From assembly GCA_016929515.1 (NCBI GenBank), contig JAFGIR010000016.1:26390-90389 (forward strand): DNA of 64,000 nucleotides, in the 5' to 3' direction. The notes below the pieces were generated by a model. It worked only from the letters and a program-made list of their open reading frames with translations, did not search any database and had not been told where the DNA came from. Below, one piece after another: positions 1 through 64,000 of the stretch (the stretch's first letter is position 1; every line of letters begins with the position of its first letter). The DNA is from Pirellulales bacterium. GTDB lineage: Bacteria; Planctomycetota; Planctomycetia; Pirellulales; Thermoguttaceae. A program made the position numbers and the translations under genes.

Positions 1-434
1 AGCGTCAACGCACCGCCGGTCGTCCACAGCAGCGTCAGACCGCCGGAAGAACCCTTGGTTTTGTGAGAGGACGTTTTCGGGGGCAAGACACGCTGCGAGG
101 CATTGTCCCCGGTGGCGAGCTTGTTCTTGGATGTCGCGTTCGGTCGGGCAGCGCCGACAGAGACGCGTTCGGCCGACGCATCGTAGGTCGCGCGAATCAC
201 GCCTGCATCGGTCGGGGGCAATGACGCTGCGTGCCGCAAATTGGGCATTGTGTCGAGCGGACAAGTAGCCTCGATCGGCGGCCATGCGGACACAGCTTTC
301 GAAAGGGTTCCCTCAATGAAGTGGGGGCTCCCGATCTGTTCATGCGTCTCGGCCGGGGCGCATACAGGCACGCTGATGGCTAGCAGCATCCCTACAGTAT
401 TGAAGAAAACAGCGATTTTCGCGTTTCCACGCAT
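1..434 (-). CDS. partial CDS (3' end beyond window): exported/membrane protein directly downstream of fliN, possibly FliO-like
   Basis: A minus-strand frame from ATG (432-434) is open to the window edge; I checked every in-frame triplet and found no tta/cta/tca. The N-terminus MRGNAKIAVFFNTVGMLLAISVPVCAPAE looks like a signal peptide. A second hydrophobic stretch, GGLTLLWTTGGAL, lies near the edge. AAGGG lies upstream of the ATG. The position after fliN is where fliO/P-type genes usually sit. It is absent from the ORF track because it is truncated. Confidence 0.4.
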   Translation of the reverse strand, partial: MRGNAKIAVFFNTVGMLLAISVPVCAPAETHEQIGSPHFIEGTLSKAVSAWPPIEATCPLDTMPNLRHAASLPPTDAGVIRATYDASAERVSVGAARPNATSKNKLATGDNASQRVLPPKTSSHKTKGSSGGLTLLWTTGGALT

Positions 435-545
435 CCGTGTGCCCTTTTTTCTTTTTCTCTGAAGCTACCCTGGCGACTAAGTCGATAGACGAACTGGGGA
501 AATCTTGCTTCTACCCATCATTCTAAGGACATTCTGTCCGTAATA

Positions 546-616
546 TCATCCTGGGCGTAGCGGAGGATCTCCTTGGCAGTGTAAACGTGCGATCCTTCGC
601 TTTGCTCAAAATAACC
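546..616. repeat. degenerate copy of the 'TCATCCTGAGCGAAGCGAAGGATC' inverted-repeat (REP-like hairpin) family
   Basis: The left arm is tcatcctgggcgtagcggaggatctcc and the right arm is gcgatccttcgctttgctcaaaataac. It is intergenic, between fliN and the next gene. It matches the arms at 11639, 23154 and 43166. Confidence 0.5.
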
Positions 617-654
617 AGTTGCCAAAAAAAAGGTTCTTGCTCGGTTCTCCTCAA

Positions 655-1077
655 TCAGACGGTGGCCACGCCGCCAGTCATTTCGCTCACGCGCACACAA
701 AACTTGTTGTTGAGCATGAAGATATCACCTCGGGCAATCAATCGACCGCCGACGAGAATCTCGACCGGTTCGTCGACCACTTTGTCCAAAGGCACGATGT
801 CACCTTGGCCCAGTTCAGACACGTTCTTTCGATGCATATAGGTGCGTCCCAAGTTGATCCTTGCGTCGAACTTCACGTCGCGCAACATGTCGAGTGTTGC
901 CGCCCGGGTCGTGGCGGCCGTGCCATGGAGTGGTGCCAGTTTGAATCGTCTCATTCCCGCCACCAATTCCTCGTGCGGATCGCGGCCATTCAAGTAGTCG
1001 CCTGCTGGCTTACTCGGGGTGGACAAGCCATCCGCATCCAGCTTCTCTCGACCGGCTAATTCGTTTCCATGTGTCAT
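655..1077 (-). CDS. fliN: flagellar motor switch protein FliN (SpoA domain)
   Basis: The C-terminal segment LGQGDIVPLDKVVDEPVEILVGGRLIARGDIFMLNNKFCVRVSEM is the typical FliN/SpoA surface-presentation domain. It lies in a flagellar gene run. Confidence 0.85.
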   Translation of the reverse strand: MTHGNELAGREKLDADGLSTPSKPAGDYLNGRDPHEELVAGMRRFKLAPLHGTAATTRAATLDMLRDVKFDARINLGRTYMHRKNVSELGQGDIVPLDKVVDEPVEILVGGRLIARGDIFMLNNKFCVRVSEMTGGVATV

Positions 1078-1119
1078 GACTGCCTGCTCTCGCCTTGTGT
1101 GCTGTGGCTTCCGTTCGAT

Positions 1120-1560
1120 TTACCGGGCGTACTGGATCACGGCCATTTCGTCGAGCATCCTGGTTTCGCGTCGTTCACCTCGCTCGCGGTAGGCATCCTG
1201 TTGCTTCGCTTCGAGTTTCTCCAGAATTCGGACCTCGCGGTTGGCGGCAAGCAGCTCTTTACGGTGCCAGTTGATTGTGAGAGTCGCATCTTGTCGTTGT
1301 TTGGCAAGTTCGTCTTGTTGTGCGGTGAGGTGCTGATCATAGTGTCGGTACTCGATCAACCGATCGAGGCGGACTGCGCCCGGGGCAGCCGCTTCGCGAC
1401 ATTGGTCTAGGAGTCCGCTGCGTTGCCGGTCTAATTCCTCTTGGCGTTGGCCGATGATCTCGTCGGTGTGGCATGACTGGACCAATTGAGTACGACACAT
1501 GTCGCGCCGAGTTTTACGCACCAACAGGAGTGCTGCCAATCGAAACGTAGAATGTCCCAT
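1120..1560 (-). CDS. fliJ: flagellar export chaperone FliJ-like coiled-coil protein
   Basis: 146 aa, heptad-rich and charged (QQDELAKQRQDATLTINWHRKELLAANREVRILEKLEAKQQ). It lies immediately after fliI (6-nt gap), the canonical fliJ position. Confidence 0.6.
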   Translation of the reverse strand: MGHSTFRLAALLLVRKTRRDMCRTQLVQSCHTDEIIGQRQEELDRQRSGLLDQCREAAAPGAVRLDRLIEYRHYDQHLTAQQDELAKQRQDATLTINWHRKELLAANREVRILEKLEAKQQDAYRERGERRETRMLDEMAVIQYAR

Positions 1561-1566
1561 GATTAC

Positions 1567-2919
1567 CTATTCGGTTTCTTGGTCTTGCGGTTGTTCGGCC
1601 CGTGCCCGCAGCGCGAGCAGCTTGTCGCGAGCTTCATTCGGTTCGGACGGTTTGTCAGCGGTTTGGGTCAAGTAATCGTGAATGGCTTCTTGCATCTGTA
1701 CGGCCCGATCGACGGTCAGATTGGTGCCGGGCTGATAGGCGCCGACGGAAATCATGTCTTCGTGATCGCGTTGGGTGGCCAGCAGTTCTCGCACCATTGC
1801 AGCAGCTTGGCGATGCTCTTCATTGGTCACTGTCGGCATGACGCGGCTGAGACTTTCGAGCACGTCGATGGCTGGATAATGTCCCCGCGAGGCTAGTGTT
1901 CGTGAGAGCCACACATGGCCGTCGAGCAATCCACGGACTGCGTCGCTGATAGGTTCATTCGGGTCGTCCGCTTCGACCAACACGTTGTAGAAGGCGGTGA
2001 TGCTACCCAATTCGGCCTGTCCAGCTCGTTCGACCAGCTTGGGCAATGCGGCGAAGACCGACGGTGGATAGCCGCGCGTCGTGGGCGGCTCGCCAGCGGC
2101 CAGGCCAATTTCGCGTTGGGCTAAAGCGACCCGTGTGAGCGAGTCCACCAGCAAGAGGACATCCTTTCCCTGGTCGCGAAAATATTCAGCGATGGCTGTG
2201 GCGGTAGCTGCCGCATTGACACGGAGCATGGCCGGCTCGTCGCTGGTGGCGACGACGACCACGCTTCGGGTGAGTCCTTCGGGGCCGAGGTCGCGCCGGA
2301 GAAATTCACCCACCTCGCGTCCTCGCTCACCGATCAATCCAATGACGATGACCTCGGCCGAGCTGAAGCGAGCCATCATACCCAAGAGCACGCTCTTTCC
2401 GACGCCTGAGGCGGCGAAGATCCCCATGCGCTGTCCACGGCCACAAGTCAGCAGTCCGTCGATGGCCCGAATGCCCGTCGCCAACGGCGCGTCGATCGGA
2501 GGTCGACGGCACGGATGGGGAGGGCGACGGTCGAATGGTGCGCGGTTGCGGAGTGCCGGTGCGGGTGTGCCGTCGACGGCGTTGCCTTCGGCGTCGAGCA
2601 CGCGGCCAAGCAGTTCGTTGCCCACACGCAACCATCGCGACGTGCGGGCGAGTCGCACACGATTTCCGCGACGCACACCGCTGGAGTTGCCGAGCGGATA
2701 AAGGATAGTAGAGCTGTCACGAAATCCAATTACCTGAGCTCGAAGCAATTGTCCTCGGTCACGCTTGATCTCGGCGATTGCACCGACCGGCGCTGGAAAG
2801 CCGACAGCCGACACGGTTGTACCGACGGTTTGAGTCACGCGACCTGATAGGGCAGTCGGCAGAATCGCGTCGAGTTGTTCGGCAATGTTCAACATGGTTT
2901 CGCGCAGTGATTTTTTCAC
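1567..2919 (-). CDS. fliI: flagellum-specific ATP synthase FliI
   Basis: Walker A is AASGVGKSVLLGMM and Walker B is DVLLLVDSLTR. The F1/T3SS-ATPase layout is present, including YPPSVFAALPKLVERAG. The start is GTG at 2919; ATG at 2895 is an alternative. Confidence 0.95.
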   Translation of the reverse strand: MKKSLRETMLNIAEQLDAILPTALSGRVTQTVGTTVSAVGFPAPVGAIAEIKRDRGQLLRAQVIGFRDSSTILYPLGNSSGVRRGNRVRLARTSRWLRVGNELLGRVLDAEGNAVDGTPAPALRNRAPFDRRPPHPCRRPPIDAPLATGIRAIDGLLTCGRGQRMGIFAASGVGKSVLLGMMARFSSAEVIVIGLIGERGREVGEFLRRDLGPEGLTRSVVVVATSDEPAMLRVNAAATATAIAEYFRDQGKDVLLLVDSLTRVALAQREIGLAAGEPPTTRGYPPSVFAALPKLVERAGQAELGSITAFYNVLVEADDPNEPISDAVRGLLDGHVWLSRTLASRGHYPAIDVLESLSRVMPTVTNEEHRQAAAMVRELLATQRDHEDMISVGAYQPGTNLTVDRAVQMQEAIHDYLTQTADKPSEPNEARDKLLALRARAEQPQDQETE

Positions 2920-3021
2920 TTGTTGATAGCTGCGTTTATGACGTTCAGGTCGTTACAGGTGAGAACCATCAATAAGCCGGGCTTCCGTCAGGCGTCCTGC
3001 CTTCATTTAGCTATGCAGGTC
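2916..3021 (-). repeat. intercistronic conserved element, copy A (fills the whole fliH stop - fliI start gap)
   Basis: About 75% identical by eye over ~106 nt to 11965-12071. Shared blocks (minus strand) are CTGCATAGCTAA(A)TGAA, ACGGAA, CCTG(T/A)AACGACCTGAACGTC and GCAG(C/T)TATCAA(C/T)AAGTGA. Confidence 0.6.
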
Positions 3022-3687
3022 TTAATAGACGAGCTCTTCTTCGATCCGTGCCAGTTGGGTTTCAAACTGCTGGTCGATTACGCCGAAACAAGTATTGACG
3101 CGGCATCCGCCTGGACTAACCCCTTCGTCGGCTACCACCTCGACCGATCCGAGTCCGACAAGTTCCTTGGCAATTTCGTCGACCCGTACACCAAGGGTCT
3201 GAAGGTCGGTTGGGTTCAGATAAACGCGGATCTCGTCGTTGCCGACGGCCAACTCGAGCGCCTCGCGTACCAACGTTAGCGGAACATCGGGATGTGTGTC
3301 GAGTGAGCGGCGGATCAGCCGTTCGGCGATGGATATGGCCACATGGACCGCGTTCTTTTCCCAGTGGTTCAGCCAGGCTTGCTTGGCGTCTTGTATTTCT
3401 TGGACGACTGCTTCGATCGCCGATGTCAAGGTGCCCCATTGTTCGTTATTGTGTTGCGTGAGCATTTCGTACGCGGTGCGGCGTCCTTGAGTGGCTGCAT
3501 CGAGGCGAATATGTTCGGCCTGTTGTTTGGCCGTAGCGATGAGTCGGGCCGCCTCGTTGGAAAACGAGGTTCGATCAGGATCGGCGCGTTGGGTCAAGTC
3601 CACTAGATCAACCGTCCAGGGGCGAACGCTTGCGCAAGAGTTGCTCGCTTTGATGATTGTCGGCATGCGTGTCTTTTCGGACCTCAT
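3022..3687 (-). CDS. fliH: flagellar assembly protein FliH
   Basis: The C-terminal segment VVADEGVSPGGCRVNTCFGVIDQQFETQLARIEEEL is the FliH/T3SS stator signature. It lies between fliF-G and fliI. Confidence 0.75.
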   Translation of the reverse strand: MRSEKTRMPTIIKASNSCASVRPWTVDLVDLTQRADPDRTSFSNEAARLIATAKQQAEHIRLDAATQGRRTAYEMLTQHNNEQWGTLTSAIEAVVQEIQDAKQAWLNHWEKNAVHVAISIAERLIRRSLDTHPDVPLTLVREALELAVGNDEIRVYLNPTDLQTLGVRVDEIAKELVGLGSVEVVADEGVSPGGCRVNTCFGVIDQQFETQLARIEEELVY

Positions 3688-3720
3688 GTTTTCTTGGTGT
3701 CCAATTCGCGTCTCGCGACG

Positions 3721-6045
3721 TTATGGCGTCACGGAAAAAGCCATTTGTCCCACGTCCTCAGGCAATGACAATGTGCCGACGCCGGCAAGTGATTGGGCCA
3801 ACTCGATCAACCGTGATCGCGCGGCGTCGACATCACTCAGCCGCGTCAGCTTCAGGTGATCAAGCGATCGGCGAATTGTCTTGGCTTGCTCACGCGACCG
3901 CGAACTGAGCATCCGGTCTACAACGTCCTCGGTGGCACCAATCAGAGCCAGCGTCAGGACTTCGTCGCCAGCCGCCTCACAGAGTCGGGCTAGCGATCGG
4001 TTATCCCATTGGGTGAAGTCCTCGAAGTCAAAGGAATACGTGCTCTGATAGGCAGAGGACTCGAATTGAGCAGCCAATCGGCCGTCGCGCGCGACTAGGT
4101 TGTTCAGCAACTGCCGGCGGACCGGTTGTGGCGAAGCGTCGAGAATTGCGCTGATTGCGCTCAGGCCAGCCACGCGCCGCTCACGCATCGGAACTTGCTT
4201 GGCCAGCCGGGTATTCAGGCTCTGGTCGATCTCGTGAAGGACCTCCGGATCGGCCTGTTCGAGGTCGATCCATCGATGGATCACGTCGATCTGCACCTCG
4301 GGCGCGAAGCACACGAGCACCTGGCCTGCCCGATCCGGCTCAAGATGCGAAAGCACTAGGGCAATCGTCTGAGGCAATTCGCCAGTCAGAATTTGCGCGA
4401 TCCGTGGACAATTGGTTTGGCTTAGCAGTCCGAACGGCGCCGGTGTGACATCGTCGGTCGTCAGGGCCCGGTGTTCGATTAGCTGACGGGCCAGTTGGCT
4501 GTCCAACTCGATTCCGGAAAGATCCTCGTGAGCATCAGTCGTCGTGGCCAGGTGTCGCGGCTTGACCTTGCCGAGTTGATCTGCGCGACAGCTTCGTGTC
4601 TTTTGTAAGACGCGTTTTGCGATAGGCCGCGATGCAATAAAACCAGCGGCGGCCAGCACAATGACGCCCAGCGTGCTTCCGTACTCGGCCAATCTGGCAC
4701 GCAGAGATGTGTCCGCTACTTGTTCGGAGGTCATCGCCACTGGCGAATCGCGAAAGGGTACGACCGCAACCCACTCGGTCAAATCATTCATGCCTTCAAC
4801 GGTTGGCAATGCGGAAGCCACCAGCCGCTTGATTTCGCCGATTTCTCGCATCTGGACGGTTCGGAATGTGGCCTTTTTCGATTGTCGAGTCGGCACGCCC
4901 GCGGTCGAGGCATTTTGGTCTTGATCTCGCCAAATCTTCTCGAAGTAGCTGATGGGCACGCGAATGGACACACGAAAGGGCGGCACGACAACCGTTGCCG
5001 AAACCCTCTCGCCAGTGCTGGCGACCTCTTCATTGGTTGCCATCCTGCTTCGATTAACGATGGTCTCACCACTCCTGGTCCTCGGCAGCTCCCTTGCACG
5101 ATTGGAAACTGTGGCTGACCGTTCGTCGACGCTATCGCTCTCAACGGCGTGGTTGCGATTCGGTTCGGCCTGTTGTTCCAACGAGCTTGGCTCGGGCGAG
5201 GCCGCACTCGTGTGTTTCATGCGCGGCTGTGGCCGGTCCTCTACGGCCGTGGCGACGACGCTCACCCCGGGGATGAAATGCAGCAACCGCAGAATTCGGT
5301 CCTCGCAGTCTTGCTCCGCGGCTCGTTGGTCTTGGAGGTGGCTCCTGTCTTTCGCACCGACGTCGCCGTTAGCGAAATCAGGATAGCGGATGTGGTTGAT
5401 CTTGTCGAAGACGCGAATATCCTCGGGTCTCATGCCGGCCCAACTATAGGCAACTCGGTCACAGATCATGGCGCCCAGTTTTGGGTCGAGTTTTTTGCCG
5501 TGTTTCATGGTCAGATCAACCAAAGCGGTTCGAAGTGTCCGTTTGTTCAATCCGTGTCCCTCTTCTCGACTGTCGAGCGTGACGGTCGCCTTGGCGATTT
5601 CGGGGAATTCAGAGATTCCCGTTTCGAGTTTCTTCTCCTTGGCGCGGATGCAAAGTGCCTTCCTTTGGTCAAGGGGCATCCAGATTGAGCCGGCGTCAAT
5701 TGCGTCGTCCATGGGATCGTTCGACTTGGACGGCAAGGCGCCCACCCGGTCTAACGCGGCCAGGTACGGGGACCGCTCGCCTTGTGGAATGAAAAGTTGC
5801 GAGTTGCGGATGTCGAAGCGTAAGTGTGCCTCAGCCAAGGCAACTCGAATCGTGTTGAGCTGATCCTGGGAAAGCACTTGCTCGCCGAAGAGTGATTCTT
5901 GGGAATCGCCCCACAACGAGATGCCCAGGTAGGCTAGGCCGATCGCAGCAACCAATAACAACCCTCCGGCGACGATCCGTGAGTTGGGGGTCATCGAACG
6001 AACGTGGTTGAGAATCTGAGTGGGGAGTTGGTTGAGAAAGTCCAT
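3721..6045 (-). CDS. fliF: FliF (MS-ring) fused in one ORF to FliG middle and C-terminal domains
   Basis: aa 1-473 carry a TM at aa 24-44, a FliF/YscJ-type periplasmic region (QDQLNTIRVALAEAHLRF, KATVTLDSRE, RTALVDLTM) and a second TM at aa 456-473. aa ~536-774 carry FliG_M (ELPQTIALVLSHLEPDRAGQVL) and FliG_C (FDFEDFTQWDNRSL...LTLALIGATEDVVDRMLSSRSREQAKTIRRSL...LSDVDAARSRLIELA). There is no stop codon between the two halves. Confidence 0.9.
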   Translation of the reverse strand: MDFLNQLPTQILNHVRSMTPNSRIVAGGLLLVAAIGLAYLGISLWGDSQESLFGEQVLSQDQLNTIRVALAEAHLRFDIRNSQLFIPQGERSPYLAALDRVGALPSKSNDPMDDAIDAGSIWMPLDQRKALCIRAKEKKLETGISEFPEIAKATVTLDSREEGHGLNKRTLRTALVDLTMKHGKKLDPKLGAMICDRVAYSWAGMRPEDIRVFDKINHIRYPDFANGDVGAKDRSHLQDQRAAEQDCEDRILRLLHFIPGVSVVATAVEDRPQPRMKHTSAASPEPSSLEQQAEPNRNHAVESDSVDERSATVSNRARELPRTRSGETIVNRSRMATNEEVASTGERVSATVVVPPFRVSIRVPISYFEKIWRDQDQNASTAGVPTRQSKKATFRTVQMREIGEIKRLVASALPTVEGMNDLTEWVAVVPFRDSPVAMTSEQVADTSLRARLAEYGSTLGVIVLAAAGFIASRPIAKRVLQKTRSCRADQLGKVKPRHLATTTDAHEDLSGIELDSQLARQLIEHRALTTDDVTPAPFGLLSQTNCPRIAQILTGELPQTIALVLSHLEPDRAGQVLVCFAPEVQIDVIHRWIDLEQADPEVLHEIDQSLNTRLAKQVPMRERRVAGLSAISAILDASPQPVRRQLLNNLVARDGRLAAQFESSAYQSTYSFDFEDFTQWDNRSLARLCEAAGDEVLTLALIGATEDVVDRMLSSRSREQAKTIRRSLDHLKLTRLSDVDAARSRLIELAQSLAGVGTLSLPEDVGQMAFSVTP

Positions 6046-6098
6046 CTATATTACAGACCCTTGATAGTTTTTTCCCGACAAAAGGGTTGCACGCGTTC

Positions 6099-6398
6099 CT
6101 ATACACGAATGTCCTGGACTTCGTGGTACGCACTGACCAATTGGTCTTGGATTTGCATCATTACGTGCACTGTCATGTCAGCCTGCCGCGAGGGGGCCAG
6201 CACGTTGGTCGGATTGATCGCACCGCCGGCCAATGAAGAGGCCGTCTGATCGGTATTCGCCGCCGAGACATTGAGTTTGCTCACACAGTCGATCAGCATG
6301 TCCTTGAACGCTGCAGGATCGTTCGGCATTTCGAGTTTGCCCAATCCTTGAATCGGTAGATGCCGGGAGAAGCAAGTAGGACTGATCGGGTTCATCAT
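6099..6398 (-). CDS. fliE: flagellar hook-basal body complex protein FliE
   Basis: 99 aa. The C-terminus ADMTVHVMMQIQDQLVSAYHEVQDIRV matches the conserved FliE tail. It lies directly upstream of fliF. Confidence 0.8.
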   Translation of the reverse strand: MMNPISPTCFSRHLPIQGLGKLEMPNDPAAFKDMLIDCVSKLNVSAANTDQTASSLAGGAINPTNVLAPSRQADMTVHVMMQIQDQLVSAYHEVQDIRV

Positions 6399-6420
6399 TT
6401 TCGATTTCCATGGCAGCGCG

Positions 6421-7275
6421 TCATGCGACGGCCTTCATGACCTGTTGCGGAATGCATAGAGTGAATGCAGCACCTCCATCGGGACAATTCACGGCGGTGA
6501 TGTGTCCGCCGTGAGCCTCGATCATGTGATGCACCAGCGCCAAACCCAGGCCTGTCCCAACCGACTTCGAACGAAAGAAGGGTTCGAACATTCTGTCGCG
6601 TGTCGCTTCGGACAGTCCAGGTCCCGTGTCGGCCACCTCCAATTCCAGGCCTCGGTCGGTCCACGCCGACGTGATAGTCAGCGTTCCGCCTTCGGGCATG
6701 GTGTCAACCGCGTTGAGCATCAGATTGACCAACGCCTGCCTAATCATGTCGCGGTCTGCCCACAACGTTTGCGACCCGGGCACGTCGACCACCGTGTCAA
6801 TCGACTGCGCGTCGATCCGCCGGGCCAGAGACTCCAGAATCTCGTCGATCAGTTTGGTCAACGAAAAAGCACATAGTCGCGGATTGCGATCCGAAGCGAG
6901 ATATAGAAATCCGCGCACCGAAGCATCGACCACCACGAGATGAGCTTCAATCTTGCCCAGGAGATCTGATCCGATTGGGTCATCGGTGATACGACGCCGC
7001 AGCAGACTCAGATTGAGCGAAACAGACGCGAGATGGTCTCGCACCTCGGCGGCGATTCGCGAGGCCAGCCGTCTCAGATTGGCCAGGCGACCATCGTGGG
7101 TGGGTTGGCCACGAGGGGCTTCCGCCTCGGTGGTCAGTCGCCGAATCTGTTCTCGCAGTGCTTCATGGGTTTGTTCCAACTGCAAAGTGGCTGTATGCCA
7201 TGCGGTCAGCATCGACTCCAAGTCGGACCGCATTGCATGGGGCGTTGCCTTAGCTATCGCGGCGCTCTTGTCCAT
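6421..7275 (-). CDS. soluble sensor histidine kinase (HisKA + HATPase_c)
   Basis: The H-box region is AAEVRDHLASVSL, the N box is LVNLMLNAVDTMPEGG and the G boxes are VADTGPGL / GTGLGLALV. There is no TM segment. I chose the start at ATG 7275 (MDKSAAIAK, GGAAAGAG upstream); the ORF stays open up to 7479. Confidence 0.8.
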   Translation of the reverse strand: MDKSAAIAKATPHAMRSDLESMLTAWHTATLQLEQTHEALREQIRRLTTEAEAPRGQPTHDGRLANLRRLASRIAAEVRDHLASVSLNLSLLRRRITDDPIGSDLLGKIEAHLVVVDASVRGFLYLASDRNPRLCAFSLTKLIDEILESLARRIDAQSIDTVVDVPGSQTLWADRDMIRQALVNLMLNAVDTMPEGGTLTITSAWTDRGLELEVADTGPGLSEATRDRMFEPFFRSKSVGTGLGLALVHHMIEAHGGHITAVNCPDGGAAFTLCIPQQVMKAVA

Positions 7276-7854
7276 CGGTTTCTTCTCTTTCCGACCCGAT
7301 CGCGTTGATCGTTGGTCTTCCAGCAAGCACGTCTCGCGCCTACCAAACCACTGCTTGCGTGCACGCGCTTCGATAATCAAGGCAGGGCGATGCAAACGAC
7401 GCCATGCCAACCAAACCGCTGAGATCGTTAAATGCAAAGTCTTCAAAAGTGCGAGGTCTCCGCCGAACCGCACCGTCATCGGCTGCGTCTGCCCGACGAG
7501 AGGAACGGGTCAGGTCCGGTGAGGACACCGAGCGCGAGCGTCGAGGAAAAGGTGGGCGGGTTGTACTCGAAAGACCGTTTGAGTGTCAATGCAAATTCGC
7601 CAGCCCCACCAGACGGGGGGCAGTAGTCTGCTTTGGTCAAGAACTTGGGCCAGACAAGAGACGTGTGGTGCGAATCAGGCTGTCGAAAGCCAACGAGAAG
7701 GGTGGCGGAGCATAGCGCTTATTCTGCCCCAGAGCACTCAGGATTGGGCGTTCATTACGCTTACTGTCACAGCACCTTGGATAGGCTGATTGAAGTCACA
7801 TGCTGAATCGAAGACTCTGGTTGGTTGGGGTCTCGGGCCATTGGCCCGTCAAAA

Positions 7855-8640
7855 TCACTCGTCGTCGTTGGCGATTTGTTCCATTACCCAGCGATCCATG
7901 CTCTGGAGCATTTGCGGACAGAGTTCTTGTCCGCAAGGATACTGTCGGAGCGTGATAGACAAACCAGCACTGTGGAGAAGACGTAGATCGTCACACACTT
8001 GGTTGGGGGGATAGCACGTGCTGTCACGTCCTGCTGCTAGAAAAATCGTCAGACGTCGTGCCTCGCTCAGGTGGCGAAGCGACCTTTGACCAACCGGAAA
8101 TGCACCACCCAAGGAGAGTACGCCGGCAAAATGCTGCGGGTAATTCATCGCGAGGTGAAAGGCCATGGTTCCGCCCGTGTCAAAACCAGCCAAAAAAACC
8201 CGTTTGGGCGAAATGTGATACTTCTGCCAGGCAATCGCGATACTATCGAAAACACGTTGTTCTGCTTGGGCGATGTTTTCGTCCGAAAGGCCCCACGAAG
8301 GTTGTGCTTGGCCCGATTCATCGAGTCTCTTGGTCGTGAAGCCGCGTGGGCTGACTGCCACGTAGTTGCGCATGCTGACGAGGGGCATGATCCGCGGGAG
8401 TTGTCGCTCGTCGTCGTTGGGTCCATGCAGCCAGACGATCAGTGGGTAAGCATAATTCGATTCATAGTGCTTTGGTGCGAAGAGAACATGTGGTACATCG
8501 CGAGAAATGGTCGAGAACTGGGCCGAACCAAGATCCCACCCTTGCTCCGCAGGTTCGAATTGCCGTGGTCGCACCGATGGTTGAATTCGGTTCATAATGC
8601 AATGATGCCAAGTTTGCTGTGAGAGATGATATTGAGGCAA
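7855..8640 (-). CDS. phospholipase/carboxylesterase-family alpha/beta-hydrolase fold protein with substituted catalytic triad
   Basis: The layout LIVWLHGPNDD ... RVFLAGFDTGGTMAF ... FLAAGRDSTCY ... YPCGQEL fits the Abhydrolase_2 pattern. The nucleophile elbow reads GFDTGG instead of GFSxGG, and the His position reads Gln. Confidence 0.7.
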   Translation of the reverse strand: MPQYHLSQQTWHHCIMNRIQPSVRPRQFEPAEQGWDLGSAQFSTISRDVPHVLFAPKHYESNYAYPLIVWLHGPNDDERQLPRIMPLVSMRNYVAVSPRGFTTKRLDESGQAQPSWGLSDENIAQAEQRVFDSIAIAWQKYHISPKRVFLAGFDTGGTMAFHLAMNYPQHFAGVLSLGGAFPVGQRSLRHLSEARRLTIFLAAGRDSTCYPPNQVCDDLRLLHSAGLSITLRQYPCGQELCPQMLQSMDRWVMEQIANDDE

Positions 8641-9167
8641 ATACGTGCCAGAAGGGCAACACGACGAGCTTTCCAGGAACGATCACCCAACCAAAGGGTG
8701 ACTTTTTCCCAACAAAGAGAGCGACCGGCAATGATTGTTCGTCGAACCACCGGTTAAACCCTCACGATCTTGACCGCAAACGTAAATGCCTGCGGATTTT
8801 CCAAGGCCAGACTCTAACGCATTGCCCGCTCCTCTGTCAAGCTCGGTCGGTTGGGTGGTGTGGAAGAGCGGAAAAAGGGAGCTTATTGAGATTCGCATTA
8901 GTAGTGGACTCAATGCGACCAACGGGAGCCCGATTTTCGGGACCATTCGGTGAAGCACCAGCCTCACTACTCTTGCGAAGATCAACGACACTTTTCGGCG
9001 GGGCTTCAAGATCAGAGCGATGTGAAAAGGCGTCTTGTCGAAACAGTACAGCGATGCAATGCTAGCACGTTTCAGCCTTGCCTTGAGCGAGACACACGTT
9101 CCACGATGTCGAGTTTTTAGACACCGCGTGTGGAAGGATACCTGTGCGAATGTCCATCGGCGAACGG

Positions 9168-10118
9168 TCAGCACGAGCATAGGTCGAGTTGCGTCATCTT
9201 TTCGACTAGTCGTTTCGTGGCGGCCACGCTCTTCTGAAACTGGGCGCGTTCCTCGTCGGTCATGTCAAATTCGACAATTCGTTCGACGCCTTGGGCTCCG
9301 AGTATAACAGGTACACCTACGCAGTAGCCGCCCACGCCGTATTCCTTGTCACAATAGGTGGAGCATGGAATTAGACGTTTCTCGTCGCGGATCACTGCCT
9401 CAATCATTCGCATCGTGGCCGCTCCCGCCGCGCAGGACGCACCGGTCTTCATCAAGCTGACAAGCTCTGCGCCGCTGTCGCGTGTGCGTTGGACCACTTG
9501 CTTCAGGCGGTTAGGCTTGATCAGTTGATCGACGGGAATACCGCCGACCGACGAACAACGAGTCAGTGGTACCATCGTGTCGCCATGACCGCCGATCAAC
9601 ATGGCATTGATGTCTTCAACGCGGACGCCCAATTCCATGGCTAGATAGGTGCGGAGCCGGGCCGTGTCAAGCAAGCCTGCCTGACCAATGACACGGTGAG
9701 GCGGAAAGCCGGTGGTCTGCAGTGCCTGCTGTGTCATGGTGTCGAGCGGATTGGTCACGACGATGACAATGGCCTCGGGGCTGGTGTCGCGCACTTGCCG
9801 GGATGCGAACGCGACGATCTTCGCGTTTACTTCGAGAAGCTCATCGCGGCTCATGCCCGGTGTCCGTGGTTTGCCGGCGGTGATGACGACTACGTCGCTA
9901 TCGACGGTATGCTCGTAACTGCCGGAGCCGATGATCGAGAGGTCGAATCGCATGATCGGGGCAGCATGGATCAAGTCAAGCGCTTTGCCTCGGGCGATGT
10001 CGCCTCCGTTGCGAGTGTCAACGAGAACCAGGTCGCCCAACTCGGCCGCCGCACACCAATGCGCCGTCGTGGTCCCGACGTGCCCGGCTCCGACGATCGT
10101 GATCTTCGGTCGCTTCAT
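9168..10118 (-). CDS. mdh: malate dehydrogenase (LDH-like type)
   Basis: Motifs KITIVGAGHVGTTTA, VVITAGKPRTPGMSRDEL, VVTNPLD and IGGHGDTMVP are near-canonical for LDH-like Mdh. Confidence 0.95.
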   Translation of the reverse strand: MKRPKITIVGAGHVGTTTAHWCAAAELGDLVLVDTRNGGDIARGKALDLIHAAPIMRFDLSIIGSGSYEHTVDSDVVVITAGKPRTPGMSRDELLEVNAKIVAFASRQVRDTSPEAIVIVVTNPLDTMTQQALQTTGFPPHRVIGQAGLLDTARLRTYLAMELGVRVEDINAMLIGGHGDTMVPLTRCSSVGGIPVDQLIKPNRLKQVVQRTRDSGAELVSLMKTGASCAAGAATMRMIEAVIRDEKRLIPCSTYCDKEYGVGGYCVGVPVILGAQGVERIVEFDMTDEERAQFQKSVAATKRLVEKMTQLDLCSC

Positions 10119-10120
10119 AA

Positions 10121-11581
10121 CTAGGTGTTCCTTGAGTTGGTCTCGGGATTGCTCTGGTTCGAACCGCCTTGCTCGATACTCGCAAAGTCAAACTGATTTT
10201 CGTCGTCCAGGCTCGACGCATCAGACTTTGCCAAGGGGCTGTGAGGGTTAATCCGGTTGCGTGTCGCTTGGCGAAAACGGCGGTCGGCCCGGCTGCGGAC
10301 AAGCAACCAGAGCCAAATACCTACCAGAATCAACACGAACATCACCCCGCCCACGGCGCCCCAAATCGACATAGCGTCTGTGGTGCTCCGCCCGCCCCAA
10401 ACTGGCTCGCTTCCAATCAGCAGCGGCGCCAACTGAAGCGGAGCATTGCCGTCAGCCGCCGCGCAAACGAGGGCCGAACGATAGGCTCTGCTCTTCAGAA
10501 AAAAACCGGCAACCGTCACCGGCTCGGAATACTCTGGGCCGTCACCGAGTGGCATGTTCTTCGGCACGTCGAGGACACAAAACACCAACGGGTTGCCCTG
10601 TGAATCTCTGGGGAACAGAGAGAGTTCGAAGTAATGATCGATGCCAAATCGCCGACGAATATCCGGATCCTCGACGCGTACTCGGAGCGCGCGGCGAACC
10701 GTGCCGGAGAACATTACCAGCTTGCCGTGTTGTCGGGCCGGATCGTTGAACAACGGCACAACCGAATAGCAACCGTCGCCGCGTTCGGCAAGCTGGCGAC
10801 GAGCTTCTTTTCGAAGTTGTCCCGGTTGAGCCCGTTTCACGGCGGCCAGCATCTGATAAAAGCACTCTCGCTCTTCGTTGCGGATGGGCTGCCGGTCGAC
10901 CAGATCGTCCAGTAGCCCCACGTCCATTCCGAGTTGTCCCAACAATTGATCGTCGGGAAAAAAGGCAAGTCGTGGCGCGGCAAATATCGGCAATTGCTGG
11001 GTGTCGTTGGCAAATCGCAAATACATCCCCCAGGCCTCGCCCGGCTGATTGATCGTGCCACCTTGATGCCACGTCTTCGGAACCGTCCTTGAGAAGACCA
11101 CGACGGGTTGCCCGGTGCCATTGAGCAGCATTTCGACGCGATAGTACTGCTTCACTTCAAAACGGCGAGCTACGTCAGCCGCCAGCCTCACCACGGCGAT
11201 TGAGCGGATGCGTCCACGCAGACGAAAGAACCGTCCTCGAAACGCGTTGGGATCGGCACGGATCCGGTCCCAATCGATCACATCGCTCGACCAACGCTCG
11301 AAATCGTCCGGCGAAAGCCTTGCCAATCGGAGGAGAATCCGTTGCAGTGTCTCGTCGGATTGCCCAGTCCAAGGGCGAGTATCCTGGAACTCGGCCCACT
11401 CGTCGTCATCGATGCCACCCAGCCGCAACCATTGTTGGGGCTCCGTCAATAAGTTGGCTGAAGAGTGATTCGACACATCGGCTCGAACGGTACCTATTGT
11501 CCAGAAAGCGGCAGCCGCCCAAAACAGTACCCTCGCAACGCGGAGTGAATTTGCGATCGTCGTGACATACATGATTGGCAA
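10121..11581 (-). CDS. hypothetical secreted/membrane-anchored protein (two internal copies of a module shared with 12072-12992)
   Basis: It has an N-terminal signal-like segment (RVLFWAAAAFWTIGTVRA) and a C-terminal TM (IWGAVGGVMFVLILVGIWLWLLV). The stop abuts the mdh start. The module G.LV..G...RA...Y....P.D..V.C.L..P...P.G..EP....GF..K is repeated. Confidence 0.7.
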   Translation of the reverse strand: MPIMYVTTIANSLRVARVLFWAAAAFWTIGTVRADVSNHSSANLLTEPQQWLRLGGIDDDEWAEFQDTRPWTGQSDETLQRILLRLARLSPDDFERWSSDVIDWDRIRADPNAFRGRFFRLRGRIRSIAVVRLAADVARRFEVKQYYRVEMLLNGTGQPVVVFSRTVPKTWHQGGTINQPGEAWGMYLRFANDTQQLPIFAAPRLAFFPDDQLLGQLGMDVGLLDDLVDRQPIRNEERECFYQMLAAVKRAQPGQLRKEARRQLAERGDGCYSVVPLFNDPARQHGKLVMFSGTVRRALRVRVEDPDIRRRFGIDHYFELSLFPRDSQGNPLVFCVLDVPKNMPLGDGPEYSEPVTVAGFFLKSRAYRSALVCAAADGNAPLQLAPLLIGSEPVWGGRSTTDAMSIWGAVGGVMFVLILVGIWLWLLVRSRADRRFRQATRNRINPHSPLAKSDASSLDDENQFDFASIEQGGSNQSNPETNSRNT

Positions 11582-11638
11582 ACGAGGCGTTCTCTGGCAT
11601 CAAAGGGCTAGGCCAAAACTCCTCCTGGGCTTTGTGTT

Positions 11639-11689
11639 GCATCCTGAGCAAAGCAAAGAAGCGATATCCTCCGCTATGCTCGGGATGAC
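11639..11689. repeat. REP-like hairpin of the 'CATCCTGAGCGAAGC' family (short copy)
   Basis: The sequence gcatcctgagcaaagcaaagaagcgat-atc-ctccgctatgctcgggatgac is an imperfect inverted repeat. It is intergenic. Confidence 0.55.
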
Positions 11690-11795
11690 CCGCTGCGAGC
11701 GACTAGGTGGCACGCGCTAGGTGTAATGGGTGACACGTTCTGAGGCACGAAGGGCATAGACGAGTCGGTTCGCTACGCCCTTCCCAGACAGAGTG

Positions 11796-11984
11796 TTACT
11801 CGGCACTTTGCTCGACCGTCGGTGCCGGGACGGGGAACACCTCGTCATCGCTAGCCACGTAGGCGAACATGGCCAACAGCATCATGGCAACAACTATGAT
11901 AGCCACCCACTTAGTGTTTCGTATCATTGTTTTCGTCTCGTTTTCAGGACCGGTGATCGTGGGGTCACTTATTGATAACTGCAT
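11796..11984 (-). CDS. possible small single-TM protein (43-62 aa)
   Basis: It has a hydrophobic core, WVAIIVVAMMLLAMFAYV. However, its first ~20 nt belong to repeat copy B, so the true start may be the internal ATG (MIRNTKW...). Confidence 0.35.
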   Translation of the reverse strand: MQLSISDPTITGPENETKTMIRNTKWVAIIVVAMMLLAMFAYVASDDEVFPVPAPTVEQSAE

Positions 11985-12071
11985 TTCAGACGTTCAGGTC
12001 GTTTCAGGCAAGAAACCTCAAAGAGAATTGGGATTCCGTTGGGCGCACTGCGTTCATTAGCTATGCAGTTT
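11965..12071 (-). repeat. intercistronic conserved element, copy B
   Basis: It begins right after the stop codon (12072-12074) of the upstream gene and runs into the first codons of the small ORF. It aligns with 2916-3021 (see copy A). Confidence 0.6.
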
Positions 12072-12992
12072 CTAATGGTCGACGCCAGGGTCTGATTGAC
12101 GTAGCGGCCGCGTCGTGCGACAGGTCCGTCTGAAAACATAGCTTGCGATGGCCGCCGCTATTAACGCTGCACTGCCGACGACAAGTATACCCCCCCAAAG
12201 GCCCAATGAGGGTTGGCTCAAAAACGACGATTCTGACGCTTGCTTCGTCCGGTCGCGCTCGACGGTCCGGGCAAGGACCACTGGGCATAGCTGGAGTCCC
12301 TCTTGCGTCTTCTTAAGCCACTGCTTGAAATAGAAGCCCGTGATGATTGCGGGCTCCGAAATATCCATGCCTTTCGGAAATCCGTCGGGCAGTTCGAGGC
12401 AGTAGACGACGATCGACCGGTCGGGGTCGTCATCAGGCTGCACCCACGTTTGATAGTAGCCGGTGATTCCGTAATCGTTCTTCGGTGCGTTGAGCCAGTG
12501 TGCTCGATGGATCGTACCGCGGATCGTCACCAACTCGCCGCGATAGGCCTTCGACTGCTCCGACAACTGGATGCGCGCGATCCGACCGATCGATGCGCGG
12601 CAAAGCTTCGCAGGATCGGCTGTCCGAAGAACGGCAAATAGATGGAACCAAGCGTCCTGTTCCTCGACGCGGAAGTGGGTCTTGTCGCGAATTGTCTCAA
12701 GAAACTCAGACTTGACACCGGGAAAATACTTGCCCGAGAATTCGTCGACATTTTCGTTTGGCTCGTTGTCTCGTTCGGCCCGTACTTCCGGGAAGAACAG
12801 TTCCCAGTTTTTCGGTTTGCGTGCCTCGTTCATTGCGATCAAGACGAGTCCCAGCGACATGACCAACAGCAACAAGCGCCCTTGTTCCCGCCGCCCAGAA
12901 TAATCGCGAGGTCTGCCGTTGCGCCGAGCGTTGACCATGGAAAGCATCCTCACAACACCAGGAACCATCGAGCGAGGTCCAGCGACCGGCAC
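12072..12992 (-). CDS. hypothetical membrane protein, paralog of the C-terminal module of 10121-11581
   Basis: It has an N-terminal TM (LLLLVMSLGLVLIAM) and a C-terminal TM (LWGGILVVGSAALIAAAIASYVF). RGELVTIRGTIHRA...IVVYCLELPDGFPKGMDISEPAIITGFYFK aligns with GKLVMFSGTVRRA...LVFCVLDVPKNMPLGDGPEYSEPVTVAGFFLK. Confidence 0.7.
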   Translation of the reverse strand: MPVAGPRSMVPGVVRMLSMVNARRNGRPRDYSGRREQGRLLLLVMSLGLVLIAMNEARKPKNWELFFPEVRAERDNEPNENVDEFSGKYFPGVKSEFLETIRDKTHFRVEEQDAWFHLFAVLRTADPAKLCRASIGRIARIQLSEQSKAYRGELVTIRGTIHRAHWLNAPKNDYGITGYYQTWVQPDDDPDRSIVVYCLELPDGFPKGMDISEPAIITGFYFKQWLKKTQEGLQLCPVVLARTVERDRTKQASESSFLSQPSLGLWGGILVVGSAALIAAAIASYVFRRTCRTTRPLRQSDPGVDH

Positions 12993-13007
12993 CGAATCGC
13001 TCCTCTA

Positions 13008-14069
13008 TTACTCGTCGAAGGGGCTGCGACGGCACGGCATGTACTTACAGAGCCCAATCCCGAGGAAATAGAGGATTATTAGCGGAACGGCCATCAGAAG
13101 CATACTGTACGGGTCGGCTGGCGTCAGGAACATCGCCAGAACGAAGATGACTAGAATGGCAACGCGCCATTTCGACAGGTAAGACTGAACATCAAACACG
13201 CCAATTCTCTCCAGAAAAAGCATGACCAGCGGGAGTTGGAAACTGATGCCGAACCCCAACGGCAGCACCAGTACGAAACTGAGCCATTCGGTGATCCGCG
13301 GCTCGATATCGATGCCCAACGAACGGTTGAACGCAAGGAGAAAATTCAAGACAGGCTCGAACACAAAGAAAAACGCTGTCGCCGCACCCGCCAGAAACAG
13401 ACCTAGGCTAAATGGCAAAAATACCCGGACGTAGCGCTGCTCGTGCGGATACAACCCGGCGGCCACGAACGACCAGATCTGATAGAAAATATAGGGGCTG
13501 GCCAGAAGCACGCCCACCAGAAGCGACGCTTTTACGTAGATGACGAACGCTTCGTGAGGATTGAGGCTCTTGGCTCGAATCCGGCTATCGTCCGCCGTCG
13601 GATGCCAAAGGAGCAACGGGATCATGTCCTTGATATTCTTTGGCTTAGCGTCTTCCACGTCCGCCGCCGGGAGGGTGGGGGTGTTGGCAGACTTCGAGTC
13701 GGGCCGATTGGCCACGGGAAGATTGCCAAACCGTTCTGGATCGAGCTGGCGAAGTTGGCAAATCACCTCGTCTGGGTCGACAAAGACTTTCTGTGGCAGA
13801 AGGTGGTTCTTCTTGACAAACTCGGACAGACCGGCCGGGCCGTCCGGCGAGGCTTCGCCGGCTTGGGTTTCGTAGTAGGTTGACAACGCCTTGACCAGTG
13901 GTGCCTGGATAAACTCAACTACATAGCCGCCCATCAACAGCCCGACTAGCGAAAAGGCCACCAACGCGATGAGTGATTTGAACAGGCATGTTCGCAGCTC
14001 TTCGAGGTGTTCCCCGAAAGTCATGGTGCTATCGGCAAACAGGTCGTCGTCGTGTTTGCGTGTTGCCAT
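13008..14069 (-). CDS. tatC: twin-arginine translocase subunit TatC (with ~100-aa loop insertion)
   Basis: Matches include FGEHLEELRTCLFKSLIA, SPYIFYQIWSFVAAGLYPHEQR and FLTPADPYSMLLMAVPLIILYFLG, with six TM segments. It is 353 aa versus ~250 aa typical. Confidence 0.9.
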   Translation of the reverse strand: MATRKHDDDLFADSTMTFGEHLEELRTCLFKSLIALVAFSLVGLLMGGYVVEFIQAPLVKALSTYYETQAGEASPDGPAGLSEFVKKNHLLPQKVFVDPDEVICQLRQLDPERFGNLPVANRPDSKSANTPTLPAADVEDAKPKNIKDMIPLLLWHPTADDSRIRAKSLNPHEAFVIYVKASLLVGVLLASPYIFYQIWSFVAAGLYPHEQRYVRVFLPFSLGLFLAGAATAFFFVFEPVLNFLLAFNRSLGIDIEPRITEWLSFVLVLPLGFGISFQLPLVMLFLERIGVFDVQSYLSKWRVAILVIFVLAMFLTPADPYSMLLMAVPLIILYFLGIGLCKYMPCRRSPFDE

Positions 14070-14486
14070 ATCATTAGGAGTGGAAGAAGAAACGAACCGT
14101 GTCGTGTCGATTCTCGGCGGCGACGGTGGGTTTCATTGGGTGGGTCATGGGGGACGATGCCGCCGCTGAACCTACAATCATACCACTGCGATGCCAACCC
14201 GGCAAATCCCGAAACGCTTGTCGCAACACTACTTTCGGCTTCCGGTTGTGCCGACTGACGGTTCGTTTCCTTGGGAGATCAAACAGGGTCGATATTCCTG
14301 TCGTCCCCCCCGTTGGCGCCGGCGGGATGTGACCAGCCCACGTTTCTTGCCAAAGCAATCGTGCTTCCAATGCAGCGGGACAATGCGGAATCCGGTCTAG
14401 CTTTGGTTGGTTGCGGTACCTATAATCGGCCGCCCTCGATTGGGCCCCGATCAACAACTGGCTTCGCCGGCCAAGGACGCCTCTTG

Positions 14487-14741
14487 ATGCAGAAATTTCT
14501 CTTGAGCTTGATTCTGACGGTTGCGGTTGCTTCCGGGTGCGGTCCTCGATTTGGTGTGCCGAACTGGTCTTCCCCCGGCCCGGCCGACATCCAGCGATTT
14601 CGTGCCGAGCGGTTTGATCCCTACCCAGAAGTCGTCTCGCGCTCTGAGATGACGGGTGTCCGTCCTCGAGAGTACGAGAAGCCGGAGTCCGTCCAGCAGG
14701 AACCGCGAATACCTGATTTTCTGAACGTGCCGCCGCAGTAG
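14487..14741 (+). CDS. small lipoprotein (84 aa)
   Basis: The internal start gives MQKFLLSLILTVAVASGC, a signal peptide with a lipobox (VASGC). The long antisense ORF 14074-14751 has an Arg/Ser/Pro-rich, non-protein-like composition. Confidence 0.55.
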   Translation: MQKFLLSLILTVAVASGCGPRFGVPNWSSPGPADIQRFRAERFDPYPEVVSRSEMTGVRPREYEKPESVQQEPRIPDFLNVPPQ

Positions 14742-14984
14742 GCCCGGTCAACCATTTGCCGAAAAAAGCCGTTTTCTTCGGTTGGGTGGCTGGCGGTGAA
14801 TGCCGGCGCGGGAAACGGCCAATTTGCCTTTATTTTGAGCACGGCTGTGCCATCCTTCGGCGACCCCCTTGGTTTTCCCGTGGGCCGGGTTCCAGCCGGT
14901 CTCCTCCTGTCTTTTTCGTTCCCGGCGACGTATGATGGGGTGGCTGTCACCTCGCGTTGTTCGTTTTCGAGAGCTTCCGCTGCC

Positions 14985-15854
14985 ATGCCGTCTCGCCCCC
15001 CTCGAAAGAAGCCAGTCTCTCGTACCGCCGGATCTAGATCGGCCAAGCCGTCTCGATCTCCTCGGAAGAAACGTTTGGTGCGTCAGACCAGGACGAGACC
15101 GGCCAAACCGGCTCTTCCGGGCGCGACCGCAGTCGAGGGTGAGCGTCTCCAGAAGGTCTTGGCCGCTTCTGGCCTGGGAAGTCGCCGTCAGTGTGAAGAA
15201 CTAATCCGCGCCGGACGCGTCGAGGTTGATCGGCAGGTCGTCACGGAACTGGGGACTCGGGTTAACGTTGAAGCACAGGAGATCCGGCTCGATGGCGCGC
15301 CGCTCGTCCGGTCCCGTCGCGTTTACTATGCCGTCAACAAGCCCGACGGCGTGATCTCGACCAATAGCGACCCGTCGGGTCGACCTCGGGTAATCGAGTT
15401 GGTGCCGAATGATACCATGCGATTGTTCACCGTGGGCCGGCTCGACCTGCACAGCGAGGGCTTGATCCTGCTTACCAATGACGGCGAGTTGGCCAATCGT
15501 TTGACCCATCCGCGCTACGGCATTGAGAAAACCTACCGAGTGATGGTCGCCGGGTGCCCGGAACGTGATGTCCTGGACCAACTGCGTCGTGGCATTCGGC
15601 TGGCCGAGGCGTGGGTCCGCGTGCCGGTTGTCAAAGTAATGTCGCGTCAGAAGAGGTGTGCCGTCTTGGAGATGGTGCTAGAAGAAGGACGCAACCGCGA
15701 GATTCGCCGCGTGTTGGCCAAGTTGGGCCACAAGGTGCTCCGGCTTGTGCGGATCGCGGTCGGACCAGTGCGGCTCGGGAAACTCGCGCCAGGCGAGTGT
15801 CGCCCCCTTAGTCGACAAGAAATCCAAGCTCTACGCAAGACGACAGGAATGTGA
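14985..15854 (+). CDS. rluB: 23S rRNA pseudouridine synthase, RluB/RsuA family
   Basis: It has a basic N-terminal tail, an S4 domain (RLQKVLAASGLGSRRQCEELIRAGRVEVD) and the catalytic block GRLDLHSEGLILLTNDGELANRLTHPRYGIEKTY. The start is taken at ATG 14985 (MPSRPPRKK). Confidence 0.85.
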   Translation: MPSRPPRKKPVSRTAGSRSAKPSRSPRKKRLVRQTRTRPAKPALPGATAVEGERLQKVLAASGLGSRRQCEELIRAGRVEVDRQVVTELGTRVNVEAQEIRLDGAPLVRSRRVYYAVNKPDGVISTNSDPSGRPRVIELVPNDTMRLFTVGRLDLHSEGLILLTNDGELANRLTHPRYGIEKTYRVMVAGCPERDVLDQLRRGIRLAEAWVRVPVVKVMSRQKRCAVLEMVLEEGRNREIRRVLAKLGHKVLRLVRIAVGPVRLGKLAPGECRPLSRQEIQALRKTTGM

Positions 15855-15935
15855 CACGCGGAACCCTCGATCCATGACAATTCTGTGCCGGCGTTGTTTG
15901 TCCAACGCCGAGCGAAGCAGAACAAACACGATTCC

Positions 15936-16817
15936 ATGAACCACGCATTCTCAAAGACGCCCGCCTATGCTGACTCCCCGTGGCAGGGTACTGTTTTGAT
16001 CGATCAAAGCGTCGAAATCGCTCGCCATACCTATCGAGTTCGTTTCCGTGCGCCGGAAATTGCTCGTCGGGTCGTGCCTGGCCAGTTTGTCATGCTCCGG
16101 TTGCCCGGCATGCTTGACCCGCTGTTGGGCCGCCCATTGGCGGTCTACGATGTTCTTGACGAACAAGGTGAACCGGCTGTTTTGGATGTTGTCTACGTGA
16201 CTGTTGGGCACATGACGCGGCAACTGGCCCAACTCGGACGTGGCAGCCTGTTGGAGATCTGGGGACCGCTAGGCAACGGATTTGCGCCCGACGCGGTGGG
16301 CCATCTTGTTATCGTGGCTGGTGGCATCGGCCAGACGCCCTTTCTAATGCTTTCACGCGAGTACCTTGGTTGGCGAACCTACGGCGATCCGCCGCGTGTT
16401 GTACCTCGGGCCGAGCAAGTAACCCTTTGCTACGGCGTCAAGTCGAAGCCTGAGCTGGCTTGCGTCGACGATTTTCGAGCAGCGGGTGTTGAGATTCGCC
16501 TAGCCACCGACGATGGTTCGGAGGGTCATCATGGGCTGGTCACCGAGTTGATACGCCCGGTTGTCAATGAATCGACCTCGCCGTGCCGGATCGTTAGTTG
16601 TGGGCCCGAACCGATGATGGCCGCCACGACCCGAATCGCGAAGGAATTGAACGTGCCCTGCGAGGTCTCGCTCGAGCGGCCCATGGCCTGCGGCATGGGT
16701 ATCTGTTTCAGTTGCGTGGCGAAGATCCGCGATCGGCAAGGGAATTGGGACTACCGGCGAACGTGTGTCGAGGGGCCGGTCTTCGACGCCGAGAACGTCG
16801 AGTTCGAGAAAGCATAG
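15936..16817 (+). CDS. pyrK: PyrK-like FAD/NAD-binding oxidoreductase with C-terminal 2Fe-2S site
   Basis: Features are VPGQFVMLRLPG, RPLAVYD, VAGGIGQTPF and the C-terminal cluster motif MACGMGICFSCV. There is no pyrD next to it. Confidence 0.75.
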   Translation: MNHAFSKTPAYADSPWQGTVLIDQSVEIARHTYRVRFRAPEIARRVVPGQFVMLRLPGMLDPLLGRPLAVYDVLDEQGEPAVLDVVYVTVGHMTRQLAQLGRGSLLEIWGPLGNGFAPDAVGHLVIVAGGIGQTPFLMLSREYLGWRTYGDPPRVVPRAEQVTLCYGVKSKPELACVDDFRAAGVEIRLATDDGSEGHHGLVTELIRPVVNESTSPCRIVSCGPEPMMAATTRIAKELNVPCEVSLERPMACGMGICFSCVAKIRDRQGNWDYRRTCVEGPVFDAENVEFEKA

Positions 16818-16941
16818 CACCCAGAGGATAATCTGGAAACGAATTGGCCGCAGGTGGTGCCTGGGGACAATTCCCAGCGCATTGGGAAAGGCCCAGTTTC
16901 TTGGATTCTCAGACACCCGATTAGCAGACGTGCGACTATGG

Positions 16942-17211
16942 CTAGGCTTTTTTGATGGCCTTGATTCGGGTGGAAAGGCGAGACTTCATCCGGGCAGCCG
17001 CGTTCCGGTGGATGATGTTTTGCGAACCGGCCCGATCGAGTTTCTTGGCTGCCAGGCGGAATTCGCTATCAGCCAGCTCGGCATTGCCAGCCGTGACGGC
17101 CTCGCGGACTTTGCGGATCTGAGTTCGTAATGCTCGCTTCATGGACAGCCGGTGCTCTTTCCGCGTTTCGGTCTGGCGAAGACGTTTTCTGGCGCTTTTC
17201 GTGTTGGGCAT
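16942..17211 (-). CDS. rpsT: 30S ribosomal protein S20
   Basis: MPNTKSARKRLRQTETRKEHRLSMKRALRTQIRKV is canonical bS20. Confidence 0.95.
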   Translation of the reverse strand: MPNTKSARKRLRQTETRKEHRLSMKRALRTQIRKVREAVTAGNAELADSEFRLAAKKLDRAGSQNIIHRNAAARMKSRLSTRIKAIKKA

Positions 17212-17288
17212 GGTCGTTATCTTGTTTAATCCGAAAGGGTTTCGCGGCCGGGGGCCGCCGTCAGGTTGGCGACTGTAGAAACAAGGAG

Positions 17289-18737
17289 TTACTCAGTATC
17301 GCGTAATTCGTTGATCTTGTCCAGCAGGGCCGAGACTTCCTTGTAGCCAAAATCCAGTCCGGCCAGCGTAGTCAAATGTTGGTCGGCTTTGTCCAGGTCT
17401 TTCATGTCAATGGCCAGCTTTCCCGCCCAGTAGAGGGCATCCTTGAGTAGTTCAGGGTCCTGGCCGCCCATTTCGGCCAGTGCCGCATCGAAGTTGTTAG
17501 CGGCCAGCCGGGGCTGGTTGATCTGACAAAAACACTGCCCAAGATACAAAAGGCACTCCCCCCTGTGATGTGGGTCATTGCGCCCTTTTTGGTAGTGTTC
17601 GATGGCTTCCTTGAATTGGCCAACCCGCTGATAGGCCTCGCCGAGTTGGAACTCGTAGGTGAGATTGTTGGGGTTGCGTTCGGCCAGGTGTTTAATCCTA
17701 TCGAGCGATTTCAAGTCAAACTGCTTTCGGACCTCCAACCACTTCTCCTTGACCTCTTTTTCGCCCGTTTTCTTGAACTGGGCCTCAAGGACGCGGAGTC
17801 TCTTTCGTAGAGCGCGTATCTCGACGTCTTCCAAATGAACAAGGATGTCAGGTGCGCGGTTCGAGACCTCGTAAGCCTTTTGGAGTACCTTGACGGCTCT
17901 TTCGTAGTCTTCCTTTTGGCAGAGCATTTCGGCCAGTTCGCGATAGGGCCCCATCTCCGATGGATTCGCACGGATCGCTTTTTCAAGCTTCTGCTGGGGG
18001 GTCAACTCTCCTCGGCCAATCTCTTTCTGACCCTGTTCGGTCTTGTCGTCGGCCTTTACGTCGCGCGACGACTCGGCTCCTTCGTAGCCCCCCTTGTCAA
18101 TGACCTTCTCGGTCGCCAATTCGCCCAGTTGTCGCCTAGCCTCGTCGTCGTCCTTCTTGACTTCCAAGACGCGAAGCCAGCAGGCACTAGCCTGGTCGTA
18201 TTGCTGTCGAGCCCGCAGAGCGTGGCCGGCGGCCCGATTGACATCTGGGTCCATTCGGTCAGCGTCCAGGGCCATGTGGAGAAAGATCAAAGGGACTTCG
18301 TCCAACTCGATTTGTTCGCCGGCGGCGGCCATCGCCATCAGCGTCGAGGTGTCCCAAGGATTGAGTTTGAGAACCTCCAGGCCGTGCTTGAACACACCGT
18401 CCCAGTCCTTCTGAAGCTGGCATTTCTTCACGGTCGCCCGCTCTTTGCCCGTGCGGACCGAGGCGAACTTGATCCCTTTCTTATTGTCGTTGTATTTCCG
18501 GCGAAGATTGCCGAGAAGGCTCTGCCAGTAAGCACTGTTGTCCTTGTCGCCCAATGCACACTGGCTGAAAAGTTCAGTGGCGTAGTCGAAGTTGCTCGCC
18601 GACGCCTGCTTGCTCGCGTGGACGAAGCACTTCTGGAACCGCTTGCGTTGAGCCTGCGAAAGAGGCTGTCGCCCTGAAGTCGGGGAGTCGTTGTCGTGGA
18701 CGTCGTCCGATGTCATGTTACGCCCGTCCCATTGCAC
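17289..18737 (-). CDS. TPR-repeat protein
   Basis: It has multiple TPR-like helical pairs (AYEVSNRAPDILVHL, GEAYQRVGQFKEAIEHYQKG, LYLGQCFCQINQPRLAANNFDAAL, LYWAGKLAIDMKDLDKADQHL). Confidence 0.8.
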   Translation of the reverse strand: MQWDGRNMTSDDVHDNDSPTSGRQPLSQAQRKRFQKCFVHASKQASASNFDYATELFSQCALGDKDNSAYWQSLLGNLRRKYNDNKKGIKFASVRTGKERATVKKCQLQKDWDGVFKHGLEVLKLNPWDTSTLMAMAAAGEQIELDEVPLIFLHMALDADRMDPDVNRAAGHALRARQQYDQASACWLRVLEVKKDDDEARRQLGELATEKVIDKGGYEGAESSRDVKADDKTEQGQKEIGRGELTPQQKLEKAIRANPSEMGPYRELAEMLCQKEDYERAVKVLQKAYEVSNRAPDILVHLEDVEIRALRKRLRVLEAQFKKTGEKEVKEKWLEVRKQFDLKSLDRIKHLAERNPNNLTYEFQLGEAYQRVGQFKEAIEHYQKGRNDPHHRGECLLYLGQCFCQINQPRLAANNFDAALAEMGGQDPELLKDALYWAGKLAIDMKDLDKADQHLTTLAGLDFGYKEVSALLDKINELRDTE

Positions 18738-19087
18738 GATGAATCAATTGCCGACCGACGGTCGTGCCCGACGACCTGCCTTGTTCCTCACTCAGTTCCT
18801 TACCGTCACTGACGCCATTCTAGAATAATCGGAGTCGTGCCGAAAGCCACGTCGGGCAGGCGGCCGGTCTGTTTTTCCGCGAGAAACGTCCCTCGCTTTC
18901 GCTAGGGTCTTCATCCGCGAAGTCTTCTGCATGTCAGTGCGTCAGGAAGGAATTTCCTAGGGAAGCTGCTCCGGGTCGAGGTCGCGAACGCATCGTCAGC
19001 CATATAGCCGTTTATCGTACACGTACGGATCTGCGGACCCTCTCGTGTTCGGGCGGGCAGCGGCATGCCATCGCGAGAAGATGCGGT

Positions 19088-19270
19088 TCAACTGATCTCG
19101 CGTAACGTGGACCAGCTCAAATAGACCAGAATGGCCGAAATGACGACAAAACTAATGCTCATCAACATATTGGCCCGGCCAAACGGGAATCCGATTGCCA
19201 AATCAAGACCAAAGACCAGCAACAACAGTCCTGAAATGGCCATTCCGGCAATCGTGAGAGCTTTCGGCAT
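19088..19270 (-). CDS. possible small two-TM membrane protein
   Basis: 60 aa, with two hydrophobic segments: IAGMAISGLLLLVFGLDLAIGF and MLMSISFVVISAILVYL. Confidence 0.4.
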   Translation of the reverse strand: MPKALTIAGMAISGLLLLVFGLDLAIGFPFGRANMLMSISFVVISAILVYLSWSTLREIS

Positions 19271-19464
19271 GGATCTGTTCCGACTAGACTTCCGTTCCGG
19301 CGACGAGATCGCACGTAGGGCAGAGAACGCCCCACGACTTCTTCCCTAGTATAGTCCACGAGTCGGGCATTTACCACAGGGTATGACGGTTGGACGTGGT
19401 CAAGCGATTAACGTAAGGTAGGCAGTTGGCCACGGATCGGTGCCCACGAAAGGAGATCAGCAAC

Positions 19465-20643
19465 GTGACATCCCCGTCGACAGAACATACCCATTTGGGT
19501 GGTGAGAAGCCTGCGCAAATCGATTGGGCAGCTTTTCGGCGCCAGATGCCTGTTGCCCAGCGATGGGCCTATATGGATCATGCGGCCGTGGCGCCTTTGC
19601 CCGAGCCGGCTCGGGCGGCCGTGCTCCGTTGGGTTGACGACGCCTCGACCAACGGCGACGCCCATTGGCCCGACTGGAGCAGCCAAGTCGACGCTGTTCG
19701 AACCACGGCGGCACGGATGCTCGGTTGCGGCGAGGAAGAAATCGCCCTGGTCAAGAGCACGACCGAGGGAATCAACTTCGTGGCCGAAGGCTATCCGTGG
19801 AAGCCGGGCGACAACGTGGTCACGCTGGCCGACGAATTTCCCGCGAACCAGTATCCCTGGATGAACCTGGCCGACCGGGGTGTCGAAACGCGCCGCGTGC
19901 CGACCGAACGCGGCCAGGTCGATCTCGACCGGCTGACGGCGGCCATGGATGAGCGGACGCGAATTCTCACGGTCAGTTGGGTCAGCTTTTCCAGCGGTTG
20001 GCGCAACGACGTCGACCGGCTGGCCCGGTTGGCCCACGACCGGGGTGCCCTGCTGTTTCTCGACGCGATCCAGGCGCTGGGTGTCTTCGAGTTGAACGTC
20101 GTCAAGACGCCGGTCGATTTTCTCGCGGCCGACGGCCATAAGTGGATGCTGGGGCCCGAGGGTGCCGGGCTGTTCTATCTGCGGCGCGAGCACCTCGATC
20201 AGCTGCGCCCCTTGGGCGTCGGCTGGCACAGCGTGGTTCACGCCCATGACTTCACGCGGATCGAACTCGATCTCCGCCGCGACGCCTCGCGCTACGAAGG
20301 CGGCTCGCAAAACATGGTCGGTATGATCGCCCTGGGCGAGAGCCTGAAGCTATTGAATTCCTACGGTCAGGCGGCCCTCTCGCGACGCATTATCGAAATG
20401 ACCGATCTAGCTTGCCGGCGACTGGACGAAATCGGAGCCACGATCGCGACCGACCGGCAGCCGGGCCACGAGAGCGGCATCGTGGTTTTCGAACTGCCCG
20501 GCCGCGACAGCCACGAGCTTGCCAAGCAGTGCTTCAACAGGGACGTGATTCTGAGCTGCCGCAGCGGCCGGCTGCGGATCAGTCTTCACGCCTACAACAA
20601 CGAAGAGGACGTCGGCCGGCTCGTCGACGCGCTGACATCGTAG
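19465..20643 (+). CDS. class-V aminotransferase / cysteine-desulfurase-like PLP enzyme
   Basis: The PLP-lysine block is FLAADGHKWMLGPEGAGLFY, with LFLDAIQALG upstream. I chose the GTG start at 19465, 9 nt after AGGAG (19451-19455); the ORF is open from 19426. Confidence 0.85.
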   Translation: MTSPSTEHTHLGGEKPAQIDWAAFRRQMPVAQRWAYMDHAAVAPLPEPARAAVLRWVDDASTNGDAHWPDWSSQVDAVRTTAARMLGCGEEEIALVKSTTEGINFVAEGYPWKPGDNVVTLADEFPANQYPWMNLADRGVETRRVPTERGQVDLDRLTAAMDERTRILTVSWVSFSSGWRNDVDRLARLAHDRGALLFLDAIQALGVFELNVVKTPVDFLAADGHKWMLGPEGAGLFYLRREHLDQLRPLGVGWHSVVHAHDFTRIELDLRRDASRYEGGSQNMVGMIALGESLKLLNSYGQAALSRRIIEMTDLACRRLDEIGATIATDRQPGHESGIVVFELPGRDSHELAKQCFNRDVILSCRSGRLRISLHAYNNEEDVGRLVDALTS

Positions 20644-20653
20644 GATGCAAGCT

Positions 20654-21952
20654 TCAATCTTCGGTTTCGCTGTCGGTCTGTTTCGAGTGTTTCTCCGGCG
20701 GGCCGAAGCCCCGGTCAAGGCCCTCCGTCTCTCGGTCGCCGAGGTCTCCGTCGTCGTCTTTCAGATCCGGGCCGACCGAGTAGATCAGCCAACCGCCGGG
20801 CACCTTCTTGACGATCAGCGGCTTGCCGTTGAACGCGTCGAGCGTTGCCTCTTTCGGAAGGCCCAGGTCTGAAAGGTCGGCCGCCGGCAGGGCGTCCGGA
20901 TCGCCACGACGCTCGAGCGCGTTGAGCACGCGAACGGCGCGCACCATCGATTCGGTGCGTGTCGCCGCCTTGCGAGTCGCCTCGAGGGCCGGAACCAGAA
21001 GCGAACTGAATATGTCGGTCGGCTCGGGCGGTGTCGCAGGCCCGCCGGGACCGGACGAAGCGGCCTTCTCGGTGTCGGTCAGATACCACTCGATGAGTCC
21101 GAGATAATTGAGTTTGTACCGGTTGTAGAACGCCCGGGCAAACCAGGTGCGAGCGCCCGGGAAGGTTAGGAATTGCTCCAAGCCGAATGCCCGCTCGGTC
21201 TTCAGGTTTTGCTGAAAGGCCCGCCTCAGGTCGTGCCTGGCCAGTTCTTCCTCCAATGCCTGATGGACTTCTTCCGAGACGGCTCTCGATTGCAGGGCTT
21301 CGTTCAAGGGCTCGAAGGCGTAACCCCGGCACGCGACCGCCACAAGGAAGGCCACTAGACTTGGCTCGTTGTCGAAATGTCGCGTGAGCTTCATCAGGGC
21401 GATGGCGCTCTTGGCTGCCTCATCGTACTGGCCTTCGGAAAGAAGCACACTGCACCGGTAGGAACCCAACAGTCGCGCGGCGGATCGGTATTCCCGAGAA
21501 CGCGACATGACCGTTTCAAGAGCCGCGTTGGGGTCGCCCGTGCCCGCCGGGCCAAACGGCTCGGCCACCGAGTACTCCGGGCAGTTGGCCGCTTTTTCGA
21601 GCAACGGAATCACTTCAGGATAGGCTTCCATGGCCGATCGAATCGCGGCGAGCCGCTTGCGGCTCCGCGGGTCGTCGTTGGCTTTCACGACGGGCGTAAG
21701 CTCATGTTCTATCGCCTTGAGATCCTCCTGCGCTCGCCGCAGATAGGTGACCGCGTTCTGCTCGGGCGCGACCGGCTTGGGCCGGAAATCGGCCAGCGAC
21801 GTCGGATCGCCCGCCGCGCGAATCTCGGCCAGCTTCCGCTCAAGCCGTGAACCGGTGGTCCACACGAAACAAGCGTTGACAACCAGTATGACCACCACCA
21901 AACTGCCGAGGATGATGAATGTCCACTTCAGCGGCTTTTTCAGAGACCTCAT
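20654..21952 (-). CDS. membrane-anchored helical-repeat protein with 'GWLIYSVGPDLKDDDGD' C-terminal motif
   Basis: It has an N-terminal TM (WTFIILGSLVVVILVVNACFVW). It is the last gene of the ECF sigma / anti-sigma run. Confidence 0.7.
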   Translation of the reverse strand: MRSLKKPLKWTFIILGSLVVVILVVNACFVWTTGSRLERKLAEIRAAGDPTSLADFRPKPVAPEQNAVTYLRRAQEDLKAIEHELTPVVKANDDPRSRKRLAAIRSAMEAYPEVIPLLEKAANCPEYSVAEPFGPAGTGDPNAALETVMSRSREYRSAARLLGSYRCSVLLSEGQYDEAAKSAIALMKLTRHFDNEPSLVAFLVAVACRGYAFEPLNEALQSRAVSEEVHQALEEELARHDLRRAFQQNLKTERAFGLEQFLTFPGARTWFARAFYNRYKLNYLGLIEWYLTDTEKAASSGPGGPATPPEPTDIFSSLLVPALEATRKAATRTESMVRAVRVLNALERRGDPDALPAADLSDLGLPKEATLDAFNGKPLIVKKVPGGWLIYSVGPDLKDDDGDLGDRETEGLDRGFGPPEKHSKQTDSETED

Positions 21953-22445
21953 GGGTCAATTCCTTTGCGATGGAGAGGGTTTGATTGAGAATGTCTTGGT
22001 ATCGCCGGAAGGCGTTTTCGCTCGGTTGGGCTCGTCTCGACCACCGGGCCGCCAGCAGCCGATTTTCCCAGTGATCGAAGCCGTCGTCGCCCTGGGCAAT
22101 CGCCGTGGCGATCTGGCTGATCGACAGAGGCTCAGGTTCCGAAGGGTCGTAGGCCGCAAGCCGCGCGTCGCCGATTCGAAACACGGCGACGTTGAGCACG
22201 ACCCCCAGCAAAAGCGCGGCCGCCACGCCCCATGCCAGACGGCTGTCCCACGCCGTGCGACGCCGTGCGCCACGAGCAGGTTGCTCAAACGGATTCTCGG
22301 CACTGCTGGACAAGCCAGCCGTGGCGCCCGACGTTGCCTCGCCGGCCAGCGCGTCGGCCACTCGTTTGAGCGTCTGGTCGCGCAACTCGGGCGGCGCGCC
22401 GCGTGGGCCGAGGTCGCTCAGTAGCTTTTCGACGTCGTCGTTCAT
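21840..22445 (-). CDS. putative anti-sigma factor
   Basis: Its start overlaps the ECF sigma stop (ATGA). It has a short N-terminal cytoplasmic part and one TM (LAWGVAAALLLGVVLNVAVF). The assignment rests on position and topology only. Confidence 0.5.
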   Translation of the reverse strand: MNDDVEKLLSDLGPRGAPPELRDQTLKRVADALAGEATSGATAGLSSSAENPFEQPARGARRRTAWDSRLAWGVAAALLLGVVLNVAVFRIGDARLAAYDPSEPEPLSISQIATAIAQGDDGFDHWENRLLAARWSRRAQPSENAFRRYQDILNQTLSIAKELTHEVSEKAAEVDIHHPRQFGGGHTGCQRLFRVDHRFTA

Positions 22446-22969
22446 AATTCTTCCTCCCGGAGAAGGACCTGGAGCCGGAACAGTGCCGCCCGATAGCGCG
22501 AGGCCACGGTTCCTTGAGGCAGCCCCGACACGTCGGCAATCTCGGCGAGCGTCAGCCCGGCGAATGCCTTGAGTTCGACCACCTCGCGTTGTTCGTCGCG
22601 GAGTTGGGCAAGTCCATGGGCAATCCGTTCGGCCGCGTCGTCCAGATGCGTTTGTTGGGCGGCCGGCACGAACAGCTCCTCGGGCGACAGGCGCGTCTGC
22701 TTGGCTCGACGGCGCGACGCTCGCTCGCGAAACCGCAAGGCCTCGTTGCGGGCGACCGTGAAGACATAGGCCGTCAGGTTCTTCGCGTCGCGGAGTTTCC
22801 GCCGGTGGCGCACGAGCCGGACGAACGTTTCCTGGAGCACGTCGTCGGCGTCGGCCCGCGAACCGAGCGTGGCGACCAGGTAGTGGTGCAGCCGATCGGC
22901 CAGCGCGTCGTAGAGCGCGGCGAAAGCCTCGTGCTGCCCGGCCGCCAACTCACTCCGCATTGGATCCAT
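22442..22969 (-). CDS. ECF-type RNA polymerase sigma factor
   Basis: The region 2 block is FAALYDALADRLHHYLVATLGSRADADDVLQETFVRLV and the region 4 block is LRDEQREVVELKAFAGLTLAEIADVSGLPQGTVASRYRAAL. The start is taken at ATG 22969 (GGGAGA upstream); the ORF is open to 23062. Confidence 0.85.
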   Translation of the reverse strand: MDPMRSELAAGQHEAFAALYDALADRLHHYLVATLGSRADADDVLQETFVRLVRHRRKLRDAKNLTAYVFTVARNEALRFRERASRRRAKQTRLSPEELFVPAAQQTHLDDAAERIAHGLAQLRDEQREVVELKAFAGLTLAEIADVSGLPQGTVASRYRAALFRLQVLLREEEL

Positions 22970-23153
22970 CACGTCTCCCGGTGTTGCCTTCCGAAGGAGG
23001 AGACCCGGCAGGCGGCTCGATTTATTGAAGTCTTTCATTAAATACTGCCAGTCCCCCGGCAAAACCGGGGGTTTCCTCGGATTAATAACTTCCCAGGCCT
23101 AGGGATAAAAACGTCGCCAATGCCCCCCATCCGGCCGTCTCTTTCGGCCACGT

Positions 23154-23224
23154 GTCATCCTGAGCGAAGCGAAGGATCTCGCGTCGTCTTGTGGGGCAAG
23201 ATTCTTCGCTTCGCTCAGGATGAC
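23154..23224. repeat. REP-like hairpin, 'GTCATCCTGAGCGAAGCGAAGGATCTC' family
   Basis: The arms gtcatcctgagcgaagcgaaggatctcgcg and aagattcttcgcttcgctcaggatgac are nearly perfect inverted repeats. It is intergenic, upstream of the ECF sigma gene. Confidence 0.75.
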
Positions 23225-23436
23225 AGGCCGGGGCACAGTCTCACGCTCGCCACGGACATGCTTTGCCGCTGCCCTTCCCGGCAAGGGGTTTTCCTGTCAA
23301 GGGTCATGTTATGGAACCGCTTCGCGGTAAGAGCTGGAACCACGACCGATTCGCGTGCCACTATAAGGGCCGCCACGCTCGGCTATCCCTGGTCCGTTCG
23401 CCATCCGACGAGGGGCCGTGGAAGAATCACTGGCTA

Positions 23437-24582
23437 CTATTCGCTACCGTAGCCGTAGCGCTCGATGAAGGAGCCCCAGCGGCGAGTGATCTCGTCGCGT
23501 GTTTCGGCCGGAAGCTCGTAGCGGTTCGTCTTGTAGCCGGCCGCGGCGGCCGTGTGTTCCCGCAGTGCCGGCAGCGCCTCGTCGAACTCGCCCAGTTCCA
23601 ATTCCTCATAGATCCGCCGTATCCCGTCGACCGGATCGGCCACGAGATCCTCGTAGCGAATCTCGCTGTAGCGGCCCGGCGGTATCAAATCGCGCTGGGC
23701 GTCGAACGTATCGTACATCCGGTTCAGCGTGTCGAAGACATGATCCTCCAGGCCCTCGCATTTCGGTATCTGGAAACCGTGTACGCGATAGAGTTGCCGC
23801 CAGAGATGCATCGTCGATGGGAACAGAACATAGGGATCGCGGACAATGTGCACGAATCGGGCGTCGGGAAACATCTCCAGAAGATGCTTGATCCGAAACG
23901 TATGCGGCGGCGACTTCAAAACGACCCGGCCCGGGTTGGCGGCCGTCAGGCATTTCAAAAACCAGGTGAACCGCTCCTTCCAGTGGGCCAACCGGTCGGG
24001 TGGCAGCGATTCGAGATCGAAGTACTCCTGATACTGCGGTGGCCGATTCGCAAAGGCAATCGTCAGATAGGGGCTCGGCACGCCCATGTTGCACAAGGCG
24101 AACTCGTCCTCCTGGGGGCGGTACCAGCCTAGTTTCATGTTGTCCATCGGACGGCGCGACGGCATCAGGAACCAGAGCATTCGCGGAAAAAGCCGACCCG
24201 TCAACACAAAATGGTTCGGCGCGAAGCAGCAGTAGTTGTTCGGGCAGGTGTGTCGGCGGTCGAGAACCAACAACTCGTGCAACAAGGTCGTGCCGCTTCG
24301 CCAATGGCCGATGATGAAAATCGGATGATGCTCGATCTGAGTGCGGCGGATTCTGCGGCCGAGAAAAAGTTCCTGGATTACCCAAAGCACGCTATTCAGC
24401 AAGCTCACGCCGCCGATGATCGTGGCCATACCCCAACGCTTCGGAGTCACGGCGAGGCGATTGCTCGTCATCAGACGCCAGTAGGCTCGCATGCCCATGC
24501 CGTCCCAAAAGCGTGGATACCAAAATCGGTCCTTCGATCCTCCGGTTCTTCCGGATGTTTTCGCATTGGGCTTTTTCGCCAT
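23437..24582 (-). CDS. sulfotransferase-family protein
   Basis: The 5'-PSB-type loop GHWRSGTTLLHELL is followed by the motif region RFVHIVRDP. Confidence 0.8.
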   Translation of the reverse strand: MAKKPNAKTSGRTGGSKDRFWYPRFWDGMGMRAYWRLMTSNRLAVTPKRWGMATIIGGVSLLNSVLWVIQELFLGRRIRRTQIEHHPIFIIGHWRSGTTLLHELLVLDRRHTCPNNYCCFAPNHFVLTGRLFPRMLWFLMPSRRPMDNMKLGWYRPQEDEFALCNMGVPSPYLTIAFANRPPQYQEYFDLESLPPDRLAHWKERFTWFLKCLTAANPGRVVLKSPPHTFRIKHLLEMFPDARFVHIVRDPYVLFPSTMHLWRQLYRVHGFQIPKCEGLEDHVFDTLNRMYDTFDAQRDLIPPGRYSEIRYEDLVADPVDGIRRIYEELELGEFDEALPALREHTAAAAGYKTNRYELPAETRDEITRRWGSFIERYGYGSE

Positions 24583-24697
24583 GGCGATTCCTTGAGATTG
24601 GCGAGTTATCGCAGGATGGGTAACTCTAGTGTTTTAAGAAGGAACCCTGCGGATCATTCGCTTGACGTGGGTCGCTGTTGGGCCGAAAAATGAAACC

Positions 24698-24734
24698 TCT
24701 GGGACAGCGCTGGCGCTATGCCCCAGCCACCCTG
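24698..24734 (-). repeat. isolated copy of the 'CAGGGTGGCTGGGGCATAGCG..GCGGTGCCCC' motif (reverse orientation)
   Basis: ctgggacagcgctggcgctatgccccagccaccctg is the reverse complement of the heads of the A-units at 43251 and 44983. Confidence 0.55.
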
Positions 24735-24924
24735 GGGTCTTTTCGACAGGCTGGTAACTAATTTGCCATGCTAACAGTTCGTGTTGTCCTTGGGCAAGCG
24801 GGCAGAGCCGCCCCCCTCGGCAAACCGATCTGGACATTCTCGACCTGATTCGGTACTGTCCCCCCTCTCTTCTTCTACCGAAAACCGATTCCTTCTCGAA
24901 CGAACCCCACCACCGGAGTGACGG

Positions 24925-27084
24925 ATGGCTACGGTGAGCAATCCTCGCGCAGATTTCCTTGGCTCGGCACAACGCGCTGCCGAGTTGATTCTGCCGATCG
25001 GCGTGGTTGCCAGCGTGCTGGTCATCATCGTGCCGATGTACGCCGGTTTGATGAGCTTGCTTCTGTCGGCCAATATTACGGTGGCCGTCATCATCCTGCT
25101 AACCACGATCTACGTGAAGACCCCGCTGGAGTTCAGCATTTTTCCGTCGCTGTTGTTGGCCACGACCTTGGCCCGACTCGTGTTGAATGTGGCCACGACG
25201 CGGCTGATTCTCACCGGCGCGGAAACCGAGGGACTGTACGCGGCCGGCGGGGTAGTCCGTGCGTTCGGTGAGTTCGTGGCCGGCGACAAAGTTGTGGTCG
25301 GGCTGATCATCTTTGTCATCATTGTCGTGATACAGTTCGTGGTCATCACCAAAGGGGCCACGCGGATCAGCGAGGTGGCCGCCCGATTTGCTCTCGACGG
25401 AATGCCTGGCCGGCAAATGGCCATCGACGCCGACCTGAACGCGGGTCTGATCGACGAACACGAAGCCCGGAGACGCCGCGAAGAGATCACGGCGCAGGCC
25501 GATTTTTTCGCGGCCATGGATGGGGCAAGCAAGTTTGTGCGGGGCGATGCGATTGCCGGAATTGTCATCACCTTGATCAATATCCTTGGTGGGCTATTCA
25601 TCGGCGTTGTTCAGACCGGCATGTCCGTGGGCGAAGCGGCTGAGTTGTTTACGAAGTTGACCATTGGCGATGGACTGGTCAGCCAAGTGCCCGCGTTATT
25701 GATCTGCCTAGCCGCCGGTCTGCTAGTAACACGAAGCACTACAGCAACGAATCTGCCAGGCGAGTTTGTCCACCAGTTGCTCCGCCATCCACAGACGTTG
25801 GTCACAGCCGGTCTCTTCTTAGGCCTTCTGGCCTTCACCTCGCTGCCGCGATTCCCGTTGTTGCTGCTTGGTTCGATTTGTGTCGCGCTGGCAATAGTCC
25901 TTTCGCGCCGGACCCGACAAACCAGACTGCGGTCCGAGGCCGATCGCGTCGCCCGGGAAGCCGTGTCTACGGACCAACGCGTCGAAGACTGTCTCACCAC
26001 GAGTCCTATCGAGTTCGAACTGGGACTCGGATTGCTTCGGCTGGCCGATCCCCGTCGGGGGGGCGATCTGATGCAGCGGATCCAGAACGTTCGCCGCAGC
26101 ATCGCCACGGACCTCGGTATCATCTTGCCCAAGGTGCGAATGCGCGACAATCTCCAGTTGCCCCACAACGAGTATCGGATCAAGCTCGATGGCATCCCTA
26201 TCGCCGGTGGACAGATTTCCGCCAACCAGCGTCTCGCGATCGATGCCGGAAACACGACCGGTCAGGTGCCCGGCACGTCGACTGTTGATCCGGTATCCGG
26301 GTCGCGTGCACTCTGGATCGATTCCAACCTGGGGGATCAGGCCGAGCGTTGCGGATACACGGTAGTCTTACCCGGCGACGTACTGGCCAACCACTTGACG
26401 GCTTTGGTTCACGAACACGCCGACGAGTTGCTCACCCGGGACGCCACGAAGCACCTGATCGACGAGTTGAAGCAGACTTCGCCGGCCGTGGTCGACGAGT
26501 TGGTGCCAAGCGTGATGAAATTGGCCGAGGTGCAGCAGATTCTCCAGATGCTGCTTCGCGAACAAGTGCCGATTCGGCAGTTGGGTGTCATCCTCGAAGC
26601 ACTCGGCGAGTGCGCATTGCGAACGAAGGACCCGACGCTACGAGCCGAACATGTCCGCAGCCGGTTGGCCCGGACACTTTGCTCAGCCCATCGTGATCCG
26701 GAAAACCGGCTTCATTTGGTCACACTCGATCCGGCCCTGGCAGATCGGATTCACTCAGCCGTGGAACACGACGAGCGAGGTATGTTTATCCGGATGTCAC
26801 CGCAAGTGATCGAGGAAATCGGCCGACTCATCGCCACGAAAATCGAGTTGTTGACCGAGGCCGATTATCCGCCCGTGCTCCTGGTCGACCCGCAAATTCG
26901 GCCCGCCGTTCGTCGCATTACTGAATTGCAGATTCCAAAGTTGACCGTGCTGAGCTACAACGAGATCACGCGGGACACGAAGCTCGAATCGGTAGCAATG
27001 GTTGGGAGTTCAGGGATTGGGGATTTTTGGATTGATGACCGTGGGCAAGAACCCGTGGAACGTCATGGACGATCGAAAAGTTGA
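24925..27084 (+). CDS. flhA: flagellar export apparatus protein FlhA
   Basis: The canonical FlhA block is FVVITKGATRISEVAARFALDGMPGRQMAIDADLNAGLIDEHEARRRREEI. There are 8 TM segments plus the cytoplasmic domain. Confidence 0.95.
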   Translation: MATVSNPRADFLGSAQRAAELILPIGVVASVLVIIVPMYAGLMSLLLSANITVAVIILLTTIYVKTPLEFSIFPSLLLATTLARLVLNVATTRLILTGAETEGLYAAGGVVRAFGEFVAGDKVVVGLIIFVIIVVIQFVVITKGATRISEVAARFALDGMPGRQMAIDADLNAGLIDEHEARRRREEITAQADFFAAMDGASKFVRGDAIAGIVITLINILGGLFIGVVQTGMSVGEAAELFTKLTIGDGLVSQVPALLICLAAGLLVTRSTTATNLPGEFVHQLLRHPQTLVTAGLFLGLLAFTSLPRFPLLLLGSICVALAIVLSRRTRQTRLRSEADRVAREAVSTDQRVEDCLTTSPIEFELGLGLLRLADPRRGGDLMQRIQNVRRSIATDLGIILPKVRMRDNLQLPHNEYRIKLDGIPIAGGQISANQRLAIDAGNTTGQVPGTSTVDPVSGSRALWIDSNLGDQAERCGYTVVLPGDVLANHLTALVHEHADELLTRDATKHLIDELKQTSPAVVDELVPSVMKLAEVQQILQMLLREQVPIRQLGVILEALGECALRTKDPTLRAEHVRSRLARTLCSAHRDPENRLHLVTLDPALADRIHSAVEHDERGMFIRMSPQVIEEIGRLIATKIELLTEADYPPVLLVDPQIRPAVRRITELQIPKLTVLSYNEITRDTKLESVAMVGSSGIGDFWIDDRGQEPVERHGRSKS

Positions 27085-27134
27085 TTTTTATGACGAGCAG
27101 ATACAAGACTGCTTTTCCGCAGGATGAAATAGCC

Positions 27135-28370
27135 ATGGAAGTAAAAACCTATCGCGCGGCAAGTATGTACGAAGCGTTGCAGATGGTGCGTTGCGACTTG
27201 GGACCAGAGGCCGTCGTGATGCAGACACGGAACGTACGGTCACGCCGGCTGCTTGGTTTATTTGCCAGGCCGCATCAGGTCGAGGTCACCGCTTCGGCCG
27301 GAGTCAACGTGCCTAGCCGTCTACCCTCGCTGCGACCGACAGTTGCGGCCGCGGCATCGGCCGGCCCCCAGGGTCTCGCAACGTCCGAGGGGCTGTCGGT
27401 GCTCGACGCCCATGCTCCCGCCCAGCCTATTGATCGCCCTGCTGCGGGCGCCACGGCCGGATCTCGACCAGCGTTGGAGGGACAACTGAGAGGACAGGCG
27501 ACGCGTTTGCAGGGCATGGTGCAGGATCTCTGCCGCCGGCCGGACGTCCGCTTGCGGCACGACTTGCCAGACTCACTCTTCCGGCTGTTTACCGATTTGA
27601 TCGACGTGGACATTGACGAGACAACGGCCGGCGCGCTAATCGAGCGGGTCCGTGCGGAGGCACCCAATGTCGAACTGACCGACCCGGTCTTGGTCAAATC
27701 GCGGATCGCGAGAATTATCGAGTCGGAAATCTCGGTCGCCGGACCGATCCACGTGATGCCCGGACAACACAGGCTTGTGGCTTTGGTGGGACCGACGGGC
27801 GTGGGCAAGACGACGACGATCGCCAAGTTGGCGGCCAACTATCGTCTCAAACGTCGCCTAAACGTGGGCCTGATCACGGTCGACACGTATCGCATTGCCG
27901 CTGTTGAGCAATTGCGAACGTATGCCGACATCATCGACTTGCCGATGCAAGTGGTTTCAACACCGCGCGAGATGCGTCAGGCCGTGCGACGATTGTCTGG
28001 ACTCGATCTGATTCTGATGGATACGGCCGGCCGCAGCCCACGCGATGAAATCAAGATTCAGGAACTCAAGGCATTTCTTACCGAAGCCGGGGCCGACGAA
28101 GTCCATCTCGTGCTCAGTAGCATGGCCGGGGCTCGAAGTCTGGAGCAAACGGTCGATCGATTCGCCGCAGTGGGAACCACGTCCCTGATCCTCACCAAGC
28201 TCGACGAAGCTGCGGGCTTGGGCAACCTCCTCCCCCTACTTCAATCAGACGCATTGCCTTTGAGCTACTTGACCAACGGCCAAAACGTGCCCGACGACAT
28301 CGAAACCGCAGAGCCAACGCGACTGGCTAATCTGATCCTGTCTGGAGAATCCTCTGGAAACGACTGGTAA
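27135..28370 (+). CDS. flhF: flagellar biosynthesis SRP-type GTPase FlhF
   Basis: The N-terminus is MEVKTYRAASMYEALQMVRCDLGPEAVVM. G1 is LVGPTGVGKTTTIAKLA, with DTAGRS and TKLDE also present. The start is taken at ATG 27135 rather than 27081. Confidence 0.9.
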   Translation: MEVKTYRAASMYEALQMVRCDLGPEAVVMQTRNVRSRRLLGLFARPHQVEVTASAGVNVPSRLPSLRPTVAAAASAGPQGLATSEGLSVLDAHAPAQPIDRPAAGATAGSRPALEGQLRGQATRLQGMVQDLCRRPDVRLRHDLPDSLFRLFTDLIDVDIDETTAGALIERVRAEAPNVELTDPVLVKSRIARIIESEISVAGPIHVMPGQHRLVALVGPTGVGKTTTIAKLAANYRLKRRLNVGLITVDTYRIAAVEQLRTYADIIDLPMQVVSTPREMRQAVRRLSGLDLILMDTAGRSPRDEIKIQELKAFLTEAGADEVHLVLSSMAGARSLEQTVDRFAAVGTTSLILTKLDEAAGLGNLLPLLQSDALPLSYLTNGQNVPDDIETAEPTRLANLILSGESSGNDW

Positions 28371-28385
28371 GCCAATCTTGTCCCA

Positions 28386-29336
28386 ATGATGGTCATATCT
28401 CCCGAGCAAGAAATCATGATCGATCAGGCGAATGAACTTCGGCAACTCATTCGGCAACAGACCGAGCAGTTGACCAGAGCGGCGAGCACCCGACCGAGAA
28501 TCATCGCCGTTACCGGCGGCAAAGGCGGCGTCGGCACCACCACGGTCGCGACCCATCTGGCCATCGCAATGTCGCGTCAATCCGATCGCGTGCTACTGGT
28601 CGATGCCGATCCCGATCGGGCTGACGTGGCCACGCTGTGCGGGCTCGCGACGGACTACGATTTGGCTGATCTGGTCGAAGCGCGCCGAACGCTCGATGAA
28701 GTGATTGCGCCGGGACCCAACGGAATCTTGGTGCTCACCGGCGCGGGACGTGCTGCAGCCACCGAGCCGTCAACCGATCGTTTCCATCAGCGGTGGATTC
28801 GAGCCGCACGCGAGGCGGAAGAGCCTTTTGACTGTGTGGTCGTCGACACGGGTAACCGCTCGGCGCGCTCGGTCAAGATGCTTTGGGAAGCGTCTGATCT
28901 GGTGCTCTTGGTGACTACAATCGAACTGCCCTCGATCATCGACACCTACGCTTCGATCAAGACATTGGCCAAGCGAACCTCTCCGCCGGCGATCCACACC
29001 CTGATTAATCGAGTTACCGAGACGGCGGTCGCCTACGACGCGCACGGGCGGCTTGCGCGAGCGGTTTGGCGATTCCTGGGCTTTCATTTAGATAGCGCCG
29101 GACACGTGATGGTCGGACAAGACCTATCGGCAAACTTGGCCGATCAGGATCTTGCGTCATCGGAATCGCTGTGGGCACGAGAATTCAACCAACTGGCACG
29201 GACCATGCGGATCGCCTTGCGCGGGGCGGAAGGGAGAGATAGGTGTATCTTCGCCGAAAGGTCTACGGCATGCTTCGCTCAGAATTTGCCGGTCCCCTTG
29301 TTGCCACCGGAAGCCAATCCGGGAACAGCCGTCTGA
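28386..29336 (+). CDS. flhG: MinD/ParA-type ATPase FlhG (FleN/YlxH-like) with non-canonical P-loop
   Basis: It has IAVTGGKGGVGTTTVATHLA plus VLLVDAD. It sits between flhF and fliA, the conserved flhG slot. Confidence 0.8.
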   Translation: MMVISPEQEIMIDQANELRQLIRQQTEQLTRAASTRPRIIAVTGGKGGVGTTTVATHLAIAMSRQSDRVLLVDADPDRADVATLCGLATDYDLADLVEARRTLDEVIAPGPNGILVLTGAGRAAATEPSTDRFHQRWIRAAREAEEPFDCVVVDTGNRSARSVKMLWEASDLVLLVTTIELPSIIDTYASIKTLAKRTSPPAIHTLINRVTETAVAYDAHGRLARAVWRFLGFHLDSAGHVMVGQDLSANLADQDLASSESLWAREFNQLARTMRIALRGAEGRDRCIFAERSTACFAQNLPVPLLPPEANPGTAV

Positions 29337-29770
29337 TCGGCCACCTGACGAGAAACCAAGAAAACCCGGAGCTATGACGGAAGAATGACTCAACCCGGGA
29401 CAATCGGCGTCCGATAGAGTGACCACCACCAATAGGCACTTTGCCGCTAAACTACATAAATCACGTCAGCTTTGAGCTATCGAGACCCTCAACGCCGTGT
29501 ATCAGATGCAAAGATTCGAGCGGGGACAGTGACGTTGGAACAACGTGGCGAGATGAGCCACGGGGCACCGTCTCGTGGTTCACCAAGCCCCTTTTGCTGC
29601 AAAGACACGATAGAAGCGATGCAGCCCGAGCGCCACGCGTCGCGTATCAAGGATTATCGGATCGGGAGGGTGCCGCCCGCCAAGGCCTTGTTCGCCGCGC
29701 GAGGTGAGCCAAAGCGGACCGCACGCTCTTGATCCCCTGGCTGCCGAAGAGCATGATCACGGAGGATTGC

Positions 29771-30553
29771 ATGGCAACCACTTTTGTATCCGAGGACGTC
29801 GAACAGCTTTGGGTCGAGTTCAAGAAGGATACGACGAATCAGGAACTGCGCAATCGGCTCATCGAAATCTACTTGCCCTTGGTCAAGTATAACGGTGAAC
29901 GGATTTGGGCTCGGCTGCCGGACGGCGTCGAGTTGGACGATCTGATTTCGGCCGGCGTCTTTGGGCTGATGGACGCGATCGACGCTTTTGATCTGTTGCG
30001 CGGGGTGAAATTTGAGACTTATTGCGTTCCTCGAATCCGTGGCGCAATGCTCGACGAACTCCGCACGATGGATTGGGTGCCCCGATTGGTCCGTTCGAAG
30101 GCCAGCAAACTCAACGAAGCCATGAAAACGCTTCAGGCCCAGTTGGGTCGCATGCCGAACGAAAATGAGTTGGCTCAGCACATGAACGTTACCTTACCCG
30201 AAATCGAAAAAATGCTGCTCGATGCCAACGCGGTCAGCCTGATCAGCTTGAACAAAAAATGGTATGAGACAGATAGCTACAAGGACGTCCGCGAAATTGA
30301 TATTCTCGAGGACAAGAAGGGCGAGGATCCCACGCGACGCGTCCAGAAGGCCGATCTCATGCGACTCGTGACCAAAGGCCTCAACCGCAACGAACGGCTT
30401 ATCATCATCCTCTATTACTATGAAGAGCTAACGATGAAGGAAATCGGTGCCACGCTGCGCTTGAGCGAAAGCCGCGTCAGCCAGATGCATAGCTCGATTG
30501 TCCAGCGACTTCAGGAACAACTCGGCCGACGGCGCCCCGAGTTCGGCGGGTAG
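29771..30553 (+). CDS. fliA: flagellar sigma factor FliA (sigma-28 family)
   Basis: Region 2 is LRNRLIEIYLPLVKYNGERI...GVFGLMDAIDAFD. Region 3 is present. Region 4 is ERLIIILYYYEELTMKEIGATLRLSESRVSQMHS. The ATG at 29771 is preceded by GGAGGA (29761-29766). Confidence 0.9.
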   Translation: MATTFVSEDVEQLWVEFKKDTTNQELRNRLIEIYLPLVKYNGERIWARLPDGVELDDLISAGVFGLMDAIDAFDLLRGVKFETYCVPRIRGAMLDELRTMDWVPRLVRSKASKLNEAMKTLQAQLGRMPNENELAQHMNVTLPEIEKMLLDANAVSLISLNKKWYETDSYKDVREIDILEDKKGEDPTRRVQKADLMRLVTKGLNRNERLIIILYYYEELTMKEIGATLRLSESRVSQMHSSIVQRLQEQLGRRRPEFGG

Positions 30554-30603
30554 TGTTCGGTCATGACAGACCACCAGATTCCCGGAAGCCAACTGGAAGC
30601 CTG

Positions 30604-30972
30604 TCATCCCTCGAAACAACGTCTCAAGAGAGATATCACCGTAGGTGATCTGGGTTGAATCCACTCCATCCCCACGCGATAATTCGTCTCGCCGTCGGCA
30701 AGAACGTACTTGATGATCGCTCGAATCACTCCCTCTTCAAAGTAGACCGTCACCTCCTGGCCGGGTAGAAGTCCCGAGGCGTCGGTTACCCTAAGGGCAA
30801 ATCCTCCTAACGCAACTTCTGTCAATTGTCCCCGCTGCTCGCCTAGCGTCGAGGTGGAGAATCGGACCGCCGAATTCTCTGCATCAGGAATCCGGCTCCA
30901 TTTCCGGCGGTCTTCAAGCTCAGCAGTCTGTGCCCGAGCGGTGTCTGCCACTTGGTTTTTTGGCGCGTTCAT
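30604..30972 (-). CDS. PilZ-domain protein (degenerate second motif)
   Basis: 122 aa. RRKWSR fits RxxxR. LTEVALGGFALRV aligns with the D/NxSxxG block but reads ExAxxG. Confidence 0.65.
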   Translation of the reverse strand: MNAPKNQVADTARAQTAELEDRRKWSRIPDAENSAVRFSTSTLGEQRGQLTEVALGGFALRVTDASGLLPGQEVTVYFEEGVIRAIIKYVLADGETNYRVGMEWIQPRSPTVISLLRRCFEG

Positions 30973-31359
30973 TGTTCCTCCCCTTGAACCGAAAAGAATG
31001 TGGACTCAGTCCACCGCCCTTTCAAATCTAGCTTACCTTTTCTGGAGGGGAGCTTTTCCTCGTTATGGGTACGGCCATCGCCAAAAACACCCCCTCCCGA
31101 GAGCTAGGTTGATTCTCAACACCCGTACGACAACCAAGCCTCGACCGAACGATCGCCGTCCAGCCCAGCGTAACGGTAAGGAAAGTCGATCAATCCGGCG
31201 TTCGGTCAACGCAGATACCTCGGCCATGTCCGCCGCCAAGATATCGAGCCGGCAGGACACACGATCCAAGGCCATCCCGCGAGGCACTTGGCGTGGGCGT
31301 GACAACCAGGACTTTCGTGCGCGTAGACCACACGCGTTACAGCACAGAATAGCACCCGA

Positions 31360-32121
31360 TTACACGACAAACCAGAAATAGCCTAAGACGATGGCTCCCA
31401 GGATCAGCAGCCCGACGCCAATCGCTACAACCCGGTTGTTGGATTCGACCAGAGGCTGGACAATCTGGTCCGATTCGAAACCCTCGTCGAACTCGTGATC
31501 GCACCAGGCACAGCGGCGTGGAAACTCTGGAAGAAACGGCTCGCTACACGTGGGGCACATCAACACGAGCCGCTCGGGCGTCGGGTCGTCGGGTTCGTCG
31601 GCTGAGTCGCCCGATTCGTGGTCTTCAACGGCCCGCGTGGAACCATGCCCGCCACAGGTGGCACAACTGGCGCAAGACCGTTTTTCGTCGGACACTTCGT
31701 CGAGGCCCATGCCCCAGACAAATTCGTCGTCGGCCTCGGGAAAGTCGATGCCCGTCGTCTTGCAGATTGGGCACTGCGTAATTCGCGGCGAGTTGCACTC
31801 GGGGCATCGGGGCCAGGCGTCGGGCAGTGACTTGGATCCGACGTCCGTGTCCTCGTCATCTTCAAGAGGTTGACCTTGGAGCGCCATCTGGGTCCCCTGG
31901 CAATCGTGAGACAATGCAATTCGCCGGGCCAGCGTGGCGTCTTTCTCGTCGACAACAACGCGAGGCAGGGTTGCCCAGCCCACGTAGTCCACGCCCGAGC
32001 CTTTCTCCAACGCCGCATTCGTAACGACCGCCTGGATCCCTTGCTCAGCCAGCCGGTTCTTGAGCATATGGGCCTGCTGCGTCGAGCCGGCCACATAAAC
32101 CACAACCTGACGGTCTTCCAT
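31360..32121 (-). CDS. DUF2007-like N-terminal domain + multiple zinc-ribbon CxxC pairs + C-terminal TM protein
   Basis: The N-terminus is VVVYVAGSTQQAHMLKNRLAEQGIQAVV. The CxxC pairs are CPECNS..CPICK, CASCATC and CPTCSE..CAWCD. The TM is VVAIGVGLLILGAIVLGYFWFV. The ATG at 32121 is preceded by GGGAGG. Confidence 0.65.
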   Translation of the reverse strand: MEDRQVVVYVAGSTQQAHMLKNRLAEQGIQAVVTNAALEKGSGVDYVGWATLPRVVVDEKDATLARRIALSHDCQGTQMALQGQPLEDDEDTDVGSKSLPDAWPRCPECNSPRITQCPICKTTGIDFPEADDEFVWGMGLDEVSDEKRSCASCATCGGHGSTRAVEDHESGDSADEPDDPTPERLVLMCPTCSEPFLPEFPRRCAWCDHEFDEGFESDQIVQPLVESNNRVVAIGVGLLILGAIVLGYFWFVV

Positions 32122-32407
32122 CGGAAACCTCCCGGCGAAAGTTTGAAAACGGTGAACTCGCACCCAGGCAAATCATACCAATTCGCCGGCCCGAGGAAAA
32201 CCGCATGTACGAACAGCGTCCGACGGACACCGGGGTGAGAAGGTCTGAACCGCACCAGAATTGGAAATCGGGTTCGACAGCCAGAATACGCCGACAGCAA
32301 GAAATCAGCACCTACTCACCTTCGAACCAGCGGGCAATCGTCGCTTGGCACTTGGGCGCGGCGCGGTTATTGTCTCGGTTCGTTACGGCCCTCCGCCAGG
32401 CAAACTC

Positions 32408-32611
32408 TTAGCGTGGTTGGGACGGATGGAAAGGGCGATCCCGATCGGACGGTTTCACGGCGAGGTGCAACCAACGACGCTCCAACTTGGCCAGTTCTCC
32501 GTCAAGCCATCGACTGAACTGGGCGAACGAGCGGATCTTGCATTGAACCGCCGAAGTACAATGATCCAAGTCGCCCCAGTCATCCTGTCGGCCGAATCTG
32601 TCAGTACTCAT
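32408..32611 (-). CDS. hypothetical small protein (67 aa)
   Basis: The ATG at 32611 lies 5 nt after a strong GAGGAGG. No recognisable domain. Confidence 0.4.
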   Translation of the reverse strand: MSTDRFGRQDDWGDLDHCTSAVQCKIRSFAQFSRWLDGELAKLERRWLHLAVKPSDRDRPFHPSQPR

Positions 32612-32933
32612 GACGACCTCCTCTCGCACGCGGCTTCCATCTGGTTTGCCCATCGCGAATCGTTGTCGTGGACCCGATAGGGTCGTTCACACTGGCCCGT
32701 CGTCCCCATGCCCTCCTTTACGCAAGACGCCGATATCCGGTTCAGGTTCACTTGGACAGTACTCAGCCCAGAAAGGGTCATCCAAGGGACCCTCCGCGAA
32801 TCGCACTGTTCCGAAATGATGAGAGTGCGACCGGCCCATGAGATTCCTCTTGGCGTGGCCGCACCGATTTCATTATACGGAGCGGTTGTTTGTGCAAGAT
32901 GACAAACCGGTTATCGTCAAGTGCCGCGCAACA

Positions 32934-32965
32934 GAAACCCGCCGTAATCTTGGGATTACGGCGGG
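32934..32965 (-). terminator. intrinsic-terminator-like hairpin
   Basis: CCCGCCGTAATC-ttgg-GATTACGGCGGG is a perfect 12-bp stem, followed on the minus strand by TTTCTGTT. Confidence 0.4.
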
Positions 32966-33029
32966 TACTGATGTGGCAGATTTTTTCATGCCGCCTAAAG
33001 AGACAGTTTTTTGTCGACAAAAACCGTTC

Positions 33030-33059
33030 CGAAAACGAGCCGGCCAAGGACGGCTCGTT
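33030..33059 (-). terminator. intrinsic-terminator-like hairpin downstream of the EF-hand gene
   Basis: AACGAGCCG-(8 nt)-CGGCTCGTT is a 9-bp stem that runs into TTTTCGG on the minus strand. It lies ~125 nt after the stop at 33185. Confidence 0.4.
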
Positions 33060-33184
33060 CTCTTCGTCTCGGTGGCAAACGTGTTATGATCGTGTTATGA
33101 CACGTTGACAACCAAATCACTACTCCCTTAAATCGTCCCGAGCGGCTCGCTTTAGTCGACGGACCGCTTCCGACCCCCAGGCTT

Positions 33185-34870
33185 TTAATCCTTCTTCTTT
33201 GCCTTGGGGCAACCTTTCTTTGCCGCATCCTTGTGATGAGCCGCGAAGGCTGCCTTCAGTTCTTTCTCGGTCAGTTGGCCGTCGGCGTCCGTGTCGATTT
33301 TGCTAAAACGCTCCTTCATGCTTTCGGGCACTTCATCACGACCGAGCGTACCATTTCCGTCCTTGTCGACTTTCTTGAATCGAGCGGCCATGACAGCCTT
33401 GATCTTCTCGCGGTCGATCTTGCCGGGTTTCTTGCCGGCCTTCTTGCCCTTCATGCCGTGGTGCATGCCAGGACCTTTCATGCCACCCGCTCGGGCAGCG
33501 TGAAATCGCTTGACCATCGAGACCAAGGCCACCTTGGCTTCCTGCTTGCTGATCGCCTTGTCGTCGTCCTTGTCAACCTTTTTGAGGATGCGGACAAAGC
33601 ACTCCTTGTGCGCAACGGCAGCTTCCTTGGCATCAACCTTGCCGTCCTTGTTGGCGTCGATCTTGTCGAAGACCTTGTTGGCGCCCATCATGATCCGCCC
33701 AACAATGGCGACATTCGGACGTTGCGGACTACCCTTGCCGGGACCCTTCATGCCAGATCCGCCCATGCCGGGCCGCTTGGCGGGCTTCATCCACGGGTGT
33801 CCGCCGGGGCTCTTCATGCCGGGACCACGCGTGCCCGGGCCGCCACGCATCGCAAGCGCCTTGGGATAACCCTTGCCGGGACCCATGGCCGGACGACCGG
33901 GACCACGCGTGCCCGGGCCGTGTTTGCCGTGCACGCCGAGACCGCGCATCCCAGGTTGTAGTTTGCCGCCCTCGAGTTGATACATGGCCAAATGATACTG
34001 GGCCAGATGGTACAACGCCTCGCGATTCGGACCACGCATGCCTGGGCCCTTCTTGCCATGGCCACGCTGACCAGGACCACGCATCGCCAACGCCTTGGGG
34101 TGACCCTTGCCAGGCCCCTTCATACCGAAGCCCTCCTTGCCATGGCCACGCTGACCAGGACCACGCATCGCCAACGCCTTGGGGTGACCTTTGCCAGGCC
34201 CCTTCATACCGGGGCCCTTCTTGCCATGGCCACCTTTGCCAGGGCCGAGCATGGCATGATCGGGACCGCCGCAGTGCTTTTTCATTTGAGCGTGCAGTTT
34301 TTGCATGCCCTGCTTGAATTCGTCCAAACTCAGTTGGTTGTTGCCATCCTTGTCGAGCCGCTTGAAAATTTGCTCGGGATTGGGCTTCTTGCCCTTGCCT
34401 TTCATGCCGGGCGCCTCGGAGCCGCGCCGGGCCAATTTCGCCATGCCAGGCTTGCCCTTGTTGGCAGACCACCAGACGTGCGCCGGCGCGGCTTTCGCGT
34501 CGCGGTCACGTCCCGGGTGTCCTTCATGATGCTCACGGTTGCCCACCTTCGGACCGTCGGGTCGGTGCCGACCCGGTGCTCCGAGGCTCTTCCGCGACGC
34601 CTTCAGTTGCGACAGCTTCAGTTCGTCGAGCGAGATTTTCTTGTCGCCGTTCTTGTCGACGCGCTCGAGCAGTCTTCCGAAATGCTCCTTCATCGGGCCG
34701 GGCATTTCGTCGAGAGTGATTTGGCCGTCGTTGTTGGCGTCCAGACGCTTGAAGAAGCCTTCGGGACCAGGCCGCGCCATCGGTGGACGTTTGGCTTCCT
34801 CGGCCATCAAGAGCGACGGCAGCAGCACGATCGCCAGGGCAATCGTCAGAATGGGGAGTGGTCGATACAT
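33185..34870 (-). CDS. secreted multi-EF-hand calcium-binding protein with Gly/Pro/Lys-rich repeat core
   Basis: The signal peptide is MYRPLPILTIALAIVLLPSLLMA. There are seven DxDxDG-type loops: DANNDGQITLDE, DKNGDKKISLDE, DKDGNNQLSLDE, DANKDGKVDAKE, DKDDDKAISKQE, DKDGNGTLGRDE and DTDADGQLTEKE. Confidence 0.85.
   Translation of the reverse strand: MYRPLPILTIALAIVLLPSLLMAEEAKRPPMARPGPEGFFKRLDANNDGQITLDEMPGPMKEHFGRLLERVDKNGDKKISLDELKLSQLKASRKSLGAPGRHRPDGPKVGNREHHEGHPGRDRDAKAAPAHVWWSANKGKPGMAKLARRGSEAPGMKGKGKKPNPEQIFKRLDKDGNNQLSLDEFKQGMQKLHAQMKKHCGGPDHAMLGPGKGGHGKKGPGMKGPGKGHPKALAMRGPGQRGHGKEGFGMKGPGKGHPKALAMRGPGQRGHGKKGPGMRGPNREALYHLAQYHLAMYQLEGGKLQPGMRGLGVHGKHGPGTRGPGRPAMGPGKGYPKALAMRGGPGTRGPGMKSPGGHPWMKPAKRPGMGGSGMKGPGKGSPQRPNVAIVGRIMMGANKVFDKIDANKDGKVDAKEAAVAHKECFVRILKKVDKDDDKAISKQEAKVALVSMVKRFHAARAGGMKGPGMHHGMKGKKAGKKPGKIDREKIKAVMAARFKKVDKDGNGTLGRDEVPESMKERFSKIDTDADGQLTEKELKAAFAAHHKDAAKKGCPKAKKKD
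34052..34245. repeat. 84-bp tandem repeat (2.3 copies) inside the EF-hand gene
   Basis: Units 34052-34135 and 34136-34219 differ at 4 of 84 positions, and a third partial unit follows. Each encodes the 28-aa unit GPGKGHPKALAMRGPGQRGHGK(E/K)G(F/P)GMK. Confidence 0.85.
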
Positions 34871-35730
34871 GTTCCTTTTCTCCTAATGCGGGAACAGAAT
34901 AGGGGGACCAGTCGTGCGCGCTAGCGCGTAGACAGCCAGCGAATCACCTTCATAAACCGCGTGATCGCTCAGGAGTGTCGATTAATTCCAAAGGAATCGT
35001 CAGCTCTAGTCTGTTTGGGGGGATCTATTTAATCTGTAGTAGCAAAGTAAGTAAATTGGGAGACTTGGCGTACATTCTCGTGGCCATTTTCTCGCCGACA
35101 ATAGCCTGGAGCGACGGTTTCGTCCCAGACATAACACAAGACTTTGCCAATGTTGTCCGCCCCCCGGCTAGCCCCTATAATCCACCGATTTTCGCCAACG
35201 AACTCTTCTTACTGAAGATGCGTATAGTAGTCCGGCGGCTGGCTCATCAGGTTTTCCGCCTTGGAGAACAGGCCACCTGATGACACAATAGACCGGTGGC
35301 AGAGGATGTTGCAGCGAAGCCCCATCGTCGTGTTGCCGATTGTCGACAAGGTCGACCAAGAACAACCGACCTGGAGTGATTTTCGAAGACGTGTGTGTGT
35401 TGCAGTGGCCACCTTGAATACGATTGACAACGTTGGCACTCTTGCCCGAGACTGTCACAGACGTTACAAGTCATTAAGAAACCAGTATTTGATACGACTC
35501 GGGCATTAGAGAATTGTTTGGACCGAAATCACGGGGTGGTCGATGATCCGGATGGGCCGAGTTCACTTGCACCCGTCAGGAACTGCCCACGATAGATTTG
35601 CGCGGTGCTCCTTAGCCGCCGGTGAACAATCGCATAGCGAACGAAAAGGTATGATTTCGAGACGTTGAAGGAGGCCGGGCATTCGTTCCGGCGCGTCTTG
35701 CCCACTGCGATCCTTGGGAGAAACAAAGGG

Positions 35731-36009
35731 ATGCATATTCACGGCCCGTCTCATTTGCACGGCCCTCAGCCGGTCGGCGCGCCACACTCATCTCGCGTGG
35801 CGAAGTCCGACACGACGACCTTTTCGGGTCCGATTCAAGACGAACTCCAGATTTCCGATGCGGCTCGACTAATTGAACAAGTCAAGCAGACTCCTGACAT
35901 CCGTCAAGATCGCGTTGACGCCATCCGGCAGCAGATTGCAGCCGGCACTTACGAGACGCCCGAGAAGCTTGACATTGCGTTGGATCGGCTTCTGGACGAG
36001 ATCGGTTAG
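35731..36009 (+). CDS. flgM: anti-sigma-28 factor FlgM
   Basis: 92 aa. The C-terminal segment IRQDRVDAIRQQIAAGTYETPEKLDIALDRLLDEI is the FlgM signature. The start is taken at ATG 35731 (MHIHG). Confidence 0.75.
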   Translation: MHIHGPSHLHGPQPVGAPHSSRVAKSDTTTFSGPIQDELQISDAARLIEQVKQTPDIRQDRVDAIRQQIAAGTYETPEKLDIALDRLLDEIG

Positions 36010-36018
36010 CGCCTTGGC

Positions 36019-36498
36019 ATGTCAAAGGACTACTCACTTCGCACCGTGAAAGTCCCGCTGTCGCCGCGAGAACGGTTTGCCCAGTTTCTGCAGGCCAAGG
36101 GCAAACGAATGACCCGGCAACGACAGCTCATCGTCGATGTTGTCTTCAGCCATCATGATCACTTCGATGCCGACGAACTGATGGCTCATCTCCAGGGGTT
36201 GCTCCGCCGGCGCGAGTTGAGCCGGCCGACCGTCTACCGCACGCTCGGTGAACTGACCGAGGCAGGCCTGATTCGCAAGATGGTGCTCTCTGGCCGCAGT
36301 GTCTACGAACATCAATACGGCTACCCACGGCACGACCATCTGCACTGCGAGGTCTGCAACCGGCTGATCGAATTCCACAGCCCCGAGTTGGAACGGCTCG
36401 TCCGCGAAGCGGCCGTGCAGCACGAATTCCAGGTGAACAGCCACCGGACATTCGTCACGGGTATCTGCGCCGACTGCCAGCGAAGGGAATCGCGGTAG
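36019..36498 (+). CDS. fur: Fur-family metalloregulator
   Basis: The winged-helix block is RMTRQRQLIVDVVFSHHDHFDADEL...SRPTVYRTLGELTEAGLI. The metal sites are HDHLHCEVCNRLIEF and GICADC. Confidence 0.85.
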   Translation: MSKDYSLRTVKVPLSPRERFAQFLQAKGKRMTRQRQLIVDVVFSHHDHFDADELMAHLQGLLRRRELSRPTVYRTLGELTEAGLIRKMVLSGRSVYEHQYGYPRHDHLHCEVCNRLIEFHSPELERLVREAAVQHEFQVNSHRTFVTGICADCQRRESR

Positions 36499-36508
36499 TC
36501 CGATTAGC

Positions 36509-38083
36509 CTACGCCTCTTCGAGCATCTTCCATCCCAGCGCGTCGGCCAGGGTGAAGACGGGCTCCTTCAGGTCGCCGTAGTAGGTCACCCGGTGCCAGC
36601 CCCATTTGTCCCACTGGCGGAGCAACTTCTCCAGGTCGCCGACCGGCTCCACGGCCAGTTTCGTCCGGCACGCCCGATCGTCGTCCACGTTGGCCATCGC
36701 CTTGCCCTGGTGGAAAGCGATCGCCTTTCGGGCAGGGTTGAATTTGACCGTGGTCGTCATGTAACCCAGCGGGCAGAGTGATCGAACCGCCGCCCCCCGG
36801 CGATCCTCGCTGTGCGTGAGGATCTCGAATGGGCTGGTCTCACCCTCCGGCCCGAACACCTTGTTCGACGCAACGCAATGGGCGTAAATGATCTGCCGCG
36901 TCGATGTATCGATGACCGGATCGGAAATGAAGCCGGGCCGTCCTCGTGTCAAGGCCGTCATGGCGATCATCGTGGCGGTCGACAGCAGATCGCACTCGCA
37001 CGCGCCAATGAGCCCCTCGTTATTCAACTCGTGGAAACCCATACACGGATAGGCGTGGATATGTCCTCCATAGAACCCGCCGAGGCAATTGATCGTGATC
37101 GCATTCGCGCCGTGCCGCTTGAGGACTTCCTTTTGGGCTAGGTACATGGCGGCCGACTGTTTAAGTGTTTCTGGTGAGACATTTTCGATTCTTCGAGCCG
37201 TCTTCTGCCACTTTTCGGCTATTTCGATCGACTGATCCCTGTCGGCCGACTGCCAGGCTGCGTTCAATTCGGCGTACGGCACGTCGACCACTTCAATGCC
37301 CATCTCTTTCTTGATGGCACTCCAGAGTCCCCCGTGTCTTCCACCCACCGCGAGGATCTTGCCCCGCTTCATTGCGGCCAAGCAGTCTTTCATATCGAGC
37401 GTCGCGACGGGATCGGGCAGCGAGGAAAGATCTCCGGGTGCGGGCGTTCGTTGCCGGCGCACCCGTTCGGTCGCCTCGACGAATTGTCCCATCGCACCTC
37501 CCCTGGCAACGATTTCAAAACACTGGACGGCCGCCGACAAGTCGTCCGGATCGGACGAGGCGACATAGCCAACGTTGGGTCGCTTCTGCCGAAGCATTTT
37601 GGCCGTGTATAGAAGGAACCCGCCGCTGCCGCCATAGGTGAAGTCGGCAAAAAGCGTCGGTTTACCCGAGGTCACCACCGTCTGCACCACGCGGGGCCAG
37701 TTGTTCATTTGCATGACTAAATAGCCGTCGACCGGCGACGATTTGTCTTGAGCGAGAATCTTCTTGGCCTGCTCAGACCCATCGGCCATCGACGTGACGA
37801 ACTCGAAACCAGGACACGCCGCCTTCAATTGTGTCTCGATGCCGGCCATGACCGGCCTAAAATCGTACCCCACGTGTGGCCAGGTCGGACGTGGTTGGAC
37901 CTTGTCATACAAGCTGTAGATGATTCGGATCCGCGGCTTGTCAGCGGCCACGGCTGCCCGAGCCAGACGATCAGTGGCCAGCAAGCCCGTCACCCCGGCG
38001 CAGGCCGCGCAGCCGGCTGCCAGGAATCGCCGCCGGCTCAGAGGACAACAGGAACACGAAGAAACTAATTCGGAGTGTTTCAT
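36509..38083 (-). CDS. Tat-signal, L-fucose/L-arabinose-isomerase-like (COG2407-like) protein, paralog 1 (524 aa)
   Basis: The N-terminus is MKHSELVSSCSCCPLSRRRFLAAGCAACAGVTGLLATDRLARA|A. The core AYPCMGFHELNNEGLIGACECDLLSTATM...GRPGFISDPVID...WGWHRVTYYGD resembles the metal-site layout of FucI/AraA-like isomerases. The ATG at 38083 follows AGGAAA. Confidence 0.8.
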   Translation of the reverse strand: MKHSELVSSCSCCPLSRRRFLAAGCAACAGVTGLLATDRLARAAVAADKPRIRIIYSLYDKVQPRPTWPHVGYDFRPVMAGIETQLKAACPGFEFVTSMADGSEQAKKILAQDKSSPVDGYLVMQMNNWPRVVQTVVTSGKPTLFADFTYGGSGGFLLYTAKMLRQKRPNVGYVASSDPDDLSAAVQCFEIVARGGAMGQFVEATERVRRQRTPAPGDLSSLPDPVATLDMKDCLAAMKRGKILAVGGRHGGLWSAIKKEMGIEVVDVPYAELNAAWQSADRDQSIEIAEKWQKTARRIENVSPETLKQSAAMYLAQKEVLKRHGANAITINCLGGFYGGHIHAYPCMGFHELNNEGLIGACECDLLSTATMIAMTALTRGRPGFISDPVIDTSTRQIIYAHCVASNKVFGPEGETSPFEILTHSEDRRGAAVRSLCPLGYMTTTVKFNPARKAIAFHQGKAMANVDDDRACRTKLAVEPVGDLEKLLRQWDKWGWHRVTYYGDLKEPVFTLADALGWKMLEEA

Positions 38084-38341
38084 CACAGGTTTCCTTTTTG
38101 TGAGGACCGGTAACAAAGGGGGGCTACAAACATGGTCACCACCGGCTCGCGCCACCTCCAACGGTTTCTGGCCGTGGAAGGCCCTTACGAACCGACGGGT
38201 GGTTAGGGAATAAACGCGATGAGGCCCCGGTTTTCGGTCCTCCGGGCACCGCTTCGCCATGGCCTGATCACCGTCAGGATGTTCCACAAGGCTTTCTGCT
38301 TGCTTTCTCGTATCGTCTTGTGAGCGTTTCCACGACCGCGA

Positions 38342-39916
38342 CTACGCCTCTTCGAGCACTTTCCAACCCAGTGCGTCGGCCAGAGCGTAGACGGGCTCTT
38401 TCAGATCGCCATAGTAGGTCACTCGGTGCCACCCCCATTGGTCCCACTGGCCAAACAACTTCTCGATATCGCCGACCGGCTCAACCGCCAGTTTCGTGCG
38501 ACACGCCCGATCGTCGTCCACGTTCTCCACCGCCTTGCCTTGGTGAAAGAGAATGGTCTTCCACTCCGGACCGAACTCGACGGTCGTGGTCATATAGCCC
38601 GTCGGAAAGATCGACCGAACCGCAGCGCCCTTGCGGTCTTCGCTGTGGGTGAGGATTTCGAACGGGTTGGACGGGCCCTCCGGTCCGAATACCCTGTTCG
38701 AGGCGACACAATGGGCATAGATGATTTGCCGCTTCGCCGCGTCGATCACCGGATCGGAGATGAAACCGGGACGGCCCCCGGCAAGTGCCGTCATCGCAAC
38801 CATGGTCGAGGCCGACCGTACGTCGCACTCGCACCCGCCGATCATCCCCTGGTTATTCAACTCATGAAACCCCAAGCAAGGATACGCGTGCAGATGACCT
38901 CCGTAGAACCCACCGAGGCAGTGGATCGTGATCCCGGTGGCGTCGTGCCGCTTGAGCAGCTCTTTTTCGGCCAAGTACATCGCGGCCGACGCTTCGAGCG
39001 TCTCGCGCGAGACGTCTTCGATACGCCGGGCCGCCTGCTGCCAGCGGTCGGCGATTTCCTGCGATTGGTCCTTGTCGGCTGCCCGCCAGGCTGCGTCGAG
39101 CTCGGCGAACGAAACCTGGACGACCTGAATACCCATTTGCTCTTCGATCGCCTGCCAGAGCCGTCCTCGCCCACGACCCACGGCCAGAATCTTGCCTCGT
39201 TTCATCGCGGCAAGGCAGTCTTTCGGCTCCAGCGCGCGCGGTGCATCGGGCTTGCACGAGAGATCGCCGGGTGCGGGCGTGCGCTCGCGGCGAGTCTGGG
39301 CGACCGCCGCGGCGAACTGCTCCCTGGAACCGCCTTGCTCGACGACGTGGAAACACTTGACCGCCGCGACCAGATCATCCAAGTCGGAGGACGAGACAAA
39401 ACCGAGTCGCGGCTGCGTCTCGCGCAACGATCGCGCCGTGTTGCTGAGAAATCGGCCCGTACCGCCATACGGGAAATCGGCGTAAAGCGTCGGCTTGCCC
39501 GCGGCAAGCACGGTCCGTACCGCGCGGGTCCGGTTGTTCAATTGATAGACCAGATAGCCGTCGACGGGCAACGCCTTGTCCTGTTCGAGGATTTTCTTGG
39601 CCTGCTCGGCGCCATTGACCGTCGCGGTGACGAACTCGAACTCCGGGCAATCCTCCTTGAGCTTGGCGTCGATTCGGGCGATGACCGGCCGAAAGTCAAA
39701 CCCAACGTTCGGCCAGTCCGGGCGGACCTGCTTCAGATCCTGGAACGCATAGATGACCCGAATCCGAGTCTTCTTCGTCTTCTCGGCCGCTCGGGCAAGG
39801 CTGCCCGCCCTCAGAAGACCGGTCGCCCCGGCACACGCCGCGCAGCTGGCTTCAAGAAACCGACGGCGGTTCACCGAACAACAAGCACACATGGAAGAAG
39901 ACTCGGAGTGTTTCAT
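38342..39916 (-). CDS. Tat-signal isomerase-like protein, paralog 2 (524 aa)
   Basis: The N-terminus is MKHSESSSMCACCSVNRRRFLEASCAACAGATGLLRAGSLARA|A. It has the same core motifs as paralog 1. The ATG at 39916 lies 6 nt after GGAAG; ATG 39919 is an alternative. Confidence 0.8.
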   Translation of the reverse strand: MKHSESSSMCACCSVNRRRFLEASCAACAGATGLLRAGSLARAAEKTKKTRIRVIYAFQDLKQVRPDWPNVGFDFRPVIARIDAKLKEDCPEFEFVTATVNGAEQAKKILEQDKALPVDGYLVYQLNNRTRAVRTVLAAGKPTLYADFPYGGTGRFLSNTARSLRETQPRLGFVSSSDLDDLVAAVKCFHVVEQGGSREQFAAAVAQTRRERTPAPGDLSCKPDAPRALEPKDCLAAMKRGKILAVGRGRGRLWQAIEEQMGIQVVQVSFAELDAAWRAADKDQSQEIADRWQQAARRIEDVSRETLEASAAMYLAEKELLKRHDATGITIHCLGGFYGGHLHAYPCLGFHELNNQGMIGGCECDVRSASTMVAMTALAGGRPGFISDPVIDAAKRQIIYAHCVASNRVFGPEGPSNPFEILTHSEDRKGAAVRSIFPTGYMTTTVEFGPEWKTILFHQGKAVENVDDDRACRTKLAVEPVGDIEKLFGQWDQWGWHRVTYYGDLKEPVYALADALGWKVLEEA

Positions 39917-40076
39917 CATGATCTTCCTTTGATTGAGGTGGGCAGGACGCATGCCGCGAAATGGGAGGAATATGGGTTGATGCCGCAAGAAACAGTAGGG
40001 CCGATCGGCGCGACTCGGCCAAGGCAAAACAAAGCGGTGTGCGGTTTCCTTGTTGTAAACGCTCTCGACGACGTGA

Positions 40077-41651
40077 CTACGCCTCCTCCAATACCTTCCA
40101 CCCCAACGCGTCGGCCAGGGCGAAGACAGGCTCTTTCAGGTCACCGTAGTAGGTCACGCGGTGCCAGCCCCACTGGTCCCACTGGCGGAAGAGTTTCTCG
40201 ATGTCACCCACCGGTTCGACCGCCAGCTTCGTGCGACACGCCCGATCGTCGTCGACGTTCTCCACGGCCTTGCCTTGGTGAAAGAGAATGGCCTTCCGCT
40301 CGGAACTGAACTTGACCGTCGTCGTCATGTAGCCCACGGGGAAGATCGAGCGGACTGCGGCACCGTTGCGATCTTCGCTGTGCGTGAGAATCTCGAATGG
40401 GTTTGTTTCGCCTTGTGGTCCGAAGACCCGGTTCGATGCGACGCAATGGGCGTAAATAATTTGCCGCTTGGCGGTGTCAACGACCGGATCGGAGATGAAC
40501 CCCGGCCGACCCCCGGTCATAGCCGTCATGGCCACCATCGTCGCAGTAGCTCGCAAGTCGCACTCGCACGCCCCGATGAGGCCTCGGTTGTTCAATTCGT
40601 GGAAACCCAGGCACGGATAGGCGTGGATATGCCCTCCGTAAAAGCCTCCGAGGCAATTGATCGTGATCGCGTTGGCGCCGTGCTTCTTGAGCACCTCTTT
40701 TTCGGCTAGATACATGGCCGCCGACTGTTCCAGCGTCTCGCGCGAAACATCCTCGATCTTTGCAGCCGTTTTCTGCCAGCGGTCGGCGATTTCTCGCGAC
40801 TGGTCCTTGTCGGCCGCCTCCCAAGCCGCGTTCAACTCGGCAAAGGGCACCTCGACGATTTCGATGCCCATCTGCTCGGTGACGGCCGGACCGATCTTCG
40901 GAAAAAAGCGACCCACCGTCAGAATCTTGCTCTGCTTCATCGCCGTGAGGCAGTCTTTTGTATCGAGCGTCTTGAGCGGGTCGGGTTTGCAGATCAAGTC
41001 ACTCGACGCGGGCGTCCCGTTCTTGCGCACCCGCTCGGTGGCCGCGACAAAGTCCGCAACCGAGCCGCCTTTCTTGATCAGTTCAAAACAACCCACCGCC
41101 GCGACCAGATCGTCCGGGTTCGACGAGGCGACGAAACCCAAGTTCGGCGTGTTGCGACGCAGCAAGCTCGCCGTGTAAACGAGGAATCCGCCGCTGCCAC
41201 CGAATTGAAAGTCGGCGTAGAGCGTCGGCTTGCCGGTGGTAACCACAGGCTGCACCACGTGATTCCAGCAGTTCATCTGATAAACGAGGTAGCCGTCGAT
41301 CTTGGCCGACTTGTCCTGTTCGAGGATCTCCTGGGTCTGCTTCGCGCCGGTGGCCATCGACGTGACGAACTCGATGTTTGGGCATCCCCTCTTCAACACG
41401 GCCTCGATTTGCGCCATGACGGGCCGGAAATCGAACCCAACGTTCGGCCAGTCCGCGCTCAGCTGTGTGGGGCCATGCAGAGCGTAGATGATCCGGATCC
41501 GCGTCTTATCCGTTTTCTCGGCTGCCCGAGCAAGGCCGCTGCCCGCCATAAGCCCCGTCGCGCCGGCACACGCCGCGCAACCGGCAGCAAGAAATCGACG
41601 CCGGCTGACCGGACAACAGGCGCACGCGGAAAGGCTCTCAAGGCGATTCAT
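40077..41651 (-). CDS. Tat-signal isomerase-like protein, paralog 3 (524 aa)
   Basis: The N-terminus is MNRLESLSACACCPVSRRRFLAAGCAACAGATGLMAGSGLARA|A. The C-terminus is nearly identical to paralog 2. Confidence 0.8.
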   Translation of the reverse strand: MNRLESLSACACCPVSRRRFLAAGCAACAGATGLMAGSGLARAAEKTDKTRIRIIYALHGPTQLSADWPNVGFDFRPVMAQIEAVLKRGCPNIEFVTSMATGAKQTQEILEQDKSAKIDGYLVYQMNCWNHVVQPVVTTGKPTLYADFQFGGSGGFLVYTASLLRRNTPNLGFVASSNPDDLVAAVGCFELIKKGGSVADFVAATERVRKNGTPASSDLICKPDPLKTLDTKDCLTAMKQSKILTVGRFFPKIGPAVTEQMGIEIVEVPFAELNAAWEAADKDQSREIADRWQKTAAKIEDVSRETLEQSAAMYLAEKEVLKKHGANAITINCLGGFYGGHIHAYPCLGFHELNNRGLIGACECDLRATATMVAMTAMTGGRPGFISDPVVDTAKRQIIYAHCVASNRVFGPQGETNPFEILTHSEDRNGAAVRSIFPVGYMTTTVKFSSERKAILFHQGKAVENVDDDRACRTKLAVEPVGDIEKLFRQWDQWGWHRVTYYGDLKEPVFALADALGWKVLEEA

Positions 41652-41920
41652 GATCGTTCTCCTCTAATCGCGGCGGGAAGGAGGAGGCAGAAGCGCGACA
41701 AGTAGGTGGGAAACTCGTGCCGCGCAGGAAACGAGAGTCTGCCACCTCCAGTTTCATCCTGTCATTCTACAGGTCTTTCCTGTTCGTTTCAAACGTTTCT
41801 CCATCTCCCGCGCGCACGGCACTCAAGGCCAACAGTGGCAAGCCTTTGTGGAAAGTCTCGGGGGCCAAAACGCCTTTTGCGGTGAATCAAAACCGGCGGC
41901 CACTCGGCTTTCTGACGCGG

Positions 41921-42862
41921 TCAGTCAACAACGGTCTTCTCGTCCGAGTCAAGAGCAAACGTCTCGACCGATGAAAACCGCCGGCGGATGGTTCGTTGAA
42001 ACTCGACGCTTGGGTAGCCGAGAATCAGGGCCATGGCCGGCGTGTTTCCCTCGGGCACCCCCAGCTTCCGGCACAGTGCCTTGTTGCGCTGGATGATCGG
42101 CGCGGCGCCGCCGATCATCGTCGTGCCCAGCCCGAGCGACTCGGCCGCCAGCATCGCGTAGGTGCATGCGATCATCGCATCGGGCACGTCGGTATAGGGC
42201 GAGTGGTGGAAAACAATCACGGCCGGCGCGTCGTAGAAGACCGCGTCGCGGCCCGCGCGGTGGTGCTGGACGTAAGTTTCAGCCAATGGGCGAATGAAAT
42301 CGCGAAACTGCTCGTATTTGGCCCGGCTCATCATCGGACGCATCAACGTCAGAACCCAGGGCCTGAAGAACTTCAGGAATCCCTCGTATCCTTCGATGAT
42401 CTGGTCGGCAAGCTCCCGCACGGCCTTCCGCCCGCGGACTACCACGCAGCCGACGTCCCACGGCGGAATGCCCATTGGGGCCGACGAGGCCATTTCGACT
42501 ACTCGATCGAGAAGCTCCTGGTCGACCGCCTGGTCGGTGAAATGGCGAACGCTGCGGCGACCGCGCATCAGCGCGGCAAGCGCGTCGGCCGTGGCCTTCT
42601 CGCCTGATTGCGGCGCCGGCAGCAGATCGTCCGGCGAGATGCCGCGACCGCTTACTCGAATCGCTCCCTCGGGGCAGACCATCATGCAGTGGCCGCAGGC
42701 GATGCAACCGAAAGGGCTGTCGGCGTGGACCACGATCCGCCCGTCGTCCAGGCTCAACACCTCGCCCGCGCAGACCTCGGCACACTGCCCACACTGGATG
42801 CAAGCGGCTTCGTCTACCCGAACGGTGCCCGCCTCGCGATAAAGACTATGCATGATGGCCAT
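41921..42862 (-). CDS. 2x[4Fe-4S] ferredoxin domain fused to nitroreductase-family domain
   Basis: It has CIQCGQCAEVC and CIACGHCMMVCP, followed by RRSVRHFTDQAVDQELLDRVVEMASSAPMG and the nitroreductase fold. Confidence 0.85.
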   Translation of the reverse strand: MAIMHSLYREAGTVRVDEAACIQCGQCAEVCAGEVLSLDDGRIVVHADSPFGCIACGHCMMVCPEGAIRVSGRGISPDDLLPAPQSGEKATADALAALMRGRRSVRHFTDQAVDQELLDRVVEMASSAPMGIPPWDVGCVVVRGRKAVRELADQIIEGYEGFLKFFRPWVLTLMRPMMSRAKYEQFRDFIRPLAETYVQHHRAGRDAVFYDAPAVIVFHHSPYTDVPDAMIACTYAMLAAESLGLGTTMIGGAAPIIQRNKALCRKLGVPEGNTPAMALILGYPSVEFQRTIRRRFSSVETFALDSDEKTVVD

Positions 42863-43092
42863 GAATGAGTTCCTTGTGCGGTCTCGGAAGTATTGTCCCC
42901 ACCCCCTCGATTTGGACTTTAATTTGCGTTGATTGGTTTTTCTGTAACCTGATGTTTTGTAATGCTTTGCGTCATGTCATATCGTCGTAAAATCGAGTGG
43001 CTCATTTTTTTCTTGGGACTAAATCCCCCGGGTTGAGGGAGACCACTGCGACTTTTTCTCCCCCATCCGGTCGATCCTTCGGGAAAAATCCC

Positions 43093-43114
43093 GGTGGGCG
43101 ATGCCCACCCTACG
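43093..43114. repeat. 'GGTGGGCGATGCCCACCCTACG' palindromic repeat
   Basis: It is identical to 57246-57267 and near-identical to both arms at 51828-51903. GGTGGGC / GCCCACC form a 7-bp stem. Confidence 0.75.
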
Positions 43115-43165
43115 TCTCTTTGACCGCACGTCGAGCAGGGCGTCACCTGTCATACCGAACGATCT

Positions 43166-43237
43166 GTCATTCCGAGCGAAGCGAGGAATCTCGTCCCCAC
43201 CAGACCATGCGAGATCCTTCGCTTCGCTCAGGATGAC
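43166..43237. repeat. REP-like hairpin, 'GTCATYCYGAGCGAAGCGA' family
   Basis: The arms are gtcattccgagcgaagcgaggaatctcg and gcgagatccttcgcttcgctcaggatgac. Confidence 0.75.
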
Positions 43238-43250
43238 AAACACGTCGCCG

Positions 43251-43460
43251 GCAGGGTGGCTGGGGCATAGCGGAGCGGTGCCCCGGAAGTCCGAGAACTG
43301 GGCCATGGCCCAGCGGCGGCCCAGGGCTCCTGCCGCCCGGCGACCGTGGTCCGGCCCTTCGACCTGATCATGCATGAGACGTCCCTCGTGGATCATGGTA
43401 GTCTGTATACCATGGGCACACAGGTTTTTTCAAGTCAACTTTTTGGCCACCCCTCTTTGT
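43251..43460 (+). repeat. dispersed repeat unit A, copy 1
   Basis: It starts with gcagggtggctggggcatagcggagcggtgcccc and ends around tttttggccacccc. It aligns with 44983-45155 (about 70% by eye, with a ~40-nt indel). Confidence 0.6.
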
Positions 43461-43601
43461 TGCCGCGTGCCCGACGACGAACGGGAACCACGGATGGACA
43501 CGAATCGACACAAGATGGAGGGAAAAACTGGAGAGGACGTACGCCGGGCCGGTGGTCGAGCGACGAAGATTGGCCACGAAAAACACGAAGACGGTAGGTG
43601 G

Positions 43602-43739
43602 CCTTGATGGATTGGCCGGACAGATCTCGGTGTGCGACTGCTTGCGGAGTTTCTCGTGGCGTTGAATCGGTGCGACGGCACTGCTTGCCGGAGACCATTA
43701 ACCAGGAGATAATCGGCAAGCAGTGCGGCCCCGTCTCGG
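43602..43739 (+). repeat. dispersed repeat unit B, copy 1 (contains 13-bp-stem hairpin)
   Basis: About 85-90% identical by eye to 44845-44983. The internal hairpin is GCACTGCTTGCCG-(23 nt)-CGGCAAGCAGTGC. Confidence 0.7.
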
Positions 43740-43833
43740 ACATCGACGTTCTTCGAGGCAAGCAGCGACACCGGAGCAAGTGTTTGTGACGCAAACGGAA
43801 TCGTAGCGGATCGTCGGTGGCCGAAAAAGGTAC

Positions 43834-43862
43834 TTGACAACGGATATTGCAGAACAGAGAAT
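43834..43862 (+). promoter_or_regulatory. candidate sigma-70-type promoter for the SHD1 gene
   Basis: TTGACA (43834-43839), a 17-nt spacer, then GAGAAT (43857-43862), about 65 nt upstream of the start. Confidence 0.3.
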
Positions 43863-43925
43863 TCTTCTTGACTAAAGACGCTACTCCCAGCTTATTGAAA
43901 TGGCATTCTGTCAAAGGGGTTCACT

Positions 43926-44828
43926 GTGGCAACGATGGATCAATCTCACAAGTACTGTAAGAAGTGTCAAGAACAGTCTCTCCATGCACGACCGGGAACT
44001 AATCATCTTCTCCATGCTTTCTTGACCTTTTTTCTCTGCGGATTCTGGTTGCCGGTTTGGATTCTGGCTTCCATCCGAATTGGTGGCTGGCGTTGTCAGA
44101 CTTGTGGCTATGGAGGTAGCACACTTCTGCGGTTTGGTCCACCGGTACTTGCTCTTGGTGGCTTCCTTCTTGTTCTATCGATCGTTGTGGCAAGCCTTGA
44201 TATGTCAAGCCCCGTGGCTGCAACTACGCCCGGCCGCGATTCTTCCAGCGACACCGCGGCACCCGATGTGGCTACCGCCAAGCCGGTATACGACGTTCCT
44301 TCCCTCATCGGCAAGACCATTGACGAAATCCGAAGCACACTTGGCAAACCTCTGGACTCGGAAATTGAGCCGTCGGAACTACAACTGGATACCGGCGTTG
44401 ACCAATGGGAAAATGTCTTTGAGAAAAACGGTTGTCAGTTGCTGGTAACCTTTGACCCACGGACTCGGAAAGTGGTGGATTTCTTCCTCGAAGGGAACAA
44501 ACAAGAATCCGTGTTGCGGATTGGGCAGTTGTCAGCCGATGCGACGGACTATCGGATTGAGTATGTCAAGGCGATTCGTGATCCTTCGGCTATCACTGGA
44601 GTCAAGGCTATTCCAACACCCAAGGTAGTGGTCCGAGAGCCGGCACCCAAGGTGCCAACAGTGAGAACGTGGACCGATGCTACCGGCCGTTACAAGACGG
44701 AAGGCACGTTTGCTGGGGTTGAATCCGGAAAGGTCAAGTTGATAAAGGCGGACGGAACGTCTATCAACTTGCCGCTTGAGAAACTGTCGCAAGAAGACAG
44801 GCAATGGATAAAGAACCAAGGTAACTAG
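43926..44828 (+). CDS. membrane protein with N-terminal Zn-ribbon/TM region and C-terminal SHD1 (SLA1-homology) domain
   Basis: It has YCKKCQEQ...CQTCG flanking TM segments. The C-terminal RTWTDATGRYKTEGTFAGVESGKVKLIKADGTSINLPLEKLSQEDRQWI is the bacterial SHD1 signature. The start is GTG 43926 or ATG 43935. It is visibly AT-richer than neighbouring genes. Confidence 0.8.
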   Translation: MATMDQSHKYCKKCQEQSLHARPGTNHLLHAFLTFFLCGFWLPVWILASIRIGGWRCQTCGYGGSTLLRFGPPVLALGGFLLVLSIVVASLDMSSPVAATTPGRDSSSDTAAPDVATAKPVYDVPSLIGKTIDEIRSTLGKPLDSEIEPSELQLDTGVDQWENVFEKNGCQLLVTFDPRTRKVVDFFLEGNKQESVLRIGQLSADATDYRIEYVKAIRDPSAITGVKAIPTPKVVVREPAPKVPTVRTWTDATGRYKTEGTFAGVESGKVKLIKADGTSINLPLEKLSQEDRQWIKNQGN

Positions 44829-44844
44829 CTGGGCGCGCGGGTGC

Positions 44845-44983
44845 CCTTGATTGATTGGCCGTACAAATCTCGGTGTGCCACCGCTTGCGGAAGCTCCTCG
44901 TGGTGTTGAATCAGAGCGACGGCACAGCTTGCCGGAGACCATTGGCCAGGAGATAATCTGCAAGCAGTGCGGCCCAGTCTCGG
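44845..44983 (+). repeat. dispersed repeat unit B, copy 2
   Basis: See 43602-43739. It is in the same orientation and lies immediately 3' of the SHD1 gene. Confidence 0.7.
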
Positions 44984-45155
44984 CAGGGTGGCTGGGGCAT
45001 AGCGTAGCGGTGCCCCAGAGCGTCACCGCCCGGCAACCGTGGTTCGACGTTTCGACCTGACCAACCATGGGAAATCCCTCGCCGATCCTAGGTCCATGCA
45101 TACCACAGCCCAATCGGATTTTCCAGTCGAGTTTTTGGCCACCCCCCTTCTTTCA
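44983..45155 (+). repeat. dispersed repeat unit A, copy 2
   Basis: It runs from gcagggtggctggggcatagcgtagcggtgcccc to gtttttggccacccccc, contiguous with B copy 2. Confidence 0.6.
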
Positions 45156-45353
45156 CCACGAAGTTCGCGAAGGACACGAAGATGGACGGGTACCATGACG
45201 ACAAGAGATTCACGACGGAGAACACGGAGGACGCAGAGGAAAGGTCTGAACGTGCAAGGCACGTGTTTGCACACACCATGTCCTTCTTGCCGAGAAGGCC
45301 ATGAAGACGCAGGACATCTGATGAGCGACACGGGAGCGGCACAACGGCTCGCC

Positions 45354-45421
45354 TTGCTTCTGCGAGAAGCAGTGCCACGCAAAAAGTGACCACGTTGAAG
45401 CAAGGACGCCCGGCGCGAGTC
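45354..45421 (+). repeat. dispersed repeat unit C, copy 1
   Basis: The sequence ttctgcgagaagcagtgccacgcaaaaagtgaccacgttgaagcaaggacgcccggcgcgagtc is about 75% identical by eye to 47966-48030. Confidence 0.5.
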
Positions 45422-45442
45422 CGACCAGACCGTTGGCTTGGC

Positions 45443-47200
45443 TTACTCCTTCGGCTTGTCGATCTCCGTCGGCTCTCGATAGTTGATCCCCGCGGCGTCG
45501 AGACGTTTGAAATGGGTCCGCAGGCGCCGGAAGAACTCGGCGTAGTCGCGGCGCTGGTCGGGCTCCGGCGACCAGGCGACCTCGCATAGGGCGCACGCGC
45601 GGGGGTAGGTCTGGTAAAGGAGATGAGGGAAGCTCTTCATCGCCTCGCCCCACAGCGCGCCTTCGACGCCGACGACCAGATCGGGATTGACCCGCTTGAT
45701 GTCGTCGGGCAGCGGCTCGAATTCGTAGGCCCGGCGGAGCGTGATGATACGGCCGACGCCCTTCGGCTCGTTTTGTTTCTCGGGCGACTGCCAGTAGTCA
45801 AAATAGCAGTGCGTGAACGGGGCCATCACGAGAAGCTGACCGTTGGCCGCGGCCTTTTGGATTTGTTCCTGGGCTTTGCGGTTCAAACGGTAGCACATGG
45901 CGATTGACCCGGGCTTGGCCCCGCTTTCAAGAATCTCATCCCAGCCGACGAGCGTGCGACCCTTCTTCTTGAGGTAGTCGGCCATGCGGCGGACGAAATA
46001 GCCGTGCAACTCGGCGACGCTCTTGAGTCCTTCGTCCTTCATCCGCTTGCGGCAGTGGTCGCATTTCTTCCAGTTCGTTTTCATGGATTCATCGGCGCCG
46101 ATGTGGATGTATTGGCTGGGAAAGACCTCCAGTATCTCGTCAAGGATGTTTTGCACGATCTCGTAGGTCGCTTCCCGGCCGGGACAGAGCTCGCCGCGGT
46201 CCGGCCCTGTCAAGTCAACCGTGCAGCCACACTCCGGGCAACCTCGCAGCAAACCGTCGGCGTGGCTCGGCATCTCGATCTCGGGCACGATCGTGACAAA
46301 ACGCTTCCGGGCAAAGGCGACCAGTGATTTCAGCTCGTCTTGCGTATAATAATGCCGAGCCAGGCGGTAATAGGTCTGGTTCTTCTCACGCTCCGGGTCG
46401 GCCGCGTTGAGCGCCTTCTGGGGAGTCAGGCTAGGATAGCGCCGCACTTCGACCGTCCAATTGCTGTCATCGGTGAAGTGGATCTGCAGTACGTTCAACT
46501 TGTGAAGCGCCAGGTAATCGACGTACTGCTTCAGCTCGTCGATCGTCCAGAAGTGCCGGGCCGGGTCGATCAGCAGCGCCCGCCATGCAAACCGGGGCTT
46601 GTCCCGGATCGTCGCACAAGGAACCACCAGTTTCTCGACGGGAAGCGTCTTCGAGACGTTCGGCTCGTCGGCCGGGCGCGGCGGAGGAATCGTCTGCCGA
46701 CCGCCCAACTTCCCTTCGACCATCGCCGGTGAGCGAAACGCCTCGGGCGGAGCGAGTTGCAGGAGCGTTATCCCGCCGTAAAACACGCCGGCCGCTTTCG
46801 GGGCGCGGATAACGGTGCCGTTGTCCGTCACCACAAGAGAATAGCCTTCCTCGCCCAGGGTTCGGTCGGCTCCGGCCGTCGTCATCAGGATGGCCCCGGG
46901 CACGGCGTCGGTCGCGCCGGTGGGCGCGGCCGTCACCTGCTCTCCGAGAGCCAGCGACAAACGACTTGCCAGGTAATCGGCCGCATCGGCCAGACGCGCG
47001 TCGCCCTTGGTGTAGAGGACTTTCGTCGCGGGCGTAATGGTGAACTCACCCGATTCGATTGCGATCTCGACCGGCCGCGGAACAAGCGCCGGTCCTTCGG
47101 CGGCAAGCGATGCCGATGCAAAACACGCAAGCGAAACGGCCAGACCGGCCAGCATCGCGGGAACGACCGTGCAACAAAGCGGGCGATTACGGATGGTCAT
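45443..47200 (-). CDS. beta-N-acetylhexosaminidase (GH20)
   Basis: It has LHKLNVLQIHFTDDSNW and YIHIGADE, with signal peptide CCTVVPAMLAGLAVSLACFASASLA. The ATG at 47200 is preceded by AGGAGA; the ORF is open to 47275. Confidence 0.9.
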   Translation of the reverse strand: MTIRNRPLCCTVVPAMLAGLAVSLACFASASLAAEGPALVPRPVEIAIESGEFTITPATKVLYTKGDARLADAADYLASRLSLALGEQVTAAPTGATDAVPGAILMTTAGADRTLGEEGYSLVVTDNGTVIRAPKAAGVFYGGITLLQLAPPEAFRSPAMVEGKLGGRQTIPPPRPADEPNVSKTLPVEKLVVPCATIRDKPRFAWRALLIDPARHFWTIDELKQYVDYLALHKLNVLQIHFTDDSNWTVEVRRYPSLTPQKALNAADPEREKNQTYYRLARHYYTQDELKSLVAFARKRFVTIVPEIEMPSHADGLLRGCPECGCTVDLTGPDRGELCPGREATYEIVQNILDEILEVFPSQYIHIGADESMKTNWKKCDHCRKRMKDEGLKSVAELHGYFVRRMADYLKKKGRTLVGWDEILESGAKPGSIAMCYRLNRKAQEQIQKAAANGQLLVMAPFTHCYFDYWQSPEKQNEPKGVGRIITLRRAYEFEPLPDDIKRVNPDLVVGVEGALWGEAMKSFPHLLYQTYPRACALCEVAWSPEPDQRRDYAEFFRRLRTHFKRLDAAGINYREPTEIDKPKE

Positions 47201-47350
47201 GACCGTCTCCTGAACAGGCGGGCGATTGGGCCGGCGTCCTCGTTTCAATCTCCCATCCGAACCCCGGCAAGTCAAGCTCCGACTTCAGATCTTCCCTTCC
47301 GACGCTCTCTGGGACGTCTGAGACGGGAATACACTACCGAATTGAAGCCT

Positions 47351-47851
47351 CTACGCTTCTTCCTCCACTCGACCGCCGCGGACAACAAAATGACGTTTCT
47401 CGCTCGCCGGGCGGAACAGCCGCCAGTCTTCGCCCTGCGTGCCGGCGGGAAAGAGAACGAGACGGTACGTGCCCGACAACTGCATGACGGCGCCTCCGTG
47501 AGCATCGGTGGCAACGTCTTCGACGGTGGGGCACGCCGTCTCGATGAACTGCCTGACTTTTCGGTCTTGGAGCGTTTCGTTCTCGGTCCAATCCCAGGCG
47601 TCGGCGTCGAACTCGTCGGTCTCTTCCGCCGGGTGGAACAGATCATGCCGTCCGGTGAGAATCCGATCCGCCGTCTCGATACGCCACGGACATTGCACGT
47701 GGAGCGCGTACTGGCCGCATTCCCCTTTTTCATACGGACGCAACTCACCAAAGTCGAACATGCGCATGTCGCACGCGCGGCCGGTGCCCGAGAGCTTCAG
47801 GCCAATGAGCACTCGAAGCTGCTCAAACGTTGCTTGCGCGGTGTCTGCCAT
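47351..47851 (-). CDS. hypothetical protein (166 aa, no recognised domain)
   Basis: It has a clean ORF and a protein-like composition (GQYALHVQCPWRIETADRILTGRHDLF...TYRLVLFPAGTQGEDWRLF). Confidence 0.55.
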   Translation of the reverse strand: MADTAQATFEQLRVLIGLKLSGTGRACDMRMFDFGELRPYEKGECGQYALHVQCPWRIETADRILTGRHDLFHPAEETDEFDADAWDWTENETLQDRKVRQFIETACPTVEDVATDAHGGAVMQLSGTYRLVLFPAGTQGEDWRLFRPASEKRHFVVRGGRVEEEA

Positions 47852-47965
47852 GTTGCTCTGATCCAGAAATCTTCACGCCGGGAAATGGAGTCCTTCCGCC
47901 CCATCGGTGCGTGCAAGCACGCGCGCTACGGCTCGGCCATTCCCATTGCGGGACGAGGGCACGCG

Positions 47966-48030
47966 CTGTTTCTGCGAAGGAATGCCACACAAGAATTAAC
48001 CGCGTTGCAGCAAGGGCATCCGGCGCATTC
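47966..48030 (+). repeat. dispersed repeat unit C, copy 2
   Basis: See 45354-45421. It lies at the left border of the AT-richer toxin-antitoxin/peptidase cassette. Confidence 0.5.
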
Positions 48031-48091
48031 TGCTTGTATTGAGGCCCATTGGGAAGTCAATCAGACAACTGGCCATCAGAGCAGTAGCCGC

Positions 48092-48943
48092 TCATGTCTT
48101 CGGCGTTAGCAGACAGAAAATGTTGTACGTGTTGAAGAAGAACTCCGCCTGGAATATGGTCTGCTTGTCGGTAGCAGAATCAGAAACACTGATCTCACAT
48201 ACATAGCTATCCTCTATGCCTTTCCCCGATTGTGTAACCGCCGCAACTGCCTCCGGGGGCACTTCACCCCGCAGCTTCTCAAAAAACCTCGTTTTGAAAA
48301 TGGGTGATGCGGCGCAGTAGCGAACGTCCCAGCTTGGAGTGGCGTCCACGTCGATATTGTGCTGACGGTTCTTCTGCTTGAAGACGATCAACATGCACGG
48401 GCGAAAGTTCTTCTCGACCAGCCTTCTCGCAGTTGCTTCAAAGGAACTCTGATATCGCGTAGCGAGCTCCTTAACAGTGGAAGTACTGATCTGGCGGGAA
48501 TTGGCCTCTGCGGAGAAACGGTCGCCGAGAAACAGCAGATCGGCGGCAAAATCGTTCGCCTCCTTCTCCAGCATCAGCCGCGTACCAAAGCTGAGTCCGA
48601 TATCATCACACACATACAGTGCATGCTCGTGATGCGGTAGGACGTAGTGGCCGATCTCATGCAGCACGCTGAAGCGCTCGCGCTTGACGCTCAAGGAATC
48701 GTCCGTCGCAATCAGACGGTCGGCAAACGACAGAAGAGCACGGGGCGATGCCCCCGCCAGCGTGCATCTGGCCTCCTCTGGCAGTTCGGTGGCGAAATGG
48801 AAGCTCGTATAGTCGAGCTTCAGGAACTCCAGCAACTCCTGGGGATTGATATACTCTCGGTCGAACTGACCAGCGTTGCGGAGCAGGTAGCGCACCAGTT
48901 CCCGCGGCTCGATTTCCAGATAACCTGCACGGAACGAAGTCAT
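48092..48943 (-). CDS. ImmA/IrrE-family (COG2856/DUF955) zinc metallopeptidase with ~130-aa C-terminal extension
   Basis: The HExxH motif lies in SVLHEIGHYVLPHHEH. Its ATG overlaps the stop of the upstream HTH gene (ATGA at 48940-48943). Confidence 0.8.
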   Translation of the reverse strand: MTSFRAGYLEIEPRELVRYLLRNAGQFDREYINPQELLEFLKLDYTSFHFATELPEEARCTLAGASPRALLSFADRLIATDDSLSVKRERFSVLHEIGHYVLPHHEHALYVCDDIGLSFGTRLMLEKEANDFAADLLFLGDRFSAEANSRQISTSTVKELATRYQSSFEATARRLVEKNFRPCMLIVFKQKNRQHNIDVDATPSWDVRYCAASPIFKTRFFEKLRGEVPPEAVAAVTQSGKGIEDSYVCEISVSDSATDKQTIFQAEFFFNTYNIFCLLTPKT

Positions 48944-49518
48944 GACGGGAGCACCCTGTCCTTGCGAAGTACGCCAAGCGATTTGCGGACAGCTTCTAGT
49001 CCCTCGGTACTCATGTCCGCTCCGTGCGCAGCCATCGCCAGCCGGTTGCTGCCTTTGAGTTCCTCCAACTCCGTAAAGTACCGACCGATGAGTGCATCGC
49101 GGCCCGGCTCGCGTTCGGCGTCGACAATCGCAAACATCTCGGCATTTCTGTCGATCAGTCGGATGAGTGTGTCGCTGGCCTTCGTCTGCAGGGAGCGACC
49201 GTTCTCCCAGCGGGTGTAAGTCTTTTCACCCACACCCAACAGGTGACTCATGTCGACGGCCGACAGCCCAGTCTTCTCGCGGACACCACGAATGTCCTCG
49301 GGTGCGAGTAAGCCGAGGCGTCGATACCTTTCCTGGCCGATCACCGTATCGAGTTCATGGGACAAAATGTCCTCGCCGCACGATCTGCAATGGAGCCACG
49401 AGGCGTCGGGAATGATGATCACACCGCCAGGGATATTCGGCGGGGGATCCATCCGGAACTCGCCCTGCATGTCCACGAGCGTATTCTCGCCACACAGGGG
49501 GCAGTGTTTTGTAGCCAT
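48940..49518 (-). CDS. MqsA-like antitoxin: YgiT-type zinc ribbon + XRE-family HTH
   Basis: The zinc ribbon is HCPLCGE...(29 aa)...HCRSCGE. The HTH is IRGVREKTGLSAVDMSHLLGVGEKTYTRWENGRSLQTKASDTLIRLI. A ~60-aa C-terminal tail follows. Confidence 0.8.
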   Translation of the reverse strand: MATKHCPLCGENTLVDMQGEFRMDPPPNIPGGVIIIPDASWLHCRSCGEDILSHELDTVIGQERYRRLGLLAPEDIRGVREKTGLSAVDMSHLLGVGEKTYTRWENGRSLQTKASDTLIRLIDRNAEMFAIVDAEREPGRDALIGRYFTELEELKGSNRLAMAAHGADMSTEGLEAVRKSLGVLRKDRVLPS

Positions 49519-49553
49519 GGCGTACCTCCCATCATCACGGCTGCCGCGCGTTC

Positions 49554-49883
49554 TCAGTAGTCGGGATGGACCGAAATGAGCAGCGCGTACTCGCCAGGTT
49601 CACCTAACTCACAGAGCGTTAGCTTGAAATAGAAGAGCACATTGTTGATGCGGGGCTTCATCTCGAACGCCGCTTGCCCCACGTGCCGGCCACGCAAAAC
49701 GACCTTCTTCACCCGGTTGCCGGTGTCAATCCACGCCACGATCTCATCGCACACATCTTCCTTGCTAAGATGGTGCGTCAGCAAGCTGTACTCGACGGAC
49801 TTCGTCACACGGACTTCGGTCGGGTCCGACGCCAGCCGACGGATCTCCGCACGTTCATTTGAATCAGCCGAGTTGCCGGCCAT
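49554..49883 (-). CDS. MqsR-like toxin candidate (109 aa)
   Basis: It is encoded first, directly upstream of the MqsA-like gene (35-nt gap), as in mqsRA. EVRVTKSVEYSLL...DVCDEIVAWI...VLFYFKLTL...ALLISVHPD aligns loosely by eye with the MqsR segments VRTTRSALL...MCNVIIGL...VYLKITV...VLIVSFKEK. The start is taken at ATG 49883. Confidence 0.5.
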   Translation of the reverse strand: MAGNSADSNERAEIRRLASDPTEVRVTKSVEYSLLTHHLSKEDVCDEIVAWIDTGNRVKKVVLRGRHVGQAAFEMKPRINNVLFYFKLTLCELGEPGEYALLISVHPDY

Positions 49884-49924
49884 TGCTTGCTCCCCCGCAA
49901 CGCCGTTGCACACCCGCAAGCAAC

Positions 49925-49967
49925 TCATATGGTACCATATGATACCTTATTCGTCCTTGCGAGGCAA
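49925..49967 (-). promoter_or_regulatory. candidate promoter with overlapping perfect 18-bp palindromic operator for the toxin-antitoxin-peptidase cassette
   Basis: On the minus strand: TTGCCT (49962-49967), a 17-nt spacer, then TATCAT (49939-49944). The palindrome TCATATGGTACCATATGA (49925-49942) overlaps the -10 element and lies ~42 nt upstream of ATG 49883. Confidence 0.45.
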
Positions 49968-50058
49968 GTTCTTGAACCACTTTGGTTCCGTTGTCTCCTA
50001 GAAACCCACCGTCACTAATACATAAGTTGTATAATAACAGTTATTTGTGTAATGAACG

Positions 50059-51495
50059 TCAGACGTTCACCTCGGCCGAGCCGCCCAGGGCGTCGGGATA
50101 ACGTTTTCGGATCGGTTCGACGACCGTCGCGAGGAACTCGTCGACTTGTTCGGGCGCGCGGCCGACGAACGTCGCCGGGTCGAGGGCCGCCTCAAGGTCG
50201 ACCGACGAAAAAGCCTTGTCGCCGGCCAGCCGTTCCAACAGGTCGTTCGCCCTGCCCTGCTCTTTGACGACCGCGGCGGCGGCCTGGCTGTGTTTTCGAA
50301 TACGCTCGTGCAGGTCTTGCCGATCGCCGCCCGCCGCGACGGCCGCCATGAGGATGTTTTCGGTCGCCATGAAGGGCAATTCGGCGGCCAGGCCGGCCGC
50401 GATCACCTTGGGATAGACGACCAACCCTTCGGTCACGTTTTGATAGAGAATCAGCACGGCGTCGACCGCCAAGAAGGCCTGGGGCAGCATCAGCCGCCGG
50501 TTGGCGCTGTCGTCCAACGTCCGCTCGAACCACTGCGTGGCGGCGGTCGCGTCGGCGCTCGACTGCAGGCTCATCGCGAAACGCGCCAACGAGCAGATCC
50601 GCTCGCTGCGCATCGGATTGCGCTTGTAGGCCATGGCCGACGAGCCGATCTGGCTCTTCTCGAACGGCTCCTCGACCTCCTTGCGGTGTTGCAGCAACCG
50701 CAGATCGGTGGCCATTTTGTGCGCGCTCTGGGCGATGCCCGAGAGGACCGCGAGCACTTGCGAGTCGACTTTGCGCGAGTAGGTCTGGCCGGTCACGGCG
50801 TAGGTCTCGTCGAAGCCCATCTTCTGGCAGACCAACTCGTCGAGCCGGCGGACTTTTTCGTGATCGCCGTCGAACAGTTGCAGAAAGCTCGCCTGGGTGC
50901 CGGTCGTGCCCTTGACACCCCGGGCCTTTAGCTGACTGAGCCGATGTTCGAGCTCGGCCAGATCGAGCGCCAGCTCATAGGCCCAGAGACACGCCCGGCG
51001 TCCGACCGTCGTCGGCTGGGCCGGTTGCATGTGGGTAAAGGCCAGGCACGGCAGATCGCGATAGTCGGCGGCGAACCGGCCCAGCCGATCGATCACCCCG
51101 ACCAGCCGGTCGCGGACCAGCCGGAGGGCGTCGCGGATTTGCAGCAAATCGGTGTTGTCGCCGACGAAACAACTCGTCGCGCCCAGGTGGATGATGGCTC
51201 GCGCGTCGGGACACGCGTCGCCGAAGGCGTGCACATGGGCCATGACGTCGTGGCGGAGTTGCTTTTCATATCGGGCGGCCGTCGCGAAATCAACGTCGGC
51301 GGCGTGGGCCTTGAGTTGATCGATCTGCTTCTGGCGGACCGGCAAGCCCAGTTCGGCCTCCGCTTCGGCCAGCGCGATCCAAAGCCGGCGCCACGTGGTG
51401 AATTTGCGCCGAGGGCTAAAGATCGCGCTCATCTCGGACGAAGCGTAGCGCGAAATCAACGGGTTTTCGTATTGATCGAGTTCTGGCATAGTCAA
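50059..51495 (-). CDS. purB: adenylosuccinate lyase
   Basis: The N-terminus [38 protein letters not shown], the signature [15 protein letters not shown] and the 478-aa length fit PurB. Confidence 0.95.
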
Positions 51496-51827
51496 TCACA
51501 ATGCGGATGAAGATAAGGAACCACAGATGAACACAGATATACATAGATATGTCTTTGAGGCCGTCCGAGGATTCACATTCCGGGTAGCACCGATGATTTT
51601 CCGCCAGCGATGCTGCAACTTCTCGGTCGCTTTTCGGAAAATCGTCGGTGTTGCGAAGCAACAAGAGGTCTTGTTGGTCAACGGTCCAACGCCTCTTGCC
51701 GCTCGGCGGCACCGACGATTCCGCGGCGTAGTCTTGTCCGAGTAGCAGACTTTGCTCCGCGGAATCATCGGTGTCACCCTCTGGAATACACGGTCTGAAT
51801 TCCCGGACGGCCTCATGTCTTTGTCGT

Positions 51828-51903
51828 CGTAGGGTGGGCACCGCCCACCGTGAATCTTCCGTTGTTGAAAGCGGTGATTTCGGTGGGCGGTGCCCACCCT
51901 ACG
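51828..51903. repeat. pair of inverted 'CGTAGGGTGGGCACCGCCCACCG' palindromic repeats
   Basis: The arms are cgtagggtgggcaccgcccaccg (51828-51850) and cggtgggcggtgcccaccctacg (51881-51903), separated by 30 nt. It belongs to the same family as 43093 and 57246. Confidence 0.75.
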
Positions 51904-51926
51904 CGCGAATCCCGAAATCCCCCGCC

Positions 51927-53327
51927 TCACATATTCGTTACCTCGTCGGCGTCGCCCGACGTGAGCAATCGGTCCATGGCGCCGGCCAACTCGCGGTCGT
52001 GACGGTTGTCGCGTGCATAGATGCGGCAGATGCGGCAACTGACGGGCAACTGGCGGAACAAGGCTCGGTCGTCCAGGCTGCGAATCTGGTCGCTCGCCGA
52101 ATCGTAAAGGAAATTCTGGCCGGCCGCCGGCGTGCTCGAACCGGGCCGGTGAACGTGCCGCGCCGTGTCGACGCGCAGCGGCATGTCGCGCAACGGTTTC
52201 GGCAAATGGCCGCGCACCGCCGCTTCGAAAACCTCCGGGCCGCTGAAGACGCTGCTTTGCTCCGGCTGGTCGGGCTGAAAGAAGATCGTCCGCTCGCAGG
52301 CCATTTTCCACTGCACCTCGCGCCGCAGCAGACGTTGCCACCGCCGGCCCAACTCGCACAACACGGGATCGTCGCCTCGCGCCCAATCGCCCACCCGAAC
52401 CAGAATCGACCACTCGGTCAATCGCGAGTACTCCTCCAAGTGGTCCAACGGATTGCCGGGGAACAGATGGGACTTACTGTCGGTGAACAGTTCTTCAAGA
52501 TCCAAGTCGATCGCTCGAACCGTGCGGTGAAAGTAGATCGCCTGGAACAACTCGCCGCGAACCGCGAGAAACCGGACCAGCGCGGCCAGGCCCCGGTCGT
52601 GGATCGTCAGTCCGGCCTGGGTAAACGTGCTGTAACGCAGCAGGCGCTGCAGGTCGAACGATCGAGCGCTGTAGCCCGACATGTAGGCGTCGCGCAACAC
52701 GAAATCCATGTTGTCGATCGTGTAGAGGCCGCTGAACAGGCATCGCAACAGACGTAGCCAGTCGGGAATCGACTCGCCCGAGTTGGCCTTGGGACGCGTG
52801 ATGAGAATGACGATCTGCTCGGGGTCGAGCGTTTCGCCGTCTTCCATCGCCGCGCACGGACTCCGCCGGATGCCGCGGAGCAACGCGCCCAACTCGCGGC
52901 AGATGATCTGGCCGCCGAGCACCTCGTGATTCAGCCCATAGTCTTGGAGAAAATGAGCGTCGAAAAAGTGGCCGAACGGTCCATGGCCCACGTCGTGCAA
53001 GAGTCCGGCCATTCGCAGCAACGATTCGACGTAACCCCGGCTGGGCACGTCGGGGCAGACTTCGCGCAGACTGCCGTAGAGCGACTCGGCCGCGCGGCTG
53101 GCCAAATGCATCGCGCCGAGCACGTGCTGGAATCGCGTGTGCTCGGCCGCCGGAAAAACCCACCACGCCGTCTGGAGTTGATGAATCTGGCGGAGCCGTT
53201 GCAGCCACGGGTGATCGATGATCTGTTGTTCGGCAACCTCGCCCTCCGGCACACCCCCGGTCGAGGTAAAGGGAATGTACCCGTGGATCGGATCGTTGAT
53301 CAGGCTTTCACGTTGGAACGGATTCAT
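51927..53327 (-). CDS. HD-domain phosphohydrolase (dNTP-triphosphohydrolase/SAMHD1-like, COG1078-type)
   Basis: It has INDPIHGYIPF, HTRFQHVLGAMHLA and LLHDVGHGPFGHFFD. The start is taken at ATG 53327 (MNPFQRES); the ORF is open to 53654. Confidence 0.85.
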   Translation of the reverse strand: MNPFQRESLINDPIHGYIPFTSTGGVPEGEVAEQQIIDHPWLQRLRQIHQLQTAWWVFPAAEHTRFQHVLGAMHLASRAAESLYGSLREVCPDVPSRGYVESLLRMAGLLHDVGHGPFGHFFDAHFLQDYGLNHEVLGGQIICRELGALLRGIRRSPCAAMEDGETLDPEQIVILITRPKANSGESIPDWLRLLRCLFSGLYTIDNMDFVLRDAYMSGYSARSFDLQRLLRYSTFTQAGLTIHDRGLAALVRFLAVRGELFQAIYFHRTVRAIDLDLEELFTDSKSHLFPGNPLDHLEEYSRLTEWSILVRVGDWARGDDPVLCELGRRWQRLLRREVQWKMACERTIFFQPDQPEQSSVFSGPEVFEAAVRGHLPKPLRDMPLRVDTARHVHRPGSSTPAAGQNFLYDSASDQIRSLDDRALFRQLPVSCRICRIYARDNRHDRELAGAMDRLLTSGDADEVTNM

Positions 53328-53991
53328 AAGGCAGATTATGACCGGCCGCGAAGCGTGCGTCCAGCAGGCGGTTGATCCGACGAGAATGTCGGCCGGCCGT
53401 CGGCACGGACTTCGCCGGGACCAAAAAGATCGTGACTGCATGAGCGAATAGACAAACAAAGCAAGAGATGTGCGAATGAAAGCATGGGCAAGATGAGGCG
53501 TCTGGGGGTGCATGTTTGCGGTTTGTTTGCCGACCAACGACATGGCCAGGCTCGATACACCGATCGTTGGTGGTAGAGCCACGCCTCCGGCAGCGGTGTA
53601 GGCAGGCGTCGCGTGGGCCGTTTTGGCCCGAACGATCTGGTATCGATTCGCCACTCCGACTAAACTGCGTTAGCTGTTCTATTTTGAACAAGCCCCCAAC
53701 CGTCTTGCTGAGGTTTGCATGTTGGTCCGCAGTGGGCGGTTGCCGATTGCTCTGAAGTGGAGCTTCGGTCACTTGCCTTTCGATCGTACGAGATGCGAGG
53801 GGCGAAAGTACAATCACAACGACCCGAAAGTGGCGCGACGGCCAACGGATTGGCGAATCACCACCGTCGTCACCGACTAGCCATTTTCCCCTTGCGCGAG
53901 GTTTTCTTGCGTCTTTTGGCCGACCGGCTCTCTCGGCTCGGCCACGAGACGTGTATTCTCGAAGCCATACGGCATTCCCAGGAGATCTATT

Positions 53992-55953
53992 GTGCCCCGA
54001 TTCCTTTCCCGTCTATTGCTCGTTTTCGCCATCGTGTTGGTTTTCGGCCCCCCGGTTCGTGCTGGGCAATCCGGTTTCGGTGAACGTCTTCTGCCGAAGA
54101 GCACCAAGGGCGTTTTCTTGGTGACCAACGTCGAATATCTCACCAGCCAATGGGAACAAACGCAGTTGGGCCAATTGATGAACGACCCCGCCATGGAGCC
54201 GTTCGCCAAGGACCTTCGGCGACAATTTCAGGATCGGTTTTCTCGGCTCCGCGAGCGGCTCGGGCTGAAACTCGACGATCTCCGTGGGGTACCCAGCGGC
54301 GAGATGGACGTGGCGATGATCCAGCCCGCCAAGGAACAGGCCGCCGTTGCCTTGCTGGTGGACGTGGCGGGCCATCTGCCCCAGGCCAAGGAACTGCTCG
54401 GCAAGGTATCGGCGAATCTCATCGCGCAGGGCGCGAAGCGAAGCGAAGACTCGGTCGGCAGCTTGATGCTCATCGTGTTCGACGTGCCGGAGAGTCGCGA
54501 CTATCCGGCCGGCCAGGTGGCCTACTTCCTCTGCGAGGAAGACAGCCTGTTGGGAGCCGCCGACAACATGGAAGTGATGAAGGGCATTATCAGGCGGAAG
54601 ATGGGTCAAGGCACGCCCGGCGATTCGTTGGGCGACGTGCCGTCCTTCAAACACGTGATGGGCCGGTGCCAGAAACACACCGGCGAAACCAAACCTCAGA
54701 TTCGCTGGTTCATCGACCCGCTGAGCTATATCGAGTGCGTCCGCACCGTCACGCCCGAGAGCAAACGCCGCCAGGGCGTCACCGTGCTCGACGTGTTCCG
54801 CGACCAGGGTTTCTGCGCGATTCAAGGAATCGGCGGATACATCGATTTCAAGGTGGGGCAGTACGAGATTCTCCATCGCACGTCGGTCTACGCCCCGGGC
54901 CCCTACGTCAAGGCGCCCGAGCCGTACAAGGACAAAGTCTCGATGGACATGCTTACCTTCCCGAACAGCGCCAACTACGCGCTGCCGTCGTTCATCCCCA
55001 ACGACGTGGCCACGTGCACCATGTTCCACTGGGACATTCTCAAGGCGTTCGACAATTTCGGGCCGACATTCGACGAGCTGTTCGGCGAGGGCGAGACAGG
55101 CATCTGGGACGACGTGCTCGAAAGCTTGAAGGAGGACGAGGACGGCCCGCAAATCGACCTCCGCAAGGAACTGATTCAGCACCTCGACCATCGCGTCACG
55201 GTCATCAGCGACTACGTGTTGCCGATTACGACGAAGAGCGAGCGGCTGCTGTTTGCCATAAGGATCAAGCCGGACAAGGTTCAAGACGTCGCCGACGGCG
55301 TCAAGAAGATGCTCAAGGACGATCCGACGATCCGGCGCCGTGTGCTCGGGAATCTCGAGATTTGGGAAACGGTCGAGCAAGAACAAATGAAGCTGCCCGA
55401 CGCCCCGACGATCGACCTGCCCAACCTGGCGCCCAAGAAGAAGGAAACGGTGATCAAGCGGGAACGGCGATTCCGGGGTGAAGCGGAAGACGAGGAGGAA
55501 TTGCTGTTGCCCCACGCCGCGGTTACCGTGGCCAATGGCCACCTGTTGATCGCGTCGCACTACGATTTCCTGGTCGACATTTTGGAGCGGGCCAAGAAGT
55601 CGGACCTGCTGGCCGACAGCCCCGACTACAAGACGGTCGACTCGGCCATGCGGAATCTGGGTGCCCGGCAAGATTGTCTGCGAGCCTTCTCGCGAACCGA
55701 CGAGGAGTATCGGCCGACCTATGAACTGATCCGCATGGGCAAGATGCCCGAGGCCGAAACCATGTTTGGCCGGATGCTCAATTCGCTCTTCGGGCCGCAC
55801 AAGAAAGGCTTTGTCCGCAAGCAGCAAGTCGACGGAAGCGAGATGCCCGACTACGACCTCGTGCGTGGCTACCTGGGCCCCGCCGGCACGTTCGGCAAGA
55901 CCGAGGAAGACGGTTGGTTCGTCGTCGGGTTCATGCTGAAGAAGGGCGAATGA
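53992..55953 (+). CDS. hypothetical secreted protein (653 aa)
   Basis: The GTG start lies 6 nt after AGGAGA. The signal peptide is VPRFLSRLLLVFAIVLVFGPPVRAGQ. Its composition is protein-like, unlike the antisense 791-aa ORF. Confidence 0.75.
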   Translation: MPRFLSRLLLVFAIVLVFGPPVRAGQSGFGERLLPKSTKGVFLVTNVEYLTSQWEQTQLGQLMNDPAMEPFAKDLRRQFQDRFSRLRERLGLKLDDLRGVPSGEMDVAMIQPAKEQAAVALLVDVAGHLPQAKELLGKVSANLIAQGAKRSEDSVGSLMLIVFDVPESRDYPAGQVAYFLCEEDSLLGAADNMEVMKGIIRRKMGQGTPGDSLGDVPSFKHVMGRCQKHTGETKPQIRWFIDPLSYIECVRTVTPESKRRQGVTVLDVFRDQGFCAIQGIGGYIDFKVGQYEILHRTSVYAPGPYVKAPEPYKDKVSMDMLTFPNSANYALPSFIPNDVATCTMFHWDILKAFDNFGPTFDELFGEGETGIWDDVLESLKEDEDGPQIDLRKELIQHLDHRVTVISDYVLPITTKSERLLFAIRIKPDKVQDVADGVKKMLKDDPTIRRRVLGNLEIWETVEQEQMKLPDAPTIDLPNLAPKKKETVIKRERRFRGEAEDEEELLLPHAAVTVANGHLLIASHYDFLVDILERAKKSDLLADSPDYKTVDSAMRNLGARQDCLRAFSRTDEEYRPTYELIRMGKMPEAETMFGRMLNSLFGPHKKGFVRKQQVDGSEMPDYDLVRGYLGPAGTFGKTEEDGWFVVGFMLKKGE

Positions 55954-55971
55954 GGGATCGCGGCTTTCGGC

Positions 55972-56304
55972 GTGGAAGATTGGCGTCGAGGAACCGTGGA
56001 TAACGGTGTCTCCCTTCCCCTCGGAACTTCTGAAATGGGGTTGCTCGACAAAACCAACCCGAAAGCCACGCCGTGGAGCGTTCTGCGACACGCGGCGATC
56101 ACGGGCGCCGCCGGTGCCGTGATTTACGTGGTCGGCTGGTGGCTCAAAGGGGCGTTTCGCGAACACTGGCCGGTTGAATTGGCGATCTGGAGCGGTCTGT
56201 GCGCGCTGGTCGGGGCCGTTTGGGAGTGGCAGGTTCCCGACAAGAACGACCCCGACGACGTCGACCAAGACGATCGGCCCCCTGGTGGTCTGTCGCTCAA
56301 ATAA
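55972..56304 (+). CDS. possible small membrane protein
   Basis: It has two hydrophobic segments (AAITGAAGAVIYVVGWWL and LAIWSGLCALVGAVW) and an acidic tail. The start is uncertain; ATG 56035 is an alternative. Confidence 0.45.
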   Translation: MEDWRRGTVDNGVSLPLGTSEMGLLDKTNPKATPWSVLRHAAITGAAGAVIYVVGWWLKGAFREHWPVELAIWSGLCALVGAVWEWQVPDKNDPDDVDQDDRPPGGLSLK

Positions 56305-56305
56305 T

Positions 56306-57238
56306 TCAGCGCGCCACGGGCATCTTGCCCGTGTGGGCACTGCCGCACGCACGAACCAGCGAGCCGAACAAGGCCTGGCGGTGCGCACGGTCCATCTGCT
56401 CCGGATGCCATTGGACGAAGACGGCCCAGCGGTGGTCGGGTATTTCCAGGGCTTCGATCACTCCGTCGTCGCTGTGTGCGGCGGCACGAATGCCTCGGCC
56501 GAGACGCCTGGCCGCCTGATGATGCGACGAGACGACCGTGAGCTGATCGACTCCGAGAATCTCGCGTAGCCGGCTGTCGGCCGCAAGCGTCACGCGATGG
56601 GTTATTGGTTCTTTTTCGACGGCTTTCTTTTTTCCGTCGCTCTCGGCACGGGTTTTTTTCTTCTCCGAGTCTTTCTTGTCGGGCGGATGGGCGTGGACGA
56701 CCGAACGGCCCACCTCGCCGGGAACGTCCTGCACGAGCGAGCCGCCTTGGACCACGTTGACCATCTGCGCCCCGAGACACACGCCCAACAGCGGCTTGCC
56801 TGAGTCGAGCCACTGGTCGATCAGTTTCGGTTCGAAATTCCACCGGGCCTCGGTCATGAGTTTGACCGTCGCGTGCGGTTCCTCGCCATAGGCCGACGGC
56901 GGAACGTCGCCGCCGCCGGTCAACACGAGACCATCGAGCCGCCGAACGAATTCCGCGCGAAGCGCATCATCGTCGACCGCCGGCACGATCACAGGCGCGC
57001 CGCCCGCCTCGTAGACGGCCCTGGCATAGGCCAAAGGAACGGTGACCGATCGCTTCCTGACCGTCGAGGTGATTCCGATCAGAGGCCGGGCGCCGGAGCG
57101 GGCTGCCACGGGCGGCTCGGCCGAAGGAGCCGTGCAAGCCGCCGCCGCGAGCGCCATGAGCAAAACGGCAAGGCGACCACGGGCCGCTCGTGTACGTTTC
57201 TCGCGTTGTCTCTTCACAAGATTCCCTTGTATGGTCAA
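56306..57238 (-). CDS. class-I glutamine amidotransferase / peptidase C26 (gamma-glutamyl hydrolase-like), predicted lipoprotein
   Basis: It has LLGVCLGAQMVNVVQGG (nucleophile Cys) and VSSHHQA. The N-terminal segment LAVLLMALAAAAC is lipobox-like. Confidence 0.8.
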   Translation of the reverse strand: MTIQGNLVKRQREKRTRAARGRLAVLLMALAAAACTAPSAEPPVAARSGARPLIGITSTVRKRSVTVPLAYARAVYEAGGAPVIVPAVDDDALRAEFVRRLDGLVLTGGGDVPPSAYGEEPHATVKLMTEARWNFEPKLIDQWLDSGKPLLGVCLGAQMVNVVQGGSLVQDVPGEVGRSVVHAHPPDKKDSEKKKTRAESDGKKKAVEKEPITHRVTLAADSRLREILGVDQLTVVSSHHQAARRLGRGIRAAAHSDDGVIEALEIPDHRWAVFVQWHPEQMDRAHRQALFGSLVRACGSAHTGKMPVAR

Positions 57239-57245
57239 GGGTTGC

Positions 57246-57267
57246 GGTGGGCGATGCCCACCCTACG
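57246..57267. repeat. 'GGTGGGCGATGCCCACCCTACG' palindromic repeat
   Basis: It is identical to 43093-43114. It sits between the prmC stop and the amidotransferase start. Confidence 0.75.
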
Positions 57268-58249
57268 GCTTTGCCTGCTCAGAATGACGGTTCTGAGATG
57301 TCTTTTCACGTTTCTTAGCTTGAACGATCCGCGGCAGTCGTGCAAGGTCTTTGGTGGTCACAGGCGAGCCGAAATTCGGGTCGGCTTCGATCAGTGTGCA
57401 GACCGCTTCGTGGATCATCGGGCCGATTTCCAACAGAAGATGCCCGGCCGGTTTGAGATAGGCCGCGGCCTGGGGCAAGAGCCGCTCGATCACCTCGGTA
57501 CCGCGTTGGCCGGCGACCAGCGCGGCGCGCGGCTCGTGCTCGCGGACTTCGGGCACCAATTCGGCCCATTCCGACTCTTTCACGTAGGGCGGGTTGCTCA
57601 CCACAAGATCGAACCGCAACTCGGCCGGCAGCGCGTCGAGCAGGTCGCTTTCCACGAATCGGATTCGCTCGGCCACGCCGTGCCGCTGGGCGTTTGCCTG
57701 GGCGACACCCAACGCCGCCGCGCTCAGGTCGACGGCCGTCACGCGAGCGCGCGGCAGATGTTTTGCCAGGCAAACGGCGATCGCGCCGCTGCCGGTGCCC
57801 ACGTCGCAAATCGTCACCGGCCCGCCGTCGCCGTATTCCCTCGCCCGATCCAACGCGGCGACGACCAGCAGTTCGGTCTCGGGCCGGGGAATGAGCACCT
57901 CGGGCGTGACGCGAAACGAGAGCGAGTAGAACTCGCGACGGCCGACCAGATAGGCCACCGGCACATGTTTCGCCCGGCGCTGGATCAACTCGCGAAACAG
58001 ACTCCGGGGCGCGTCGTCGGGCACGTCGTCGAAACGCGTGTACAGATCGATCCGCTGGCACCCAAGCGCCTCGGCCAGAAGCACCTCGGCGTCCAGCCGA
58101 GGGCTGTCCGCCCCGCGCGAGGCAAGATAGTCTTGCGTCCACGCAAGCAATCGGCCGACGGTCCATGTTTCGGTATCGGGCACGACAGAAGTATCAAGTG
58201 TGAAGTATAGAGTGTGAAATCCCCACCTACTCGATGGTGCCGAACGCAT
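57263..58249 (-). CDS. prmC: release-factor glutamine N5-methyltransferase PrmC (HemK)
   Basis: It has the SAM motif [12 protein letters not shown] and the catalytic VVSNPPYV. It follows prfA; the exact start is uncertain, and the ORF overlaps the prfA end by 23 nt. Confidence 0.85.
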
Positions 58250-59300
58250 CGCGGAGCGCTTGGCGTTCGTACTCCAACAGTCCTTCGATCACCGGATCGA
58301 CTCCACCGGCCAGGATGCTGTCGAGCTTGTAGAGCGTCAGGTTGATGCGATGGTCGGTCAGCCGATTCTCGGGGAAGTTGTACGTCCGGATTCGTTGGCT
58401 CCGGTCGCCCGAGCCGATCTTGGTCTTGCGTTCGTCGGAGCGTTTGGCGTCGGCTTCTTGCTGCTTGTGTTCATAGAGGCGAGTTTTCAAGACGCGAAGC
58501 GCCTTGGCCAGGTTCTTGTGTTGACTTTTTTCGTCCTGGCACGAGACGACAATGCCCGATTCGTAATGGGTGAGCCGAATCGCCGAGGCCGTTTTGTTGA
58601 CGTGCTGTCCGCCGGGTCCGCTGGCGTGGAAGATGTCTTTTCGATAGTCGTCCGGTTTGATGTTGACTTCGACGTCCTCGGGCTCGGCCATCACCGCCAC
58701 GGTGGCCGCCGACGTGTGGATTCGGCCCTTGGCTTCGGTCTCGGGCACGCGTTGGACCCGATGGCCGCCGCTTTCGTACTGCAGATGGCGATAAACGCCC
58801 TCGCCTTCGAGGCCCAGCGAGATTTCCTTGAACCCACCCAACTCGGTCGGATTCATGCCCAGGATTTCGACCTTCCAGTGCTTCTGCTCCGCGTAGTGTT
58901 TGTACATCTCGTACAAGTCGCGAGCGAACAGGGCCGCCTCCTCGCCGCCCGTGCCCGCGCGAATCTCCATCACGCATCGCGAACGGTTGGCGTCCTCGCC
59001 GCCGATGGTCAGGTCCAACAGTTCGTTCCAGTAGCCTTCTCGCTCGCTTTTCAACTCGGGCAGTTCCGCTTCGGCCAGTTCGCGCATCTCGGCGTCGGGG
59101 TTCTTGGCGAGCTCGCGAGCTTCGTTGATTTCGGCGTTGAGCTCTTTGAAGCGGCGATATTTCATGGCCAATTTGGCCAACGAGCCGTGTTCGCGCGCCA
59201 CGGCCGACAGACGCGCCGAATTGGCCAACACGTCCGGGTCGACCAACAGCTTCTCCAACTCTTCGAAACGTCGGAGTTTCTGCTCCAGCAGATCGCGCAT
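58227..59300 (-). CDS. prfA: peptide chain release factor 1
   Basis: It has the GGQHVN motif ([11 protein letters not shown]) and the PET tripeptide (RVPETE), which is the RF1 type. Confidence 0.95.
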
Positions 59301-59372
59301 AAATTCACGCTTGGGTGAAAACCATCACCAATCGGCAGGGATAAGAAAACGAAGTCCAAGCAAGGACGCGCT

Positions 59373-59642
59373 CTACAGCTCGTCGTCGTCGACCGGTGCC
59401 GGTCTGACCGGTTTCTTCTTCTTTGGCTTCAGGCTGGCGTAACCGCCGCCGCCGAATTTCTTGTTGAACTTTTCGATCCGGCCCGCCGTGTCGACGTACT
59501 TGAGTTTGCCCGTATAAAACGGATGACACACGTTGCAGATATCGACCTTGAGTTCGGCCTGGGTGCTTCGGGTCGTAAAGGTGTTGCCGCAACCGCAGGT
59601 GACTTTGGTCTCGACGTACTTGGGATGGATGCCGTCTTTCAT
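59373..59642 (-). CDS. rpmE: 50S ribosomal protein L31 (Zn-ribbon type) with Lys/Pro-rich tail
   Basis: The sequence is [46 protein letters not shown]. The start is taken at ATG 59642. Confidence 0.9.
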
Positions 59643-59859
59643 GGTTTCACCGTGTCGTGCTTCAGCCGTGAAAGCGACCCGCGTTGCGTCAGACAACCGT
59701 CCGCCTGGCTCGGTCCGGTGCCATCGCTTCCACTAGATATTCAGAATCTCATAGTTTACCGCCCACGACACGGCTCGACAAGGGCATCGCCGTCCGGGGG
59801 AAGCTAATGCCCCCCGTTAGGCTAATGCAAGCTCGCCGCTGCCGAGTGGCCATTCCAGT

Positions 59860-61155
59860 CTACCGCAACACGGCCGAGTCCTTGCGATAGGGAATCGGCT
59901 TGGGATCCATCATCGCGACCAGCCGGTCCTTGATCGCAAACGCACAGAAATGATTCCCTCTCGGGTTGTAGTGCCCGACGAAGTATTGTCTGAGGTATTC
60001 CTTCACGTCGATCTTGTACTTCTCGAAATCCTTCAAATGGGCGTCGATCATGTCGACCACGGGCAGGTTCTTCCGTTTAAGGAAGTCGACAAAGGGCTGG
60101 TCCCAACGTGAGCCCTCCTTGATTCTTCTCGCGATGGACGTGGGCGGATAGGAGAGCACATAGAGGACCTTCTTGCCATGAGCACGCGCGTAGGCCTCGA
60201 TCTTCTCCACGATCTTCCGCGTTGAAAACAACGCTGCTTGATTGTGTATTCCATGAGCGGTCTGCGAAAGATGCTCGTTGGTTTCAATCGACGTTTCAAT
60301 GCCATGGGTCGACGCCAGTGCCATGACGTCCCGGTAACTCTGAAACGGATTTCTGGTCTTCGCGTTGTTGTGCGCCAGGATGATCTTCAACACGAAATCG
60401 TCCTTGAAGAGCTCATGGGTCTTCTCCAGGTCGCACAGGTCGTAGAGCGATTCCGGTGTGGGGCACGGGTTGGGCCGTTCCTCGAACGCATCCCGTGCCA
60501 AGTTCACGCGCACGTGCGGCAACGTCGGCTCAATGAACCGCACGTGCTTTCCCCTGCGAATATTCCGCCACGAATCCAGATTTCTGCGATGATCGTCGTC
60601 GTAGATATTGAAGATGATGACCTTGGCCGGCTTTCTCTGTTCTTCTTTGAGCATCCGCAGATAGGCCTGATAAACCGACCACCCACCGATCCCGAAATTG
60701 CGCACCGGCTCCTGGAGATGCGCCGCCAGTTGCTCTTGCCACGTTTCGTGGTCACTGACCTGATGACACTGGGTGAAACTGTTGCCGTACGTGTTGATTC
60801 GGCAAGGTTGATCCGCGTAGTTGCCCAACGTTCGCTCTCCGTCCGGCTGGACGTAGGTGTAGACACAAACGCTCTTGTCAACGCCGTCGCGGAACCTCGC
60901 GTTGGGAAGCAACCATCCGAAGTCGCTGTGGTACTTGGCGAACGGAAATGCCTTGCCTGCAAGCCATCGCTCGACCTCTTCGCGAGTATACAGCCGTGAT
61001 TCAAGAAATTCGCGTGCCGTAAGTTGTCGCCTTCGGTGCTTGCCAGCCCCGGCGAGAACGGCTGCGGGAAAGCATGAAGCCACACCGACACCAAAAGCCG
61101 ATTGCGTGGCCGCTTCGAGAAATCGTCTTCGATTCATGTTGATCGCAATGCCCAT
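59860..61155 (-). CDS. Tat-signal protein, SGNH/GDSL-hydrolase-like
   Basis: The N-terminus is MNRRRFLEAATQSAFGVGVASCFPAAVLAGAG. The block INTYGNSFTQC resembles SGNH block I (GDS) and contains Ser. The family assignment is tentative. Confidence 0.65.
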   Translation of the reverse strand: MGIAINMNRRRFLEAATQSAFGVGVASCFPAAVLAGAGKHRRRQLTAREFLESRLYTREEVERWLAGKAFPFAKYHSDFGWLLPNARFRDGVDKSVCVYTYVQPDGERTLGNYADQPCRINTYGNSFTQCHQVSDHETWQEQLAAHLQEPVRNFGIGGWSVYQAYLRMLKEEQRKPAKVIIFNIYDDDHRRNLDSWRNIRRGKHVRFIEPTLPHVRVNLARDAFEERPNPCPTPESLYDLCDLEKTHELFKDDFVLKIILAHNNAKTRNPFQSYRDVMALASTHGIETSIETNEHLSQTAHGIHNQAALFSTRKIVEKIEAYARAHGKKVLYVLSYPPTSIARRIKEGSRWDQPFVDFLKRKNLPVVDMIDAHLKDFEKYKIDVKEYLRQYFVGHYNPRGNHFCAFAIKDRLVAMMDPKPIPYRKDSAVLR

Positions 61156-61477
61156 TCTTGCTGACCCCGCGATTGGAAGAAATCGCCAACACGGCCGAAA
61201 GTCCTTCGACGGTCATCCATTCTAATCGTGGCAGGCCATGACTGCAAGTTTCATTGATGATTGCATATTCACCGAACGGCCAGCCGCGGCCCAACTGCTT
61301 GAAACCGGGCTCCCGTTGGTCGCCCTCCGTTCATTCAATATGCAAGGGCCAATAAGTGTTACGACCAGTTGCTGCCGTCGCTCGCGCGGTTGCGCGAGTT
61401 CGGATACCGACGGCCTTACCACGGTCACGCGGCAGCCACACGACTTCGATCCAGGCGAGCCGAACGCCGGCCAATGA

Positions 61478-61744
61478 CTATCGCGTCACGGACAAACGAA
61501 ACAACAAGTCGCCTGTGGGATTCCTCGTTCCGAGGCCCCACTCCGTGCGTGCCCGATCGTCCTTGCCGTCGAGTCCGACCGAGTAGACCACCGGTTGCCC
61601 GTCGACGGTCGTCATCCGCATCGGCCGATCGGAGTAGGGGTCCGTGGGGATTTCCGACAAGACCGAAGCCTGGAACACCGAACCGGCAGCAAGTCGCATA
61701 AACGGGTCTCTGGCCAGCACGACCGGAACAAAAATCGGACGCAC
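61478..61744 (-). CDS. short ORF encoding only a 'DPx..P....YSVGxDGxDD' C-terminal-type domain (possible gene remnant)
   Basis: PTDPYSDRPMRMTTVDGQPVVYSVGLDGKDDRA resembles the C-terminal motif of the 432-aa protein at 20654-21952. There is no room for an N-terminal part, because the lepA stop is at 61748. Confidence 0.3.
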   Translation of the reverse strand: MRPIFVPVVLARDPFMRLAAGSVFQASVLSEIPTDPYSDRPMRMTTVDGQPVVYSVGLDGKDDRARTEWGLGTRNPTGDLLFRLSVTR

Positions 61745-61747
61745 TCG

Positions 61748-63544
61748 TTAGTCCCTGTCGGCGCAAAGGACCGAGACGAACGCTTTCTGGGGTATATTGA
61801 CTTTGCCGATCAACTTCATCTTTGCCTTGCCCTTCTTTTGCTTGTCGAGGAGCTTATTCTTGCGCGTCACGTCGCCCCCGTAGAGTTTTGCGGTCACGTC
61901 TTTTCGATAAGGCTGGATCGTCGATCGCGCGATGATCGTGCCGCCAATCGTGCCCTGGATCGGGATCTTGAACTGGTGACGGGGAATCGCTTCGGCCAGT
62001 TGTTCACAGTAGTGGAGTGCCCGAGTTCGCGCCTTGTCGCGGTGAACCAGGTAAGAAAGCGTGTCGACCGGCTCCTTGTTTACCAGGATGTCGACCTTCA
62101 CCACGTCGGTGTCTCGATACTCGATCGGCGCGTAGTCAAACGATCCGTATCCCCGGGTGATCGTCTTGAGCTTGCCGTAAAAATCGAAGAGCACCTCGCC
62201 GAGCGGCATCTCGCTGATCACTTCGACCCGCCCCACGGAAAGGTAAGTCATCGTCTGACTCTCCGAGCGATGTTCGCGGCACAGTTCCATGACGGGACCG
62301 ACGTACTCTTCGGGCGTAAGGATCGACGCCTTGATGTAGGGCTCGGTGACCGAGTCGACCTTCGTCGGATCGGGCCAGTGGCTGGGATTGTCCACCTCGA
62401 TCGAACGGCCGTCCTTTAAGGTCACTTTGTACTTGACCGACGGGGCGGAGATAACCAAGCCGATGTCGAATTCTCGCTGCAAACGCTCCTGGATCACGTC
62501 CAGGTGAAGAAGGCCGAGAAACCCACAGCGAAATCCAAAACCGAGAGCCGCCGAACTGTCTTTTTCGTAGGTGAGCGCCGCGTCGTTGATCGCCAGCTTG
62601 TCCAGGGCCTTCGTGAGATCCCTGTACTCGTCCGCGTTCATCGGATAGATCGAGGAGAAAACGACCTGCTTGGCTTTCTTGTAGCCTGGCACCGGTTCGG
62701 CCGCCTGGCGATCGAGGTGAGTGATGGTATCGCCGATTTCGATTTCCCGCACGCTCTTGATTCCGGCGACGATATAGCCCACCTCGCCGGAGCTGAGTTG
62801 CTCTCTTGGATCGAGCCTCAACCGATGGTAGCCCAATTCCTCCACCGTGTAATTGCAGCCCCGGTGCATGAAATGAATGGTGTCGCGTGGTTTGAGCGTG
62901 CCTTCCATGACGCGGCATTGAAGGATCACTCCGCGATACCGATCGAAATGGGCGTCGAAGACCAAGGCTTTCAGCGGCGCGGCCGGGTCGCCCTTGGGAC
63001 TGGGCAGCTTTTCGACGATGCCGGCAAGCACGTCTTCGATGCCGGCGCCCGTCTTCGCGGAAACCGCGATCGCCTCGAACGGATCGAGCCCCAAATCCGC
63101 GTCAATCTCCTCGCGCACGCGCTCGACGTCCGCGGCCGGAAGATCGATCTTATTGATCACGGGCAGAAGCTCCAGATTGTTGTCGAGGGCCAGATAGAGG
63201 TTGGCGACCGTCTGCGCCTCGACGCCCTGGGAAGCATCGATCACGATCAACGCCCCTTCACAAGCCATCAGGGAACGCCGCACTTCGTGCGAAAAGTCGA
63301 CATGGCCCGGCGTATCGATGAGGTTCAGCAGATAGTCCTGGCCGTCCGGCGCGCGGTAGGAGAGCGTAATCGTATTGCTCTTGATCGTAATACCACGTTC
63401 ACGCTCGATATCCATCGCGTCGAGCAACTGGTCGCGGAACTCACGTTGCGTAACGCCGCCACACGCCTGGATCAACCGATCGGCCAGAGTCGACTTTCCA
63501 TGATCGATATGGGCGATAATGCAGAAGTTCCGAATTTGTTTCAT
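61748..63544 (-). CDS. lepA: translation elongation factor 4 (LepA)
   Basis: It has IRNFCIIAHIDHGKSTLADRL, DTPGHVDF and NKIDLP, plus the LepA C-terminal domain (TIGGTIIARSTIQPYRKDVTAKLYGGDVTRK). Confidence 0.95.
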   Translation of the reverse strand: MKQIRNFCIIAHIDHGKSTLADRLIQACGGVTQREFRDQLLDAMDIERERGITIKSNTITLSYRAPDGQDYLLNLIDTPGHVDFSHEVRRSLMACEGALIVIDASQGVEAQTVANLYLALDNNLELLPVINKIDLPAADVERVREEIDADLGLDPFEAIAVSAKTGAGIEDVLAGIVEKLPSPKGDPAAPLKALVFDAHFDRYRGVILQCRVMEGTLKPRDTIHFMHRGCNYTVEELGYHRLRLDPREQLSSGEVGYIVAGIKSVREIEIGDTITHLDRQAAEPVPGYKKAKQVVFSSIYPMNADEYRDLTKALDKLAINDAALTYEKDSSAALGFGFRCGFLGLLHLDVIQERLQREFDIGLVISAPSVKYKVTLKDGRSIEVDNPSHWPDPTKVDSVTEPYIKASILTPEEYVGPVMELCREHRSESQTMTYLSVGRVEVISEMPLGEVLFDFYGKLKTITRGYGSFDYAPIEYRDTDVVKVDILVNKEPVDTLSYLVHRDKARTRALHYCEQLAEAIPRHQFKIPIQGTIGGTIIARSTIQPYRKDVTAKLYGGDVTRKNKLLDKQKKGKAKMKLIGKVNIPQKAFVSVLCADRD

Positions 63545-63700
63545 GCGTACTGTTCTTGTGGAGAATGACCTGCGGCTTCGCGCATCGCAGCTAGGATTCT
63601 AGTGAATGACGCCGGCAACCGATAGGGATCGGTGGGAATTTGAATCCCGAGCGAAAATCGCCATGAACGCTCGTCTTGATGTACCGTCAACTCGATTTAA

Positions 63701-64000
63701 TCAAGGCGACTCGTCCTGTTTGCCGGCATAGTCAAAATGGCATTGCGTGATGCCGCATTGCATGAGCGTCGCGCACAATCCAACCGCTTCCTCCGATGGT
63801 GTAAGCCCGCCTTCCGGGGCCCGCACGCCCTTGGATCGTATGATCACTCTGCCTCGCGCGACCCACTTGGCAACGTTTGGATCTTCGAGCGACGCGCCGA
63901 CGGCATCGCAATCGCCGACCGTCGTCAGGACGGTTCCCGCATGGTCGATCAGGTCGAAAACGCCGTCGTGCACATGGATGACCAAGGTCGGCGGCAGGGC
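63701..64000 (-). CDS. partial hypothetical CDS (5' end probably beyond window)
   Basis: The frame stays open upstream of the listed TTG at 63985 to the window end (..ALPPTLVIHVHDG..). No recognisable domain. Confidence 0.35.
   Translation of the reverse strand, partial: ALPPTLVIHVHDGVFDLIDHAGTVLTTVGDCDAVGASLEDPNVAKWVARGRVIIRSKGVRAPEGGLTPSEEAVGLCATLMQCGITQCHFDYAGKQDESP

What the first reader, a model, noticed from the sequence alone, without database searches (positions are those of the whole stretch)
48092..49967. Three-gene cassette: MqsR-like toxin, MqsA-like Zn-ribbon/HTH antitoxin and a translationally coupled ImmA/IrrE metallopeptidase
Seen in the sequence: there are three co-directional minus-strand genes in a visibly AT-richer segment wedged between repeat unit C and purB. 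(1) 49883->49554 is a 109-aa protein that resembles the MqsR toxin core only loosely by eye and is encoded first, as in mqsRA. (2) 49518->48940 has a CPLCG...CRSCG zinc ribbon plus an XRE HTH, which is the MqsA/YgiT architecture, with an extra ~60-aa tail. (3) 48943->48092 has an HEIGH metallopeptidase motif of the ImmA/IrrE (COG2856) type plus a ~130-aa C-terminal domain of unknown function; its ATG overlaps the antitoxin stop (ATGA). Established knowledge: ImmA/IrrE peptidases inactivate their partner XRE repressors (ImmR, DdrO) by site-specific cleavage after a stress or phage-related signal, whereas MqsA is normally turned over by general proteases. Inference: here the antitoxin may be the dedicated substrate of its own co-translated protease. 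That would give a signal-gated toxin-release switch, which is a plausible abortive-infection or defence module. I am not aware of a characterised MqsRA-ImmA triad, but I cannot search to confirm novelty.
Basis: partly seen in the sequence, partly recalled or inferred. Interest (0 to 1): 0.75.

Follow-up and report, generated by a model that had tools for sequence, protein, structure and literature searches.

The report
Toxin–antitoxin pair with its own protease
A small, horizontally moving three-gene cassette joins an MqsR/MqsA-type toxin–antitoxin pair to an IrrE/CapP-type DNA-damage-sensing protease that probably cuts the antitoxin. This would make it a testable case of a toxin released by a dedicated, signal-gated protease.

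Summary
Three tightly packed minus-strand genes lie at the stated coordinates.

- **Gene 1** (109 aa) matches no curated family. It has an MqsR fold: MqsR 3HI2 is the top Foldseek hit, and hhalign gives 85%. The equivalents of MqsR Tyr81 and Lys96 (here His) are conserved.
- **Gene 2** (192 aa) is a true MqsA-family protein with a zinc ribbon and an XRE HTH. It also has a 63-aa tail carrying a ≥95% conserved A-M-A-A-H-G motif.
- **Gene 3** (283 aa) is a full-length IrrE/PprI/CapP-type peptidase. It has an M78 domain with HEIGH, a CapP-like cysteine-switch Cys112, a helical linker and a GAF-like sensor domain. The "unknown" C-terminal domain is therefore explained.

The same triad, in the same order and spacing, recurs in more than 20 loci with unrelated flanks, mostly in Planctomycetota but also in other phyla. 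A conserved palindrome, GGTATCAWWTGATACC, overlaps the −10 box upstream of the toxin gene.

Best reading: the peptidase, activated by single-stranded DNA, cleaves the tail of the MqsA-like repressor/antitoxin. This derepresses the operon and frees an RNase toxin. The cleavage and the toxicity are inferred, not shown.

The general concept was predicted in 2009, and fused relatives (RosmerTA, PD-λ-2) are known. I found no description of this specific triad, so I rate it a new variant of a known kind.

The parts
49962..49967 (-). -35-like hexamer TTGCCT of the cassette promoter
   Evidence: It belongs to the only sigma70-like site found in 47300-50200: TTGCCT-17-TATCAT. One such site is expected by chance there. 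The same TTGnCn-N16/17-TATCAT layout recurs upstream of the toxin gene in other loci.
49939..49944 (-). -10-like hexamer TATCAT, lying inside the operator palindrome
   Evidence: The hexamer is part of the conserved 16-mer seen in 15 of 18 triad loci.
49925..49946 (.). Putative operator. It comprises the 16-mer GGTATCATATGGTACC (49931-49946; consensus GGTATCAWWTGATACC) and an overlapping perfect 18-bp palindrome TCATATGGTACCATATGA (49925-49942).
   Evidence: There is one match in the 64-kb window with at most 2 mismatches, against 0.01 expected. The core motif GTAYCAWWTGRTAC occurs exactly once in each of 10 triad loci and in none of the 75 other loci fetched at that point. That group of 75 includes triad loci L001, L002, L006 and L007, whose operators are more diverged, and L015 and L021, where no copy was found. 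Allowing up to 3 mismatches, the 16-mer lies mostly 50-65 nt upstream of the toxin ATG in 15 of 18 triad loci. Binding by gene 2 protein is inferred.
49554..49883 (-). Gene 1: 109-aa MqsR-fold putative RNase toxin. Conserved Tyr85 is at 49629-49631 and invariant His106 at 49566-49568.
   Evidence: There is no hit in Pfam, NCBIfam, PADLOC or PHROGs. The AF2 model has pLDDT 88. The top Foldseek PDB hits are MqsR 3hi2_B/D with TM 0.66-0.78 and probability 1.0, and the next hits are unrelated. hhalign of the 65-sequence family against E. coli MqsR gives 85% probability and E 6e-6, pairing Y85 with Y81 and H106 with K96. Y85 is conserved in 61/65, K87 in 64/65, S104 in 64/65 and H106 in 65/65.
48940..49518 (-). 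Gene 2: 192-aa MqsA-family repressor/antitoxin. The zinc ribbon is at 49378-49503, the XRE HTH at 49132-49308, the 63-aa C-terminal tail at 48943-49131, and the conserved A-M-A-A-H-G motif at 49021-49038.
   Evidence: TIGR03830 scores 72.2 bits against a cut-off of 61.8. PF15731 scores 45.7 against 30, over residues 5-129 only. E. coli MqsA 3gn5 matches at 1e-7. More than 235 homologue clusters are all about 190 aa long. The AMAAHG motif is at least 95% conserved (M at least 80%) in 111 sequences.
48092..48943 (-). Gene 3: 283-aa IrrE/PprI/CapP-type metallopeptidase. HEIGH is at 48647-48661, cysteine-switch Cys112 at 48608-48610, the third zinc ligand Glu126 at 48566-48568, and the GAF-like domain at about 48095-48403. 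Its start overlaps the gene 2 stop (ATGA).
   Evidence: Peptidase_M78 matches at 5e-12. PADLOC capP matches at 1e-27 over residues 77-250. CapP 7t5t matches by sequence. The AF2 model has pLDDT 86.7. Full-length Foldseek matches are IrrE 3dte (5e-12, 276 columns), PprI with ssDNA 8sln, and CapP 7t5t (9e-8). H95, E96, H99, C112, E126, R90 and W205 are invariant in 40 homologues.

Best explanation
This is a self-contained, autoregulated three-gene module: an MqsRA-type toxin-antitoxin pair governed by its own IrrE/CapP-type peptidase.

Resting state:
- Shown: one promoter upstream of the toxin gene carries a conserved palindrome over its -10 box.
- Inferred: the MqsA-like protein binds this palindrome through its HTH and represses the operon. 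Its N-terminal zinc-ribbon domain holds the MqsR-fold RNase inactive, as in E. coli MqsRA.
- Inferred: the peptidase is made from the same transcript by translational coupling. Its cysteine-switch loop (Cys112 on the active-site zinc) keeps it latent.

Trigger:
- Inferred by homology with CapP and IrrE/PprI: single-stranded DNA from DNA damage or phage replication binds the groove between the peptidase and GAF-like domains and opens the switch.
- Inferred: the peptidase then cuts the antitoxin in its conserved C-terminal tail. The candidate site is in or next to A161-M-A-A-H-G166, 27-31 residues from the C-terminus. The known sites in DdrO, ImmR and CapH lie 23-31 residues from their C-termini.

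Outcome (inferred):
- Loss of repression produces a burst of toxin-first transcript.
- The damaged antitoxin no longer keeps pace, and free toxin cleaves RNA.
- The result is growth arrest or abortive infection.
For: Identity of the three parts:
- Gene 1 has an MqsR fold and aligns with the MqsR active-site residues. The catalytic roles of K56 and Y81 are taken from PMC9636575.
- Gene 2 passes the curated MqsA models.
- Gene 3 has the full IrrE/PprI/CapP architecture, including the GAF-like domain.
- Its invariant Cys112 aligns with Thauera CapP Cys113, the zinc-capping cysteine switch.

Obligate association:
- Toxin-anchored look-ups: 6 of 6 informative contexts have an MqsA-like gene directly downstream and, wherever the contig reaches that far, an M78 peptidase after it. 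In L098 the third ORF is cut by the contig end and was not scanned. These include toxins only 21-31% identical to the window's.
- MqsA-anchored look-ups: 2 of 2.
- Peptidase-anchored: 10 of 10 GTDB genomes with at least 36% identical peptidases, plus one further look-up.
- Gene order is always toxin, MqsA, peptidase.
- A 4-nt MqsA/peptidase overlap is seen in 10 of 15 loci; the rest have gaps of at most 8 nt.
- Pairwise identities of the three proteins correlate at r = 0.94-0.96, with Mantel 0 of 2000 permutations.
- The flanking genes differ between loci.

Regulatory DNA:
- A unique conserved palindrome overlaps the -10 box.

Antitoxin tail:
- The tail is absent from E. coli MqsA. Its AMAAHG motif is as conserved as the zinc-ribbon cysteines.

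Sister peptidases:
- More distant relatives pair with plain XRE repressors in ordinary CapH/CapP-like two-gene modules. The HTH protein is therefore the expected partner and substrate.

Precedent:
- CapP cleaves CapH at F82/R83 when ssDNA binds.
- IrrE cleaves DdrO at L106/R107 and is stimulated by ssDNA through its GAF-like domain.
- ImmA cleaves ImmR at F95/M96.
- Makarova et al. 2009 predicted exactly this kind of three-component system.
Against: - Nothing here is experimental. Toxicity, RNase activity, DNA binding, ssDNA sensing and cleavage are all inferred.
- In E. coli MqsA the toxin binds the N-terminal zinc domain. Cutting a C-terminal tail need not free the toxin by itself.
- The tail shows no detectable sequence relationship to CapH or DdrO C-terminal domains, or to anything else in the PDB.
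- A tail HMM does not significantly hit the tails of the plain XRE partners. The motif resemblance seen in an alignment and in L063 is only suggestive.
- The equivalent of the essential MqsR Lys56 is present in the window protein (K59/K60) but is not conserved across the wider family.
- Pfam's MqsR model does not recognise the protein.
- In the related PD-lambda-2 system the HTH-peptidase protein, not the HigB-like protein, was the toxic component.
- Only some loci lie among defence-type genes. Only one IMG/VR contig and no plasmid carries a close relative.
Confidence: 0.5

Rival explanations
1. The module is a transcriptional switch only. The MqsA-like protein and peptidase work as a CapH/CapP-type DNA-damage-inducible regulator. 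Cleavage merely derepresses the operon, and in some loci downstream genes as well. The toxin stays stoichiometrically neutralised and serves as an addiction or stabilisation element, not as an effector released by proteolysis.
For: - The conserved operator lies over the -10 box.
- The peptidase clade's relatives are plain two-gene repressor/peptidase regulators.
- In L086 a 1804-aa DEAD/YjiV_N helicase gene starts 7 nt after the peptidase gene, inside a defence-like cluster. This fits a regulator with cargo.
- CapH/CapP is documented as a regulator, not an effector.
- The toxin-binding domain of MqsA is N-terminal, far from the tail.
Against: - There is no consistent downstream cargo. The flanks differ, and the next gene is often on the other strand or far away.
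- The toxin family is found only in triads in every informative context. This argues that the toxin is the regulated output.
- The toxin is encoded first, so derepression favours it.
Confidence: 0.2
2. Roles are reversed, as in PD-lambda-2. The peptidase, alone or together with the HTH protein, is the harmful component. The small MqsR-fold protein is a neutraliser or sensor rather than a toxin. This matches the original 2009 labelling of COG2856 as the 'toxin'.
For: - In PD-lambda-2 the Xre-peptidase protein was toxic and was rescued by the HigB-like protein.
- Makarova 2009 listed COG2856 as the predicted toxin.
- The Lys56 equivalent is not conserved in the wider gene 1 family.
Against: - Invariant His106 and near-invariant Tyr85, Lys87 and Ser104 sit at the MqsR active-site positions. 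This indicates a conserved enzyme rather than a mere binding partner.
- The peptidase carries an autoinhibitory cysteine switch typical of a latent signalling protease.
- The two curated MqsA-family models that were scanned (Pfam PF15731, NCBIfam TIGR03830) call gene 2 an antitoxin.
Confidence: 0.1
3. The peptidase acts on something other than the antitoxin, such as the toxin or a phage or host protein. Alternatively it acts non-catalytically, binding the antitoxin tail as a stabilising partner. That would be analogous to the SecB-like chaperone binding the C-terminal extension of MqsA in MqsRAC, or to Rir binding Crh without cleaving it.
For: - MqsRAC shows that an MqsA C-terminal extension can be the handle for a third protein.
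- Rir inhibits Crh without detectable cleavage.
- No homology between the tail and known substrates' C-terminal domains could be shown.
Against: - The catalytic residues H95, E96, H99 and E126 are invariant in 40 homologues.
- Of the four M78/XRE pairs read about here, three (CapP/CapH, IrrE/DdrO, ImmA/ImmR) cleave the adjacent XRE protein. For Rir/Crh no cleavage could be shown.
Confidence: 0.1

Closest known systems
CapH/CapP (CBASS-associated repressor and ssDNA-activated M78-GAF peptidase; Lau et al. 2022, bioRxiv 10.1101/2022.04.27.489752; Calloji et al. 2026)
   Same: - The peptidase has the same three-domain architecture.
- The cysteine-switch cysteine aligns.
- The gene lies directly after, and is translationally coupled to, an XRE-family repressor gene.
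- A palindromic operator sits in the promoter.
   Different: - The repressor here is an MqsA-type protein with a zinc-ribbon toxin-binding domain and a different tail.
- The controlled 'cargo' is a single MqsR-fold toxin encoded in the same operon, not a divergently transcribed CBASS operon.
- Sequence identity to Thauera CapP is low (13% in the structural alignment; phmmer E 3e-3).
DdrO/IrrE (PprI) of Deinococcus
   Same: - IrrE/PprI is the best full-length structural match to gene 3 (3dte, 8sln).
- It also combines a GAF-like domain with an M78 domain.
- The repressor is cleaved about 23 residues from its C-terminus, and cleavage is stimulated by ssDNA.
   Different: - IrrE lacks the cysteine switch.
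- irrE and ddrO are not an operon with a toxin; DdrO controls a DNA-repair regulon.
E. coli MqsR/MqsA
   Same: - The toxin is encoded first.
- The antitoxin combines a zinc ribbon and an HTH.
- The toxin has the MqsR fold, with the Tyr81 equivalent conserved.
- Autoregulation through a promoter palindrome is expected.
   Different: - The toxin is not detected by the MqsR Pfam model, and His replaces Lys96.
- The antitoxin has an extra 63-aa conserved tail.
- The operator sequence is different.
- A dedicated peptidase gene is present.
MqsRAC toxin-antitoxin-chaperone system (Vassallo et al. 2022, PMC9519451)
   Same: It is a tripartite MqsRA derivative in which a C-terminal extension of MqsA is the handle for a third protein that decides whether the toxin is released. 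It was shown to defend against phage T2.
   Different: The third protein there is a SecB-like chaperone, not a metallopeptidase. The expected trigger logic therefore differs: loss of a protector versus activation of a cutter.
RosmerTA (RmrT/RmrA) and PD-lambda-2, together with the three-component COG2856 toxin-antitoxin system predicted by Makarova et al. 2009 (PMC2701414)
   Same: A toxin-like gene is followed by XRE HTH and M78 peptidase functions. The cassettes are mobile, and two of these systems are proven anti-phage defences.
   Different: - In those systems the HTH and peptidase are fused in one protein, and the peptidase lacks the IrrE-type GAF-like domain.
- Their toxins are unrelated or HigB-like.
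- PADLOC RmrA and PD-Lambda-2_B models hit only the M78 core, and only weakly.

Membership tests
MqsR toxin family (Pfam PF15723) | Scores above the curated family model | tested here: not met
   The window protein has no PF15723 hit. Only 5 of 65 relatives give sub-threshold hits, the best at E 0.004.
MqsR toxin family (Pfam PF15723) | MqsR/RelE-type alpha-beta fold | tested here: met
   The AF2 model has pLDDT 88. The top PDB matches are MqsR 3hi2_B/D, with TM 0.66-0.78, rmsd 2.9 A over about 102 columns and probability 1.0. hhalign gives 85% probability.
MqsR toxin family (Pfam PF15723) | Catalytic Tyr81 and Lys56 (PMC9636575) | tested here: inconclusive
   The Tyr81 equivalent, Y85, is conserved in 61 of 65. 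The Lys56 equivalent, K59/K60, is present in the window protein but variable in the wider family. Lys96 is replaced by an invariant His106.
MqsR toxin family (Pfam PF15723) | Encoded directly upstream of an MqsA-type antitoxin | tested here: met
   seen in all triad loci.
MqsR toxin family (Pfam PF15723) | Ribosome-independent GC-specific mRNA cleavage and toxicity | not testable with these tools
   This needs expression and RNase assays.
MqsA antitoxin family (TIGR03830 / PF15731) | Scores above the curated cut-offs | tested here: met
   TIGR03830 scores 72.2 against 61.8, and PF15731 scores 45.7 against 30. E. coli MqsA 3gn5 matches at 1e-7.
MqsA antitoxin family (TIGR03830 / PF15731) | Two CxxC pairs forming a zinc ribbon, followed by an XRE HTH | tested here: met
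   C6, C9, C44 and C47 are followed by an HTH at residues 71-129. The cysteines are at least 95% conserved.
MqsA antitoxin family (TIGR03830 / PF15731) | Binds a palindrome in its own promoter | tested here: inconclusive
   A conserved unique palindrome exists over the -10 box. Its sequence differs from the ACCT-N-AGGT operator that I recall for E. coli MqsA, which I did not check against a source. Binding was not tested.
IrrE/PprI/CapP-type M78 peptidases | HExxH plus a downstream Glu as zinc site | tested here: met
   H95, E96, H99 and E126 are invariant in 40 homologues. Peptidase_M78 matches at 5e-12.
IrrE/PprI/CapP-type M78 peptidases | Three-domain architecture: peptidase, HTH-like linker and C-terminal GAF-like domain | tested here: met
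   Full-length Foldseek matches are IrrE 3dte (5e-12), PprI 8sln and CapP 7t5t (9e-8). Weaker, sub-threshold partial matches (E 0.02-0.14, probability up to 0.99) are to phytochrome PAS-GAF fragments.
IrrE/PprI/CapP-type M78 peptidases | [quoted passage not shown] | tested here: met
   Invariant C112, in YVCDD, aligns with Thauera CapP C113, in FQCSD. The loop has low confidence in the model, at residues 110-115.
IrrE/PprI/CapP-type M78 peptidases | XRE-family substrate gene immediately adjacent | tested here: met
   The MqsA-like gene overlaps the peptidase start by 4 nt.
IrrE/PprI/CapP-type M78 peptidases | ssDNA-stimulated site-specific cleavage of the partner repressor | not testable with these tools
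   This needs purified proteins. R90 and W205 are invariant and may correspond to ssDNA-contacting residues of CapP, but they were not mapped structurally.
CapP in the strict sense (CBASS-associated) | Adjacent CBASS operon (CD-NTase plus effector) | tested here: not met
   The neighbours are purB, a 166-aa orphan and a hexosaminidase gene. PADLOC hits were obtained only for genes 2 and 3.
RosmerTA / PD-lambda-2 | HTH and M78 peptidase fused in one antitoxin protein | tested here: not met
   There are two separate ORFs in all loci. The RmrA and PD-Lambda-2_B models match only the M78 core, at E 1e-8 to 4e-2.
Toxin-antitoxin-chaperone (MqsRAC) | SecB-like chaperone as third gene | tested here: not met
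   The third gene is an M78 peptidase.

The most novel reading that the evidence does not exclude
The cassette is a minimal, autonomous abortive-infection or stress module. A CapP/IrrE-type peptidase senses single-stranded DNA and directly licenses an MqsR-fold RNase by cutting the antitoxin at the conserved AMAAHG tail motif. As far as I know and could find, that would be the first type II toxin-antitoxin system with its own dedicated, signal-gated antitoxin protease. It would give a clean answer, in one three-gene unit, to the disputed question of how type II toxins are activated.
Probability: 0.35. Interest if true: 0.8.

Novelty: new variant of a known kind. Interest (0 to 1): 0.62.

Why it matters
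How type II toxins are released in vivo is still disputed. From my own knowledge, not checked here, the general Lon/ClpP degradation model has been questioned. A cassette that places a latent, ligand-gated, site-specific protease next to its antitoxin would provide a defined trigger, a defined cut site and a defined output. All three are testable with three small genes.

It would also link two lines of work that are currently separate. One is the CapH/CapP and DdrO/IrrE DNA-damage-sensing repressor/protease switches. The other is toxin-antitoxin-based phage defence (MqsRAC, RosmerTA, PD-lambda-2).

Finally, it defines a new MqsR-like toxin clade that current family models miss: 105 clusters among 1.84 billion representative proteins.

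Tried and rejected
- **Sequence searches with gene 1.** Single-sequence and profile searches against the PDB found nothing real; the best hits were a collagen adhesin and Hcp, at E above 0.05. Only fold search and hhalign revealed the MqsR relationship.
- **Family libraries for gene 1.** Pfam, NCBIfam, PADLOC and PHROGs gave no hit.
- **Antitoxin tail versus CapH/DdrO C-terminal domains.** A tail profile against the PDB gave only chance hits. A tail HMM against all fetched ORFs did not reach the plain XRE partners. I therefore dropped the claim, suggested by a MAFFT alignment, that these tails are homologous.
- **Flanking repeats, tRNA or integration signatures around the cassette.** None were found. 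There were also no Rfam families in 40-58 kb.
- **The downstream 166-aa ORF (47351-47851) as a fourth component.** It has no family hit and is not found next to any other triad, so I rejected it.
- **The longer 124-aa start for gene 1 (49928).** I rejected it because the homologues are 109 aa long and that ATG lies inside the operator.
- **Phage or plasmid carriage.** There is one IMG/VR contig with a degraded toxin gene. Plasmids carry only relatives below 32% identity, in two-gene modules.
- **Literature searches for an MqsR-MqsA-M78 triad.** These found nothing. My first search was wasted on word-start matches.
- **Terminator downstream of gene 3.** Only a weak hairpin at 48011-47999 was found, and the count of such sites is no higher than in shuffled sequence.


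Full report
**Observation**

ORF listing and direct reading confirm three co-directional minus-strand genes:
- gene 1: 49883->49554, 109 aa
- gene 2: 49518->48940, 192 aa
- gene 3: 48943->48092, 283 aa

Further points:
- Gene 3's ATG overlaps gene 2's stop (TCATGA).
- SD-like GGGGGAG and GGGAGG precede genes 1 and 2.
- A longer 124-aa reading of gene 1 exists. I reject it because homologues are uniformly 109 aa and begin MA.NSAD.
- The cassette is 56.9% GC, against 64.8% for purB and 62.4% for the hexosaminidase gene on the other side.
- No repeat, tRNA or Rfam element abuts it.
- The exact protein sequences occur in an NCBI Pirellulales MAG.

**Gene 1**

No curated library recognises it, and sequence searches of the PDB gave only noise.

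It belongs to a small family:
- The word-indexed search found 32 close clusters.
- An exhaustive HMM search of 1.84 billion representatives found 105 clusters.

Evidence for an MqsR relationship:
- An AlphaFold model built on the family alignment is confident: pLDDT 88, pTM 0.82.
- Its two best PDB matches are the two MqsR chains of 3HI2, with TM 0.66-0.78, rmsd 2.9 A and probability 1.0. Unrelated folds follow after a clear gap.
- hhalign of a 65-member alignment against E. coli MqsR gives 85% probability and E 6e-6. Its numbering agrees with the residues named in PMC9636575.
- That alignment pairs Y85 with MqsR Y81, K87 with K83, K76 with R72, and H106 with K96.
- Y81 and K56 are the essential MqsR residues (PMC9636575).
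- Across the 65 sequences, Y85 (61), K/R87 (64), S104 (64) and H106 (65) are conserved. The K56-equivalent position (K59/K60 in the window protein) is variable.
- Five of the 65 give sub-threshold PF15723 hits.

Conclusion: this is a divergent MqsR-fold clade. Its active site probably uses Tyr/His rather than Tyr/Lys (inference). It is not a member of PF15723 as that family is currently defined.

**Gene 2**

- It passes both curated MqsA models: TIGR03830 at 72.2 against 61.8, and PF15731 at 45.7 against 30.
- It aligns with E. coli MqsA over residues 5-129.
- Residues 130-192 fall outside those models.
- More than 235 homologue clusters are all about 190 aa, so the tail is a fixed feature.
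- Within the tail, A-M-A-A-H-G (residues 161-166) is at least 95% conserved (M at least 80%) in 111 sequences, on a par with the zinc-ribbon cysteines.

**Gene 3**

Sequence evidence:
- Peptidase_M78 matches at 5e-12.
- The PADLOC capP model matches residues 77-250 at 1e-27.
- Thauera CapP (7T5T) is the only PDB hit by single sequence. It is the best hit by profile, followed weakly by IrrE.

Structural evidence:
- The AlphaFold model has pLDDT 86.7.
- It matches full-length IrrE (3DTE, E 5e-12, 276 columns, TM 0.63/0.70), PprI bound to ssDNA (8SLN) and CapP (E 9e-8).
- Weaker, sub-threshold partial matches (E 0.02-0.14) are to phytochrome PAS-GAF fragments.
- The 'unknown' C-terminal region is therefore the helical HTH-like linker plus the GAF-like sensor domain of this peptidase class.

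Conserved residues:
- H95, E96, H99 and E126 (the zinc site), plus R90, W205 and C112, are invariant in 40 homologues.
- C112 aligns with CapP C113. That cysteine caps the active-site zinc and keeps CapP latent until ssDNA binds.
- The loop around C112 is the only internal low-confidence segment of the model.

**Conservation of the triad**

Toxin-anchored look-ups:
- They returned toxin, then a 187-199-aa MqsA-like gene, then an M78 gene wherever the contig reached that far.
- In L098 the third ORF is cut by the contig end and was not scanned.
- This held for toxins only 21-31% identical to the window's.

MqsA-anchored and peptidase-anchored look-ups agreed.

GTDB species genomes:
- Peptidase relatives were scanned with HMMs for all three proteins.
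- All ten loci with peptidases at least 36% identical carried the triad.
- They came from Thermoguttaceae, Planctomycetaceae, Fuerstiella, Planctomicrobium, a Thermoleophilia MAG and a Deltaproteobacteria MAG.
- A Neomarinimicrobiota locus has a divergent version next to an integrase.

Other measures:
- Flanking genes differ from locus to locus.
- The MqsA stop and peptidase start overlap by 4 nt in 10 of 15 loci; the rest have gaps of at most 8 nt.
- Pairwise identities of the three proteins are tightly correlated, r = 0.94-0.96, with Mantel 0 of 2000. This shows inheritance as a unit. Shared host phylogeny also contributes to the correlation.

More distant full-length peptidase relatives:
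- Those from Acidobacteriota, Anaerolineae and a Clavibacter plasmid pair with a plain XRE repressor and no toxin. That is the ordinary CapH/CapP-like layout.
- One lies beside an E1/ubiquitin-like operon.

**Regulatory DNA**

- The only sigma70-like site in 47300-50200 is TTGCCT-17-TATCAT at 49967-49939 on the minus strand.
- Its -10 box lies inside GGTATCATATGGTACC (49931-49946). That 16-mer overlaps a perfect 18-bp palindrome at 49925-49942.
- The 16-mer consensus GGTATCAWWTGATACC has one match in the window, against 0.01 expected.
- The core motif occurs exactly once in each of 10 triad loci and in none of the 75 other loci fetched at that point.
- Allowing up to 3 mismatches, it lies mostly 50-65 nt upstream of the toxin ATG in 15 of 18 triad loci, usually preceded by a TTGnCn -35 box.
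- This is the layout of an autorepressed promoter. Binding by gene 2 protein is inferred.

**Mechanism**

The documented behaviour of the closest characterised relatives is:
- CapH binds its promoter. CapP, activated by ssDNA, cuts CapH at F82/R83 in the C-terminal domain, 25 residues from the end.
- IrrE cuts DdrO at L106/R107 and is stimulated by ssDNA through its GAF-like domain.
- ImmA cuts ImmR at F95/M96.

By analogy, I propose the following:
- The peptidase here is latent through its cysteine switch.
- It is activated by ssDNA.
- It cuts the MqsA-like protein in its conserved tail. The AMAAHG motif lies 27-31 residues from the end.
- The cut derepresses a toxin-first operon and releases the RNase.

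Shown here: the anatomy, the co-conservation and the operator. Inferred: DNA binding, ssDNA sensing, cleavage, toxin neutralisation and toxicity.

Weak points:
- In E. coli the toxin binds the N-terminal domain of MqsA, so a tail cut may act only through derepression or destabilisation.
- The tail has no detectable homology to known substrate domains.
- PD-lambda-2 shows that roles in toxin/HTH-peptidase cassettes can be counter-intuitive.

**Comparison with known systems and novelty**

- Makarova et al. 2009 noted COG2856-Xre genes next to RelE and PIN toxins. They explicitly predicted a three-component system in which the protease cleaves the Xre antitoxin or repressor.
- RosmerTA and PD-lambda-2 are experimentally validated defence systems. 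In PD-lambda-2 the HTH and peptidase are fused in one protein; RosmerTA's antitoxin carries a Zn-peptidase, and the RmrA models span both regions.
- MqsRAC is a tripartite MqsRA derivative whose antitoxin extension is handled by a chaperone.
- CapH/CapP is described as a regulator of CBASS, DISARM and other operons, with no mention of toxin-antitoxin pairs.
- Full-text searches for MqsA or MqsR together with COG2856, M78 or IrrE found no description of this triad.

I therefore class it as a new variant of a known kind: a split, GAF-bearing, cysteine-switch CapP/IrrE-type peptidase recruited to an MqsRA-type pair, with a toxin clade that current models miss.

**Distribution**

- The triad is rare: about 11 loci among the best 80 matches kept from a scan of 185,579 GTDB species genomes (152 relatives were found; only 80 were inspected).
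- It is mostly found in Planctomycetota.
- It is occasionally embedded in defence-like clusters, but usually sits among housekeeping genes, as it does here.

Noticed in passing
window 36504-41651: Three tandem paralogous copies of about 1.8 kb each (67-83% nucleotide identity) cover three large ORFs.
   Followed up: no
window 43195-43739 and 44840-45019; also 585-627 and 23142-23196: Short intergenic repeats, 88-95% identical, flank ORF 43926-44828. A 44-nt element containing GTCATCCTGAGCGAAGCGAAGGATC occurs at three places in the window. None of them abuts the cassette.
   Followed up: partly
window 34037-34255: 84-nt tandem repeats lie inside the 561-aa ORF 33185-34870.
   Followed up: no
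window 47351-47851 (-): A 166-aa ORF downstream of the cassette has no hit in Pfam, NCBIfam, PADLOC or PHROGs. It is absent from the other triad loci and so is not part of the module.
   Followed up: partly
L086 1-8579 (Phycisphaeraceae contig): The triad sits inside a co-directional defence-like cluster: an MmeI/Eco57I-type methyltransferase, a NOV_C protein and a 424-aa protein lie upstream. A 1804-aa DEAD/YjiV_N helicase gene starts 7 nt after the peptidase stop. In some loci the module may therefore also regulate neighbouring genes.
   Followed up: partly
L088 634-973 and L089 290-629 (Chitinivibrionales MAG): The toxin gene is split by a frameshift at an A8 run, while the MqsA-like and peptidase genes are intact. 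This could be a sequencing error, decay or phase variation.
   Followed up: partly
L018 910-4834 (Edaphobacter MAG): A related full-length peptidase (35% identity) lies next to divergently oriented genes for a ThiF/E1-like protein, a small E2-like protein and a protein with repeated ubiquitin-like units. I assigned these by reading the translations, not by a family scan. This matches the CapH/CapP association with ubiquitin-like operons mentioned by Lau et al..
   Followed up: no
L021 3077-5839 (Neomarinimicrobiota MAG): A divergent triad has a 108-aa toxin-like ORF ending VSAHES, a 168-aa MqsA-like gene and a 271-aa peptidase, followed by a tyrosine integrase. It carries its own 24-bp perfect palindrome, GAAATGAGTAATATTACTCATTTC, instead of the common operator.
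   Followed up: partly
L063 3386-4309 (Cohnella sp.): A plain XRE repressor (149 aa) is paired with a short M78 peptidase (151 aa, no GAF domain). The repressor tail contains EALAFHGEG, which resembles the triad motif LAMAAHGAD. The tail HMM is not significant there (E 0.44).
   Followed up: partly
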